64,000 nt of DNA, taken from Octopus sinensis (Eukaryota). Both the position numbers and the translations under genes were made by a program. Where the stretch lies: NCBI RefSeq assembly GCF_006345805.1, contig NC_042998.1, positions 146,072,001 to 146,136,000 on the forward strand. Reading direction: 5' to 3'. Shown here in pieces: positions 1-64,000 of this stretch (position 1 is the first letter of the stretch; the number at the start of each line of letters is the position of its first letter). The notes beneath the pieces were generated by a model, which had not been told where the DNA came from, made no database searches, and was given only the letters and a program-made list of their open reading frames with translations.

Positions 1-484
1 CCCTTACCCTTAAAATTACTGGCCATGTGCCAAAAATTGAAACCATTATTATTTATTATAATATATTTCTTGTTATTCTTAAATCTTTAGAGCATTGTTG
101 CTGTCATATCTTTTAAAAATTAACACTTAATTTTCATTTACGATATTTAGTTTGAATTAAAAATTGACTTCTGTAAACTGAAAGCTATTCTTCAAATCTT
201 CTTTACCTCAATATTTTTAAACATATGAACTTTCTATCAAGACTTGTGTAATCACTTTACTATAATCCCTTTATAAATCCTATTTTATAATTCAATAATG
301 TTACTGGATCAATAATTTAAATCTGAATGAGAGGAAGTCAAATAAATTAATTAATTAATGAGGAAAAAAAATGTTGTTATAAATGTTTTATTTATTAAGT
401 GATGATGGTTTATGTTTTTGTAAATGTTGTATTAGTGGAGCTGAATTAAATTCAATTATTTTGTTTTTATTATTATTATTATAG

Positions 485-596
485 CATGAGGATTATCCGG
501 AACTAGAACTTGGTGAACACAGCATATTTTATAAACTTGGACAAAGTGGACTAATCTCCTTCTCTGATTACATCCTGTTGCTGACTGTACTATCAA
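485..596 (+). CDS. MICU1: MICU1 exon ([37 protein letters not shown])
   Basis: atag acceptor, gtaac donor, 112 nt, ends in phase 1; GLISFSDYI motif. Confidence 0.93.
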
Positions 597-3500
597 GTAA
601 CTTGATCCATTTCCTTCACTTCATATTTTATATCATAATCATTTTTTTTCTCATTCATAGTCTGGTTGTTTGTTTGAGCCTTTACTTTATTTTTTTTTTT
701 TTTTTTCTGTCATAAAATCATTGTCCCTAAAGACTATCTTTCAATGGGTCAAACAGGTGGAAGTTGGAGGACACCAGATCCAGGCTGTACATGCTATATA
801 CCTGCCCATTGCCTTCTCTGTGACCAAAGTTGTGTGCTCTCGCACATTTTCCTGACAAATGGGGATTGTTTTCAGATACTTGTTCTGTCTCTTACTCTGA
901 ATCACCTCTCTTAGTTTATCTTGATGTATCACTTACTGCTCACAGTACAGCTATATTCCACAAAAATAAAAGAGAACAATGCCCTTGTCATTCCAACAAA
1001 CAGTCTCCATGATTTTCTGAGCTGGTTGCTATCTCCTGAACATCAGCCTTGGAGAAAAGATGGAATACCATTCCCTAGACTGAGCCTTTATTTCTTGATC
1101 ATGAAGATATAGCCCTTTTTCATTGTCACCAGGTCAGGAAAATAAATTTTAAAAAACTATCCTTATTGGCTTCAGACAATTCTAGTAGTTCAGAGCAGAC
1201 TCCCACCTTTCTCTTCTTCAAATCAAATGCCATCTGCCAAGTTACTCAGTTTGCATATACCTTTTGATACCCAGAGTCTTCTATTGTGACCAGAGTCCAG
1301 TAAACAGATTGTGACTCATCTGCCACACCAATCAGTTTGTCCATTTGCTGGCAATCACAGTTGATGGTCTTCCAATGCATGGATTGTCTTCAAACTGTGC
1401 ACATTGCCTTCTACATATGCCAAACAACCTGTACCCCTTCTTCATCAAAAACTTGACAGCGTATTGTGTATGCTCACATTATTAGCATGCAATGAAGACG
1501 AACAGGAAGAAAAGTTACTCTACCAGTATGTGCAAGTTGAACAACCTATTTCTATTAATGGAAAAGTTATTCCCACTTTCAAGACAAACCTCATGTGTCT
1601 ATACATGAGATAAGTTTGATAATCTATTATTTGCTTATATTTGCCTTGATCTGTAATAAAATCAGCTTTGATCTCATCCTTTAACATATGCTCAATAGCT
1701 ACAACCAGAAATTCTACTTAACTCCTGTACATATATAATTGCTGACTATGTTTTATATTTGTTGCCCACTGTACTCACTCCTTTGTCTATTTTGACTCAG
1801 TAACTTTACTTATCCTGACTAATACAGTTTCTCTCATAATAATTTCCACTCAATACGTGTCTTTGATAAAGCAGAGTTAAAACATTTCATCTCTAACAAA
1901 TAACAACTGTAATGTTAACATTACAACAAACACTCGTCTAATGTACTGGTTGTGTTAGACTATTGAAGTGTGTTATCATGAAAACACTGCCAAATCAAAA
2001 TTTCCAATAATATGAATTACTTTAATAAGCCCAGCTGTGTTAAAATGTTGCTCATGAAATTTCATTAATGATTCTTTTATCCCCTTGTTAGCTAGAGTGG
2101 TATACAGCTACATAAACTGTTATAGTGGCATAGAAGAAACTAGGAAAAGTTGTAGCTTGTTGGTCAGTGTATGTTGTATATTTTGAGTGAGAAAAATAAT
2201 TCCAAAATATCATATAGAGGGATATGAATTTGCAATCCTTTAGTTAATAATTTAATATTTTATACCCACACACACACATCCTGAATCAAAAATTTCTAAT
2301 ATCTTTTCAGCACCTCAACGAAATTTTGAAATTGCTTTCCAAATGTTTGATTTAAACGGTGATGGTAATGTTGATGCTGAAGAATTTGAAAAGGTTTTCT
2401 TTTTTTAATTTTAAATCTTTATCTGTTTATTTATTTTTGTTAACATTCCTTTTATAACATTTCACTTTAGTTGACAACATATTCACAACTATATTTTGCC
2501 TCATCTTGGTGTTATATTGCTTGACTTCGTCCACTATATCCCTATCTATTTCTATCATTGACCATCTCTCTTACAAACCTCACACTTTCCATCATCTCCC
2601 TATTTTTCACCCATCTACAGTTAGAAAATAATCCCCGTAACAGATTTCTGTGCAGCTTCAGTCTACCAAATTTCATTCTTTAATCTTTGGCCAAAGTGCT
2701 GTGCAGTGGGATTGAACCCAAAGCAACATACATGTCAACAAACATCTTAGCTACTCAGATATACCTCAGGGTTTTTATGGTTTTGTTGCCATTTAAATTG
2801 GTTCCTGCAATGTCTGTTTTTCAATATTGGAACAGCTATGTATATTTAAGAGGGATTTCAAGGTTGGATGCTCTTCCTGTTGCAACCCTTATCTGTTTTC
2901 ATGTCAGGATTTTTTTTTTATTATTATTATTTATGGACTTGAAAGTGCAGAGCAACCAGTCATAATGTAAACATCATCATCAGTTCACTAAAGTGATAGT
3001 AAGCATGTCTCTTTATCATACTTTAACCTTTCACTACCTGACATAAATCCACTTGCCTCTCTTCTGCAACCTCACGCAGTTGAGGGCTCTTTTTTTTTCT
3101 CTTGCAAATTACTCAGCAACCCCATGAGAGCCAATGTCACAAAAATAGCACCCAGTACACTCTGTATAGTGGTTGGCATTTGGAAGGGCACCTAATATTA
3201 GAAACCATTCCAAAGCAGTCCTGCAATTCATTGGATTCTGTCAAACCATCCAACTCAGCCAGCATGGAATGGAAGATATACAAAGTATTATCTGCAGTTG
3301 TTTCCATCTACCAAATTTCCTCCAAGGCAAATGGTTGATTCACAGTTATAGTAAAAGACACCACACACGGGAACTGATCCCAAATCCACATGATTGTGAA
3401 GCAAACACCTAATCACACAGCCATGCCTACACCTATTATGGCACATCTCATTTAGTCGGACTGCATCAGTGTCTTTTGTCTTCTCTGCTATTCAATTTCT

Positions 3501-6500
3501 TGATGTGGTGGTTTGCATATCTCATATCACATGTAGTCCTTCTCTGTCTATCTCCTCTTCTCTTTCCAGGTTCAGCAGATCGTAATGAATCAAACTAGTA
3601 TGGGGATGCGACACAGGGACAGATCAACAACCGGGAATGTCAACAAAGGGGTCAGCTCTGCTTTGTCAACCTTCTTCTTTGGTCCAGATGCCAAGAAGAA
3701 GTTAACTGTTGAAAACTTCCTTGATTTCCAGTTACAGCTACAGAGAGAAATCTTGCAAATTGAGGTATTATTGAAATCCAGCTTTCCTTGATGACATGGG
3801 GGAGGAAGTGGCCACTTTTAAATCATTGAGTACAAAAATGTAACTCTAAATAGCTTAAAACGCTTATTTTTGCAATCATGAAGTTCTGTGCTTCACCCTG
3901 GGCTGCAGAAAGTTATTTGTTCGATTTTACATACACTTTTCTATGCTTAGCATAGATGACATGATTATTGGGGCATTGTTTAAATATTCAGATGCTTTTC
4001 CCGTTGCTAACCTGCATAATAAATCCCACATTGCACTTAGCTTCAAAGGCATAAAGCTAGCAGATGATGATTTGATGGTAGATGGTGGGTGGAGCTAATA
4101 ACCACAATGTCACTGCTGGTAGCTGAGCAATTTATCACAAAAACTCAAATGAAAATACATATATCATCTTTTAATACCAGTTTTTCATGTTGACATGGGT
4201 TTAACGAAGATTATATTAGGAACACAAGCGTTAGTGCAATAATCAATAGCTGGCACTGCAATTACAAGGAAAAAATTTGTTGTTTAATGATTAACTGAGA
4301 CATTCGTTCTCGAAAATCACAGATTTAGTTATTTGCAGGGACACCAGGCATGTCAGAGTAAATTTTGAATTCATTATTAACAGCACTTTGTCCTTCCGGC
4401 CTGTGCTAATTGTCTTTGTTTATTAGAAAATGAGAATTTACATTATTCTGTTCATTGTTGTTTAACATCCACTTTTCCATGTTTACAAGGATTGGCTAGA
4501 ATTTGATGGGGCAGATTTTCAATGCCCAGATGCCCTTTGTGTTGCTAACCTTCATCTGTTTCCAAGTAACATCACTTGTATGAGTATGATACTTGTTGCC
4601 ACTGTCATGTAATATCCAGACAAGGGTGCACACAAACACATACTTATATATATATATAACAAGGGGCTTTTTTCATTTTTTATGTGCCAAACCCACTCAA
4701 GGCTTTGGTTACTTGAGTCTGTAAAAGGCACTTGCCCAAGGTGCTGCACAATGGGACCAAGTCAAAGATATGGTTAAGAAGCAACACATCTATTCTAGAA
4801 AATGACAGGATTTAGTTACTTGCCTTGCTCTAAAGGACACTAGGCTTGAATTCTGATGAACACATCTCTTATCTAATGCTGATTGTTCTTGTTATTTAGA
4901 AAATGAGGATATTATTCTGTTGTCTAAGTAAACAGTTTATTATATTCCCACAGTTTGAACGGTTTGTTACTGAACCAGGACCCAATGCTACAATTAAAGA
5001 AAAAGAATTTGGTGCCATTTTGTTAGCTTATGCTGGGCTTCCTGATAACAAGAAGGTTCGAATGTTAAAACGAGTCAAGAAAAGTTATAAAGACCACTCC
5101 AAGGTAAATCATCATTATTTTAATATTCACTTTACCATACGTGCATGAGTTGGAGTTTAAGGTTACATGCTCCTTTTTGTCACCAACCTTCACTTGCTTC
5201 CAAGATCAGACTTGTTCACAGAATATTAGAAATGAACGAGACTGTTTGGATGAGTGACTCATTTACAACTGTCACACAATGTCAAGACAAGACAACATAA
5301 ACATGTGTGCACATGAGAGGCATCTTTCAGTTTCCGTCTACAAAATCTACTCACAAGGCTTTGGTTGACCCACAACACTTGCCTAGGAACTGAGCCCAAA
5401 ACCATGTAGTTGCTAAGTGAGCTTCTTTACCATATAGCCGTTCCTGCATATACACACTTTGGCATTTTCTCAAAGTAGATCAAATTTATTCACAGCTATT
5501 AATATTTGGATCATTGAAGGTGTTGAGTTGCCAAAATATCCTGCAATATTTCATTTGGTTCCTTATATTTAGAGTTCAAATCCTGCCAATGAAGGTTGGG
5601 AATGAAATAAAAGTACTAATCAAGTACTGGAATCAATGGTATTTACTAAACCATTCTCCCCTTAAAATTGCTGTGTCTAAATTAAAAATAATCATTTGGA
5701 TCATTTCAGGGTATTACCTTAAATGAATACATTGACTTTTGGAAGTTTCTGAAAAGCATCAATGATGTTGATACAGCTCTAAGCTTCTACCACCTTGCTG
5801 GTGTTTCAATTGACAAAGGTAAGTTTTTGTTTCATTACCCTTTTGATATACTGACTTCAGGTACCAGGTTGTTATGATACAAACTCCCCATTTTAAAGTA
5901 ATCTGAATTAAAACCTTCCATAAAAACTTATGCATAAATTTACGTTTCAAACACCAACTTAACTAAATTCTGTGCTCATCTCAGAATCTGAAACAAAGGC
6001 AGTATATTTTGATAAGAATATGATAATGAAACTAAGCTCCAGAAGTTGCAACATTTTATTGTGAACAAGTCTAACATGAGAAATAAGTGTAGAGGAATGG
6101 GGAGCAAGGAAGAACATTTTATATACTGGAGCAATGGTATTAAGGTAAGATTTATATGAAAATATACTTAATCCTGTGCAGTTTTAAGTAAAACAATGGG
6201 CTTAGATATTTAATGTCTTAAAAAATATTCTCCATAATATACTATCTGGGATTTCTACATTTATAATTAATCTTACATGGATCAGATGGAATTCATTGAG
6301 GCAGATTTTCTACAGCTGAACACCCTTCCTTGTTGCCAACCCTCACCCATTTCCAAGCAATGTAATACTACTCCTAATCAAATTTTCATAGGATTAGAAA
6401 TGGACACTGATATGAGTGATGCTTGTTTACAATTATCAGATGTTACATAAAGCCTTTCAGATTTACCAAATCAACTCCCAAAGCTGTAAAAGAACACGAT

Positions 6501-8897
6501 GACCCAGTGTACCATGTGACAGGACTGAACCCTAAACCTTGTGGCCATGCATGCACCTAAATGTTTGAAAGATCGTAACTGATTGCCACAAGTATAATAT
6601 TTACGATATACAACATAGTAATAAGAATTCTTCTATAAGGACAAGGTCTGAAATTTGGGGAAGGGGGGCTTAGTTGATGTAATCTGATGTAACTGATGTA
6701 ACTCCAGTGTGTAACTGATTCTTCATTAACCCAAATAATGAAAGACAAATGAAATATTGTTAAACATTTTGTTTGACTTCCTAACAATCTTGCCTGTTTG
6801 TTTATTAGTAAGTAGTCTCTGGCTGCGAGAGATTAATTAGTAAAACCATTATATGTGTGTATAGTTTCAAAATCCATCTCCTTTGCAAAGCCTAGCTACC
6901 AACTCTGTGTTTTGAGCTGCCTACAAGTTCAGTTTGGCTAAGGTTTAAACTATCTCAAGGATGTCTGACTGCACAAGTTTTCAAGCAAGTTTAAACCTAC
7001 ACTCTGAAATCCTTATAATTCCAGGATTTTAGTGTTTGAAAAAAAAAAGAAAAATCCAAAGCAACAATTTAATGAATATGTTGCCACTTCAGAAACCAAT
7101 CCCACATAGCAGGGGGGCTTAAGATTAAGAGTTTGGGACAATGTAACTTCTTTACTTCCCTTCGTTACTATATTTCTGACCAAAATACACCCCTCATGAG
7201 TTTCAATTAAATTCTAAAATAATCATGAATCTAGGCTTGTTTCATTAAATAACTGTAACTTTTTTACTTATCAACATATTGTGATATTTGGAACATAATT
7301 AAAGAAAGGGTTCTTAATCAATTCTATTGCATAACTTTTGTCTCAAAGTGACTTTAATTACAGGTAAATTGAGCAAAAGGTAAAAATATTAAAATTTTGT
7401 TTAAACATCACCATAGAAAATGAATCATCAGCTAATATTCAAATGGGTATGCAACAAAATTTTGAAAAAGAAGAATTGTGCACATCACTAGATTATCAGT
7501 TGTACCATAAAGGTGGAATACTAGAATCCACCGCAAGTTTGACCGAACTAAAGAAATCGGCCCTGGTTATGGTATGGAAGTGATAAATCCAGACCACATC
7601 ATTCCCCAAGCCATGCTGACTAACAGTTTCCCTGTATAAAAACTAAATCCACAACAGTACCCAGTGTTTGCTTCACAAATTTTCCAAAATTTGAACCCCC
7701 ATTTTGTGTTTGTTTACAATCTGCATAAATTTGTCTTCGAAGTGATCTCTTCAAACTAGCATACTGAAAAAAAATAAAAGTCTAATGGTTTCACTTCCTA
7801 AGAAAGACTATAGATAAACTTTATCTCCTCAGAAAAATTGCTAATAAAAACATTTTTAAAGTTTTTTTTACTTCATTCCTATGTAAAATCGTCTTCGCTG
7901 TCGCCGATTTATTTCTTCAGAATCGCTTTCATTTTCGGATAAAAAAAATCCTATTTTGTACACCACGTGCTTTAAGACCTCATGCATTCTTTTTCTCGAT
8001 ATCTCCCTATTTTCCGTTTGAAAAGCTTTAAATTCGGAATCAATGCTTGATAACATGAAACTCCTATCGATGCCGAAAAAAATCTCCCAAAATTCAAAGT
8101 TGAGATATCATGTCAAGCAATGTCAGATACTATAAGCCAACTATTTACAAAGTGAAATCGCATGTTTTAACGAATGTACCAACAAGATTTTGGTTCAAAT
8201 TCACATTTAAATAACAGGTTCTCACGGCCGGGTTAAATAAAAAAAGGCAACTACTTTTCTCAAAAGTCCCCCACCCCTCAGAAATTTTTACCAAAACATA
8301 ATAGTTACTTTACTGCCAGAAAGTAAACAAAGAACTAATATATCACATTTTTATGTACTGATGAATAAATCTAATCCTTCGTATTTCATTCTTTTTTTTC
8401 AGAAACCTTGAAACATGTTGCCAAGACAGTGGCTAATGTCCAACTAACAGATCATCTTGTGGATTTAGTTTTCACTATATTTGATGAAAACAGTAAGTTT
8501 TGTTCGGGTACTCTTTAGAATTCAGATTACTTTGTCAAATGTAATATTCACATATTTAATCAGAATGCTCATAGCTTCAAGATTTCAATGACCATTTTTT
8601 ATAATGGCATCCTTAGGAGAGGTGTGAGGCTGGAATGTCTTGGCCAGTTTAAATCCAAATGATGCATTAAGTCCATATTTTAAGAAATGCCACGAGACAA
8701 AGCTTTTACATATTTCTATATGAATTTATTTTTTTTTAATTATAGATGATGGTCAACTCAGCAACAAAGAATTTGTGCACGTTATGAAGCAACGAGTAAT
8801 GCGAGGGTTAGAGAAACCTAAAGACACAGGTTTTGTAAAATTGATAAACGCAATGATGAAATGTGCAGTATATCAAACTACAAGCATGTTTGATTAG
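485..8897 (+). CDS. MICU1: MICU1, mitochondrial calcium uptake protein 1, 3' portion: join(485..596,2311..2393,3570..3764,4954..5103,5710..5818,8403..8492,8746..8897); 5' exons lie upstream of the window
   Basis: Seven AG/GT-bounded exons splice in consistent phase into one frame: ...[76 protein letters not shown]...[15 protein letters not shown]...[34 protein letters not shown]...[14 protein letters not shown]. These are recognisable MICU1 motifs, with two canonical EF-hands and the C-terminal Cys. Confidence 0.97.
700..1560 (-). mobile_element. Decayed mariner transposase remnant in a MICU1 intron (ends approximate)
   Basis: Minus-strand fragments [20 protein letters not shown] (YSPDLAPSDFHLF motif), [12 protein letters not shown]...QENVREHT (HDNARPH-like) and ADE (TGDE-like); many frameshifts. 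Confidence 0.75.
2311..2393 (+). CDS. MICU1: MICU1 exon, first canonical EF-hand ([28 protein letters not shown])
   Basis: ttttcag acceptor, AAG|gtttt donor; loop [12 protein letters not shown]. Confidence 0.95.
3570..3764 (+). CDS. MICU1: MICU1 exon ([18 protein letters not shown]...EILQIE)
   Basis: tttccag acceptor, GAG|gtatt donor, 195 nt; lies in the frame of ORF 3585..3791. Confidence 0.95.
4954..5103 (+). CDS. MICU1: MICU1 exon (FERFVTEPG...SYKDHSK)
   Basis: cccacag acceptor, AAG|gtaaa donor, 150 nt; inside ORF 4903..5148. Confidence 0.93.
5710..5818 (+). CDS. MICU1: MICU1 exon ([36 protein letters not shown])
   Basis: tttcag acceptor, G|gtaagt donor, 109 nt. Confidence 0.95.
7158..8250 (-). 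mobile_element. Non-autonomous piggyBac derivative in a MICU1 intron, related to 25906-26884 (right end approximate)
   Basis: 7158-7710 is near-identical to the reverse complement of 26884-26290, including the terminal CCCTTCGTTAC. Confidence 0.85.
8403..8492 (+). CDS. MICU1: MICU1 exon ([30 protein letters not shown])
   Basis: poly-T cag acceptor, A|gtaagt donor, 90 nt. Confidence 0.95.
8746..8897 (+). CDS. MICU1: MICU1 last coding exon ([10 protein letters not shown]...TSMFD*)
   Basis: tatag acceptor; TAG stop at 8895-8897; RGLEKPKD motif and KCA cysteine. Confidence 0.95.
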
Positions 8898-9090
8898 TCT
8901 TTTTACACTTAACACATTTAATGCTAATTTTGTTTTTCAGCTAAAACTTTATATAAGTTTATAATCCTAATATCTATTATTTCACCTTACAGTCCTAAAA
9001 CATCACTAACAACTGCATATCTTCTTGCATTTACTTTGTAAATAATATTAAGTTGAAATATGTTAACTTGTTTGAAAATGCTATTGTTTA

Positions 9091-9096
9091 AATAAA
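9091..9096 (+). terminator. Candidate polyadenylation signal of MICU1
   Basis: AATAAA about 195 nt after the stop codon, just before a SINE copy. Confidence 0.55.
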
Positions 9097-9146
9097 AACT
9101 TTTTACAAACTAGAATGATTTCATTTATAATTAATATGTCTATATT

Positions 9147-9402
9147 AGGAGCAGCGTGTGGTAAGTAGCTTGCTAACCAACCACATGGTGTCTTCTGCTA
9201 TAGCCCCGAGCCAACTAATGCCTTGTGAGTGGATTTGGTAGACGGAAACTGAAAGAAGCCTGTCATATGTATGTTTGTGTCTGTCCCCCACTAGCATTGC
9301 TTGACAACCGATGCTGGTGTGTTTACGTCGCCGTCACTTAGCAGTTCGGCAAAAAGAACAAGTCCCGGGGTCGATTTGCTCGACTGAAACAAGTAAAAGA
9401 AG
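9147..9402 (+). mobile_element. Internally deleted SINE, same family, between the two convergent genes
   Basis: gtgtggtaagtagcttgctaaccaaccacatgg ... gtggatttggtagacggaaactgaaagaagcc ... gactgaaacaagtaaaaga. Confidence 0.85.
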
Positions 9403-10946
9403 CAAAGCAACCTTGTAATAAGTAAAGGATCACGTTTCAATTACTGGGTGCAGTCATCTGGATATACTTTCTTTGGGACTTAACACCAACTTGTGATATC
9501 ATAAGAGAACCTGCATAAAACTTCTGGATCTTCATCTCAGGACATACAACTGCTATCCAGCATAAGATGAAGCTTTTGCCCTGGTAATAATTTTCCAGGT
9601 CATAAAAATCCTATAATTGCTTCTGTGTATGGTAAAAAAAAAAAAAAAATTCTGTAGTATATATAGGTACCAATGTTATATCTAATCAAAAGCAATCGCA
9701 GGCTGTTGGTCCAACTTCTTGTTCCAACCTGAAATATCTAAAAATAAGACTGTTCCATCAAATTGGAATCTTTGCCCAGAAGTGTTTTAGCTACTCCATG
9801 TTTGAAAATCCTCCTGTAACTGTTGGAAGGGTTGTCCATATCTGTATCTTGATCAAAACTGTCAAGTACATCCACCTGTTACTTTAGAAATCTTTCAGTG
9901 CCACCAAAGTTCTCTATATTTAGATTTTGAAGACCATCCCTATCAGAAGATACTTCAAATGTTCTTTATTCTTTGCATTGTAGACATTCAAACCCTGTCA
10001 CCTGTTACGTTTAAGGCAATATGATTTTGCAAAACTACCAACTTTAAATGCATGTATTAAACGTCTTAGCAATAAAATATCATCCAAGCTGCTGTATAAA
10101 AATCTGCAATTTTAATGAAATTACCATCCACATAAGCTCAATGGTTGTGGCTAAACTAAATGACTTGATATGGTCCAACTCTTCCTATCCATATAGGATG
10201 CTTACAATAGACTCCTGCTGTTGAGTATAAATGCCTCAAGACCAAATGCACAGCTAACTACTTTAGTCACACCCATTCTTGTTCTAACATTTAGCCAGAT
10301 GATACAAAACTCACATTACATGCAATGCTCTGTCAAAAGAGTTTAACCAACATTCAAATATACATTTACAAGCTCCAGTTAATAACACAAAACTCATTCA
10401 ATAGTAAAAGCCTTTATACATAAAAGATGTTACATTGAAATTTCTAAAGTGATATTATCTAGCAATTAGGAAAACAATTGTTCATAGAATGGTGGTGATG
10501 AAATACTTTGAGGTGTGAAATGTTTTAAAGCAGAGCCAGTGGCATACAGCATCATCAAAAAAGTTTTTTTTTTTAAGTTGCACAATTTTTAGCAACACTA
10601 CCACCTACTGCCAAAAGCTACCCCCAACTGGATGGATGATTCTTAATGCATTAAAAAGAAAAATGCATTTAAGCTCCATGGTAAAATCCTTAGTTTCCTC
10701 CTCATCTATGAATTTAATGATTATGAAATTTGCTATAGAATCTGAAACGTAACTTTACCATGAATTCACTTATTTGAAAGTCTTATTCAAAAACTGCTTT
10801 CTCCAAATGATGATGCATTGATGTAAAATTTTTGTTTTTAGGCTTAGAATCTACTCCGCAATGTTGTCATGTTCATAAATTCTCCATTGTCAAGCTTCAT
10901 GTAGAGCAAGAGGTTGTTGACAGACCAGATCAAACCCAAAACTCAC

Positions 10947-11042
10947 CCCCGTAATTGTTCATTGCTGCTCCCATACCACCCCCCATGCCACCTCCCATGC
11001 CACCCCCCATGCCACCACCACTGTTGAAGTCAGACATGAAAT
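10947..11042 (-). CDS. HNRNPH1: hnRNP H/F Gly/Met-rich exon ([32 protein letters not shown])
   Basis: ttttcag acceptor; G|gtgagt donor at 10946. If that donor is not used, the frame ends ...GEFWV* about 17 nt further on. Confidence 0.85.
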
Positions 11043-14000
11043 CTGAAAAGAGAAGAAATAGCATTTGAAATATCAGGCAAAAAATTTTAAACAAATGTTA
11101 CAAAGGATTTTTCTATAAAAAAAAAAGGCAAGATTAATACTTACTACCACCATAATTATTCATACCGCCGCCACCTCCCATTCCTCCTCCACCCATTCCA
11201 CCTCCAATTCCTCCAAAGCGGCCACTGCCCATGGGGCCATCACCATAGCCACCACCAACACCACCACCATCACCACGGCCATCAGGAGTAGAGTTCAAGA
11301 AGAGCTCTATGTAACGATCCTCTAGAGAAAGAAAGAAAATGAATCAAAACATGAAATAAATATAGACATAAGTATTGTAAAATAAAGAATTAAACTTACG
11401 AATGTAATTTTTGTGTCTCTCCATGGAAGATACAGCATCCTGATGGGAACTGAAGTCAACATCTGCTTCTCCTGTTGGCCTGTTATTTCTATATTCAAAT
11501 TCTATCCTGATTGGGTCTAAAGGTCTGAAGAACTGCAAATAGGACAAAAGTTGACAAAAGTTTATTATGGCATGTACACACAATATGCATGTAAAACAAG
11601 ACCAATTTGAAAATATACTTACATCTCTAATATCCTGTTCAATTGCTTGGAATGGTAGACCTCTCATGTGTACAGAATGGCCAGATTTGCTGACATACAT
11701 ACTGCCAGGTGTTGCACCTTTTGGTCTTGCAAAAGATCCACCTTGTAATCGACCTCTGGTTTGAGGACGAAGATTTCCTCTTCTGTTGATACCACCAAAA
11801 CCCATGCCACCACCATAACCACCTCCATACTCATCATAGTCATCCTCAAAGAATCCTACAAAAACACATACAACCATAAATAAAAGCGGTCTAAGTTTAC
11901 ATACTTAAAAGAATCAAGATTTATGTTTATAAAACATGAAACACCCACCTTTAACATTTCTGCCACCTCTTCCTCGGCCATAACCACCAGCAGCAAAGCC
12001 ACCACCACCCATGGCATTCATACTGCCTCCAAAACGATCGTTTCTATCATAAGGACCAGGTCTGTTACCAGCCATGAATCCTAGATTACGTTGTCGCGGT
12101 GGTCCAACATTTGCATAAGCCTCTTGCAATGTACTAGGGAATATTTCAATATATCTAAAATAAGAGAAGAACAATATTAACACTGGCACAATGCTTAAAA
12201 ACATGAAAAGAATACATCCCCATTTATACACAGGATACTGAAATTTACGTCAAAGATAATACATCACAAGTTATTTACATTTCAGTATCCTGTGTATTAA
12301 ATAAAGGGGGGAAAAAATAAAGAAAACTGAAAAAACCCATTCACACATCATCTACACACTAGTCACTAGATTTAGCCAGGTTATGTTGCTACTGTAATAC
12401 TAAGTAGCTCATTCAGCCAAAACCCTTAACACTAGGGACATTTGAATGATCAAGCTTGAGAATTCATAACATTCAGAATTATTTTTTTGTCTTCCTTCTT
12501 TACCCAAGTTACATTACTTGAGGAATAACATCCACAGATCCCCACCAACCAAATAATACTACCTTCAAGCTTGATCAAATCAAAAACCCATATAAAGAAT
12601 ATCTAGTTTCAAACGAAAATACATGCACAAATGACAAACTATAATTTGAAATCTGTTACCGAAAAATACAAATTCAGAAATACTCCTGCAAGCTAAGGAG
12701 GAACCAGTCTCAAGTTTCACTTTATAAAGATTTCATGTATGTATTAAATATATCCATTAGAAAATTGCCAGTATTCACTAATACTCAAACAGGCCATAAA
12801 TTTAGCTAACAGAAAGTATACTAGTCTAGATGAATTTTATCCAATTCAAATTGCCCATTAAGTGAATTTTTCAAAAAAGCCTTATCTTAACCTTGGGCAA
12901 AAATAACTAAAGAATGGATCCAGGCCACTCACTAAATATAGGCTGAATGAGCTTTTACATATAAAATTACAATTTTTTTTTTTAATCTTAAAACAACCCT
13001 TCTTAACTCCAGTATAATTTATTTAAAATTTAATCTACAATGATGATTATACAAAAACAATTACAGAACTTTATAGAAAGAAAAAAAAAAACAAAATCAA
13101 AACACAGAAAAATGCTTTTCATAGAATTAATTATAAGAGAGGCACAATGTTAAGCCAACCAGATTTTACTTTGCGATAGAAAAGAATAATTTATTCTAAG
13201 AAAATTTTACATGAAAGAATATTTTTTTTAAAAAAAAAGCATTTTTCAAGTGTGCAAATTTATCCCAATATAAATTATTAAAAATTAAAAAAATTAATCC
13301 AGTCATTCAAACTCAGCACACAAACCAACAATAGATAAGCCCCAACAGGCCCATCCGTCCTCCCACCTGTGCCCCAGTCTTGCCATGTGTTTATCCAATG
13401 CTTTTTTGGCTATTTCTGGTGATGCATACTGTACATAGGCCTCCCCCGTGCTGCGCCCCTGTCGGTCCTCAGGTAGCATAATCCCATTGGGGACAATCTC
13501 CAGCCCTACACACCCGTCCCAATCAGAAAGACACATAATGAAGCAACAAGTGAAACTTATCATGCAAAAAATATTAAAAACCAATTTAAATTAAGATAAA
13601 AATATCAAAGTGCATACAAAAAAGTTAAATATTCAAAATACAAACATTATAATAAGGTGGGTTTTTTTAAAAAATACAAGCCCAACCTTTAAAATTCGAT
13701 CAACATTATTATTCTTCATAACTAATAAATTAGCAATTTAACATTTATAAACAATAAGATATAAATATATTTACAGTATTTAACAAGCTATTTCATTTAA
13801 AAACATTTTCTATATATCATTCCAATAAGCTAAGAAAACAGGAAGAAAGGACTAACTTGAAACAAATGAAAAAAATACAACTCAAGAGCCTTATAATTTT
13901 TATACAATCAAAATTGAAATTACAAAATTACATCAGCAGAACATTTACAATACAAATACATGGCAATATACAAACAAGATTAACAATTCAATATCTAAAA

Positions 14001-16609
14001 AGGTTCTTAATTTAGAAAATAGCAAAGTATACAAATTTTTCCCTATTAAAATATTACAGCTCTGTAACTAAGTACATATAATCAACAACCTACACAATCT
14101 CAAAAAAATTAAAAAAAGGACAGGGAAACTTACTACCAGCATCTGAAAAACGACAATTAAGGGGAGAATATATATACAGCTAAATATATAACATCTAACT
14201 ATATACATACACTATTTAGACTACAAACTTGACTACATATCTTTATAGAAATTATAAAGCAAAGGTAGAGACCAAGCTCCTCCAATAATTTCTTACACTG
14301 ATAATGCAGTATTTGTAGTCAGTCAGATACTGATTACAACTAAAAAGTCCATAAAAAAAAAAACTATTCAGTTGTAAAGAAAAAATCTTACCTGTGAAAA
14401 ATTGAGCAATCTCTTCTTTTGAACATCCAAATGGCAATCCTCTCATCCTTACCACAGCATCACTTTGACCAGTCACCTGACTGGATCCAGCTCGCTTGAT
14501 AACCCAATCCATCTCGCTTTTCTTAGATCTGAAGACTACAAACGGTTAGATTGAAAGCAATGTCGTTAGAAACCCAAATCCTTACTTTCCCCATTCCTAA
14601 ATCTCCACAAGAATTTACAGTAAATGTGAAGAATCATAGATCAATTTCAAAGATATGAAGAATGTAAAAAAGACATGGTTTTCTAGAAATACTAAAAAAC
14701 GAATTTATTTTACTATGGTGATGCTACAAACAAGATGTCCAGTATTTTGTCAATGATTCTAATTAAACATTCAGTTATGTCTGCTTCCCAGCCAAATGGT
14801 TTGAGGTTCATCCCATGGCATGGCACTTTGGCAAATGCCTACTATAGCCCCAGGGTGATGGAAGCCTTGAGTAGCTGTAAACTAGTGCCACTAATTTACA
14901 ATATTCTGTAAAAGTACATGTCTAACCACAGGGAAGTATCTTGCTTGGCAGCAAACAAAAGGGCATTCAGCCATAGAAATCTGCCTTGAAAAACAAGCAT
15001 AAAAAATGAAAACTAAACTTCAGATTAGAAACACAAATACATCCATGTAAGATCACATTAAAAGAAATTGCTGTCTTAGAGATACACCAACAATGACAAA
15101 CCTTTAAACTGCTGCCTCAATTGGAAGTATTTCATTCCTAATGTTGTGAAAACCTGTATCCATGGAGGAATAATACCTTGCCTTGAAATAGGTGAGGGTT
15201 GGCAACAGCAAGGGCATCTAGTTAAACATGCATCGAATTCCATGTGACTCATGAATGGAAGCTGGATACTAGCATTTCCCTTCCTGAAGTAAATATTTCA
15301 TTTCCGCTTCAGTACTTCAAGTAAACCATGCTTTTTTTTTTATACATTCCAATTATTTTCGAAATTGTGCCTTAATTTCCACATTTCCCAAATTTTTTAT
15401 ACCTTACCTTCAATGTATCTCTGACCCATATGAGCATTATTCTTTTTCAATGCCAGTTCCTTGTCCTCGTTACTGACAAACTCCACAAAAGCCTCACCAC
15501 TAGGTCGACCCTCTCTTGAATAAGTGAAGTGAACTCCCATTTCCTCACCATAAACTCGGCAACCTGTTGGAAATGGAAGGCAGATCCAAATAGACTCCCA
15601 CCATTTAAGATATTCAGCAAATCTCACAAAAAAAAAAAGTACATTTTTACAACTGCACCAACCTCCCTTTTCTACAGTTTTGATAGTTTCAAACAAACCT
15701 GACCATCAAAAATTTTTCACCTTTAAAGTGAGATCAATGTAACAGTAAAAATTTAACCCGTGTGGGAACTTACGTTTACCCTAAAATGTTTTTGCTGCTC
15801 TAAACCAGTGGTTCTCAACTGGGGATCTACAATAGTATTTTAAGGGCCCTTGAAAAAATTTTGCTGTAGCTGTATTGCCAGAAACGGCTGTGTTTCAGCC
15901 TACACAAGTTAATGTGAGGGGGGAAAAAAATAGGAATTTTGAAGAACGTTTCCACAAATGTCTGCGAATCTACCAGAATAAAATAGTAATCAAAGGGGTC
16001 CATAGATAAAAAATTATTGAGAACCCTTGCTTTAAACGAATCCGACCGTCAAAACCGTTCATTAGGTAAATTAATCCTTTAAATTAGATAGATATATAAA
16101 TTGATTAGGTAAATGTCCGACACTGGTGTCACAACAAATGTAGAAGATTTTTTTTTTCATTCTCGAGTTCAAGGACTCATAAAACCGGTTAGCCGGTTTC
16201 CATGACTTGAGTTCGCAACATTGCCTCTGAAATGGACGCCGGTCCGTTACATGGTTCAAAACCAGCTATTTTAAGTGGAGAGGATTAAGTCGATTTACAT
16301 CAACTCCAGTACTTTAGTACTCTTATCGATCCCGAAGGGATGAAAGGAAGAGCTAAGCTCGGCAAGATTTGAAAAAGCTACCGAGTACAGAAATGGCAGT
16401 AATTACATTGTTTTTGATGCGTTTTCCTTCTCTAGATAAATCACTGCCTCTAAAATTAAAAACGGATGTAATACTAAAAATTTCCAAGTTTTATAGTCCA
16501 AACCTTCAAAGAACTTGAGAACATCTGAGGCTGTGGCAGCCCATGGAAGACCACGGAGTCGCACAACACATCCCTCGTCGTCATTATGTTGATCTTGCTG
16601 CTGTTGCAT
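10947..16609 (-). CDS. HNRNPH1: hnRNP H/F family protein (glorund-like; 3 qRRMs plus Gly-rich domains): complement join(16504..16609,15408..15563,14392..14535,13367..13505,11949..12154,11623..11855,11400..11532,11145..11321,10947..11042); terminal exon/stop unresolved
   Basis: Nine GT/AG exons in consistent phase. qRRM signatures: VVRLRGLPW / [11 protein letters not shown] / MGQRYIEVF; [20 protein letters not shown] / GLEIVPNGI / [10 protein letters not shown] / LGHRYIEIF; [10 protein letters not shown] / [10 protein letters not shown] / [11 protein letters not shown]. Start context GTCACC-ATG. The symbol stands for the H/F family, not strict orthology to one vertebrate paralogue. Confidence 0.95.
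11145..11321 (-). CDS. HNRNPH1: hnRNP H/F exon, qRRM3 end and Gly-rich tail
   Basis: tttctctag acceptor, A|gtaagt donor, 177 nt; [15 protein letters not shown] followed by GGM/GGY repeats. Confidence 0.92.
11400..11532 (-). CDS. HNRNPH1: hnRNP H/F exon, qRRM3
   Basis: tttgcag acceptor, C|gtaagt donor, 133 nt. Confidence 0.93.
11623..11855 (-). CDS. HNRNPH1: hnRNP H/F exon, GYR linker and qRRM3 start
   Basis: ttttgtag acceptor, GAT|gtaagt donor, 233 nt. Confidence 0.93.
11949..12154 (-). CDS. HNRNPH1: hnRNP H/F exon (YIEIF...RPGPYDR...GRNVK)
   Basis: ttttag acceptor, AAAG|gtgggt donor, 206 nt; RPGPYDR PY-NLS-like motif. Confidence 0.93.
13367..13505 (-). CDS. HNRNPH1: hnRNP H/F 139-nt qRRM2 exon (GLEIVPNG...RLGHR), candidate regulated cassette exon
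   Basis: G-rich acceptor gggacgggtgtgtag, CAG|gtggga donor. Confidence 0.94.
14392..14535 (-). CDS. HNRNPH1: hnRNP H/F exon, qRRM1 end and qRRM2 start
   Basis: tttgtag acceptor, ACAG|gtaaga donor, 144 nt; [11 protein letters not shown]...AQFFT. Confidence 0.94.
15408..15563 (-). CDS. HNRNPH1: hnRNP H/F exon, qRRM1
   Basis: ttccaacag acceptor, GAAG|gtaagg donor, 156 nt. Confidence 0.94.
15806..16029. mobile_element. hAT (Charlie-type) MITE in an hnRNP H/F intron
   Basis: Ends CAGTGGTTCTCAA / TTGAGAACCCTTG; 8-bp TSD ctctaaac / ctttaaac. Confidence 0.8.
16504..16609 (-). CDS. HNRNPH1: hnRNP H/F first coding exon ([35 protein letters not shown])
   Basis: ATG at 16609, GAAG|gtttgg donor; upstream acceptor candidates at 16669-16670 and 16634-16635. 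Confidence 0.92.
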
Positions 16610-16963
16610 GGTGACAGCAAATTTAAGAGGAATCTGGAAAGTGACTTCAAAAGACCTTGCTCAGCTCCCTAGAAATAAATATTTGTACTAAGTGATTAAC
16701 AGGAGCAATAAATAAAATCAAGTTAAATTACAAGTTACAACATGAAAAAAAAATACAAGTATGAACACGCTTTAGTTACGTTATTAAACGGAAACAAAAT
16801 ATATAAATAGTTGCCCTAATTTGAATTAAAATCAAGTTACGAAAAAAAGTTTTCTGAAATGCCGATATATAAGAAAAATAAAAATATAAAGTGAAGTAGA
16901 GCGTTCTAGTATAGAGAAATGTCTAATGCTTTTAGATAGATACAATAGAGATTTGATATAGTA

Positions 16964-17000
<37 letters not shown>

Positions 17001-18076
17001 ATCTAAACCAATCCTTTGTATTTCCTCCTCTCATACGACATTGCGATAAGTATCAGAGAGGAGGACGCATTAACAAAAGAATAGAGAAACGAGGACAACT
17101 GAGTTACTTTGTATAACAAAGCTTTTACTAAAATATAATAGTCAATACAAGAATAAACTACGTAGATTTTTATTTTTTTTTAAATACAAATAGAAATAAA
17201 AAGAAAGCAATTGAATGTGGGCTTTGTTGAAAGCTGCCGCTCGCCATGATTGGGGGGGGGGGAATATAAAGCCTCACCGGCATTTTTTAATAAAAACAAT
17301 GTACATTCAATAATTTTCAAATTAATAAAATGATATACGGGAATATGTATTTAAGGTATTAGTTTAAAGGTTTAATTTTTTAATGCTAAATGGTTTCAAA
17401 TTGAAAACTATGTTGGTTGAACAAGAAACGTGTAAAAGTGTATTTCTCTTCAATATGGAGTTGATAATCTTTCTCTTCCTTTAACTCTTTTGTACTTTCA
17501 GTTCATAAAACCACTCAGAAACAAATTAATTAGAAATAACGTTTTCGCAAATAAAAAAATGTTTATTAGTACATACATTTAGATATTAAAAAAGAAAGCT
17601 GTTGAGTATTTTCTGAGGGAGAAGAATTGTTACGAAACATTTGTTAAAGACGAGTCAATGGCTGAAACAGTTTTTCCCGCCCAGACGGACTTCATTCGAT
17701 ATCTCAAGGAGAATTATGTTGTGATATCACTTAACGATAGAAATAGAATATCTTACAATAAAATATCGACTAACAAAATGCACATAAAAATATTATGTGA
17801 ACAAAATTAAAATAAATAACGTAAAAATTAAAACAAAGAAGAAACGGAATTTTTTTTTTTTGTTCCTTGTCCGGCAAGACAAAAGATGGCACGTGCAGCC
17901 GATACGTGATACAAGATAAAACTACATTTCCCTTAAGATAATAACTCAAATTTAAGGCTAAATTGTAATTAATCTTCCCCTTCTCACTTTATAAATTAAA
18001 CAATTAAAACTGTACTATATAATCATACATACAAACACCAAAACTGTTTCTTCCGTCTCCAAAACCTGCGACTTAC

Positions 18077-18145
18077 CTTCTAGTTGACCTGCTAAAGATG
18101 GCGGAGAGAAATGTTCGTTTCGTTATATACTAAAGGCTCATGGGA
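18077..18145 (-). promoter_or_regulatory. Probable core promoter and short non-coding first exon of the hnRNP H/F gene
   Basis: Minus strand reads TATATAA (18129-18123) ... tttctctcCGCCATCTTtagcaggtcaactagAAG|GTAAGT: TATA-like box, YY1-type motif, perfect donor at 18076; CpG locally enriched. Confidence 0.7.
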
Positions 18146-21100
18146 AATACTCTCAAGTCAGAAATTTTTTTTATACATTTATATTAATAACATTTTTAAT
18201 TCCTTAAAAATTAATTATTTTTATTGATAGAAAATTATTTCTATGATCAAATAAACTTATTCAATTTTTTTTAAAAAGTTGTTTTTTTTTTATGCTTCTG
18301 TTAGTAGAACGTAGCCATATTGCCTGTTACCGCGTTTCATGGAATAGTCTTTGTCATCGGCTATTATCGTAGACATCTACATCGGGCTTTAATTAAACTG
18401 ACCATTTTTTAATTGGAAAGATCTTATTTTTTCACTCTGTATGCTTCTTTCTGGATGAACAATGAGTTTTCTCTTGTAAGTATAACTCCATTCGTATCCG
18501 GTTTTTTCAGCCAATGTTTATAATAGATCTTTCGTCATACAAACAATCTTATCTTATTTCGTTACAGCTAAAACAACGAAGCACATTACAAAGTGAAACT
18601 CTTTGAATTAAAATACACTTTCACGAAATTTTTGCAAATTAACCAATGTCTCACCATGCCATTTCTTACTAGATGTCATTGAATGATTAGTTTATGAAAG
18701 TTTCTTTTTTGGTTGAGTGAGCTATCGATTTCTATCGATCATCAAACGTCATTTGGTTTTGACGTAGATTTTATTTTACAGTATCCTGTGTTATCATTTC
18801 CACCCTCTCATCGCAATAATTTTAGAATTTCTTTATAAAAATCTTTCCTTTTCAATTAATCTTCAATTGGAAAAAACTTTATAACTTCATTCCCCGGCTT
18901 CAATGTTTGGACTTTTCAGTATCTGCCATTGTCACCTAAACAACGATCGTTCCATCTCAACATCTTCAGGAAATACACAAGAATTATTCATATTATTATC
19001 GTTGTTACTCATGTTTTGTTTAACTAAAGTCTTAAAAAGTTTATATATCAGGTGTAATTAATGTAACGTTATATTACTATTTATTTGTTATATATTGCGA
19101 TCTAGAAAAAAACTTCTCTTAAGGTGTTTAGTAAAAAATGTTATTGTATTTATCAATGAATGAAACCTTAGTGAAGTTGTAGAAACTTCAAATATGAAGC
19201 GAATAATAAGTGATATTTTATCTTGTATCCTACAGTGCATTACAGGTTAACCATATAAAAGAAAAAGTTTACTTTTGTTTCCTTCATAATACTAGAGGTA
19301 GCCAAATTGCTTTCACTCTAAATAGAAGATAATATGAAGAATTGCTAAGTACATAGTGTATGTATAGATATACCTGTGTACATTTGGTTTTAAGGAACTA
19401 TGGAATGGTTACAATACTAGGCTGCCATCCTGAAAGTTGGTGCTGGCATGATGTATTGGGGTCCTGGTGAATTCTTCAAACGACACGTTTCTCTCCACCT
19501 CTCTTTCAAAACAATTTGGAAGTAATTACTGTTGTCGGACTTACAAGAAAACAATTCTTTCTAAAGAATCGTATTAAAAAAATTAATTTCAATAGAACTT
19601 TATCTAAAGGGTTAATCAAAAGATAAAATGCAATTTTTCTTTTGTATTACAATTGGATATTGGACATATCTATGTACCTGTGTTGTGGTCTCGTCTGGGG
19701 TTGTCAACTACTCAAATGTCTGGCTTTGAACTATTTGAAACACAATCCTTTATTGCCTTTGAGTTAACGAGATACAGACACCCTCTCTGCATAAGTCGCA
19801 GGAATTAGCAGTCAAACCTTCAAATCACATAGCTGCCAACCTCTCAAAGTTCCAATGGTTCGTATTTAACTGGTTTCTTTCAGCTGTTGAGAGATTTCAC
19901 ACTTTTGATACCCTGAAAGATTAAGCAGGAAAAGTTACTGTAATCCTTACAAAACTTTAATTCATTAAATGTCTCTCACTCTACTATCTGCCACCCACCC
20001 CCATTTCGCTAGACTGTGTTAACCTTAAGCAAGTAACAACATAGCTTCTGTCTTTTTCATAAATCAGCCTATATTGAATATTTAGAAAGAAATTATTGTG
20101 CCAAGATATTACACCTTTATCCTCAATAAATCATTGTGGCGTCTTAGACCAATTTTGTAGAGAAAAGAGTAATAAGTTTACTCAACAGCAATATCTTATA
20201 ACAAACCTCAGTTGGAGGAAAGAGTGAGTCCTGTTGTAATTTGTATTCAATAAACTGTTGTAATAATATTTGAAGTGGGTCAGTTATTGCTTGTTGAGGG
20301 AAGTTAACCATTCAAACAGTTGATATTGCTTTGGAGACATTCAAAATATTCCAACATTAATTGAAACAAAAATTGAGCTTTGTAAACTATTTAAAGCAGT
20401 TAGAAACTTAAACGTATTTTGAAATGTTAAACTTTGAAATATGGTAATTCTACGAATGTCTATTAACTCTAAGTAATCAATAGCATGCTCAATGGAATAG
20501 TGAAGTCTTGAATTTTCTTTTGGTTCTAGCCATTGTGCCAAAGCCATTCTGGTGCAGTGCCTTCAATGGTTTTAGTCAGTAATATCGTTGCCAGTACTAA
20601 ATTTCAATCTGGTACTTATTCTATTGAATTGCTAAGTTGTTCATTTTGACATAATACTAGGTTTACACTGGTTAACACAAATGGGAGAACACACACACAT
20701 ACAAACATGCTGGAGATATGCAAGGGGATAGAGTGAGGGGAAGAAAAACTGGAAAAGTACACTCGAAGAAAGGAAAAGTCAGTAGTACCAGCGGAGAACT
20801 TCAAATGCAGTCACTGCATACAAGTCTGACACAAATTCTCCAGGCACCGATCCATGGCCTCTTGAGACCAGATGCTTGTCTACACACACGCACACACAGG
20901 GGTCTGTTTTGCTCATGCTTTACCTGCTCTCATGTCTTCACCTAAAATCATTACACTCTCTCTTTCTGCTACTCTCCATTATAGAGGCCTCTTTAGTCAT
21001 GCAAGGTGACATCACTCAAGCTACTACCCAGTACACTGTAAAGCCATGCTGTGTACTCTTTAGGAGGCTAGGCAGGGTATCCAGTTGGAGATATCATGCC

Positions 21101-21664
21101 GAATCAAGCATTGCAGCAAGATACATCCCCCAACTCATCAGACAGTCTTTGTTCCTGCATGAAGAGCAGACATTAAAAAAGACAAATGCTATATAATATA
21201 CATGACAGTCTTCTGCACTGTTTCCATCTCCCTAATTCCACTGAACAAGATATTGGTCAACTAGAGGCTAGAGTAGAAGACATTAGCCCAAGGTGCTGCA
21301 CAGCAGAATCAAACTCTGAACCATGTGTCTGCAAAGCAAACCTGTTATATTTCTAGTTATCCCTCTCCTGTGTGTGGTGGTCTTTAGAACCTGATTAATA
21401 TACTGTTGCTAGTAGAAATATGAACTGCACATAATATCAAGCAATTGAAACAGCAAGTAATGTTTCTTTGAAATAATTCTTTTTCCATCTCAAAATTTTT
21501 AATCCTCATGGTGTCATATTCAAATACGATTTTAAGTTTCATGTTTTAAACCTCTTTCACACACATCCCTAACAAATTTTTGAACTTCCTTTTGGTGAAC
21601 ATCTATGAAGAGAATTTCCCTATAAAATTGTCATCAGAACTTCTGTGGTTTTTATATATATATT

Positions 21665-21995
21665 ATCGTTTCAGTCATTTCACTGTGGCCATGCTGGAGC
21701 ACCACTTTTAGTTGAGCAAATCGATCCCAGGACTTATTCTTTGTCAGCCTAGTACTTATTCTATCGGTCTCTTTTGCTGAACCAGTAAGTTACAGGGACG
21801 TAGAAACAACAGTGTCAGTTGACAAGCAATAGTGGACACATGACTGGCTTCTTTCAGTTTCTGCCTACCAAATCCACTCACAAGGCTTTGGTCGGCCTGA
21901 GGCTATAGTGGAAGACACAAAGCCAAAGTGCCACATAGTGGGACTGAACCTGGAACCATGTGGTTGGTAAGAAGCTACTTACCACACAGCTACAT
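21665..21995 (-). mobile_element. SINE, same family as 61605-62002
   Basis: Reverse complement matches both head and tail. Confidence 0.85.
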
Positions 21996-24697
21996 ACATA
22001 TATATAAATTTTTTTTCTTCAAGAAGTCGTATCTCTCAAGACCTAATTATTTTCCAATTAAGTTAAAAACTGTATAATTGTTGTTCCTAACTGTTCTACA
22101 TACCTTGTCTTGGATCTTGGTAGTTTGCTCAAATTATCTATAGTTTGTTCTCATTTACATATGAAGTCACTTGATTGCAGTAAATACAAAGATACTAGAT
22201 TGAAAAGACGATCATTTTACACCATGAAAAAAAATTGAGATAATTATAATGACAGTGCTGTAAAGACTGAGTAAACTTTTTTGTCTTTGTGAAACACTGC
22301 AGTAAAGAGAGATTCTTCAACAACTATTGTAGAGATTTAACAACTCCATCTCTGCAATATTTTAATCTCCATCTGTAAAAGCCCATAGCCAACACACTGA
22401 CTGATCTTATCTGCCACTCTAAATATGTCTTGATAAGCTATGGATAGGTTTTTCATTCTTGAATGAAATGGAGTGAAGAAACTCTCTTCAAATTAATTCA
22501 CATTTGAATCTCATTCAGTCCTCTACATATAATTTTCACAATCAATGAAGATAAAGTAAATGTATGCATTTAGAAAGTATCTGAAAATTATTGGTGATGG
22601 TAATTTCTACAGGTCAACAATTTCAAAGTATTTAGATGCTAGAGTTACTGATTTTTTGATAAAACTGCTATGGGGTATAAATTTTTCAGTAACAGTTTAA
22701 GGTGACATCATCATTCTAATGTCCACTTCCCATACCTGCATAGATCAAATAGTATATTGAAGCAGTTTTCTATTGCCTGTTACCCTTGTCACCAACCCTT
22801 CTTTGTTTCCAAGCAAAGTAGATATTTCACCATGGACAGGTATTTTTAAATAGAATATTGGAAATGAATAACACCACCTGTATGATGGTGACACTTGTCT
22901 ACAACAATCGCTCTGTCATGACAGTGACAAACCTGCACATATATTCATACAATGGTCTTTTCAGTTTCTGTCTACCAAATTCACTTGCAAGACTTTAATT
23001 GTCCCCAAGACAGAAGACACTTGTTTAAAGTACTACACAATAGAATTGAACCTAAAACCATATAGTTGTGAAGCAAACATTTTACCCACACAGCCACACC
23101 TATAAATTGTGATTTAATTGAACTAAGTACACTGCTACTAAAGTCAATTGAATTTTCACATTTCAGTTAAAATAGAAAAACAAGGCCTGTCATTTGGTTA
23201 ATGTAATCAGTTTTAGCATAACATTATTAAGGCAAAATGATAGATTACCTCACCGCATTTGTTCTAGTAGTCTAAGTTCAAATTGTGCCTGAGTCAACTT
23301 TGCCTTTCTTTCTTTTGGGCTTGATAAAAGTACCAGTCCTATTCTGCTATCAATTACTTTTTTCTAGACAAACTTGGTTGTGATCAGACCTAGAAAGGGA
23401 TGGGCTCCACCACATCTAAAAATACCCAACATATACTATTTGTCATAATGTTGGTATAAGTACGAAGGGTTAAGTTTGGAAAACTGACTTAATTTCACTT
23501 GGCAAAAAGAATAGGATGGTTGTATGTTTATATTTGAAAATGTGAATGTGTTCAATAGTTATGGCACCAAAGTTGGACAACAGTAATTTAAATGATTTAC
23601 TATATATGCAGTATTAAGCTTAGAGATAAGCTGAAATTAGATTAAACTATCTTTTTAGCTAACAATTTTCAGAATTTAGGATAAAGTATAAACATTTGAT
23701 TAGCATACAAAAGTATTGAGCCATATTATTATCATGATTTTAATATCTGCATTCTATGCTGACATAGGTTGAATTGTTCAGCAGGATTCAATGGACCAGA
23801 GGACTGCATTGAGCTCTAATTGTCTATTTTTAGTATGGTTTCTGCAGCTGGATGCCTTTCCTAATGCCAACCATTTTACAAAATGTACTGAGTGCTTTTC
23901 ATGGCACCAGCACTAGTGAGGTCATTAAGTAACTTACAAGTTAAGACTCCTTGGCAAAGTGGTGGGTGCATGAGCAATCAAGAAACATTTTGGTAATATA
24001 AAAAGAATTGATTAAAACTAAACACTGTTCATTTACACATCATTGTAACATCCACTTTTCTATGTTGGTCAGTTTATTAAGGCAGGTTTCTATGGTTGAA
24101 TGTCCTTCCTGCCACCAACCCTCACTGCTTTCCAAGTAAGGTAGTTATTCACATGTTTTCAAAGAATATTAGAAAGACACTGCTTGTATGATAGTGACAC
24201 TTATTTACAACTATCATGTAGTATCAAAACAAAATTAAAATATACATATTTGCATCCATACGTAATAGATGGCTGGCTTCCATAGCATAAAAATGACTGA
24301 GATCAGAACATTCCACCTGAATGGGATTCTAGTTTGTCACAAGATTTCTCATTTACGGCTAAGTGGACTAAAGCAATGTGAAATGAAGTGTTTTGCTCAA
24401 GAACACAATACACTGCCCAGTCTAGGAATCAAAACCACAACCATGCGATTGTGAGTGTAACACTGTAACCATTAGGCCACATATCTTCACTTGTGTATAG
24501 AATGTCTGAAGGTGGGAGAATGGCCAGAGCTGAAATATCTTTGATCATGGGTCAGCTTGATCAGAACTAACCTGGGTCTAAATAACTTTATTAATAATGC
24601 CTTTCTATTTATGACCTACAATAATAATGTTTAACTTTGATAATAGCAATAACATTGTGTCAATAATCCTAATCTTTCTTTTTTTTTTATAAGATAA

Positions 24698-25084
24698 CTA
24701 GCAGTATCGCTTGGGTTTGTAAGGGAAATAACTATATAAGCATTTTTAGAGATGTAAAGTATAATAGCCATCTCAATATGGCTAACCACAAAGGGGTGGG
24801 GGTTACTGTAGCTTTTTACGTTCTGAGATTTAATAATAAATCTTCAGAGAGTTACTTCCCTTATATACGCCAAAAATGCATTAAAAATGGGAAAAATTGA
24901 TGGTAAATTTTTTTTTAAATCGTAGACTCATCGTAGACGCGCGCTAATACCCAGAAGGGCTCGATATGAATCACGACTATAAGATACCCGGTTTTGGTTA
25001 AACTGCACCGCAAAATGTGGGAGTAGTTAGGAATCTAAATCGTAGGAGACAGACAGCACACAACTTCTCTTTTATATATAAAGA
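24698..25084 (-). mobile_element. Non-autonomous Helitron
   Basis: Minus strand starts A|TCTTTATATATAAAAG and ends TACTGCTAG|T; no TSD; CpG-rich relative to its flanks. Confidence 0.75.
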
Positions 25085-25905
25085 TTTTCCTTTAAAAATA
25101 ATTTTATTACTCTTTCTTCAAATTGGCCCTTTAAATATGTCTGCTTCTATATGTTTTCTTCCCATTCCTAAAAGTTAAAATATTTCCTCATTATAGGAGA
25201 AACAAAATTCGGCACTGGGGCTGGTTTGTACCCCTGACCCATATGCATGTCTTATACCCCACAGAAAACTAGGGATATTACTTGGACTGGCCCATTATGA
25301 GTTCAGACTTTCAGCCTAGACACTGTACAATAGCAGTGATGGGACACAATTGATCTTTCAGTTCTTGCTGTCCAGAACACCACTGACTTGACCAGTCATA
25401 ATTTCCAATAAATATCATTATAATACATTAAATGTATAACTACCATAGTAGTTATCCTAAGCTATGTTCTGCATTCTCTTCTAGAATCACCAACACAATC
25501 ATTATCATGGTATGTGAAAGCTCTTGTTTGGAGTTGCTTTCCTGGATGGGCGAGGAAACCATTTTGGCATGGTTTGTATGGGTAGAAACCTTTCGAACAT
25601 CAACCACTTTACAGATTGTATTGTGTGCATTTCATTGTAGCACAATATACTTTCAATCTACACTTTTGAATAATCACTTCTATTCACTTAGTGCTCTGAG
25701 AATTTTATAGTGGCACCAACATTAGTGGAGTTGTATCATACTCCATAAAATTAAAGAGTTCCACTATGATGAGCTCATTCACTCAGGGCTTCATAGCTGA
25801 GGAAATAAAAGCTCTAGGATGGGTGGGTAAATGGAACAAGAATGAAAAGATAGTTCCTTTACATCAATGACAGTGTATTAACGACCTACTCCCACAAAGA
25901 TTTAA

Positions 25906-26884
25906 CCCTTTCGTTACCAAGCCGCCCGTATTTACCTATTCATATTTAAATGAGAATATCAGAGCAAATCTCTTTAGTACATTCGTGAAAACACGTGATT
26001 ATACTTCGTAAACAGTTCATCTATAGTTTTGTACAACAATCGACGTGTAATTTTAATTCCCTGAATTTTGGGAGATTTTTTTCGGCATCGATTTTTCTTC
26101 AACTTTGAAAATGGATAGGAGTTTCATGTTATCAAGCATTGATTCCAAATTGGAAAATTTGTGAAGCAAATACTGGGTACTGTTGTGGATTTAGTTTTTA
26201 TACAGGGAAACTAATGTTAGTCAGCATGGCTTAGTGTATGATGTGGTCTGGAAGTTATTGTTTGAAGCGATCGATGCGGAAACAAACAAAATGGGGGATC
26301 AAATTTTGGAAAATTTGTGAAGCAAATACTGGGTACTGAGTGGATTTAGTTTTTATACAGGGAAAATAATGTTAGTCAGCATGACCTAGGGAACGATGTG
26401 GTCTGGAATTTATCACTTCCATACCATAACCAGGGCCGTATATTATTTTTTGACCGATTTCTTTAGTTCGGTCAAACTTGTGATGGATTCCAGTATTTCA
26501 CTTTATTCCACCTTTATGGTACACCTGTTGTGCATTAAATTCAACTGATGATATAGTGATGTGCACAATTCTTCTTTATCAAAATTTTGTTGCATACCCA
26601 TTTGAATATTAGCTGATGATTCATTTTCTATGGTGATGTTTAAACAAAATTTTAATATTTTTACCTTTTGCTCAATTTACCTGTAATTAAAGTCACTTTG
26701 AGACAAAAGTTATGCAATAGAATTAAGAACCCTTTCTTTAATTATGTTCCAAATATCACATTAATATGTTAAGTAAAAAAAGTTACAGTTATTTAATGAA
26801 ACAATCCTAGATTCATGATTATTTTAGAATTTAATTGAAACTCATGAGGGGTGTATTTTGGTCAGAAATATAGTAACGAAAGGG
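25906..26884 (+). mobile_element. piggyBac internal-deletion derivative with intact ends
   Basis: TTAA-CCCTTTCGTTAC ... GTAACGAAAGGG-TTAA (12-bp TIR, TTAA TSD); remnant peptides [52 protein letters not shown]. Confidence 0.92.
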
Positions 26885-29800
26885 TTAAAGAATACTGTAA
26901 ACGACTTTGTAAGATCAACTATGAAGTTAAAAGCCATGTTCTAGGCCAAAACAGTCCTACTGTCACATAACCCAATCATAAAGAAATCTGAAGAAACAGA
27001 GGTTGTGCAGAAGGTCTGTTTTTAGAAGAAGGTGTGGGGAACAGGCTTTCTTTTGAACAGACAATAAAATCAGTGCAAATATGGAAGCTGTTGCTTTTGA
27101 AAGACTAATACAGATTTCAGTTAGATCATTGAATTTGCCTAAGCATGAATGAAGAATAGTGTATAACAAACTATTGTCCTAATCACTGGTAGAGAGACCT
27201 AGATGTGGGGCAATTTAACATGTGAAAATACAAAAGCAGCTCCACCTAAGTTTCCGCTACAAAAATCTGCAGCATTTCTTAGAGGTTCATGGTACAACTG
27301 ACTTCAGCAGTGCAGAACTGAAGAGACTGAAACTCATTCAATCAAGAGTTAGCTCTAATGAGCAGGATACATTGTTTGAATTGTGGGGATTTAAACAAAT
27401 CAATGCTGGTTACTGGGGAGGGGGCACAAGTACACATACACATGCAACAAGCTTCTTCAGTTTCCATTTCCCAAATTCACTCAGGCAAACAAGAGCTTTC
27501 ACATACCATGATAATGACTGTGTTGGTGATTCTAGAAGAGAATGCAGGAAATAACTTAGGATAACTACTATAGTTTTCCTTGTTACAAGGGAAACTATGG
27601 CAGAGAAACTTGTTAGTAGCCATAGAAACCATTCTAGTGGTGCAATCTGTCAAGAACTAATTCCTGTCAGTGCAGCTGTTTCCCCTGTGTTGAATATTTG
27701 ATTATAGATGATAGCTAAACCACTCACTATACTACTTACCAACAATAACGGGTGAAGTGTGACGTAGCAACAGCTGGACTTGGTGAACAATCATTGAACA
27801 ATTGGTCTTTTTTCACTTCTAATCTACTTTCTGTTTTAGAGGATGGTTTTAAAAGAAACTTACTGGTTTACTCTTCCATGAATTATTTATTTCGGTTGGC
27901 CCCTGATAGATGCTTTGTAGTAGTTAATTGATTACATGATTTTAATTTAAAATATTATTAAGGTTTAAGTGCCTTTCATTCCTTTACAGTTCAAGTTGTA
28001 GCCCATACCATCTCCATTTGAGTGAGATTTTATATCTAGTTTAAAACGAGAATCATTCTCAGTTTTTGTTCATCAGTCTTAACCACCAATGTTTTATATT
28101 TCCAGTTTCTAGTCACTTATTAGATATGTTCATTTCATTATTCATTCTCAATTGTTTAAACAAACCAGATGCATTTTTGTCTGATATTTATATCACATAT
28201 GTCTTCATTGTAGAAAGAGCATTTCACATCTAAATCTCTACTACTTTAATAAAAGTATTAGCTACATCTTTAGATTTAAAATAAAAAGCATGAACATGGC
28301 TGTATGGGTGCAGGTATGACTGTTAAGCTTAAGAATTTACTTCACAACCACGTGGTTTCAGGTTCAGTCTTGCTGCTTGGAACCCCAGGCCAACCATAGA
28401 TTTGGTAAATAAAAACTGAAATAATGTGTGTGTGTGAGAGAGACTATTTGTCTCTCCTTGTGACAATGTGCGGTAGCTGTTCAGACATGCAAGCAGTATC
28501 ATTCATTTCCAATCTTTAATAAAAACATTTAATATTATGGGAAATGTTACTTTATTTGAAAACAGCTGAGAGTTAGCAATAGGAAGGGCATTCACCCATA
28601 GAAAATTTGCATCAACAAATTCTATCTGACCTGTGTAAGCAAGAAAAAGTGGACATTATAACAGTGATTATGGTGAGTGATTGCCAGTGGAAGAGCATTC
28701 ACTTGACATTTACAAAAAGTTATTGATCAAAGATAATCTTAAAGAAATAAGACTGTTATAGTATGATTATTATAGAAATGTGATTTTTTTTACAGCTCTC
28801 TAAGATACCATATTATACTATAGCAAGATGTGCTTGAGGACTAAACCTTATTCTCCAACCTGAAATTCAGTGTTTAACAAAGCTTCATTAAAATGAGAAT
28901 ATAAGTTTAACTTTTTTTATACTAATGTACTTTCCCTGATATAAACTTCCTATTTTAAAGTGATCTAAATTAAAAATTTTCAACATTCATGTTAATTTAT
29001 ATTCCAAACACCTTTTTAATATTGACAAAGTAATTTTAACTAAATTGATTATTATTTTCACATGTCTTAATAAACGGGTTAAGTTCAAAAGACTGGTTTG
29101 ATGCTTAAATTACAAATTCTAAAATGTTAATCTTAGAAGTAGTTTAAGAAGCTGTAAGAATTTATATTTCATGTACATTTAGATTGGCTGTCAATGATAA
29201 GAGATCAGGCTATTTTCATAATACTCACTAATTATCTGTATAACTGTCAGAAACTCAACTAGCAATTAAGATAAAATAAATAGTTGGCATTTAGAGGTAT
29301 TTTTCTTTTTATGTTGATCTTGACAGTTTTTTTTTTTTTTCTCCCTATTTGAAAAATTATTTCAGATTTCCAACTATCTTGACATCAGATAAAATAGTTT
29401 TAAAATTTTTGTTTCCTTACTTCCTTGTTTAAATATATAGTTAAAATACAGAATATGTTTATATGGTTGTGTAGTTAAGAAGCACATAGTTTGGGGTTCA
29501 GTTCTACTGCATAGCAACTTGTGCATGTCTTTTACTATAGACCTGGGAAAACCAATGCCTTGCATATGAATTCAAGGGACAGAAAATGTATGGAGGCTTG
29601 TGTTTGTGGTTTGTTTGTTTGCTTATAACTTAGTGGTTTTGGGAAAGAAGCCAATAGAATAATTACCACACTTTTAAAAAGACATAAGTACGGGGTTGAT
29701 TTATTTGACTAAAACCTTTCTAGTTGGTGCCTCAGCATGGTCACAGTCTAATGACCAAAGCTAAAGCTAAAAATAGCACAGAATATTGGGTTCAAAACAC

Positions 29801-32559
29801 TAAAGCATTTTGGGAAATTACTGCTTTTGATTTTCTTGTCAACAAAGGGAATCCTTTGTGATATAAAAAAAAAATGGGCTTTACACTACTTTTAACATGA
29901 TAGACAGAGTATGGTTAAATGTTTAAAATGGTTGGCATCACAACTATGTGGTTCTGGGTACAATCCCACTGCATGGCATCTTGGGCAAATGTCATTTTCT
30001 ATAGCCACAAGTTAACCCAGACTTTGTGAGTAAAGTTGGGTTGATGTAAATTGTATAGAAGCTCATTGGGCAGATTGTACATCATCATCTTTAAATGCCC
30101 ATGTTCCATGCAGTTATTGGATATATGGTCTGACAGGATCTGATGCCTCTAAGAACTGCACAGTGTGTGAGGTACTTTTTCATGGTACCAGCTTGCAAGA
30201 TTACAATCCCCCTTGACTGGGTGAGACTACTGGAGAGAGGAAAGCAATTTTATGCAAGGAGTTAAGAGGCTGGAACAGAATAGGTTTCTTACTGTAGAGG
30301 AGCAATATGACTACTCATATTATAGAAGAGAAGGTGAGAGTAATGGGCATGGCGCTGGAGAAAGAGAGAGAAAATGGTAATGTTGATATGTGAATGGACC
30401 CTCAAGGTACAAGATTAGTAGAATTCTATGTGGCACAGTCTTGTCATGTACTGTATCATGTTGATTCTACCTGACAGTTACATTAAGGCTATACTTGTTC
30501 ACTCATTTGCATATTACTTCAGGAGCACATTAATTCATTTAATCAAAAACTGAATCCTCATTGAATGACAGAGATCCACCATCAAAAATGTGATCTATAT
30601 GACAATCATATGTACAGTTAGTAAGGGGAGGAAAGACTATATATAATGCAACAGATGAGCATTGGGAATCAGTTGAGAAAATGCCAGTAAGTGTGGGTTT
30701 GGATAGCCTATTTTTCTGAAAGAAAAATATTGAAATTGTTGTGAAGTTAGTTCAAGGAAGTAATTAGGGCAGACCTTATACAGATGCTACAAATTAAGAC
30801 CCTTGGTAAGATGCTCTCTTATAAATTTATTCTGCCCCTGTCGTAATGGAAAAGCAAGGGTTAGTTTATCGGAAAGATAATTATTATTGATGCTAGCATG
30901 AACTAGTAGTTGTAGACATTAAAAAATTTGCATAAATTGATGGCACTAGTCTTTCACTGCAAGATGGACCACCTCAGACCAATCACTTAACTGCAAAACA
31001 TTCCTTGCCATAAAATTCCTTCAGCAAATGTAATAACCACTCTCTCAATGTAACCAGCTAGTCACTTTGTATTGATATTTGTGATGTCCTTCATTAATTA
31101 ATTAATTTCCTGCGCCAGTTTTAGCAGTATTAGCTAACTGATGCAGTGACAAGTTGCTTTCTTGGAATTCTGTTATTTACTTGAATTATCACTGACCTTA
31201 ATTCTAAATTACCAACAAAAAAGATAAATTATTACTTGTGATGTCTCTGCCATCAATTATCTTTCCTATGCAATATTGCCATTATATGACACATATTTAA
31301 GCTGCTAACATTTCTCTGCTGCCATTAAATTTCATTACCATTCAGACAGATACCCATAACCTTTGGTAATGTGATTTATCTACTTGAACTCTTAATTACT
31401 AACAGAAGATGCTTTAAATTTAAATAACATAGATGATGCAGGCATGGCTGTGTGGTTGAGAAGCTTGCTTCCCAGCCATGTGGTCTCAAGCTCCCACTAA
31501 AGAGTCTCTTGGACAGATGTCTTCTACTGTAGCTCCAGGCCTTAACCAAAGCCTCATGAGTAGATTTGGTAGATAGAAACTGAAAGAAGTGTGTGTGTGT
31601 TTCTGTGTACCCTTATCTTGACATTGCAAGAGGGTTGTTGTGAATGAGCATCACTGTCATACAAGTGATGTCCATTTCCTTGCTTAGAAACAGGTGAGGG
31701 CATTTAAAAGTAATTGTTAAGTTCTACCTTGTTAACCTACTTCCAATTAAAATTCTCAGAGGGTGGAAAAAGAAACGCATTTTAAACTACTCTATCCAGT
31801 GTTTTGTATATACTTTTGTGTAAATTATCCTTAAAGAAATAAGATAGGCGGTTGCATTTAGTTCTTGTGTATAAATGCAAACCCTAGAATTCTAGGCTTA
31901 AAAATCTGTAGGGATGCATTTATTATACACAAATAAGTATGGTATTTAGCCTTGAGGATTAGTGCACCTCAAAGATCCAGGAAGGCTTCAAGCTTAGCAT
32001 ACATGGAGAAATAAAATATTTCAGATCCAACTAACTCCTGCTAGTAAGGCAATGGATGTTAAAACAATTATGAGGTTTCCAAAGGTCAATTTAATATTTT
32101 GAATCTTTTTGCCAACTTTGTAATATTTTAGTATGTCTTTTGATTTCAAAGTCTTCTACAACGACCAAATATGTTTTGATATGCTCATCATTTTGGTAGA
32201 TGTTGCCTCCTTAGATTTGTGAAATCATTACAGTTAATGTTTATCTTGAACATCAGCAGGAAATATATATTGACAGGTGAGAAATTCCAGAGTGTTGGTA
32301 TCTTATAATGGAAAGATTGGAAGGCATAACTGGTAAAATAGTTAGAATAAGAAAAGATAGATTATTGAGTGAAGGTGGTATACAGCTAACTAGTTCAGAT
32401 TGCACATCAGTGGGCTACAGAATGCCCTGGGGTTTTAATTATGTATTTGTTTGCATGTTTTTTTTTGTCATACCTAGAACACCCATTATAGAGATCGTTT
32501 CTGTCTTCAAGTCACCCTAAAGAAGTCGGAATAGAATCACTTATGCTTAACAAAGAACT

Positions 32560-34110
32560 TACTATAGAAAAAAATAAATATGAGGGATAACTAGTTAGCA
32601 ACCTAGAAGAGGTGATTAGCAAAGGCATCGTGACCAATGTGCTTGCAGCAAAAACACCACTTCACCATTTCTTCAAGACGAAGCACAAAGGCTGTGTTGT
32701 AAAAGCTAAGGCCCAAGTGGTGGAGACGCAACATGGCAACAAACCAAGTTCCAAGCAGATGCATGCAGCACTTCAGGTGGCTGTTTGATGAAGGTGATGA
32801 GTTAACAATAACAAATTTTAGTTCATGCCTGGATAGCCTGCTGCAGCTCTCAGCAGCAGATGCAAGGCTCTGTAAAAGCCAATAACAGCCACTCAAATAT
32901 GGGAGCTAATGAGCAGTTGCATAAGTCTCAAATTTGCCCAGTTTGGATGGTCTACTTTATGAATTCTATAAATTCATGTGAGATTTGTTTGGCGGCTTCT
33001 TGGCTGACATCTACTGTAAGTAACAGCAGAATGGGAGAATTCCAAGTGCTGTTAGCCAGGGTCTAATAACACTGCGGAGGAAGGATACCAACAAAGGGAA
33101 CATGCTAGAAAATTTGCAGTCCATAACTATGCTAAACACAGAGTTTAATATTTTGGCCATGGTGTTAGTGAAACGGTTGGTGCTTGTCATTGATAGTCTG
33201 GTTGAGGAAGCACAAACTTGTGTGATTCCAAACTGGTCTATCAACGACAACTTCCACCTTATGCAATACATTGCAGAGAACTGGGATGGAAGTTGACTAC
33301 AGAAGGGTTATGGTCAATTTGGATCAATGAAAAGTATTCAATAGGGTCAACCATCATTACTTGGAAGCCGTCTTGAAATCGGCTAGGTTCAAACTGGTTT
33401 TCAGAGTTTGGGTTACTGCAATGCACAGCATTACCTGCTTTGGTCAAAGTAAACAGTCACCAACTGGAATCATTTCACATCGCATGCTCAGTCTTTCAGT
33501 CACTTCTTCTGTACATGCTGGCTCTCAAGCTACTGTCACAGATGTTGGAACAGTTGAGGTGCATTCCTTTCAAACTGGGACACATGAGAGCAGTGTCAGC
33601 ATATGCAGATGATGTCACCATCATGGTGGTGGACACCTCCAAAGTGGAGATGGTTAACACCATTCTAAAGGAATAGGAATTAGTGGCAGGAGCCAAAGTC
33701 AGTAGGCTTGCAACTGGGCACCTGGAGAGTCAGGCTGATGCCGTTGGACACTGGACTGACAAACCAGTTAAACTATTTGTCTGGTTCAGTTCTGACCTCC
33801 AGATGAACCAGAACTGGAGCGAGGTGATAAACAGGGTGGCCAGTCTTAAACAGAAATGGGCTGCGAAGTTGTCCCTGAAAGGTTGGGTAGAGATGGTGAC
33901 TGCCTACATTACTCCCAATATTATTTATCACCTGACCATCATGCCTTTCCCCAGGTACAAACGTCCGTTATTTATTTTCTTGTGGAAAGGTTGCATTCTA
34001 ATGGTCAGTCTGCTGCTAGCACCCTCTGCACAGCAGCTTAGGCATGTTGTGGCTTCTGATGTGCAGACAATGCTGTCATCATTAAACTTCTATCTGGAGC
34101 ATAAACTATG
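32560..34110 (+). mobile_element. Decayed L1/Tx1-clade LINE reverse transcriptase fragment
   Basis: Frameshifted RT motifs SITMLNTEFNILA..L..RL, EAQTCVIP..SINDN, LDQ.K.F.RV.H, SLLLYMLAL, VSAYADDVT, LSLKG. Confidence 0.88.
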
Positions 34111-35253
34111 AAATATTGAAGGAAGGTTTAAATTTAGAACACTTTAAAACAGATGGAAGGTTTTAATTTAGCTAACTTTAAAACAGTTTGTATCAAGAAA
34201 CCAAGGGCAGTCTCAGGTGGGTTGGTATCTTAAAAGATTAAGAAATGATATATCTTCATTAATAAATTTCTTTTGATGTGAAACATCACTTAGAAAGATG
34301 AAAATCTAACAGAAAATGGGTGAGTGAGAGAGAAATAAAAACATGTGGGAATTCCTAAGATACTAAAAGCAGTAAAATTGAAAACATTGAGGAATAGAAA
34401 ACTTCTAAAATAATATTACAAGGTCCAGTACACATTTTATGTAGAATCCTCTCTAAAAGTTCAATGTATAAAACATTAATGCAATAGAAGAAAAAATTAA
34501 TAATAATTTCTTTTATTTACCATGGGGGGGTTACATAATAATGAAATTATATATATAAAAAATGTTGAAAGTACACATGGTGTACAAGGAAGGGAAGTAT
34601 ATATATAGTATTCAACAGACATATGGTCCTCCTGATACAGGACAATTAAGGGCATCTGGCCATAAAAAATCTGCTTCCATCAACTGTCCAACCCATGTAA
34701 GCATAGAAGAGTGAATGTTAAGCTGATGATGATGGCAATGCTGATACAAGGATAGATTTCAAACTAACTCCAAAATTACTATATTAATTATTCATACACT
34801 TTATATTGTAAACTAATACTACTACTTTCATTATCATAACAAAGGTAATGTCAGATTGACCAGACATACCTGTCTTGCAATTGGCAACATAGACAACTGT
34901 TAAAACACCTAATGAACTATAGGTTCAAATGTTAGTGACGTCTGGAGATTAAGTTCTACTTGTGACTAATGTAACGGATGAAATTTACTTTTTGAATAGA
35001 CTTGCTGCTATAAATAATTATTGCCAACAAATCTAAGAGAAAACTGTATATTAAGTACTAACTGCTATTTTTTTGCCAAAATAGTTGTTTATAAGAAAAA
35101 ATATATGCCATGTCTTGGAATTATTTTATCCTAGCAAATATGAAACGTCTTATAATTTTTCATGATAAAATGATAGATGTTACTTTCCAAACCAGCTACT
35201 TGTGACTGGTATCAGCCAAGAAGGATGGCGCTATCAGCTCACTCCTACTCAGA

Positions 35254-35285
<32 letters not shown>

Positions 35286-36221
35286 GTTAAGTGGGTGTCA
35301 AAGCAGATGATAAAGCTATAGATAATACCATGTAAATATCGATTTGAAAAACCCTTTTGGATACAAAAAGTTGGACAGCAAGACACCTAAAGAACTATTA
35401 CGATAATACTATAGTTAGTTCTTATGAATGTATATACCACTCGGTGATACTATAAACCACTAGAGTATGAAAGACATGTAATGAGCCATTCAAAACACAA
35501 AAACTGTTAACTTCACTTAAACATTATTTGGTATCAACTACAGTGGAACCATATCAGTGACCAGGTTGCAATTGATGTGATGAAAATTATGATGCCATAT
35601 AATATATTTTTAACCTTTTAACTGCGATATTATATTTCATGGTTATTCTAGTAATGATGTTACATAGTTTCAAACATGACTTTCCTCAACAAAAGAAACA
35701 TTGGTATATAAAACTGCTTTCTGTTGTTAGGGTAATGAAATTTTGAGTGGTTATATCTGATTTCTGCAATAAAAGGGTCAAGTGAAATTAAACTGTTTGT
35801 GTGTTTTTGAATGGCTAATGTGTTTTCCACTCTGTAATTGTATTAGTTTCAGCACACAAAATCACTTGCCAGACATGATAGACAATTGATCAAAATAAGG
35901 TGTACCTACAGGTATTGAAATTGTATCTTTATGTATCTTCCATCTCACCACATACTAGTTTGAGCTTGTTAACTGTTTCGTGTTGTGCCAAGTAACATGA
36001 ATTTCTGGTGGAAATTTTATCCAGCAATTTTTGATAGTCTGCATCTGAACTAAAACATTTGGGTTCAATTTTGTTGAAGACTGTTTTTGAATTATTCTTG
36101 ACGATTTCTGCTGCTTATGTCTTTTAGTTTTATTATTACTTACATATTCCATCACCATTAAAATCAAAACTTGCATTTCATTCTTCAAATAATTATGTAA
36201 TTATGTAATAATTTGATTTAA

Positions 36222-36440
36222 CCCTTTAGTGTTCAGATTATTCTATCAAACATAATGCCTATTGATTCACATTGATTTGAATTGATCATGCATTATTTCA
36301 TATCTTCAAGATCTTGATGGTGTAATTACCTAATGTAGAATAACATTGTAGGGTAGGTGTGAGAGCCTGGATTTGGTCAGTTTGAACATAAACCAGATTG
36401 AATATTTTGGCCGGATATGGCCGGTTTGAATACTAAAGGG
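36222..36440. mobile_element. piggyBac-type MITE, 219 bp (degraded relative near 8512-8670)
   Basis: TTAA on both sides; TIR CCCTTTAGTGTTCAGA vs CCCTTTAGTATTCAAA. Confidence 0.85.
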
Positions 36441-37439
36441 TTAAATTATATTCATATAATGTTTTAAATACCTAACAGTCTATTAATAATTTGGTTAAAA
36501 ACATTTGGCTGTTCTGGAGCTACCTAGCACCATCCAACCAATATTTAGTATCAGGTTTTAGCAAGATTTCTACTTTCACTCTGCTTGCTGCTGTTAAGGT
36601 GATGATCTTTGTAAATTAGTTCAAATTTCTGCTACTCTTGTAATCATAAATTTTGTTTGTTTTTTTTTTTAAATCTTGATGTTTTTCTTCTTTCATTCCT
36701 CAGAATCTTGTGTGTTGATATGGCTTAGATGATTCTGTAGAATTGTTTGGCATCATCTTGCCCTTTTTCTAAATTTTCTCTGTTAATCTCAATATTTTGT
36801 TGGCTATAATTTTTAGTTTTTATCTTATGATATTTTCAATACATTCAGAAACCGTTTATATTCTGTCACTCTATCTTTCATAGCTTCACATTTTGCCACA
36901 CTAACCTGAAGGTGCATTCGATTGCCATGAAACTCTTTCATCTTTCATACTACCTCTACACTCTTTATAAATATTACTGTAGGCTGTGTTGTTTCCAACC
37001 TTAAGTACCAAATATGAAGAACATAGAAGTCTCAACATACAGTTTGGTGATTTAAACCAGTACATTAATCTTTTCAACTATGGATACAGGCCCTGAAATT
37101 CTTGGAGATGGAGGCTGGTTGATTACATTGACCCAAGTGCTCAACTAGTAATTATTTCATCAACCCTGAAAGGATGAAAGGCAAAGTTGACCTTGATGGA
37201 ATATAAACTAAGAACATAAAGCCAGGAAAAATGCGCTAAGCATTTTGACCAGTATACTGATTCCGAAAGCTTGCCACCTTAAACCAGTAAAATAATAAAA
37301 ACTATATAATCATCAGTTGTTATTTTCAGCCTGTCTCTAATCATCCTTTTTAATGTCCACTTTTCCACAATTGTATGTGTTGGGCTTGTTTCCAAGCAAG
37401 GTAATATTACCCCATAGCTGGGAGCTCCAATATGAACAT

Positions 37440-37935
37440 TTCAGAGTGTTTGGGTTTCAATCTGAGGACATGTACCAAGAGTGATGAAAATCAAACATCC
37501 AGTCAACACCTTGGTGTTTGAGGCGATCACTATTGATGGCAACATTATGCTTCCATTCATTTTCCAACATGACCTCATACTCAACACAGAAGCCTACATT
37601 AAGTGCTTGGAGGAGGTAGTATTGCCCTGGGTCAAGAGGGTGGCTGCTGGAAGACCCTATGTCTGGCAACAGGACTCTGGACCATGCCACACATGGCTGT
37701 CAGACAATTTCTGCGACCACATCATCCCTAACATCTAACCACCTAACTCCCCAGACTGCAATGTTTATTTTGCTTGTGGTGCAGTTGAACAAGGGACAAA
37801 CAAAACTCCTTGTAACACCAAAGTTGAATTGAAAGCAAGGATTATGGCGGCATTCACCAATTTAAACAAGGGGACCATCCAGGAGATTCCAAAGTCATCT
37901 GGAGGCCATGGTTGAAGCCAATGGTAATTTTGGTA
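37440..37935 (+). mobile_element. Tc1/mariner-superfamily transposase C-terminal remnant
   Basis: ORF 37481..37738 has YIKCLEEVVLPW...YVWQQDSGPCHT; the next codons read *PPNSPDCN (WPPNSPDLN motif). Confidence 0.88.
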
Positions 37936-39166
37936 AATATCTGAAATATCTGTTAAAATGAGATGTCAGCTTTATTTTCATTTTTGCATAATTTAGATGA
38001 CAGTTTATTCATCACGCACGCATGCACACACACACATATACCTACAATGGGCTTCTTTAGCTTCCAGCTATTAAATCCACTCTCAAAGCTTTGATCAGCC
38101 CAGTGTCACACAGGGGACTAAACCCAAAAACCATGTAGTTAGGAAGCAAACTTTTTAACCACACAGCCAGACCTGTACCTATTTTTGAAAGAATATTTCA
38201 AAATAAAAGTGGTTTCACAGTATCCAGCCTAAACTCAATAAATATAACCCGTACCTCACATTACAAGAATATTCCCTGCTGAATTAGATTTATTTTCTTT
38301 GAGACAAGTTTAGTCATATGGGATTGAAGAGTAAAACCATATTTTCGACATGAAGACTGTAGCACTGGAATTTGTTTGTCTTTGTGCAAAGAGTATTTAT
38401 ATTACTATTTTTATGACAAATAACCTAAGCATAAGGAAGCGAAAAAAATGTAAAGAGGATTTACATTTTTCCCCCATGGACCTCATTGGTTCATGTGGGG
38501 AAAAAGGAGCTTGCATGTGATCACAACCCATTAGAAATAGCAGTTTAATCCATCATAATCACACTTTACTATCATTAACCTTTTTGTTACTATATTTCTA
38601 ATGTACTACACAACCATTGTTTCAATTAATTTAGAAAACAGTGAAGAATTTAGTAAAATAATTATTTAGCTGATATTTGAAGTTAGCATATTTTGATGGG
38701 AAATTTTATTATAAACAAATCTTATGTCATAGAACCAGGGTATCAAAAGAATTTTTTTTAAATATATAAACAACATATATGTAGTATTAGATGCCCTTTA
38801 ATTTATAATAAACAACATGTATATAAGGTGTAGGTATGTCTCTGTGGTTAACAAATTTGCTTTGCAACCACATGGTTTCAAGTTCAATCCCACTATCTTC
38901 TACTATAACTCTGGGTAAACCATTGCTTTGTGAGCACATTTTATGAATGGAAACTGGGTGGAACTCTGCTATATTTATATAGATCTCTGTGTGTATGCAA
39001 ATGTGTGTGAAAATTGATATTTTTCTTGTTGCTGTTTGGGCAAAGTAATGCTGATGTCTGTACTTGCAAAATCCTTTAAATGAAAACTAAGTGAGGGTTA
39101 ACAAGAGAAAGTGCATCTGACTGTAAAAATGTTAACTTAAAAATCAATTCCTGCCCAATCCACATT

Positions 39167-39440
39167 AGATGACTTGACTTGACAGCATTCACCCTGGGTG
39201 GTTTGAGCTGGCTTCATTCATCTTCAATGCTGCATCTCTCACAAACTCTGACCAGGCCTGGCGATTTGAGGCTAGCAACCACGTGATCTCCAACCACTCC
39301 TTATTCCAGCGGCAAACACCGTAGATATGGGGTCCTGGGTTGGATTCCAGATCAGCCTTGATTGTCATCAGCCAGGTTTTTCGTTGTCCACCACATCGCT
39401 TTCAATGCCTTGAAGACCAAAATCCTCACAGCCGGCTTTG
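39167..39440 (-). mobile_element. 3' end of an RTE-like LINE
   Basis: Minus-strand peptides GGQRKTWLMTIKADLE and ASNRQAWSEFVRDA, followed by a (CAAGT)n tandem tail. Confidence 0.65.
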
Positions 39441-40624
39441 CCCCACCAGACAAAACACATTAGATGGGAAAACAAACATTAAGCAAAAGATATATTTTTA
39501 CTTCTCATACCTTGAATTCTTCTATGTAGTTCTATTTAAAACAGACATTGCTAACTGGATAATGGATAATAAGAAGCAAAGAAAGGATGAATTGGGCATA
39601 AGAGTTGACAATGTACATGCTTGGAAAAGGAAAGAGCATGTCTGTGGATTAGGGCTAGAGTGTGTCTGTTAGTGGCTCTTTTCTGAGTGCAGTCTGGGAT
39701 GTCTGTATGTATAGCAACAACACCGTCTTAGATGCGGGTGCAGTACTTCATTGTTGGCCTCACTTGAGCTTTGTAAAGCATCAACAACTGTTGGGGACTG
39801 AAATATCTTCTAGCCCTGAAGAGAAGACTTGGTCTTTGGGATGCAGTTTTGTGTTATGGTTATGCTTCTACTAAAAGAAATCCTTGGTAATGGCAAGACC
39901 TGGCCTTTGGAGTAACTGTGAGGGTTCCAGCTGAGTGCCACATGTGTTAGCAGCTTATTCGTCATCATCATTTGACATTGGTTTTCCATGCTGGACTGGG
40001 TTGAACAGTTCAACAGAAACTGGTGTGCCAGAGAACTGCAGGAACGTCCAACATCTACTTTAACACGGTTTCTGCATTTAGATGTCCCTCCTAATAACAA
40101 CCACTTTACAGAGTGTACTGAGTGTTTTTTACGTGGCTTCTGCACGTATGTGTGTGTATTATATATACACACACACACGCACAAATGCAAAAACCAGTCA
40201 GCTGAAGGCAGTATGATGATGATGTCCTGAAGTGTCTGGATAGCTTTCTATTTTGGGAGCAATGTGAGTTTGTTCATTTGAACTGTTCATCTAAGATTAT
40301 TTGCCAAAATCTAAGTGGTGGCTATGGTAATTAAATAGGATTTGCTTAATAGTCAGCACAAAAGTCTTTTGTTTGGTATTGATTTTTTTCCAGATTAATT
40401 CATTTTTGTTTACCTGTTGAGGCTAATATTAATTGGTTTTGGTCTTTAGGCACCTAAAGAATTAATTATTGAGAAACAAATATTCACATTGTTACCCTGC
40501 TTCCCCTTGCAAATTTAGTGTCTTGACCAACCTGGGAAATTTCATTCCAGCTATAGATACCTCTGATAGCTGAAAGAGTTACTATATTTTTTTTCTCCAC
40601 ACTCAAAGCTCTGGTCCACAAGCA

Positions 40625-40660
<36 letters not shown>

Positions 40661-40669
40661 TTCTCTCTT

Positions 40670-40704
<35 letters not shown>
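40625..40704. repeat. (CT)n / (CTTT) microsatellite
   Basis: Read directly. Confidence 0.95.
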
Positions 40705-40709
<5 letters not shown>

Positions 40710-40784
40710 TCTTGGTTTAGACATTGAAGCTTTTCCCAATGTCTTAAAGTATATCAACAAGAAATTAGAATATAGTCTATTTAT

Positions 40785-41630
40785 CTTTTATCTTGTGCTT
40801 GTTTCAGTCATTGGACTGCAGCCCTGATGGGGTGTCACCTTAAAGGATTTAGTTGAACAAATTGACCCCAGTACTTATTCTATTAGTCACTTTTGCAAAA
40901 CCTGTAAGTTAAGAGACGTAAACAAACTAACATCAGTTGTCAAGCAGTGGAGGGAGATGCACATGATGAGCTTCTTTCAGTTTCCTTCTACCAAATCCAT
41001 TCATCCTTATGAGTAGAAGACACTTGCCTATTGTATCACACATTGGGACTGAACCTGGAACCATATGGTTGGGAAGCTAACTTACCACACATCCACACCT
41101 GTCCCTAATTTGCACAAAAATGGAAATATATCTTTATAGTTGTTTTGCTTCTTTGTGTATCCATTAAATGTAAATATAGGCATGGGTGTGGCTGTATGGT
41201 AAGAAGTTTACTTCCCAACCTTGTAGTTTTGGGATTCAGTCCTACTGCATGGTACCTTGGACAAGTGTCTTCCACTATAGCCCCAAACCAACAAAAGCCT
41301 TGTGAGCATATTTGCTAGATGGAAACTGAAATGAGCCTGTTGTGTGTGTGTGCACACGTGTGCGCTCTTACATGGATGTTTGTATGAGCTGGTGTCTCTT
41401 TGTTTTAACATCATGTGATTTTTATAAATGAGTGTCACTGGAATAAAAGTGGTATCCTTAGTTTTGAAGCATCTGTTAAAACCTGACCAACCATGGAAAA
41501 AATATTACTTTACTTGGAAGCAGGTGGCGAGGTTGATGACAGGAAGGATATCCAGCTGTAGAAAATCTGCCTCACGAAATTCCATGCATGTAGGGAGAAG
41601 TGAATGTTAAAGCTATGATGATGATGCATC
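40785..41630. mobile_element. Two related SINE copies head-to-head (minus about 40785-41100, plus about 41178-41630)
   Basis: Shared head sequence in opposite orientations; the plus copy ends in a (GAT)n tail. Confidence 0.75.
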
Positions 41631-41998
41631 CATTGGAAGCAATTTTATTGAGTTTCCTGCCAATAATATCATAAACTAAAACTGTGAGTCACATCAGTTA
41701 ATTGTTCAAGGAAGGAGATAAGAGAATACTGAATAATTATTAGAGAAAGAGACAACACTTGAGTAGAGTTAGAAATTAATTTGGGTTTAAACAGCACGTC
41801 ATGAAACCTGTATGGTATTAGCTGTGCAGCTTCAAATCTCTCTCTCTATCTCTATCTCTCACGCAGCATGGCCTAAGCTGATATGTCTGACTTTCAAGTT
41901 AATAAAAACCATGTCTAATTTGACAATGGGAATTTTTTTTAGTTTGGAAGACAACTAATTTTACCCCCTCCTTTTGCATTAAACTCCACAGTCTGGAG

Positions 41999-44290
41999 CA
42001 GTGGTTCTTAACCTTTTTACTACGACACCTCCCCAAGGAATTTGTCCTTCTCTCCACGACCCCCTTGCATCAATGAATAAAATTCCCTCCTAGATTTTAA
42101 ATAAAATCTAAAATATGTTTTTAGTCTTTTTATTGAATATGAATTAGTTACATTATACAAAATATGTATAATTTTATATATAATCACATCATACAAAAAG
42201 TGAGATACTTGACACTTCCTCTTAGCTACAAGATCTTGAATGCCAGAGAGTGCACTACATAAGTATCTTTCAATGTTCAGCCTATTTCTGTACTTGGTCT
42301 TGACAGCAACAAGCATGAAATATGCAGCTTCACAAAGGTACTTGGATCCAAGCATAGCTAAAATCCAAAGAGCCTGATGTGAGATCAGAGGGTAAGCAGG
42401 AAGATACTTGATCCAGTTCTTTTAAGTCATCCTCAGGGGGGGGGGACTTCAACTCAAGAAACTCCTCTTGCACTTCATCCAAAACATCAGTTACTTCACA
42501 TCGAAATGGGTTCCTCATGAATTTCCAAGTTTCATGCTTTTCATCTATATCTAGGAAATATCTGATGAATTCTGTTTTCAAGTCACTTAGATGACTAATT
42601 ATTTGTTTCTTTAATTCAGAATCAGGGTTATCATGAATGAGAGCAGAATCCCAGTAACTAAAACTGGTTGTATTTCCCTGCTGAATTTGATATTTCAAGA
42701 GATCAAGTTTGGCCATGAAGGTTCGAATGGTGTAGTGGTGCATGAGAATGTTGATGCTTTTCTCTTGTAGTTTAAGGTCGAGAGAACACTGAGCGATGTC
42801 AGTCATTTTGTCACACTGGATGGCAAAAACAGGAGAATCTTTTACTTGGTTGGGTATTTGATCTTTGATGTCTTGAGATAAGTCGTTGATCCTTCCCTTG
42901 ACTGTATTGTTTGATAGTGAAATCTGGGAAAGCTTGTTTTATCTTTCTCCGGAACAAGTTCTGCTGCATGGAGTAGACTTGGTTTTATGAGAGACTCTGA
43001 TGTTATGGCTCTTCTTGCTCTTTGCAATCAACATGGCGATCTTGTAGGAAGCCTCAACAACCATTGAAGTTTGTTGCCAAAATGCTCCACTACTGTCCAA
43101 CATAGCTTGCTTCAAAGAATGCTTTAGGCTTGTCTGTAAGAGCAGGATGTGTTGTCCTCAAGTGGTATTCCAAGCGTGATGGTCACATTCCATCATTGCT
43201 CAAAGTTTTGTAACATATTACACACTGGGGGACTTCTGTGTCACCCTTTTGGAAGGACATGAATCCAAAGATAATTCTATTTCTGTCAAGATAATTCTGT
43301 TTCTTTGCATTCGTTGCAAATTATTTGATGTGCAGTGGACAGCACAAATATGTGAAAAAAAGATAAGGCACATGTAAGGTATTGTCAAGGCCCAAGTTAG
43401 AACGCTTATGTAAAATGCTCTGAAAAAAAATTAAAACAAAATAAAAATGGAATAAAAAGTTAAATTAAAAGAAAAGTTATATGAAAAGTTTGTACTATAA
43501 AATATTGTATTTATTTGTACAAAAATATAAAAAACGATTTTGCATAGCTTTTAGTTTTACCTGGTACTTTCTGTAATATATAAATCTGAATTTTAGTTTA
43601 ACATTTGGGTTTATATAATTTTTTTTGCTTATAAAAATATTTACTATATTTTTAACAGAAACATTTAATATTAAAAAAAAATTTTTATTTTTCCAATCTG
43701 TGCTTTAATTTTTTGAGACTATTAAATTAAGCGATAGTAGAACCTATTACATACTTGTTTTATTTCCTATTTTTGAATATATCATACTTTTCATTTTGCT
43801 AAAATTTTAAAATAGTTTTCAATTTTTTAAATTAAGTTAATATTTCTTAGTATGTTACTACAATGATTTAATAATGTTTTGGCATGTCTCTTGATTTTTA
43901 AGAATCACATTATTTCATATATATGAAAACTGTGGCTCAAACTTGTTCATAATCTAATAACTGAAAAAGACATATGTTTTTACACAATAATAATATCTAA
44001 GCTTTATACCAGGGTTTCTTAACCTGAGTCATGTAACAAAAAAATTACAAAATAAAAGCAAATGTTAAAGCTACAATTCAGAATTAGTGAGGGTTATGAA
44101 GCAGGGTCAATAGGTACAGAAAATGGTAAGCAGCAGTAAGATAGAATAAGAACTAAAAGTATAAGGCAATACTTTTGCATTTTTTTCATAAACTTCTCAT
44201 TATTTGACCATGCTATCATTAAGAGAATAACAAATATAATAGAGAAATTACTGAGGCTCCCCCCCCCCCCGCTTTCCCAGATAACCACTG
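41999..44290 (-). mobile_element. hAT (Charlie/Buster-like) DNA transposon with pseudogenised transposase
   Basis: TIR CAGTGGTT / AACCACTG; TSD gtctggag / gtct--ag; broken minus-strand ORFs (YLCEAAY...VKTKYRNRLNIE dimerisation motif, LKLQ, MRNPF, TSESLIKP). Confidence 0.9.
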
Positions 44291-46805
44291 GTCTAGTCAT
44301 GAAATTGCCTATAACTTGATACAGTTTACATAATTAGCAATCATCACTCTTTTAACATCCACTTTGTTGTGTTTGCATGGGCCAAATAAAATTCATAGAG
44401 GCAGATAGATTTTCTACTGTCAAATGCTCTTCTTGTCACCAACCCTCACCTACTTGAACACAAGGTAATATTTTCCCCAGTCATTCAAACATGAATAGCA
44501 CAATGGCCAGATGTTTACAGAGATGTTTACCAACAGATGTTGCTATTTGTATGATGATGGCTAGTACACAATATTAGGACAAGGACACACACACACATGT
44601 ACATTCATAGGACAAGGACACACACACACACACACATGTACATTCATATATATATATATATATATGGTAGGCTTCTTTCAATTTCCTTCTACCAAATTCA
44701 CTTACAAGGCTTTGGCTAGTCCCTGTAATGGCATCCAAGGTGCTGCACTGTTAGACTGAACTTGAAACCATGTAATTGCAAAGTAAACCTAACTACATAG
44801 CCATACCTATATCTAGCCTTGCTTGGAATAGAAATTTTGAAATATCCTGCTTGAAATTGCAAATTGATAAAGCTGAGAGGTGGTACCCCTTCAGTGGGAA
44901 GGAATGCACACCGGAAAACAATTTCAATATCTTTTCTTTTACTTGTTTCAGTCATTAGACTGTAGCTATGCTAAGGTACTGCCTTGAAAAAGTTTAGTTG
45001 TATGACTCGACCCAGTACTTTTATTATTTTTTTCTTTTCAAGCCTGGTACTTATTTTATCAGCCTATTTTTGCCAAAGCACTAAGTTATGAGGGCACAAA
45101 CACAACACCAGTTGTCAAATGTGGGGAACAACACACACACACACATACATACATACATATGTGTGTGTGTGTGTGTGTATATACACACACACACACACAA
45201 CAAGCTTTTAGTTTTTGTCTACAAAATCCACTCAAGGTTTTCATCAGCCCAAGGCTACAGTAGAAGATACTTGCCCATGTTAATAGAAGCCATGTCTAAT
45301 TTGGCAATTTTTTCAGTTTGGAAAACAACTAATTTTATCCTCTTATCCCCTCCTTTTGCATTAAACTTCAGTCTGGAGTCATAAAATGGCCTGTAACTTG
45401 ATACAGTTTACAAAATTAGCAACCATCATCAACACTCTTTTAACCTCCATTTTGTTGTGTTTGCATGGGCCAGGTAAAATTAATAGAAGCAGATTTTCTA
45501 CTGTCAGATGCTCTTGTCAGTGACACTGAACCTAGAACCACATGGTTGGGAAGCAAACTTCTTACCACGTAAATATGGTGCATTCCAAAATTCTGAGGCT
45601 GCTGTGAAAGAAGCTCAAAGACCTTTATCTGTGTTAATGTTAGATAAACTCTAAATGTAAAAAGCAAGGTGTTCATAAAAAAAAAGAAAAAACATTTGAA
45701 TCATGAGGAGTGAAAACAAGTTTAAGTAACTGCTGGAGAAAACTCAACCTGACTAAGATTTATTGTATGTGCAACATCAATTCCAAATATACAAAGTGAA
45801 TGTAATTGATCTGAAAAACTGACTGGTTAACAGGCTCATTGATTAGCGTATGACTATGTGATTGATGAGAATTTGTACTGGATGAAGAAATAGATTACAT
45901 ACAGATGAAGAGAGGACAAAGATAGATAGATGGATGATATCTAATGGTAAATCTTTATAGATGAAGGGACACAAGGCAGTGATGGACAGGGAAATACATT
46001 TATGCAAACCTGACTACACCAAACAAACCAGGTGGAGTGATGAATAGTAATTTTGTTGACACTTGATTATGTGAAGTACACTGGTTTAAGCTAGATATTC
46101 ATGAAGTATAGATATATTTTGTATTTTGAGTTGACCAAATAACATTAAAAAATTATTCATATTTTGGTTGTGAACTTTCATCCCTAATATATTTAATCAA
46201 AATCACCAAACTGGAAACAATTTTGTTACCATGTTTCTGGTAAAATACACTGCCTTTGTTTCAACTGATTTTGAAAATAATGAAAAATTTATTGCAATAA
46301 CTCTGGAATAAATCAAACATGAAATTTTGGTGGATAAATTTAATTTGCATCAGAGAACTCAAAACAGAAAATTTGTATCCTAGAACTAGGGACAATGTCA
46401 GATGGGTTGATACCAATAAGTTTGACATTCATTTTTATATACTTAGGGGATTTTTCAAGTTTAATAAATAACAACAGAAGTGGGTTTCTAGAAACTTTCT
46501 TCACTAATCTCAGCATAATTCTAATCAAACATTAACAATAACTTCTTTAGCTATATTTTATTAATGAGATAATCTTTATCATCTATTTTATTCCCATGCT
46601 GGAACTGGTTTATCTTATGGCAGTACTCTTACTGGATACCCTTCTTGTTTGTTTCCTGTCCATGTCTGATTTTCAAAGCAAGGTATTTTTATTCTGCTGG
46701 TTTTTACACATCAAAACTGCAGTGAAGGAAGGTCAACTGTCAATACTGGAAAACAAAATAGATCTATAAGATGAAATGCATTTATGTTAAAAGAATTTTC
46801 CTTTA

Positions 46806-47160
46806 TTCTTTTACTTGTTTCAGCTATTTGACTGCAGCCATGCTGGAGCACCGCCTTTAGTTAAGCAAATCGACCCCAGGACTTATTCTTTGTAAGTCTA
46901 GTACTTATTCTATTGGTCACTCTTACGGGGACGTAAACACACCAGCATCAGTTGTCTAGCAATGTTGGAAGGACAGGAAATGCATACATACATATATATA
47001 TAACAGGAATCTTTCAGTTTCCGTCTACCAAATCTACTCACAAGGCTTTGGTTGGCCCAAGGCTATAATAGAAGACACTTGCCCAAGGTGCCACGCAGTA
47101 GAACTGAACCCAAAATTATGTGGTTGGTAAGCAAGCTACTTACCTCAGCCACTTCTGTGC
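46806..47160 (-). mobile_element. SINE, same family as 61605-62002
   Basis: Reverse complement matches both head and tail. Confidence 0.85.
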
Positions 47161-47483
47161 CTTTATGTGCATTTATAAAGCAATGAAAAATTACTTAGTA
47201 CTGTCTATAAATTTATTTACACACACACACTTCAATACATTTTTGATACAATGCATATTCTTACTGAACACTATCATCGTAAATACCATTATCCTATCTA
47301 CATTTATGTGTAGTGAAAAATTGAGCCCATCTTATTATAACATGCAGTTATATAATCAAATATTGTTACATACAAAATGAAAGTAAAGCAAAGCAAGCTG
47401 ATATATAGATAGATATTTATTTAATAGCAATGTAATCTTAATATAATGTTAAAGCAATGACCAAACCTACACAAATGTGCCCC

Positions 47484-48148
47484 ACCAACTTTGTTTCTTC
47501 ATAACCTTCAGAAAAATTAATACTTTTTTATGAAATTTTCTGCAAAAGCATTTCATATGGTGTAGATTCTGATTACATCAGAACTTGGTGTGAAAAAATG
47601 TTTTTGGGTGTTGGGTTTGGTCAGAAAATTCAACCAAGTTGATTTTGCTTCCTGATAACTTTCAGGAAAATGAGTATTTTTAAATGAAATTTTCTACAAG
47701 TACCTTTCAAAGTGTGTAATTCACAATTGTATTGCAATTTGATAAAAGAAAAATGGTGAGCATGCACATGTACATATGGACATGCATCACAATATTTTTG
47801 GAAATTTCAAGTTTCATTTTGTAGATATGTAATGTGTGTCAGTATGTATGTGTGCTAGCCCACTATTTTTTTTTTTTTTTTTTTTTTTTCATATTAGATT
47901 CTGATAAAATCATAATTTACACACTGAAAGAAGGCATTTGTAGAAAATTTCACAAAAAAAAGGCCCTTTTTTCTGAAAGTTATTCAATAACAAAAAGTGG
48001 CTTGTGTAAACTTTCCAAAACTCCTACCCACGAATGGAAATTTTTCACAAATTCCAATGTAATGAGAATCTACACCATCTAAAGCATATTTTGTAGAAAA
48101 TGTCATTAAAAAGTATCCATTTTTCTGGAAGTTGTGAAGAAAGTTGGT
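47484..48148. mobile_element. Foldback/MITE-like element with long diverged inverted arms and internal subrepeats
   Basis: 47484-47620 pairs with 48035-48148 (e.g. atggtgtagattct / agaatctacaccat); second-tier repeats at 47655-47722 and 47913-47983. Confidence 0.7.
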
Positions 48149-48802
48149 ATGCCTAATAATGAAATACTAATTCTTAGTAGAACACTGACAAAGCATGCAG
48201 TAGTTCAGAATATAAAGATTAAAGCAAGCAGCCAGAAGATGAAGTATTGCAAAGCAATTGTTAACAAAACATGCGTTTAATATTAAAAAAAAAAGAATGA
48301 AGAATATTAACTGAAGAGCATGAAACCTAAGCTGTAATAGTTGTAGAGATATTCCAAAACAGAATGTTTGCGAAGTAGAAATTCAAACAACATGTTACTT
48401 GTGTTCACACATGCACATAAACTGTAATCCAGTCATGAACACTTGCTCCAGCTGGGTCCAGGGGTTACTGTGTGTCATTGTACAAGCATTACCAAAAGTT
48501 TGTAATGAACGTTTTTTTTTTTTTTTTATCTTGTTTTAGTCATGTTGGCTATGTTGGGACACCACCTTGAAGAATTTTTAATTGAATGAATTGGGGCCCC
48601 AGTACTTTTTTTTTCAAGCCTGGCATTTATTCTGTCAATCACTAAGTTATAGACATAATAAACAAACCAACACCAGTTGTCAAGCAGTGGTGGGGACAAA
48701 CACACGCACACACACACATATATAATTGTTAAAGAGGACAACAAACATTAAGGCAAGACAAACATCTCAAGTCATATATATTATTATTATTGGGAAAATA
48801 CA

Positions 48803-48858
48803 GTTTTACAGCTGTTTCTGGGATATCCCAGAGTATGGCATATTCCATCATCGGAGAC
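48803..48858 (-). ncRNA. Variant hammerhead motif (CCGATGA core), probably impaired
   Basis: Minus strand gtct-CCGATGA-tggaatatgccatactctgggatatccca-GAAA-cagctg-TA-aaac. Confidence 0.5.
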
Positions 48859-49114
48859 AAATAAGGAAAATGAGCAGGGTATAGATTAATGAAATGACGA
48901 CATAGAGGGCAAGAGAAAAGGAATGAGGAAATGAAAGAGAAGAGAGAAGCATAAAAGTTCAGTTCAACTTTCCAATTGTGTAAAAGTCCATAAATCCTTA
49001 GGTGTAATTCTGTGTAAATCCATGAACTGTGAACTTTTATGTTTCTCTCTTCTTTCTTTTCTCCTGCCCTCTATGTTGTCATTTCATTAATCTATACCCT
49101 TATTTTTCCTATTT

Positions 49115-49170
49115 GTTTCTGATGATGGAATATCTCATACTCTGGGATATCCCAGAAACAGCTGTAAGAC
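49115..49170 (+). ncRNA. Type I hammerhead ribozyme motif (minimal, Penelope/retrozyme type)
   Basis: gttt-CTGATGA-tggaatatctc(atactct)gggatatccca-GAAA-cagctg-TA-agac: complete core, stem II pairs at 10 of 11 positions, palindromic stem III, 4-bp stem I. Confidence 0.7.
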
Positions 49171-52100
49171 TTTGTATTTTTCCAATAATAACATATATGA
49201 CTTGAGATATTTGTCTTCCCTTAACGTTTGTTCTCCTCTTTAACAATTACATATCTGCTATATAGGATATCTACAGTGGCTCCATAACTACCATGTCAGC
49301 TATAACCCTGGAGCCCGAGTAATCTGTTACAACACTTACCTAGTGTACCTTGTCGTTTAGATAACCTGTGAACTAAACCCCCATATTTTGTTTATATATA
49401 ACAGGCTTCTTTCAGTTTTCACATACCAAATCCACTCACAAGGCTCTGGTCAGCCCAAAGCTACAGTAGAAGACTTGCCTAAGGTGCTATGCAGTGGGAT
49501 TGGGAAGCAAACTTCTTACCACACAACCATACTTGTACCTAAAGATATGGAGCCCGTCACAAATTTGGATGTCATCTTGGCGCAGGAACCATGCTAAAAT
49601 TGTGTGTGTGTGTATTTGTGTACACAACTGTTAGGATCTCTAGCACCACTTATATAAAAATACAACTGTTAATTTCTCTGCTTCATTAGTTTGGGATTGG
49701 CTTAGATTTTGTTTTTATTCTTTGTTTACTTTTGTGTTGAATTATTTTTATTGATCTTCATGTTTATTTAAACATTAACTTTATCTAAATTTACTACTTG
49801 TTCTTTGATAATATTAAAGCAAAAAATTAGTATTTTATTGAAGTCCCACAATTCATATTTAACCACTTCCATATTTGGACACAAGTAGGAACTGTGCATT
49901 TGTATTGTATATACTTAACAGCTACTCTTAAGTGTTTATCATACAGCTGTTCCAGCATTCCTGTTGTTTGTGACAATGATGAGAGATTGTTCAGTTTATT
50001 CAAATCATTTTCTAGTTACTGCTTATGACTCATTTTGTAATACTTAGTAAAATAAGATCTTTCAGGATATATTGTTTCATTTAGTAAATTGTATTTACAA
50101 CACATTTTAAAGAAAAATACTTCTCAGTCTCAAAAACAATATCCACCACGCTCCTCCTCCCTCCTCTTTTTTTAAAAACAGGAAGCAGTGTCATATGAAA
50201 TAGTATCATTGTTGGCAATCCAATAATTGCATTGTTCACAAAAACTAGCTATATCTAGTTTTCACAAGTTGCTCTAAATAATTTTTACTAATTACAAACA
50301 CAATTGTTTGAGGGAAGAAAATAAACAAATGCAATCTATAAAAAGAAAAAAAAAAGGCTAATGGAGCTTCTCAACAAACCAACTATCCTTCTCTCACTCA
50401 TATCATCATTTAACATTCTTGACTTATGCTGGAATGGTTTCAATGGCTGGATGCCCTTCCTAGCACTACATTACAGCATGTACTCAGTGCTTTTCTCAGC
50501 ATTGATGAGATTGCTATGCAGCTTGCAAGACAACAACTTCAAGAGAAGTGGCCTTATGTTAGATGAAGGGTTAAAATATAAAAGAAAGAACCAGAGCAGA
50601 GCAAGTTTCTTGCTGTAGGGAGGACCACATAGCTACTCACATTTTAGAGATGAAGGTGGGATCAGGGTGGAGTGTGGAAGATATAAAAATAATAGTGATG
50701 AGTTATCTGTCAACCCTTACAATAAACCCATGGTAAATTGAAGTGAATAGGGACTGAAGAACTGGAAATTTGGGTGGGTGGGTGGAGGTTGCAAGTATGT
50801 ATGGAAGGGTAAGAGATGGGAATGGGGGAGGCAGTGAATGAAGAACAAATGTTGACTGTATAATAAGTAGGGGAGCCAGGGAAGAGTAGGTGACAACTGC
50901 AGAGATTTAATTGGGTTCAGGGGTGGATAAGGGATGAAGTTTATGAGAGTGAAGATCAGCAGAATAGTGTTGATATTGTGGACAGATGAAAGGTAGAAAG
51001 ATGAGTGATTGAGTAGGCTGAAAAAGTGTAAGGGGGGAGAGAGAGAGAAGGGTAGGTGTAGTGCATGGGAATATTGAGAGATGTGTAATTGTAGAGAAGG
51101 TGAAATGATTTGGTAGCAGGGGAGATGCAATGTAAAATGTAGGCAGAGGACAGTATGAAGGATAGCTTTCAAGTGAAATGGTCCTGGATAGTGAGAAAGA
51201 TTGGTAGTATCAAGGAAAATCTGCAGCTAGAGAAATGATTGGTGGTGGTGGGAGTGTCTTGGAGATGGAATTGGCCAAAGGACCTAGTTCTGCTTATATC
51301 TCTCAATATAAAAGTATATCCTTAATCTCTCTGGGGAATGTTATATACTTACATTGTGAAACTTGTTTAGTAATAAAGTTAAAGGGTTTGGTCTATCTAG
51401 AAATGGATGTGTAATGTATCGTAAACTTACAAGAGGATAAGCTAAATGAAGATTAGCCAAATGGATATTTTGAAGTAATCAGAGGTATCAAGTGTTGCAC
51501 ATAACCACATCAGAGTAGAATCTACAGGAAGAGATAAGTAGATGAGTTAGCTAGTGAGTGTAACTGGTAAAGTTTTGAATAAAATCTGGTATTAGTAACC
51601 AAGAATGTGAAGAAATGAGAAAATGCCAACTAATATAATTATATTGAAATATTTCTCATCAGTCCTGTCAGAGAAATCCCTAGCATGAATGAGTCTGAGG
51701 GACTGTCTCTATCACATCATCTCACCATTTATCAGCTTTTATCATCTCTTTCATAAGGTCCAGCCTCCTTGAGATTAGCTTTCACCATTTCTTCTCATGA
51801 CTGCTTCCATTTGGATTACATCATACTTCATTTATCACTCATCTTCCTAATGTATTTCATGCTCATACCAGTACACTCCTCTGTTTTGCGCACTACATTT
51901 GTTTTCTCTCAATTCATTTGTGCTCTCTCATTGATACACACTAACAATACTCATTTAACAGAACTTGTTTACTTAGTTTCTTTTAAGGTATCACTGTCAT
52001 CCAAATTCAGTGTCCATTTCATTACCTTGAAAGGAGCAGTGAACCAAATTATTTTTGAGGCCTGTTCTTGAACCCTTTGGCTTGGGTGAATGAAGTATAG

Positions 52101-55100
52101 ATATTCTGTTCTTTGAAGCCACTATTTAGGAAAGCCATCTGTTGACTGCTATCTAAATAGAGTTTACAACAATGCTGTGATCATTTATTAGAAGTTTATC
52201 AATGGCATTGTAGCTTTAATTTTTGCTTTTGGATCTACCAAGATTGAAGAGCTTGTCAATATCATCTACACTTCTTAGCACTTTCAGTTTTAAAGCATGA
52301 TGGAAGGCAAATTTAAGCAAAAATTTTATCATACATCTTTTAGATATAGAATAAAGAAACTACAAAAAATCTGACTACATTTGGCTATTACAAGGGAAAA
52401 AAAAGAAAAGCTTTGAATGGAAAAAAAACCATTGAAAGAGCTAAACCCAACTGAAATGGAAGTTAAATGTGTTATATGCAATGCAGAGGATAAAATCTTA
52501 CAAAAAATTACTTAATGAATGCCTCTAAACACCAAATCAGAGGTGTTCAGGAAATGCAAATATGTCAAGAATTACTTGAAGTATAGAACTAAGAATTACC
52601 ACCTTCTTATACCTACTTTTCTCTACTCCATTGCTGAAGGCACTTTCATTATATAAAACCTTTGTTCTGCCACCATAGAAAAGCAGATACAAGATATGCT
52701 TTTGATAATTTTGTGTGTCTATTTCATAACTAGTTAAATTAGCTCCAACATTAAAGTTTTGTAGGTACAAAACCTGTCTACATCATTAAATATGAACTTG
52801 AGTGCTACTTTTGTTTGTTCAACCACTTGTGTGTGTGTATTCAACTTTGAAGGCACAAGCATAGCTGTGTAGTTAAGAAGCTGGCTCCACAACCACATAG
52901 TTTCAGGTTTAGTTCTATTGTGCAACATATTGGGCAAGTGTCTTCCACTGTAGCAACATACCAACCAAAGCCTTGTGAATGGATTTGGTTGAGGGAAACT
53001 GAAAGAAGCCGGTCAAGTGTGTGCATAATTTTAACATCCACTTTTCCTTGCTTGCATGGCTCAGAATTTGTTGAGGCAGATTTTCTACAGCCAGTTGCCC
53101 TTCCTATTGCCAACCTTCGCCTGTTTATGAGAAAGTTATTTCCCCCATGGCCAAATGTTTTCATAGCATTGAAAAAGAATGACACCATTTGATGGTATTG
53201 CTCATTTACAACTTATTACAGTGTTAGTAATTGAACATCACCATCATACAAGCATGTCATTTGTTTGTAATCTTCCATGAAATGTCTGGTTATTGTACTG
53301 CTCATATTTGAATCACTTGGGGAATATTACCTTACTTGGAAACAGGTGTTGGTTGGCAGCAGGAAAGACATCCAAACATAGAAACTCTTCTTCAGCAAAT
53401 TCCATCTGGCCTATGCAAACATGATATTTACAACTGGACACTGTTCATACTCTAATCATATTTTGCTTATTTCTCTTTAAAATTTTTTGTCACACCTTTT
53501 TTTAAGTGCATTTGATTTTGATAATACTCGCGAGTGGTGGGGGGAGGTAACCAGAAGAGAATGAGAGCTGTTAACACATCTTAGTCGTTTGCTGGAAGCT
53601 GGAGTTTCACTCTGTTACTGATTCATCTTACTAGGCATCTGTTGTGTAACTCAAAATCTTAGTTGGTTCAAATTACCACCTAATCTTTAACAAGGTCAAG
53701 ATCTAAGATATCTTTTTTTTTTTTAACACCTGGCATAATTTTACAAATATATGAGATTTTCCTCTTATTTTTAGGGGTTTTATATCTATAATTTTCCTGC
53801 TAAATAAAGTTCTTGAATTTTATTATAGGAAAGGCAAAGATATTCAATAAGGCTACTTAACCTAAAAATCAAGTAATTAACTACTGCAATGAGACGATTT
53901 ACATATTTGTCTTGTAAACAAAAGCATAAATTTCCATCAGTGTGATCAATAAATAATATATTTTAGATAGTGAGTTTTTATTTAGCTCAATATTTTTGCT
54001 CAATCACTCTCATGCTTATTGATAATTGCAACTTCTTGGTAGGTGGTGATGGTGATACTTTGATTAATTAGATGATAATTTATATCCCCTTTTTTTTTTC
54101 TTTCTTGATTGTTTAGCAGCAAATTACCTATTTTCTTCATCGTTTTTTCTTAATTTTCAATAACAATATTTAATTTCACTGCAGACTGTCATGGAATTTA
54201 AGGTATGTTTCATTCATAAGAAAGTTAATTTGTTGCTCCTCTATATCTCTCTAAACCTGTATATATGTCATCCTATCATATTACAAATTGGTTTTACATT
54301 ACTGGCATTATGATCTTTAATTTATTTAATTGGATTTAAATGCTTACAGATACTTAATTGCCAATACCGTAAACATATTAAAACTCTCTTGGTAAATACA
54401 TCCGAGTTCCATAATTATTCTTACATAAGTAGAGCTGATTTTGTCCTCTCTAGTTTCCTAATTAAACTTGTACAGAGTCACTGTGGGAATAGTAATTAAA
54501 ATTAACTACATTTTAAAATTTTAAATATTTTTTATAGAATGAATTAGCTACTTTGAGTTTTTCTCTTTTTTTTCCTCATATGCAGTTTTTAAAAAAAAGT
54601 CTGTATTTTTTTTTTATTCTTCTTTTATTGATCTGCGCGTTGGAAGTTGAGTTTTCTTTCTTTACAGTAAACTATTAAATAGAAAACGATAACAACATAC
54701 TTAGTCCTAACATGTTTATTTTTGAACTATTGATTAATTGGTATTTATTTATTTATTTATTTATTAGCATCAATATTTCTGTTATAAATGTAGCTTGGCA
54801 ACCGGTACCAGATTGCCAGTGAAATTGTTTGCATATTTGATCTACTGCACCAGGTGTGTGGTTCCTGTTATTGGAGCTTTTAGGTTGGTGTGTGCGTGTT
54901 GAACAGAAAACTAGCTGCAAACAACTGGCTTGCTGTCAGTTAGTCTGGCTGGTTTATTATGAACACCAATCCAAAGCCTGGATTTGTTGTCTGGAAACCG
55001 GCTTGTCTCCTCACTATCAGCTTCTTGATAAATTTTCTGCCTTGATCAAACTTTAGCAGCATCTTTCATGTAATTCACCACACCAAGACCATACTGGTGT

Positions 55101-55169
55101 TAATCCAGTAGAAATGCTACTACACCAAATGTTTTCTGCCTTTATTAGTTTCATTTTTATATAAATCCA

Positions 55170-55219
<50 letters not shown>

Positions 55220-55232
55220 TGATTGATTGATT
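55170..55232. repeat. (CT)n followed by (GATT)n microsatellite
   Basis: Read directly. Confidence 0.95.
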
Positions 55233-55728
55233 AGTGTCACTTCTCTCTTTATTAGTAACTTTTTTTTTATTCTCATACACAGGCCATATTTCCTCTTGCT
55301 GGTTGTCCTGTCCTCACTATTCTCTATTAGCGTCTCTCTCTCTCTCTCTCTCTCTCTCCTCTCATTTCTTTTATTTAACTAGCACCGGTCACACAAACCT
55401 GTTAGTAATAACAATAATAATCGTCGTCTAAATATATCTATTTGCGATTATCCATCCCATCCCTTCCCTACTTCATAGTTCAATAACAGCAACAGTTTTT
55501 TTTTTACTTCCTTCGCACTGTTTTCTTATCTCTTCTAAATTTCTATTTCTTTTTTTAAAACACTACTACTACAACTACGCCCTCCTCCCCCTTATCACCA
55601 CCACTTCCATCATCACCATCCTCACCCTGCCACCATCACTTCCCATCGTGGTGGGATTACTCATGCCTGTGTTTCTGGCTTCCTTGTTTAGTATGGGCTG
55701 AATTGGAGTGAATAAGGAACACACCATA

Positions 55729-55775
55729 ATGGACTGGTTAAAAGATCATGTACCTCTGTTAGCAATCAAAGCAAG
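55729..55775 (+). CDS. Candidate first coding exon of an unidentified downstream gene (MDWLKDHVPLLAIKA...)
   Basis: Non-repetitive sequence, ATA-ATG-G start context, AAG|gtaggt donor followed by a T-rich tract; no homologue recognised and no next exon found. Confidence 0.35.
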
Positions 55776-58700
55776 GTAGGTTGTTTGATTGTTGGATGTT
55801 TTTTTTTTGTTTCGTTTTGTTTTTTTTTTTAGTCTGCTTCTCCTGCAACATTTTACCTTTTGTCCAAACGTGTCTTTAGAAAGCCATTGTGTGCAGCTAT
55901 TTTTCTTTTATTTTTAATTTTTCTGTCATGTCATAGTCCACTACAATATATATACACACACACATTCATTACATGTTGGAGTACATATCTGTGAAAGCAC
56001 TGCTAGTCTCCCACGTTAGGTCAGAGAGTGTTAAACAGTCACAAAACTACACATTTTACGTTGTATGTATATGTATGTCTATTTTGTTTGCACCCAGCTC
56101 GCTATCAGTCACTGCAATCATTGTCTTACTGTTCATTTTCCCATAACCCCCACTTGAGGAGTTAGGTAAGCTTTATTACATAGATGGCATTATCCATGTG
56201 TTTTCATGTGTGTCTTGAATCTGTGATTACTTCATATGTGAGGCACAACATGTTCAGATCTAATATAAGTCGTTCTAAGTTTTCTGTGGTGCGTTTCGAC
56301 TATAGTATTGTCAGTGAACTCACAACACACACCTTCTACAACCCTAATACTTTACATACATACTTTATTTTGGTTGAGTCAGTCCTTGCTATTCTGAGTC
56401 TCACCTCCGGACACACAGGGTTTTCAAGCAAGTTATGACTGAAGGAATGATGCACCCACAGGCAAAACAAAGTAACAAGAGATTGGCTCAACCAAAATAA
56501 CATACTAATCTCTACCATGGCATCAACCACTCTTTTTCAGGCAATCAACACTAAATGAATGTGTGTGTATCTGTATGTGCGTGCGTGTGTCTGTATCTCT
56601 GTGTGTGTCTGTGTGTGTGTGTGTCTGTGTGTGTCTATATATATACACACATACACAGGCTGCATTGCAAAATTATTGTTCTCTTAAATCTATCACTTGT
56701 GTGAAGAATATTTAAATTCAATGTCATGATAATTGTATATGGATACTTAGATGATTTACTTAGCCAGATTCATAGGGGTTCTGTTTCCTGAATGAATTTA
56801 AATGACAAAGACTTTCTTTCCTCATTGAATGTCCATCTTTTTGAAATTTAAAATAAATTTGAAATAACATGTCAGATTTATTGCTGTTATTTGGTGGAAT
56901 TCTTCACCACCTCTTCAGCATCATCACCATCTGCAGTTGACTAAGAATCAGTTTATTTTTGTCCCTTAGAAAATTTGAAACTAAAAGGACAACACTATAT
57001 GTAATGAGGCAAGTTATTTAGTTCGCATTCAACTATTTCTGTTAATGTGCTTATGAGCCACATAAGTAGTTTACCCATCCCTTGCTAGAAATACTAACCA
57101 AAATGCATGCTTGCGTGCGTGCGCACACATACACATACATACTATGTGAGAAGGGTAATGTTCTCTTAAATCTATCACATGTGTGAATATTTAATTTCAA
57201 GATAAATCTCCTGGTTCCATCCTTGAGTAGCTCTCTCTCTCTCTCTCTTCAACTTTTCTCTTCCTTTACTCATCTGTTTGAAATTTTTTCATCTTTCATT
57301 CCTCTCCACCTTTTGTCATCAACAGAGCTCCCTTCTGTGAGTTACTCCTTTCTCCGGTCTGCAACCTGTAGCAGTTTAGACAAGAGGATTACCAGAAAAC
57401 ACTGTCACTAACTTAACTCTTCTTGCCTGCCTCATTTCGCTCCTCTTGTATTTTTCTAGATACATATCGCTCTCTTCCTCCCCCTTCTCTCTCTCTCTCT
57501 CTCTCTCATACACACACACACCACACACACACACACACACAACAGATCCCTATTTTTTCCATATAAATGTTCATGTACATGATTTAGGAATACTGATTTA
57601 ACATCCTTGTTATTAGGCAAATTTAAAATAAAAATATATTATCCTTATCTCTGCATTGTTGCCCCTCTATATGCCCCTCCCCCCTTTTTTTTACATTGCA
57701 TTTCTATCTCTCCTCTCTCTCTCTCTTTCTCTATTATTTGCTGTCCTTCTGTATCTGATAATGTCTCCATCTATTTGTTTCCCTCCCCGAATTTATATCT
57801 TCCTCATCATCATCTCTCTCTCTTCCTCTGTATATATATTAGAGAGATAAAGAGGTTTAGGAAATCTAGTCAAGTACCTCAGTCAGCACTCCATACAAAA
57901 TCCAAGCTAATAGAATGTATAGGATGGGAAATTTAGTATTAGTGTTCATTTAATCTGGATGAAGATATACGTATACATCATTATCATCAATATATACAAT
58001 ACACACACACATAATCATTCTCACCCACTCTTGTATTATTTTCTTACTGCTTCTCTATCTTTTCTTCATGCTGCAGTTCTGTGTGTCTCCCTTCTTTAAG
58101 GCTTACGTGTGTGCCCCTTCTCTGAACATACAAGATGTGCATTAGTTGAAAAGGAAATGGATACAAATCTGATTTAAAAGATATGGGAATTTACAAGCAA
58201 TTTTCTAAACTTAACACATATGGTGTTATTTTTATCCACATATAAACCTTCAAAAACTATTTTAAGCTATATATGTTGTAATTTATCCTCCAGGTCTAGC
58301 CCTATGATTGAAACAAGCTTCTGATCAAAAGCATTCCAACCATGACCATCCTGTCTTTGTTCTTGGTGCGATGCACCTTAAAAGCCTCGTTGTCCTATGT
58401 ACTATTTGTTATAAGGTGATAAAGTATGATTCTAGGGAGATTTTGACTGCTATTTCTAGCAGTTAGCATGTTAGAGGCTTCTTTGTTCGCTTGTGTGTAT
58501 GTGTATATTAGTTTACCGATGTGTACGTATGTATGTAGACCTAGTTGCAATTGTTGCAACAAAAATTTTGATGTTAAACAATGTTTAAGTGAAGTTAAGT
58601 CTGTGTGTTTTTGAATGGCTAAAATGTATCATCCACGCTGTAAACTAGTAATGTTATGTAGCAATGCTATCACCTTCAAAGCATGACTTAGTTTTAGTTG

Positions 58701-60989
58701 ACAGATTCCCAGTAAAAAAAACTGCTTTTTGTATGTTCTTTCATTATAGTACTTGTCATTGATTCATTATATTGAAGTTGTACTACCCCTCATATCATGG
58801 TATTCTCTTTCTTTCTCTCTTCCTGTTTTCAAAGTTGAAAAAAAAAAAAACAATCATTTCTTGCCTTTGTATTCATATGACTGTTTGACTGTTTTATCAT
58901 TTCAGCTCCATGAACAACATGACCCAACTGTTTAAGTACATTTTGATAAATTACTCATCCTTGTTGAAGAGGGGGGGAATTTTTTTTTTTTTTTTCCATG
59001 TGTTTTTCTCTTTAAAACTTGGTCACTTTCTTCCATCATCTCCAACTGCTGCTTTAATATTTCTAAAGAGTTATTTTCAACCACTAACAGTCATGACTTG
59101 TATGTGCCCACTTTAGTCTTCAAGGAGGTTTCTGCTACATACATAATTCTTCACTCTTAAAATTTTCAAAGTTTTTTTTTTTTTCAATTTTCATCTTTGT
59201 GTGTGTCAATTTATTGTAGCAGATGTTCAGCTCCAGGACAGTCCTAATCAAGCAGATCCATAATCAAAGATATTTCAGCAGTGACCATCCCCTCTTTTGT
59301 TTCGTGCAGGAAACACAGAAACCACATTACCTAATTTGTTTTTGTAAGTCATGGCTGTATCATAAGAAGTATCCCAACCATATGATTCTAGGTTCAGCCA
59401 CACTGCATGGCACATTAGGCAAGTGTCTCCTACTATAGCCCCAGGCCAGTTAAAGCCTTGTGAGTGAATTTGATGTACAAGAACTGAAAGGATTTTGTGT
59501 GTGTGTTTGTGTTTGTCTCCTTATCTTGACATTACATGATACTTATAAATAAGTGTCACCATCATGCAAGTGGTACCCAATCATTTCCAATGTCCAATGG
59601 AAACATATCTGGTTATGGGGAAATGGGTAAAGGTTGATAGGAAGCGCAGCCAGCCATAGAAAATTCGCTTCAACAAATTTCCATCTGTCCCATTCAAACA
59701 TGGAAATGTGGATATTAAAACAATAATGATGTGTAAGGCTTGGTTTGAGGGAGTTTTCACTGGTATTTCTAATAGGTTGAGCTCCATCATTGGCTCAATA
59801 TTGTATAAGGTTGGTGGAAAAGGTTGGGGTGTACATACAGTTAAAAATGTCCCTGTTAAATGTGACATTGTTATAAAAATGCCTAAAATGTATTTGTTTC
59901 AGACAAAAATTGAAAGATGTATGTTTGAAATCCATTGTAAATCCAATTAATTCGGGGTTTGGTGGGGAACCTGATATTCTTTTAATGAATACAATGTTGG
60001 CAAATATAGGGTATTAGCAACCTTTATTATTCTAAATTTATAGAACAATGTGTGCCATTTATAAACATACATAACATATAACCATTCACTCAGTCATCCA
60101 ATTGCTTTTCATTGTTTTGTTCATGTATATGTAGCCTAGCTTCAAAGTTCTGTGTTGCATGTACTGTCTTGAGATATTACTATAATTTCATAACAAGCGT
60201 TGCTGTGTGTTTAGAAGCTTACCTTACAACCATGTGGTTGCAGGTTCAATTCCACTTCATGGAAACTAGGGCCAACCAATGCCTTGTAAATGAATTTGGT
60301 AGATGAAAACTGAATGGAAGGCTGTCATGTATTTGTTCATGCATCACTTGACAATCGGTGTTGGTTTGTTTACATCCCTGTAACTTTGTCATATAGCGAA
60401 AGAGACTAATAGAATAAGTGCTGGGGTCGATTTGTTTGATTTAACTCATCAAGACAGTGCCCCATTTTGGCCACAATCTAATGGCTAAAACAAGTAAAAG
60501 ATAAAAGAAATAACAGCTTTCACTTTATCTGGTGTGCAGCATTTATTGATGAGCACATTCTCTTTGTGGTAGCCCAAAGGAAATACAAACCAAAAGGTCA
60601 GATGATCAAACAGATTGTGGCCATGTCACAGTGATGGAAAATGAATGATGTGCTTAGTAAACATTTCTTTAATAGTTTATGAAACATGGTTTTGATAAGG
60701 TGGAGTGACTACTCATACATCAACAGCTTCTATGAGCATTTACAGAAATGTTTAATGGTGGAGCTCATTTACATCCATCACATAATGTCAAGGCAAGGAT
60801 ATATATACACACACACGCACACATATATACTCAACAAGCTTCTTCTAGTTTCCATTTTCCAGATCTACTCATGAGGATTTGGTCAGCTCCAGGCTATAAT
60901 AGAAAACACTTGCCCAAGGTACTGCACAATAGGACTAAACCCAAGACTGCATGGTTGGGAAGCAAGCTTCTCAACCATACAGCCGTACC

Positions 60990-61300
60990 TGGCATTCGCT
61001 CCATTGATTATGATAACGAGGGTTCCAATTGATCCAATCTTCAGAACAGCCTGCTTGTGAAATTAATATGCAAGTGGTTGAGTATTCTGCAGACATGTGT
61101 ACCCTTAACATAGTTCTCAGGGAGATTCAGTGTAACACAGAATGTGACAAGACTGGCCTTTTGAAATACAGGTGCTACCAATTTTTGGCAGTTGGATGAA
61201 ATAAAGTGTCTTGCTCAAAGACACAACATGCTGCCAGGAATCAAACACATGACCTTACAATCATGAGCTGAGTACCCAAACCACTAAGTCGCATGCTGTC
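60990..61300 (-). mobile_element. Third SINE-like family (related copy near 24270-24490)
   Basis: Shared block aagtgtcttgctcaa.gacacaac...ggaatcaaa...accacta.g, with a tRNA-like head on the minus strand. Confidence 0.6.
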
Positions 61301-61604
61301 ACAAACACAAAATCACAAATCCTCAAGTATGAACCCAAACTCACTCATGTAAACATACATAAATACTTTTCTATTCCTGTTGTCATATTCTCAGATATCT
61401 TCTTGGAATCTCTTAACCAGCTATCATCATCATTTATGATATAATCACTGTTGAATGTGATTGTGATAATTTGCAGCCAATTCTATAAATTATGTAGGGT
61501 CTAACTTTTTGTCAACCTGAATTTCTGAGGTCTAACACACTTTTGTCCACCTGAATATATATATATAAACACCATTGGGAAGGGCATCCAACTGTAGATA
61601 CTTA

Positions 61605-62002
61605 GGCGTAGGAGTGGCTGTGTGGTAAGTAGCTTGTTTGCGAACCACATGGTTCCGGGTTCAGTCGCACTGGGTGGCACCTTGGGCAAGTGTCTTCTAC
61701 TATAGCCTTGGGTCAACCAAATCCTTGTGAGTGGATTTGGTAGACAGAAACTGAAAGAAGCCCGTCATATATATGTATATATGTGTGCGTGTACATATGT
61801 TTGTGTGTCTGTGTTTGTCCCCCCAACATCACTTGACAACCAATACTGGTGTGTTTACGTCCCTGTAACCTAGTGGTTCAGTAAAAGAGACCAATAGAAT
61901 AAGTACTAGGTTTACAAAGAATAAGTCCTGGGGTCGATTTGCTCGACTAAAGGCAGTGCTCCAGCATGGCCACAGTCAAATGACTGAAACAAGTAAAAGA
62001 GT
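61605..62002 (+). mobile_element. Near full-length tRNA-derived SINE, the dominant family in the window
   Basis: A-box-like TGGCTGTGTGG, B-box-like GGTTCAGTC, central (TA/TG)n, tail ...GACTGAAACAAGTAAAAGA; many homologous copies across the window. Confidence 0.88.
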
Positions 62003-62374
62003 AGATCAGATTGGAGCCTGGTGCAGCCTTCTGGCTCGCCAGTCCTCAGTCAAACCGTCTAACCCATGCCAGCATGGAAAGCGAACGTTAAACAACGATG
62101 ATGATGACCATTACTATTCTTCTTAAAGTTATCACCACTCTTGTTCTGTGTGACCTTTACTGAAATGGATTCTTCAGCAAATATATCTTGGAGTATTTCC
62201 TCTAGTTCCTTACATTCTGGGTTTGTATCCTGCTGAGGTCTACCTTCCATTCTTTTGGGGTTGATAAAGTACCAGTCAAAAACTGGGGTCAATGGTATCA
62301 ACTAACCCCCTCCATCTAAATTTCTGGTCTTGTGTCTAAATTAGAAACCATTATTAAAAGTTATTGAGTTTACA

Positions 62375-62582
62375 AAATCATTAGCACATCTAACAAAATA
62401 CTTAACATTTATTCTAACTATTTATGTTCCAAGTTCAAATTCTGCTGAGATAAACTTTGCCTTTCATCCTTTCAGGGTCAATAAAATAAGTACCAGTTGA
62501 GTACTGGGGTCAATGTAATTGACTTACCCCTCCCTTAAAATTGCTGGCCTTGAACCAAAATTTGAGACCATTTTTATTATCA
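62375..62582 (+). mobile_element. Second SINE family (copies also near 1-55, 5560-5700, 6625-6760, 23260-23350, 37085-37285, 62200-62355)
   Basis: Recurrent core gttcaaattc...ctttgcctttcatcctttcagggtcaataaaataagtaccagttgagtactggggtc and tail ...aaatttgagaccattattat. Confidence 0.78.
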
Positions 62583-62610
62583 TCATAATATTCTTTGTAT
62601 CTCTCTAAAG

Positions 62611-62896
62611 CAGTGCTTCTTAAACTATGGGTGACAACCCCAAATGGGATCACAAAAATTAAATTCAAACACTTGAATTTTAGTTTTTATGTTATTTCAC
62701 AAACACACAAATGCTAAAGCTACTTTTATTTTGACAAATGGTATAACTACTTTTTTTATGTGTATACTATTCAGCAAAAAAAAAAAAATACATGATTTAT
62801 TTATTTGTATGTTTTATTTCATATCTAATACCTGGGATTACATAAAATCTTGTGATGAAAAATGGGTCATGAATGAAAAAAGTTTGAGAAGCACAG
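62611..62896. mobile_element. hAT MITE
   Basis: Ends CAGTGCTTCTTAAACT / AGTTTGAGAAGCACAG; perfect 8-bp TSD ctctaaag at 62603-62610 and 62897-62904. Confidence 0.88.
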
Positions 62897-64000
62897 CTCT
62901 AAAGTCATGCAATCAATAGGTCACTGTTTATTTTGTAACCTCTTAGTCTAGTCTTCTTCCATCTCTGTCCATCTTGTATGTAAAAGATGAGGGGATATGT
63001 TTTTGTACAGTAGCTTCAGACAAAAATAATGTAATATATATATATATTTATTTATTTTGTTCTGCGGGATGAAATGAGTGATGGGAGGGAAAGATGTATT
63101 AATACCTTTTTGATTTTTCTCAATAAACTTCCTATTGAAATCCCAATGTTTTCGTGCACCTATTTAGTCATTTCCTCTACTATAGATTAAACTGACACTT
63201 TACCAATATTCAGAATATTATGTAAAAATATACATTTACCATATATATATATTTGGTTTAGTTATACTTTCTTTTTATTATTTGTCTGGCTCTGGCAAGT
63301 ACAGACAGTGTTTGTGTTACTCTTTTAGTTTCTCTCAGACTTGAGTGTGATAGGGATGTCTGTGTAAACTTGGGGATTGGAAAAGAAAATGTTTGAAGTT
63401 ATGCTGTTCTGAGGGGAAATAATTGTACAAGGAGTTACTGAAATTTAAGTAACATCAACACTACACTATCTCTACTGAGATCTTATAACTGACTGTGGCA
63501 AATTCATTAGAGCATCAAATGGAATGCCTCACTTATTTCTTCTGACACTCAGGGCTCTGAGTTCAAATTCAGTTGAGATTAATTTTGTTTTGTTCTTTCA
63601 GGTTCGGTAAAGAACCAGTCCATTGTTGTAGATTGGTGAAACTGAAAACATGAAACCAGACCCTTTTTAAAGCATTTGTTCCAATACTTACGTGTTTTGA
63701 ATTCAAATCTCAGGGTTAATCCATCACCCTGTTTTAAACCGCCATTTGGCACCTTGGATGACTATAACAGAATTCACTCTGTTGCAAGCATTCAGGCCAG
63801 GTTTCCAGTTTGAAGGCATTTTCCTCCATCCCTCCCTCCTCATTCTCTTTTGCTCCCCACCTATCTAGGAAGTATTGTTAAGGGTAATGAACCCTGTACT
63901 TTTGGTGAATGTTTTATTTGCTTATTATTTCCTGTGTGTAGAGCTCAAAGAAGGAAGGGCATTATGAAGCTGACTTTCTTGAGCTAACTTGTAGGGGTAT

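Follow-up and report, generated by a model that had tools for sequence, protein, structure and literature searches.

The window, a 64-kb stretch of octopus DNA (64,000 nucleotides), carries on its minus strand a gene that was identified as an hnRNP H/F ortholog with qRRM domains. This identification draws on protein P0002, labelled Octopus bimaculoides hnRNP H3 by its source and 100% identical to the peptide of the 139-nt exon described below, on the best solved-structure match of P0002, human hnRNP H qRRM1-2 (PDB 6DHS, E 3e-71), and on a tree of related loci. A genome search returned a single match to the 139-nt exon in the octopus genome, and no second close hnRNP H/F copy was found there; a search with the whole protein returned, besides the gene itself, distant loci only, one of them an ESRP1-like gene at C3:69319784-69340655. 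The same genome contains a long multi-RRM open frame of 1473 aa at C10:85437298-85441623. On the plus strand of the window, exons of MICU1 (mitochondrial calcium uptake protein 1) lie at 485-5820, one of which matches solved MICU1 structures.

Fourteen of 20 sequencing runs were guessed to be RNA, and the four used here are RNA-derived as judged by spliced GT-AG joints. Both junctions of the 139-nt exon are spliced in all four of these runs, which come from four studies, and the runs also confirmed the exon chain of the gene. At the 3′ end of the gene (11145-10400, minus strand), all four runs join 11145 to 11042 to give 468 codons, unlike P0002 (434 aa), which terminates inside the intron after 11145. 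The depth of this joint in run X5 is far below that of the neighbouring joints, which hints at a second form. Loose contig ends were abundant in all four runs at intronic positions 15820-16030, marking a repeated element, and at 15139 three of the four runs read C instead of T on the plus strand (G instead of A in the transcript), either an allele or RNA editing.

Table 1 Features of the octopus hnRNP H/F gene in the window
Feature	Position	Strand	Remarks
hnRNP H/F gene, coding part	10400..16669	-	9 exons here; 468 codons (RNA joints)
hnRNP H/F non-coding first exon	ends at 18077	-	
Upstream exon, 144 nt	14392..14535	-	end of qRRM1 and start of qRRM2; ordinary GTAAG donor
Upstream flanking intron, 886 nt	13506..14391	-	candidate detained intron; unspliced contigs
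Acceptor of the 139-nt exon	13506..13530	-	two G3 runs instead of a polypyrimidine tract
139-nt coding exon	13367..13505	-	4th coding exon, second half of qRRM2; joints 12154/13367 and 13504/14391
Donor of the 139-nt exon	13340..13366	-	CAG/GTGGGA, then two further G-runs
Downstream flanking intron, 1212 nt	12155..13366	-	candidate detained intron; in-frame TGA 13305-13303
Downstream exon	11949..12154	-	contains skip-frame stop TAG 12083-12081

Anatomy of the 139-nt exon

The 139-nt exon has a phase-1 acceptor and a phase-2 donor. Its acceptor is the poorest of the gene's nine and the most G-rich (10/21 pyrimidines, 9 G), with a 7-nt pyrimidine run directly 5′ of the G-runs and a possible branch point beside it. 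A preliminary description of this DNA had presented the acceptor as lacking a polypyrimidine tract, unlike every other acceptor; the lack was confirmed, but the exclusivity was not, since the acceptors at 16669 (12/21 pyrimidines) and 11855 (13/21, 6 G) are also poor. The G-runs that it reported in the acceptor, exon, and donor are exactly as described, and those in the exon are indeed made largely by glycine codons, as GGG is used for five of the five Gly codons of the exon compared to 3 of 90 in the remaining reading frame, and 0 of 75 when the last exon is also set aside (counted after the exon ends had been adjusted to the RNA joints). On the minus strand of the 64-kb window, 30-nt windows with at least three G3 runs have a frequency of 0.14%. 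The donor that follows in the gene (11948) likewise starts with GTGGG, without conservation in L005, L018, and L023, so a lone GTGGG donor is no evidence in itself and it is conservation that counts.

Skipping of the exon is predicted to shift the frame into the TAG of the downstream exon once 159 codons have been read, with the next junction 132 nt further on and four junctions in all still to come, in agreement with the earlier claim of a stop well ahead of several junctions; a skip-frame stop with a later junction over 50 nt away is common to most 3n+1 exons and carries little weight alone. Retention of the downstream intron is predicted to end at the TGA given in Table 1, exactly where it had been placed.

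Spread and constraint of the G-runs

A scan of metagenome contigs yielded 72 loci, of which 49 were analysed along with the window; of the 23 dropped, 2 were truncated and 21 distant or partial, one of the dropped loci (L063) being used as a paralog control. Among these 50 sequences, 43 genomic and 7 spliced, the exon length is 3n+1 in all 43 genomic loci (139 nt in 39, 136 in 2, 142 in 1, and 157 in 1), and 40 of the 43 have a GTGGG donor. After collapse at 90% exon identity into 22 groups, with L006 and L015 separated by hand as H1 and H3, the GTGGG donor was present in 19 groups, compared to 0 of 14 upstream donors of the same genes (any G3 in 2 of 14), a G3 run at the acceptor (-25..-3) was present in 19 groups, compared to 1 of 13 downstream acceptors of the same genes, and 16 groups had at least two G3 runs 3′ of the donor, counts that are not independent because the loci share descent. 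Among the 22 groups, the acceptor G3 is absent from the cnidarian groups (L034, L038) and L025, and among the loci compared, the GTGGG donor is absent from L025, L050, and L064. The last two (L050:374-511 and L064:3001-3153) are divergent arthropod-like copies with longer exons of 142 and 157 nt that kept the acceptor G-runs and no longer have the GTGGG donor, a possible partial loss. In the GRSF1-like paralog L063, an exon of 130 nt (3n+1) with the same boundaries has a normal tract and an ordinary GTAGGT donor.

Of 202 database proteins, 44 read through the donor of the 139-nt exon and 41 of these 44 continue with Arg-Trp-(Glu/Asp/Gly/Val), the translation of AG/GTGGG, although several of them duplicate the loci and are thus not independent of the locus counts. 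One coral sequence, P0200 (labelled Acropora muricata isoform X6), contains three additional residues at the acceptor of the exon, implying that an in-frame alternative acceptor lying 9 nt upstream has been annotated in this coral. A motif just 3′ of the donor, GGYCY-N4-5-GGGRC, occurs in the window (13340-13355, minus strand) and in other molluscs and corals (L002, L003, L005, L038-L045); it could fold a hairpin over two G-runs, for which there was no statistical or covariation support.

Clades were assigned to the loci from protein similarity together with a tree of 77 columns; cnidarians and vertebrate H1 are resolved in it, and annelid-like loci, crustacean-like loci, and L025 are placed loosely. 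The set includes bivalves (L002, L003, L005), gastropods (L004, L009 (spliced)), annelid-like animals (L018, L022, L023, L033), insects (the L010 group, L026, L029, L035), arthropod-like animals (L012, L013, L048, L025), vertebrate H1 (L006, and L008, spliced), and vertebrate H3 (L015, L007), while L034 and L040 nest in a clade with Acropora, Nematostella, and Exaiptasia (support 100/98). Exon boundaries are common to molluscs, annelid-like animals, arthropods, vertebrate H1 and H3, and anthozoan cnidarians. Those of L006 coincide with the boundaries of the octopus exon, and the L006 exon peptide is the one found in PDB 6DHS. The proposed homology to the autoregulatory exon of mammals was upheld, the mouse exon being 139 nt and qRRM2 matching 6DHS, and two human motifs named in the preliminary description are present in L006, the vertebrate H1-type locus with which the comparison was made in place of human DNA. 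The G-run layout recurs in the mollusc loci, a recurrence on which the preliminary description had staked its proposal. That proposal dated the feature to the bilaterian ancestor, and the conservation behind the date is there but goes deeper than claimed: the cnidarian loci have a 139-nt exon, GGG at four of four sites, and a GTGGG donor followed by further runs, with an acceptor that has no G3. Because it is present in anthozoan cnidarians too, the layout of G-runs is older than the bilaterians, an extension that is well supported at the level of sequence comparison.

Glycine codons were compared in 24 representatives with a 139-nt exon, using the other exons of the same loci as controls, including paralogous positions in qRRM1 and qRRM3. 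At the four internal conserved Gly sites, GGG was used in 80 of 95 cases, compared to 16 of 117 at conserved Gly sites in the other exons, and the GGG share was higher at the focal sites in 19 of the 20 loci having controls, the exception being L026. The remaining four-fold sites of the exon (V4, A22, V24, A32) are free to vary, and synonymous identity between octopus and L006 is no higher in the 139-nt exon (18/34) than in the upstream exon (9/17), indicating that the constraint is on the G-runs and not on the whole exon. The nucleotide-level conservation anticipated earlier therefore holds at the Gly codons and at the splice-site G-runs, but not across the exon, and exon-wide ultraconservation was rejected.

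A putative self-limiting switch and its alternatives

Given these features, the octopus exon probably acts as a self-limiting switch, as its counterpart does in mammals. In such a switch, excess hnRNP H/F would occupy the G-runs that lie across the donor and stand in for the acceptor tract, and the occupied runs, as we read them, may hinder exon definition through steric competition at the splice sites. The transcripts would then either be detained with the flanking introns unspliced or lose the exon by skipping, which would bring in the frame-shifted stop at codon 160 and lead to NMD. For the octopus, the anatomy of the exon, the arithmetic of the frame shift, the G-specific constraint, and the animal-wide spread are directly established, while binding, dose-dependent skipping, NMD, and detained flanking introns come from mammals only and are what we infer for the octopus and other invertebrates; the sign of the regulation is not readable from sequence. 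As to origin, we lean towards a self-limiting exon inherited from the cnidarian-bilaterian ancestor, with its sites kept as a GTGGG donor and as GGG Gly codons in the very domain that reads G-runs, the acceptor G-runs being a later bilaterian addition and the GRSF1 paralog having lost the layout.

The RNA runs, which were made without NMD block, were used to follow four long introns of the gene, the last two of which flank the 139-nt exon. Unspliced-to-total depth from 5′ to 3′ was 0.8, 2.2, 5.8, and 10.6% in X5, 0.7, 2.4, 7.0, and 15.3% in X11, 0.7, 0.8, 1.4, and 2.4% in X1, and 4.5, 8.8, 46.9, and 29.2% in X8. The flanking introns thus exceeded the two upstream introns in all four runs (1.4-46.9% for the upstream and 2.4-29.2% for the downstream flanking intron), although contig depth is unsuited to ranking parts of a gene, 3′ bias limits the reading, and in three of the four runs the signal merely climbs from 5′ to 3′. 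The raised signal fits detained flanking introns as a weak hint. The skip joint 14392-12154 was not among the 15 joints listed for the four runs; as seven weaker joints exist besides and rare forms are lost from contigs, this is no evidence that skipping is absent.

The joints listed for these runs all show inclusion, and the contigs show the flanking introns unspliced, as would also be expected if the G-runs were hnRNP H/F enhancers for an exon with weak sites, or merely slowed the flanking introns, and skipping with NMD were a vertebrate addition. We consider this unlikely. In keeping with such a role, two database proteins, a snail sequence of 184 aa (P0050) and a cnidarian-type one of 179 aa (P0192), show splicing upstream but then continue into the downstream intron, and HNRNPH is reported to enhance an exon of AKR1A1 from a G-rich site lying downstream (PMC13001508, accessible text). 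The 3n+1 length in 43 of 43 genomic loci argues the other way, although intron phases are conserved anyway, as do the repressive action described for the homologous mammalian sites (10.1101/686956, accessible text) and the NMD-target isoforms reported for C. elegans hrpf-1 (PMC2265522) and Drosophila glorund RC (PMC2689934), which do not imply the same exon. A further alternative, that the G-runs have no regulatory role today and arose as a side effect of protein constraint, through codon preference, or by chance, is very improbable; it would suit the unconserved GTGGG at donor 11948 and the unraised synonymous identity of the exon, but it is largely refuted by the excess of GGG over matched Gly sites, which include the qRRM1 and qRRM3 positions, by the free variation of the other four-fold sites, and by the intronic G-runs, which are free of protein constraint and yet kept in 19 of 22 groups.

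The switch could also be real and be driven mainly by something other than the gene's own product, such as ESRP/fusilli or SR proteins acting with CLK, or else a donor-site G-quadruplex or hairpin that responds to temperature. The ESRP1-like gene of the octopus genome is compatible with this, as are partial accounts that inclusion of worm hrpf-1 exon 5 depends on sym-2 (PMC2265522), that inclusion of the mouse Hnrnph1 exon depends also on Srsf4 and Clk (PMC4281565), and that frameshift exons of mouse Hnrnph1 and Hnrnph3 belong to a temperature-dependent decay set (PMC7726792). The octopus donor fits a four-run G-quadruplex pattern and the start of the intron folds with z = -2.7. However, the four-run pattern occurs in 8 of 22 loci only, which does not support a universal G-quadruplex across the donor; a conserved post-donor hairpin was not supported either, as z < -2 was reached in 1-2 of 27 loci and the consensus gave -0.01 kcal/mol. 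G3 runs are also the known motif of the hnRNP H/F family itself (10.1101/686956, accessible text). We regard another main driver as quite unlikely and retain self-limitation by hnRNP H/F as the preferred reading.

Comparison with known systems

The mechanism is already known in mammals; what appears to be new is the spread of the exon's G-runs, at the level of sequence, to cnidarians. In the literature searched, where subscription papers were mostly out of reach, there was no report of these G-runs outside vertebrates and none of conservation this deep for the exon. Conservation of the regulatory sequence itself from corals to vertebrates, beyond intron position, would place in early animals a circuit that carries mutations in mantle cell lymphoma and serves as a target of antisense drugs. 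It also indicates the core G-runs, namely the GTGGG donor and the four Gly codons, and in single-gene invertebrates the loop could be tested without the cross-talk among mammalian H1, H2, H3, and F.

Mammalian HNRNPH1, to which the octopus gene is orthologous, has an essential exon (4 or 5 depending on the numbering) that is autoregulated by AS-NMD and cross-regulated by HNRNPH2. According to the accessible parts of the sources, HNRNPH1 binds near this exon in human cells, poly-G mutations around it increase inclusion, and cycloheximide increases the skipped form (10.1101/686956); the mouse exon is 139 nt long, with CHX-sensitive skipping and detained introns on both sides, and H2 dose shifts the exon in a human minigene (10.1101/2025.11.04.686541; PMC4281565), while NMD of the mammalian skipped form has been confirmed (PMC13001508). 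The octopus gene shares with it the 139-nt exon, a predicted frameshift on skipping that runs into a stop in the following exon, poly-G both within the exon and beside it, and flanking introns with raised unspliced signal, as far as contig depth tells. Unlike the mammalian case, no close paralog was found in the octopus genome, so that any loop would be self-regulation, and the putative octopus switch is described here from its sequence, with skipping, NMD, and binding still presumptive. The exon is identical to the vertebrate H1 locus at 102 of 139 nt and is not ultraconserved.

Worm hrpf-1 and fly glorund, like the octopus gene, are invertebrate members of the hnRNP F/H family, and in the excerpts available both have NMD-target isoforms with a shifted frame (PMC2265522; PMC2689934). 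The comparison rests on these isoforms and does not imply the same exon; the hrpf-1 skip product reportedly retains two of three RRMs (PMC2265522), suggesting an exon other than the octopus 139-nt exon. Unproductive splicing of splicing factors has usually been lost and re-invented. The main ancient exception in the accessible part of the survey is SRSF5, whose unproductive splicing is shared by animals and fungi (PMC4379411). Like SRSF5, the octopus exon would be a case of unproductive splicing that is ancient and sits at a conserved position within the gene of a splicing factor; SRSF5 involves a poison exon or retained intron documented by ESTs, whereas the octopus case involves an essential coding exon and draws on binding-motif and codon evidence.

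Follow-up and report, generated by a model that had tools for sequence, protein, structure and literature searches.

Penelope-like elements (PLEs) include the closest described counterparts of the locus analyzed here. In PMC4209133, PLE hammerheads have a long helix II, a short helix I and a palindromic helix III, with U-rich/AU-rich flanks. Pairs of such motifs (dual min-HHRs) about 100-700 bp apart on opposite strands were reported there in 2014, and the Fig. S4A legend describes a 5'-truncated PLE with a second motif on the opposite strand. For the single S. mansoni motif assayed in that study, the monomer did not cleave and the dimer showed low cleavage. According to PMC8557442 and PMC8969392, PLE insertions can carry an inverted 5'-truncated copy at the 5' end and a tail at one end, and they are biased toward microsatellites. 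PMC11167929 describes a PLE protein that cuts and extends both strands at AT-rich DNA and begins RT at two internal positions on either side of the tail, 111-118 nt beyond the ATG with which stem II opens. In that system, the hammerhead is protein-assisted and dispensable for insertion in vitro, and no reads end at the cut site. Animal retrozymes derive from PLE repeats, and their solo monomers are common (bioRxiv 10.64898/2026.07.22.740005).

We analyzed a window of 64,000 nucleotides (64 kb) from Octopus sinensis (contig NC_042998.1), in which the first-pass annotation had reported a foldback with two hammerhead motifs at 48718-49390. The foldback stands, and its bounds do not: the insertion occupies 48725-49392 and includes a right extension of about 135 nt that had not been described. 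The locus is made of two differently truncated copies of one element end and is not a symmetric foldback. We consider it likely that it is the remnant of one PLE insertion, with two 5'-truncated hammerhead-bearing ends placed head to head in the (TA) tract of a SINE by reverse transcription that was primed twice. Truncated PLE insertions are documented to leave such a layout, and the arrangement has already been described in other animals. The features are as follows.

48505-48724, minus strand: 3' half of the host SINE (the T-run on the plus strand is its A-rich tail), ending in a (CA)n/(TA)n tract; 5' boundary approximate
48719-48724, no strand: TATATA at the left target junction, a possible target-site duplication with microhomology to the arm end
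48725-49022, minus strand: left inverted copy, 5'-truncated and without tail, made of the arm and probably the 56-bp spacer upstream of it (from the arm alignment and protein P0001, see below)
48803-48858, minus strand: left hammerhead motif, with CCGATGA (U4C) from 48854 and H17 at 48807
48967-49022: spacer of 56 bp between the arms
49023-49257, plus strand: right arm, with pyrimidine-rich leader, hammerhead motif and AU-rich trailer
49115-49170, plus strand: right type I hammerhead motif, canonical core, predicted cut after 49166
49115-49118, 49119-49125, 49126-49154 and 49155-49158: stem I 5' strand, CTGATGA, stem II and GAAA of the right motif
49158-49165, 49166 and 49167-49170: palindromic ACAGCTGT, H17 (an A) and stem I 3' strand of the right motif
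49141-49156, no strand: 16-bp perfect palindrome, with a counterpart at 48817-48832
49258-49392, plus strand: one-sided 3' extension (tail) of about 135 nt, with weak hairpins and an AC-rich loop
49393-49543, minus strand: 5' half of the host SINE, with a tRNA-like head near 49543

The inverted arms (48715-48966, read on the minus strand, and 49023-49257 on the plus strand) are identical at 211 of 231 columns of their alignment, which contains indels of 15 nt and less. Both the arms and a spacer of about 56 bp had been annotated at first pass, and both are borne out. Transitions account for 16 of the 20 differences between the arms, and no compensatory change is seen in a stem. The region 48700-49400 has a predicted fold of -338.4 kcal/mol (z -27, 0/20 shuffles). 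In the ribozyme sense both arms point outward and their 5' ends meet; the two head-to-head copies have unlike 5' ends, as expected of 5' truncation with an adjacent inverted copy. Inverted repeats do not occupy both termini, as the right arm stops 135 nt short of the insertion edge. The insertion is lopsided, and the spacer is probably part of the left copy. What looks like two ribozymes is a single motif present twice, once on each strand. For the tail, a single fold without shuffle control gave -25.2 kcal/mol, and it has no other match within the 64-kb window.

The host repeat, which we take to be an octopus SINE, provides the boundaries of the insertion. Its two halves are collinear with all six other window copies, which bears out the earlier claim that the unit splits a SINE at its (CA)/(TA) tract. 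The alignments of the 3' half to these six copies stop at 48698-48724 (blastn). Since the SINE flanks stop at 48724 and restart at 49393, the insertion comprises 48725-49392, or 668 bases. In one of them, the SINE copy at 46780-47200, the alignments of the two halves share positions 216-221, a TATATA overlap that is ambiguous within the microsatellite. The target is AT-rich microsatellite sequence, with TATATA at both junctions. In the 5' half, an A-box-like motif is present and what we presume to be the B-box region is deleted. This half is 74-84% identical to all ten window copies compared, and the arms are 91% identical to each other; the insertion is therefore probably younger than the SINE. 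Another palindromic repeat lies close by, at 47494-48142.

The right arm contains, at 49115-49170, a complete type I hammerhead core (CUGANGA, GAAA and UH, three helices, helix I open). The intact core and the cut predicted after 49166 had been placed correctly at first pass, and its palindromic stem III is indeed present as 8 nt at 49158-49165. Stem II has 12 bp with one A-C mismatch and is closed by U-A (or has an extra A before GAAA), stem III has 2 bp with a palindromic AGCU loop, and stem I has 4 bp including one G-U. In stem II, the 3' strand (49143-49154) is self-complementary, and the 5' strand nearly repeats its sequence (twin palindromes); the 16-bp palindrome noted earlier as overlapping stem II is found at 49141-49156, and also at 48817-48832. 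The left arm departs from the type I core by U4C and a stem I mismatch, and the CCGATGA variant previously assigned to the other strand does start at 48854 on the minus strand. The mismatch falls at the second pair of stem I and leaves only 1 stem I pair beside the core, and stem II is weakened; the left motif is predicted to be inactive.

Both strands of the window were scanned with a hammerhead descriptor, and the output was limited to sites that had at least 3 stem I pairs, had a palindromic stem III or lay in the locus; it listed two sites, at 49119 (plus) and 48854 (minus). With thresholds chosen after the motif had been seen, dinucleotide-shuffled windows contained a site in 0 of 200 cases under the strict descriptor, in 2 and 3 of 200 under intermediate ones and in 17 of 200 under the loose one; the strict result makes the right motif unlikely to be a chance occurrence. 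The check by hammerhead models suggested at first pass gave a negative outcome, with no Rfam hammerhead match at gathering score and none among the 18 matches at E<=10. Rfam hammerhead models may miss PLE variants. The matches at E<=10 include miRNA families, all far below gathering score, and these reflect only the long hairpin. Conservation of the core and stems was assessed on the two arms and one protein-level copy, P0001, which implies further core changes; no compensatory change was seen. Each copy carries lesions, both hammerhead copies look damaged, and the locus is probably inactive now.

The right motif has the architecture of PLE hammerheads and fits the consensus in Fig. S3 of PMC4209133 except for the closing pair of stem II. 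The D. willistoni, Saccoglossus(2) and Aedes rows of that figure share with it the CUGAUGAU core, a long helix II and a 4-bp helix I. Also as in the PLE variants shown there, the locus has a palindromic loop 3 (AGCU is found in D. willistoni too), a cut after A, and U-rich 5' and AU-rich 3' flanks. In contrast, the stem II of 12 bp at the locus is built of two near-identical self-complementary 12-mers and closes with U-A, whereas the PLE consensus in PMC4209133 closes with G-C. The two hammerhead motifs lie 265 bp apart on opposite strands; S. mansoni and Cotesia dual min-HHRs likewise have an opposite-strand partner within 100-700 bp (same source). The first-pass description, in which a type I hammerhead of PLE type has a palindromic stem III, is inverted and lies at a microsatellite, agrees with PMC4209133 and PMC8557442.

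At the level of the whole insertion, the best counterparts are the inverted-pLTR EN+ PLEs of the Penelope/Poseidon, Neptune, Nematis and Hydra clades (PMC8557442, Fig. 2 legend; PMC8969392). These elements share with the locus an inverted 5'-truncated copy joined at the 5' end, an extension at one end, a microsatellite or AT-rich target and a hammerhead in the repeat. However, the published PLE tail is 30-40 nt, in contrast to about 135 nt here. Since no ORF is left at the locus, it cannot be assigned to a PLE clade. Naiad/Chlamys elements also use (TA)n targets but, unlike the locus, are without canonical hammerheads. The PAc Poseidon element of Anolis (PMC11167929) resembles the locus in its ATG at the start of stem II, its end slightly more than 100 nt downstream and its AT-rich target; here the short arm ends about 125-130 nt after the stem II ATG (49125). 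It differs in that the frame at the locus is stopped in both arms and is without a protein homologue, and the tail is longer. Metazoan non-LTR retrozymes (PMC7761336; bioRxiv 10.64898/2026.07.22.740005) are, like the locus, non-coding and a few hundred bp long, with a type I hammerhead and a probable PLE origin. They are described as head-to-tail arrays and unit-length circles, whereas the locus lacks a tandem copy and carries its motifs on opposite strands. The tandem retrozyme arrays proposed earlier as a link were likewise absent from the window, which holds neither an array of head-to-tail same-strand hammerheads nor any other copy.

Searches for a coding link gave one informative match. 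Searched as a profile against 1.84 billion proteins, the minus-strand frame 48732-49070 matched a single one, P0001 (E 6e-8), an unnamed singleton that is apparently a spurious ORF over a related copy. It aligns in one minus-strand frame across the spacer, arm and motif, with a strong match in the arm (17 minimum base changes in 108) and a weak one in the spacer. This alignment indicates that the family is present elsewhere and that the spacer is probably part of the left copy. No long protein was matched through the arm/spacer frame that would represent a parent ORF, and a second protein search returned no candidate. The suggested linkage to RT and GIY-YIG ORFs was not found by these searches, nor by Pfam in any of the 175 stop-to-stop window frames of at least 62 aa. 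Absence of these domains is expected of a truncated copy, and PLE membership is inferred from structure. A search with one of the three forward tail frames, at word-based sensitivity, listed 3 candidates, none at E<=1; these negative outcomes are weak evidence against a parent protein. The ATG at 49125 opens stem II, and its frame is closed by a TAA common to both arms. The spacer was also considered as a GIY-YIG C-terminus and rejected, the TPK-like tripeptide being only a resemblance over fewer than 20 codons.

Eight motifs of the locus were compared with the supplement of PMC8557442; seven had no match, and CTGATGATGG matched two Naiad sequences in an unrelated context. Blastn against a phage collection gave no match, and a sigma-70 scan of the window, irrelevant to a eukaryote, was at chance level. 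In a literature search that took in few subscription papers and ran without Repbase and Dfam, no paper describing this particular hammerhead family was found. Several observations count against the PLE reading: the lack of RT/GIY-YIG in the window, the lack of a long protein match for the frames searched, the long tail, the U-A closure of stem II, the lack of an Rfam match and the TAA-closed ATG frame.

For the PLE insertion we infer the following course of events. A PLE RT/GIY-YIG protein would have made nicks in both strands of the AT-rich target and primed reverse transcription at two places, the far end of the tail (49392) and an internal site at about 49250-49254, where the element sequence is TTACATAT and resembles the target. 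The resulting pair of short cDNAs would then have been linked through their 5' ends. The hammerhead of the parent element may cleave as a tandem dimer through its palindromic stem III, or with protein help. At the locus the partner copy is antisense, so that read-through RNA of either strand would form a duplex of about 230 bp burying the core; ADAR or Dicer processing, if any, would be a by-product. Nearest-neighbour predictions, which ignore tertiary contacts and protein help, gave the right monomer -7.0 kcal/mol in an active-type fold (predicted probability about 1e-7) and -16.4 kcal/mol in an MFE rod that buries the core. In this rod the 5' strand of stem I and the CUG pair with the GAAA side, and a core-burying rod is still predicted for RNA starting in the spacer. 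In the plus read-through transcript the unpaired probability is 0.0 at 11 of 11 core positions, and in the minus transcript at 10 of 11. The earlier expectation that a long hairpin would sequester the ribozyme therefore holds as thermodynamics: if the locus is transcribed, the hairpin is predicted to be thermodynamically certain. The motifs lie on opposite strands, so no transcript has two sense motifs and the dimer mechanism would be unavailable in cis; a cis double hammerhead is ruled out for the same reason.

Alternatively, a single hammerhead copy (a PLE end or a solo non-LTR retrozyme) may have been inserted first, and the foldback may have arisen later by DNA-level inverted duplication, e.g. 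by a replication template switch. The presence of only one extension and of several indels between the arms fits this scenario, as does the frequency of solo retrozyme monomers of PLE origin (the above bioRxiv preprint). However, the inverted copy stops at the SINE boundary and includes no flanking SINE beyond a short TA/CA-like overlap. Moreover, the spacer seems to be element sequence missing from the right copy, and copying of the right arm cannot supply it. We therefore regard a later duplication as unlikely.

A further possibility concerns the parent rather than the insertion. P0001 has a proline at the codon of core position 4, and C4 is thus common to P0001 and the left arm. In addition, all 3 CpG sites in the aligned arms are TpG in the opposite arm. 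Together these observations count against the right core being ancestral, and they give a hint that U4C may be the family state. On the other side, C4 occurs in none of the 56 representatives in Fig. S3 of PMC4209133, which weighs against an ancestral C4; U4C is reported to be impaired in vitro, yet viable in a viroid (PMC3088659). One could imagine an undescribed PLE-derived family with a native U4C, a twin-palindrome stem II that pairs and cleaves between molecules and a structured tail of about 135 nt. The right core would then be a CpG-decay reversion, in keeping with the CpG depletion of this region, and such foldbacks would be self-silencing sources of dsRNA. We offer this combination as a speculation and consider it unlikely.

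The whole 668-bp foldback could also be a self-amplifying non-autonomous unit, in which the antisense arm is a built-in off switch for the ribozyme. The unit is compact, with a possible TATATA duplication and an unusually long tail, and its predicted sequestration is complete. Against a self-amplifying unit, the 64-kb window contains no second copy of the foldback, and the arms are 9% diverged, with indels and no compensatory change. An RNA locked in a hairpin of -312 kcal/mol would also be a poor template for a retroelement. We judge such a unit very unlikely. A G-U wobble bias in the arm differences was separately considered as a sign of selection and is unsupported, as the read-through folds of the two strands are about equal (-312 and -318 kcal/mol).

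Still less credible is a MITE or foldback DNA transposon at TA whose likeness to a hammerhead arose by chance. The long inverted repeat at a TA site and the neighbouring palindromic repeat (47494-48142) fit this reading, and the lack of an Rfam match and the loose descriptor sites in 17 of 200 shuffles would be compatible with a chance motif. However, the strict descriptor found no site in 200 shuffles, the inverted repeat is not terminal on the right because of the 135-nt extension, and both the composition of the flanks and the palindromic stem III agree with the PLE consensus of PMC4209133.

As for a hairpin adopted by the host as functional dsRNA (an editing substrate or siRNA source), the uninterrupted duplex runs of 16-36 bp on the plus strand and 21-33 bp on the minus strand would suit it, and heavy editing is described for palindromic repeats and for lizard Penelope copies (PMC5625713), but the arm divergence looks neutral and the sole CpG-rich promoter-like region (16-20 kb) is about 29 kb away, beside RRM exons running the opposite way, so that we find this the hardest of all to credit. 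Only if the locus is transcribed would the hairpin serve as a substrate of ADAR/Dicer type, and the idea is generic for inverted repeats (PMC5625713).

As a truncated PLE insertion, the locus adds one decayed PLE end to a class with thousands of members per genome (PMC4209133), and it is a tidy example of the inverted-copy-plus-tail footprint. It can also be used to probe a family that is apparently uncatalogued. Its end points bear on whether the two-site internal priming of the anole element also explains inverted insertions, and the state of core position 4 bears on whether a PLE lineage tolerates a weakened ribozyme. The locus departs from the PLE type in its long tail, in a stem II that is built of twin palindromes and closed by U-A, and in U4C as a possible family state. 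Edited dsRNA is abundant in coleoid cephalopods, and in such a host foldbacks of this kind could be one of its sources. The 64-kb window as a whole is AT-rich and CpG-depleted except at 16-20 kb, and this CpG-rich region adjoins the RRM exons on the minus strand.

The head of the host SINE, the older minus-strand repeat that is split by the hammerhead-bearing insertion, is bordered by a further RNA-like feature:

49541-49600, minus strand: U6 snRNA-like sequence, 3' half (Rfam match with an E-value of 3e-7, its 36.7 bits lying below the gathering score of 44)

The first bases of the SINE head adjoin the 3' end of this sequence, both being on the minus strand, and none of the five other SINE heads listed among the copies in the window carries a U6-like sequence. 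The pair may represent a U6-SINE chimeric retrocopy or, alternatively, a stacked insertion. Chimeras of U6 with LINE-1 are known (PMC6789731).

Members of the host SINE family are packed very densely: the 64-kb window holds more than 12 full or partial copies, many of which occur in opposite orientation within 1-2 kb, thus providing further potential dsRNA. A second, older palindromic repeat (47494-48142) is 67% self-complementary over 683 columns and contains direct repeats of approximately 154 bp; its structure is MITE/foldback-like. We also observed a dispersed repeat of approximately 600 bp, the two copies of which (7148-7715 and 26280-26892) are 86% identical and oppositely oriented.

Coding or coding-like features noted in the window include the exons of an RRM protein and two reading frames with a possible resemblance to transposon proteins:

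11344-15705, minus strand: exons encoding an RRM protein that contains Gly-rich stretches (RRM_1 matches in Pfam)
33677-34111, plus strand: 144-aa frame
42330-42938, minus strand: 202-aa frame

Neither frame had a Pfam match. The 144-aa frame resembles the sequence that lies downstream of the reverse transcriptase in non-LTR elements of the Tx1/L1 type, and the 202-aa frame resembles a decayed hAT/SPIN-type transposase fragment. The RRM protein resembles hnRNP F/H, and the CpG-rich region at 16-20 kb is probably a promoter region.
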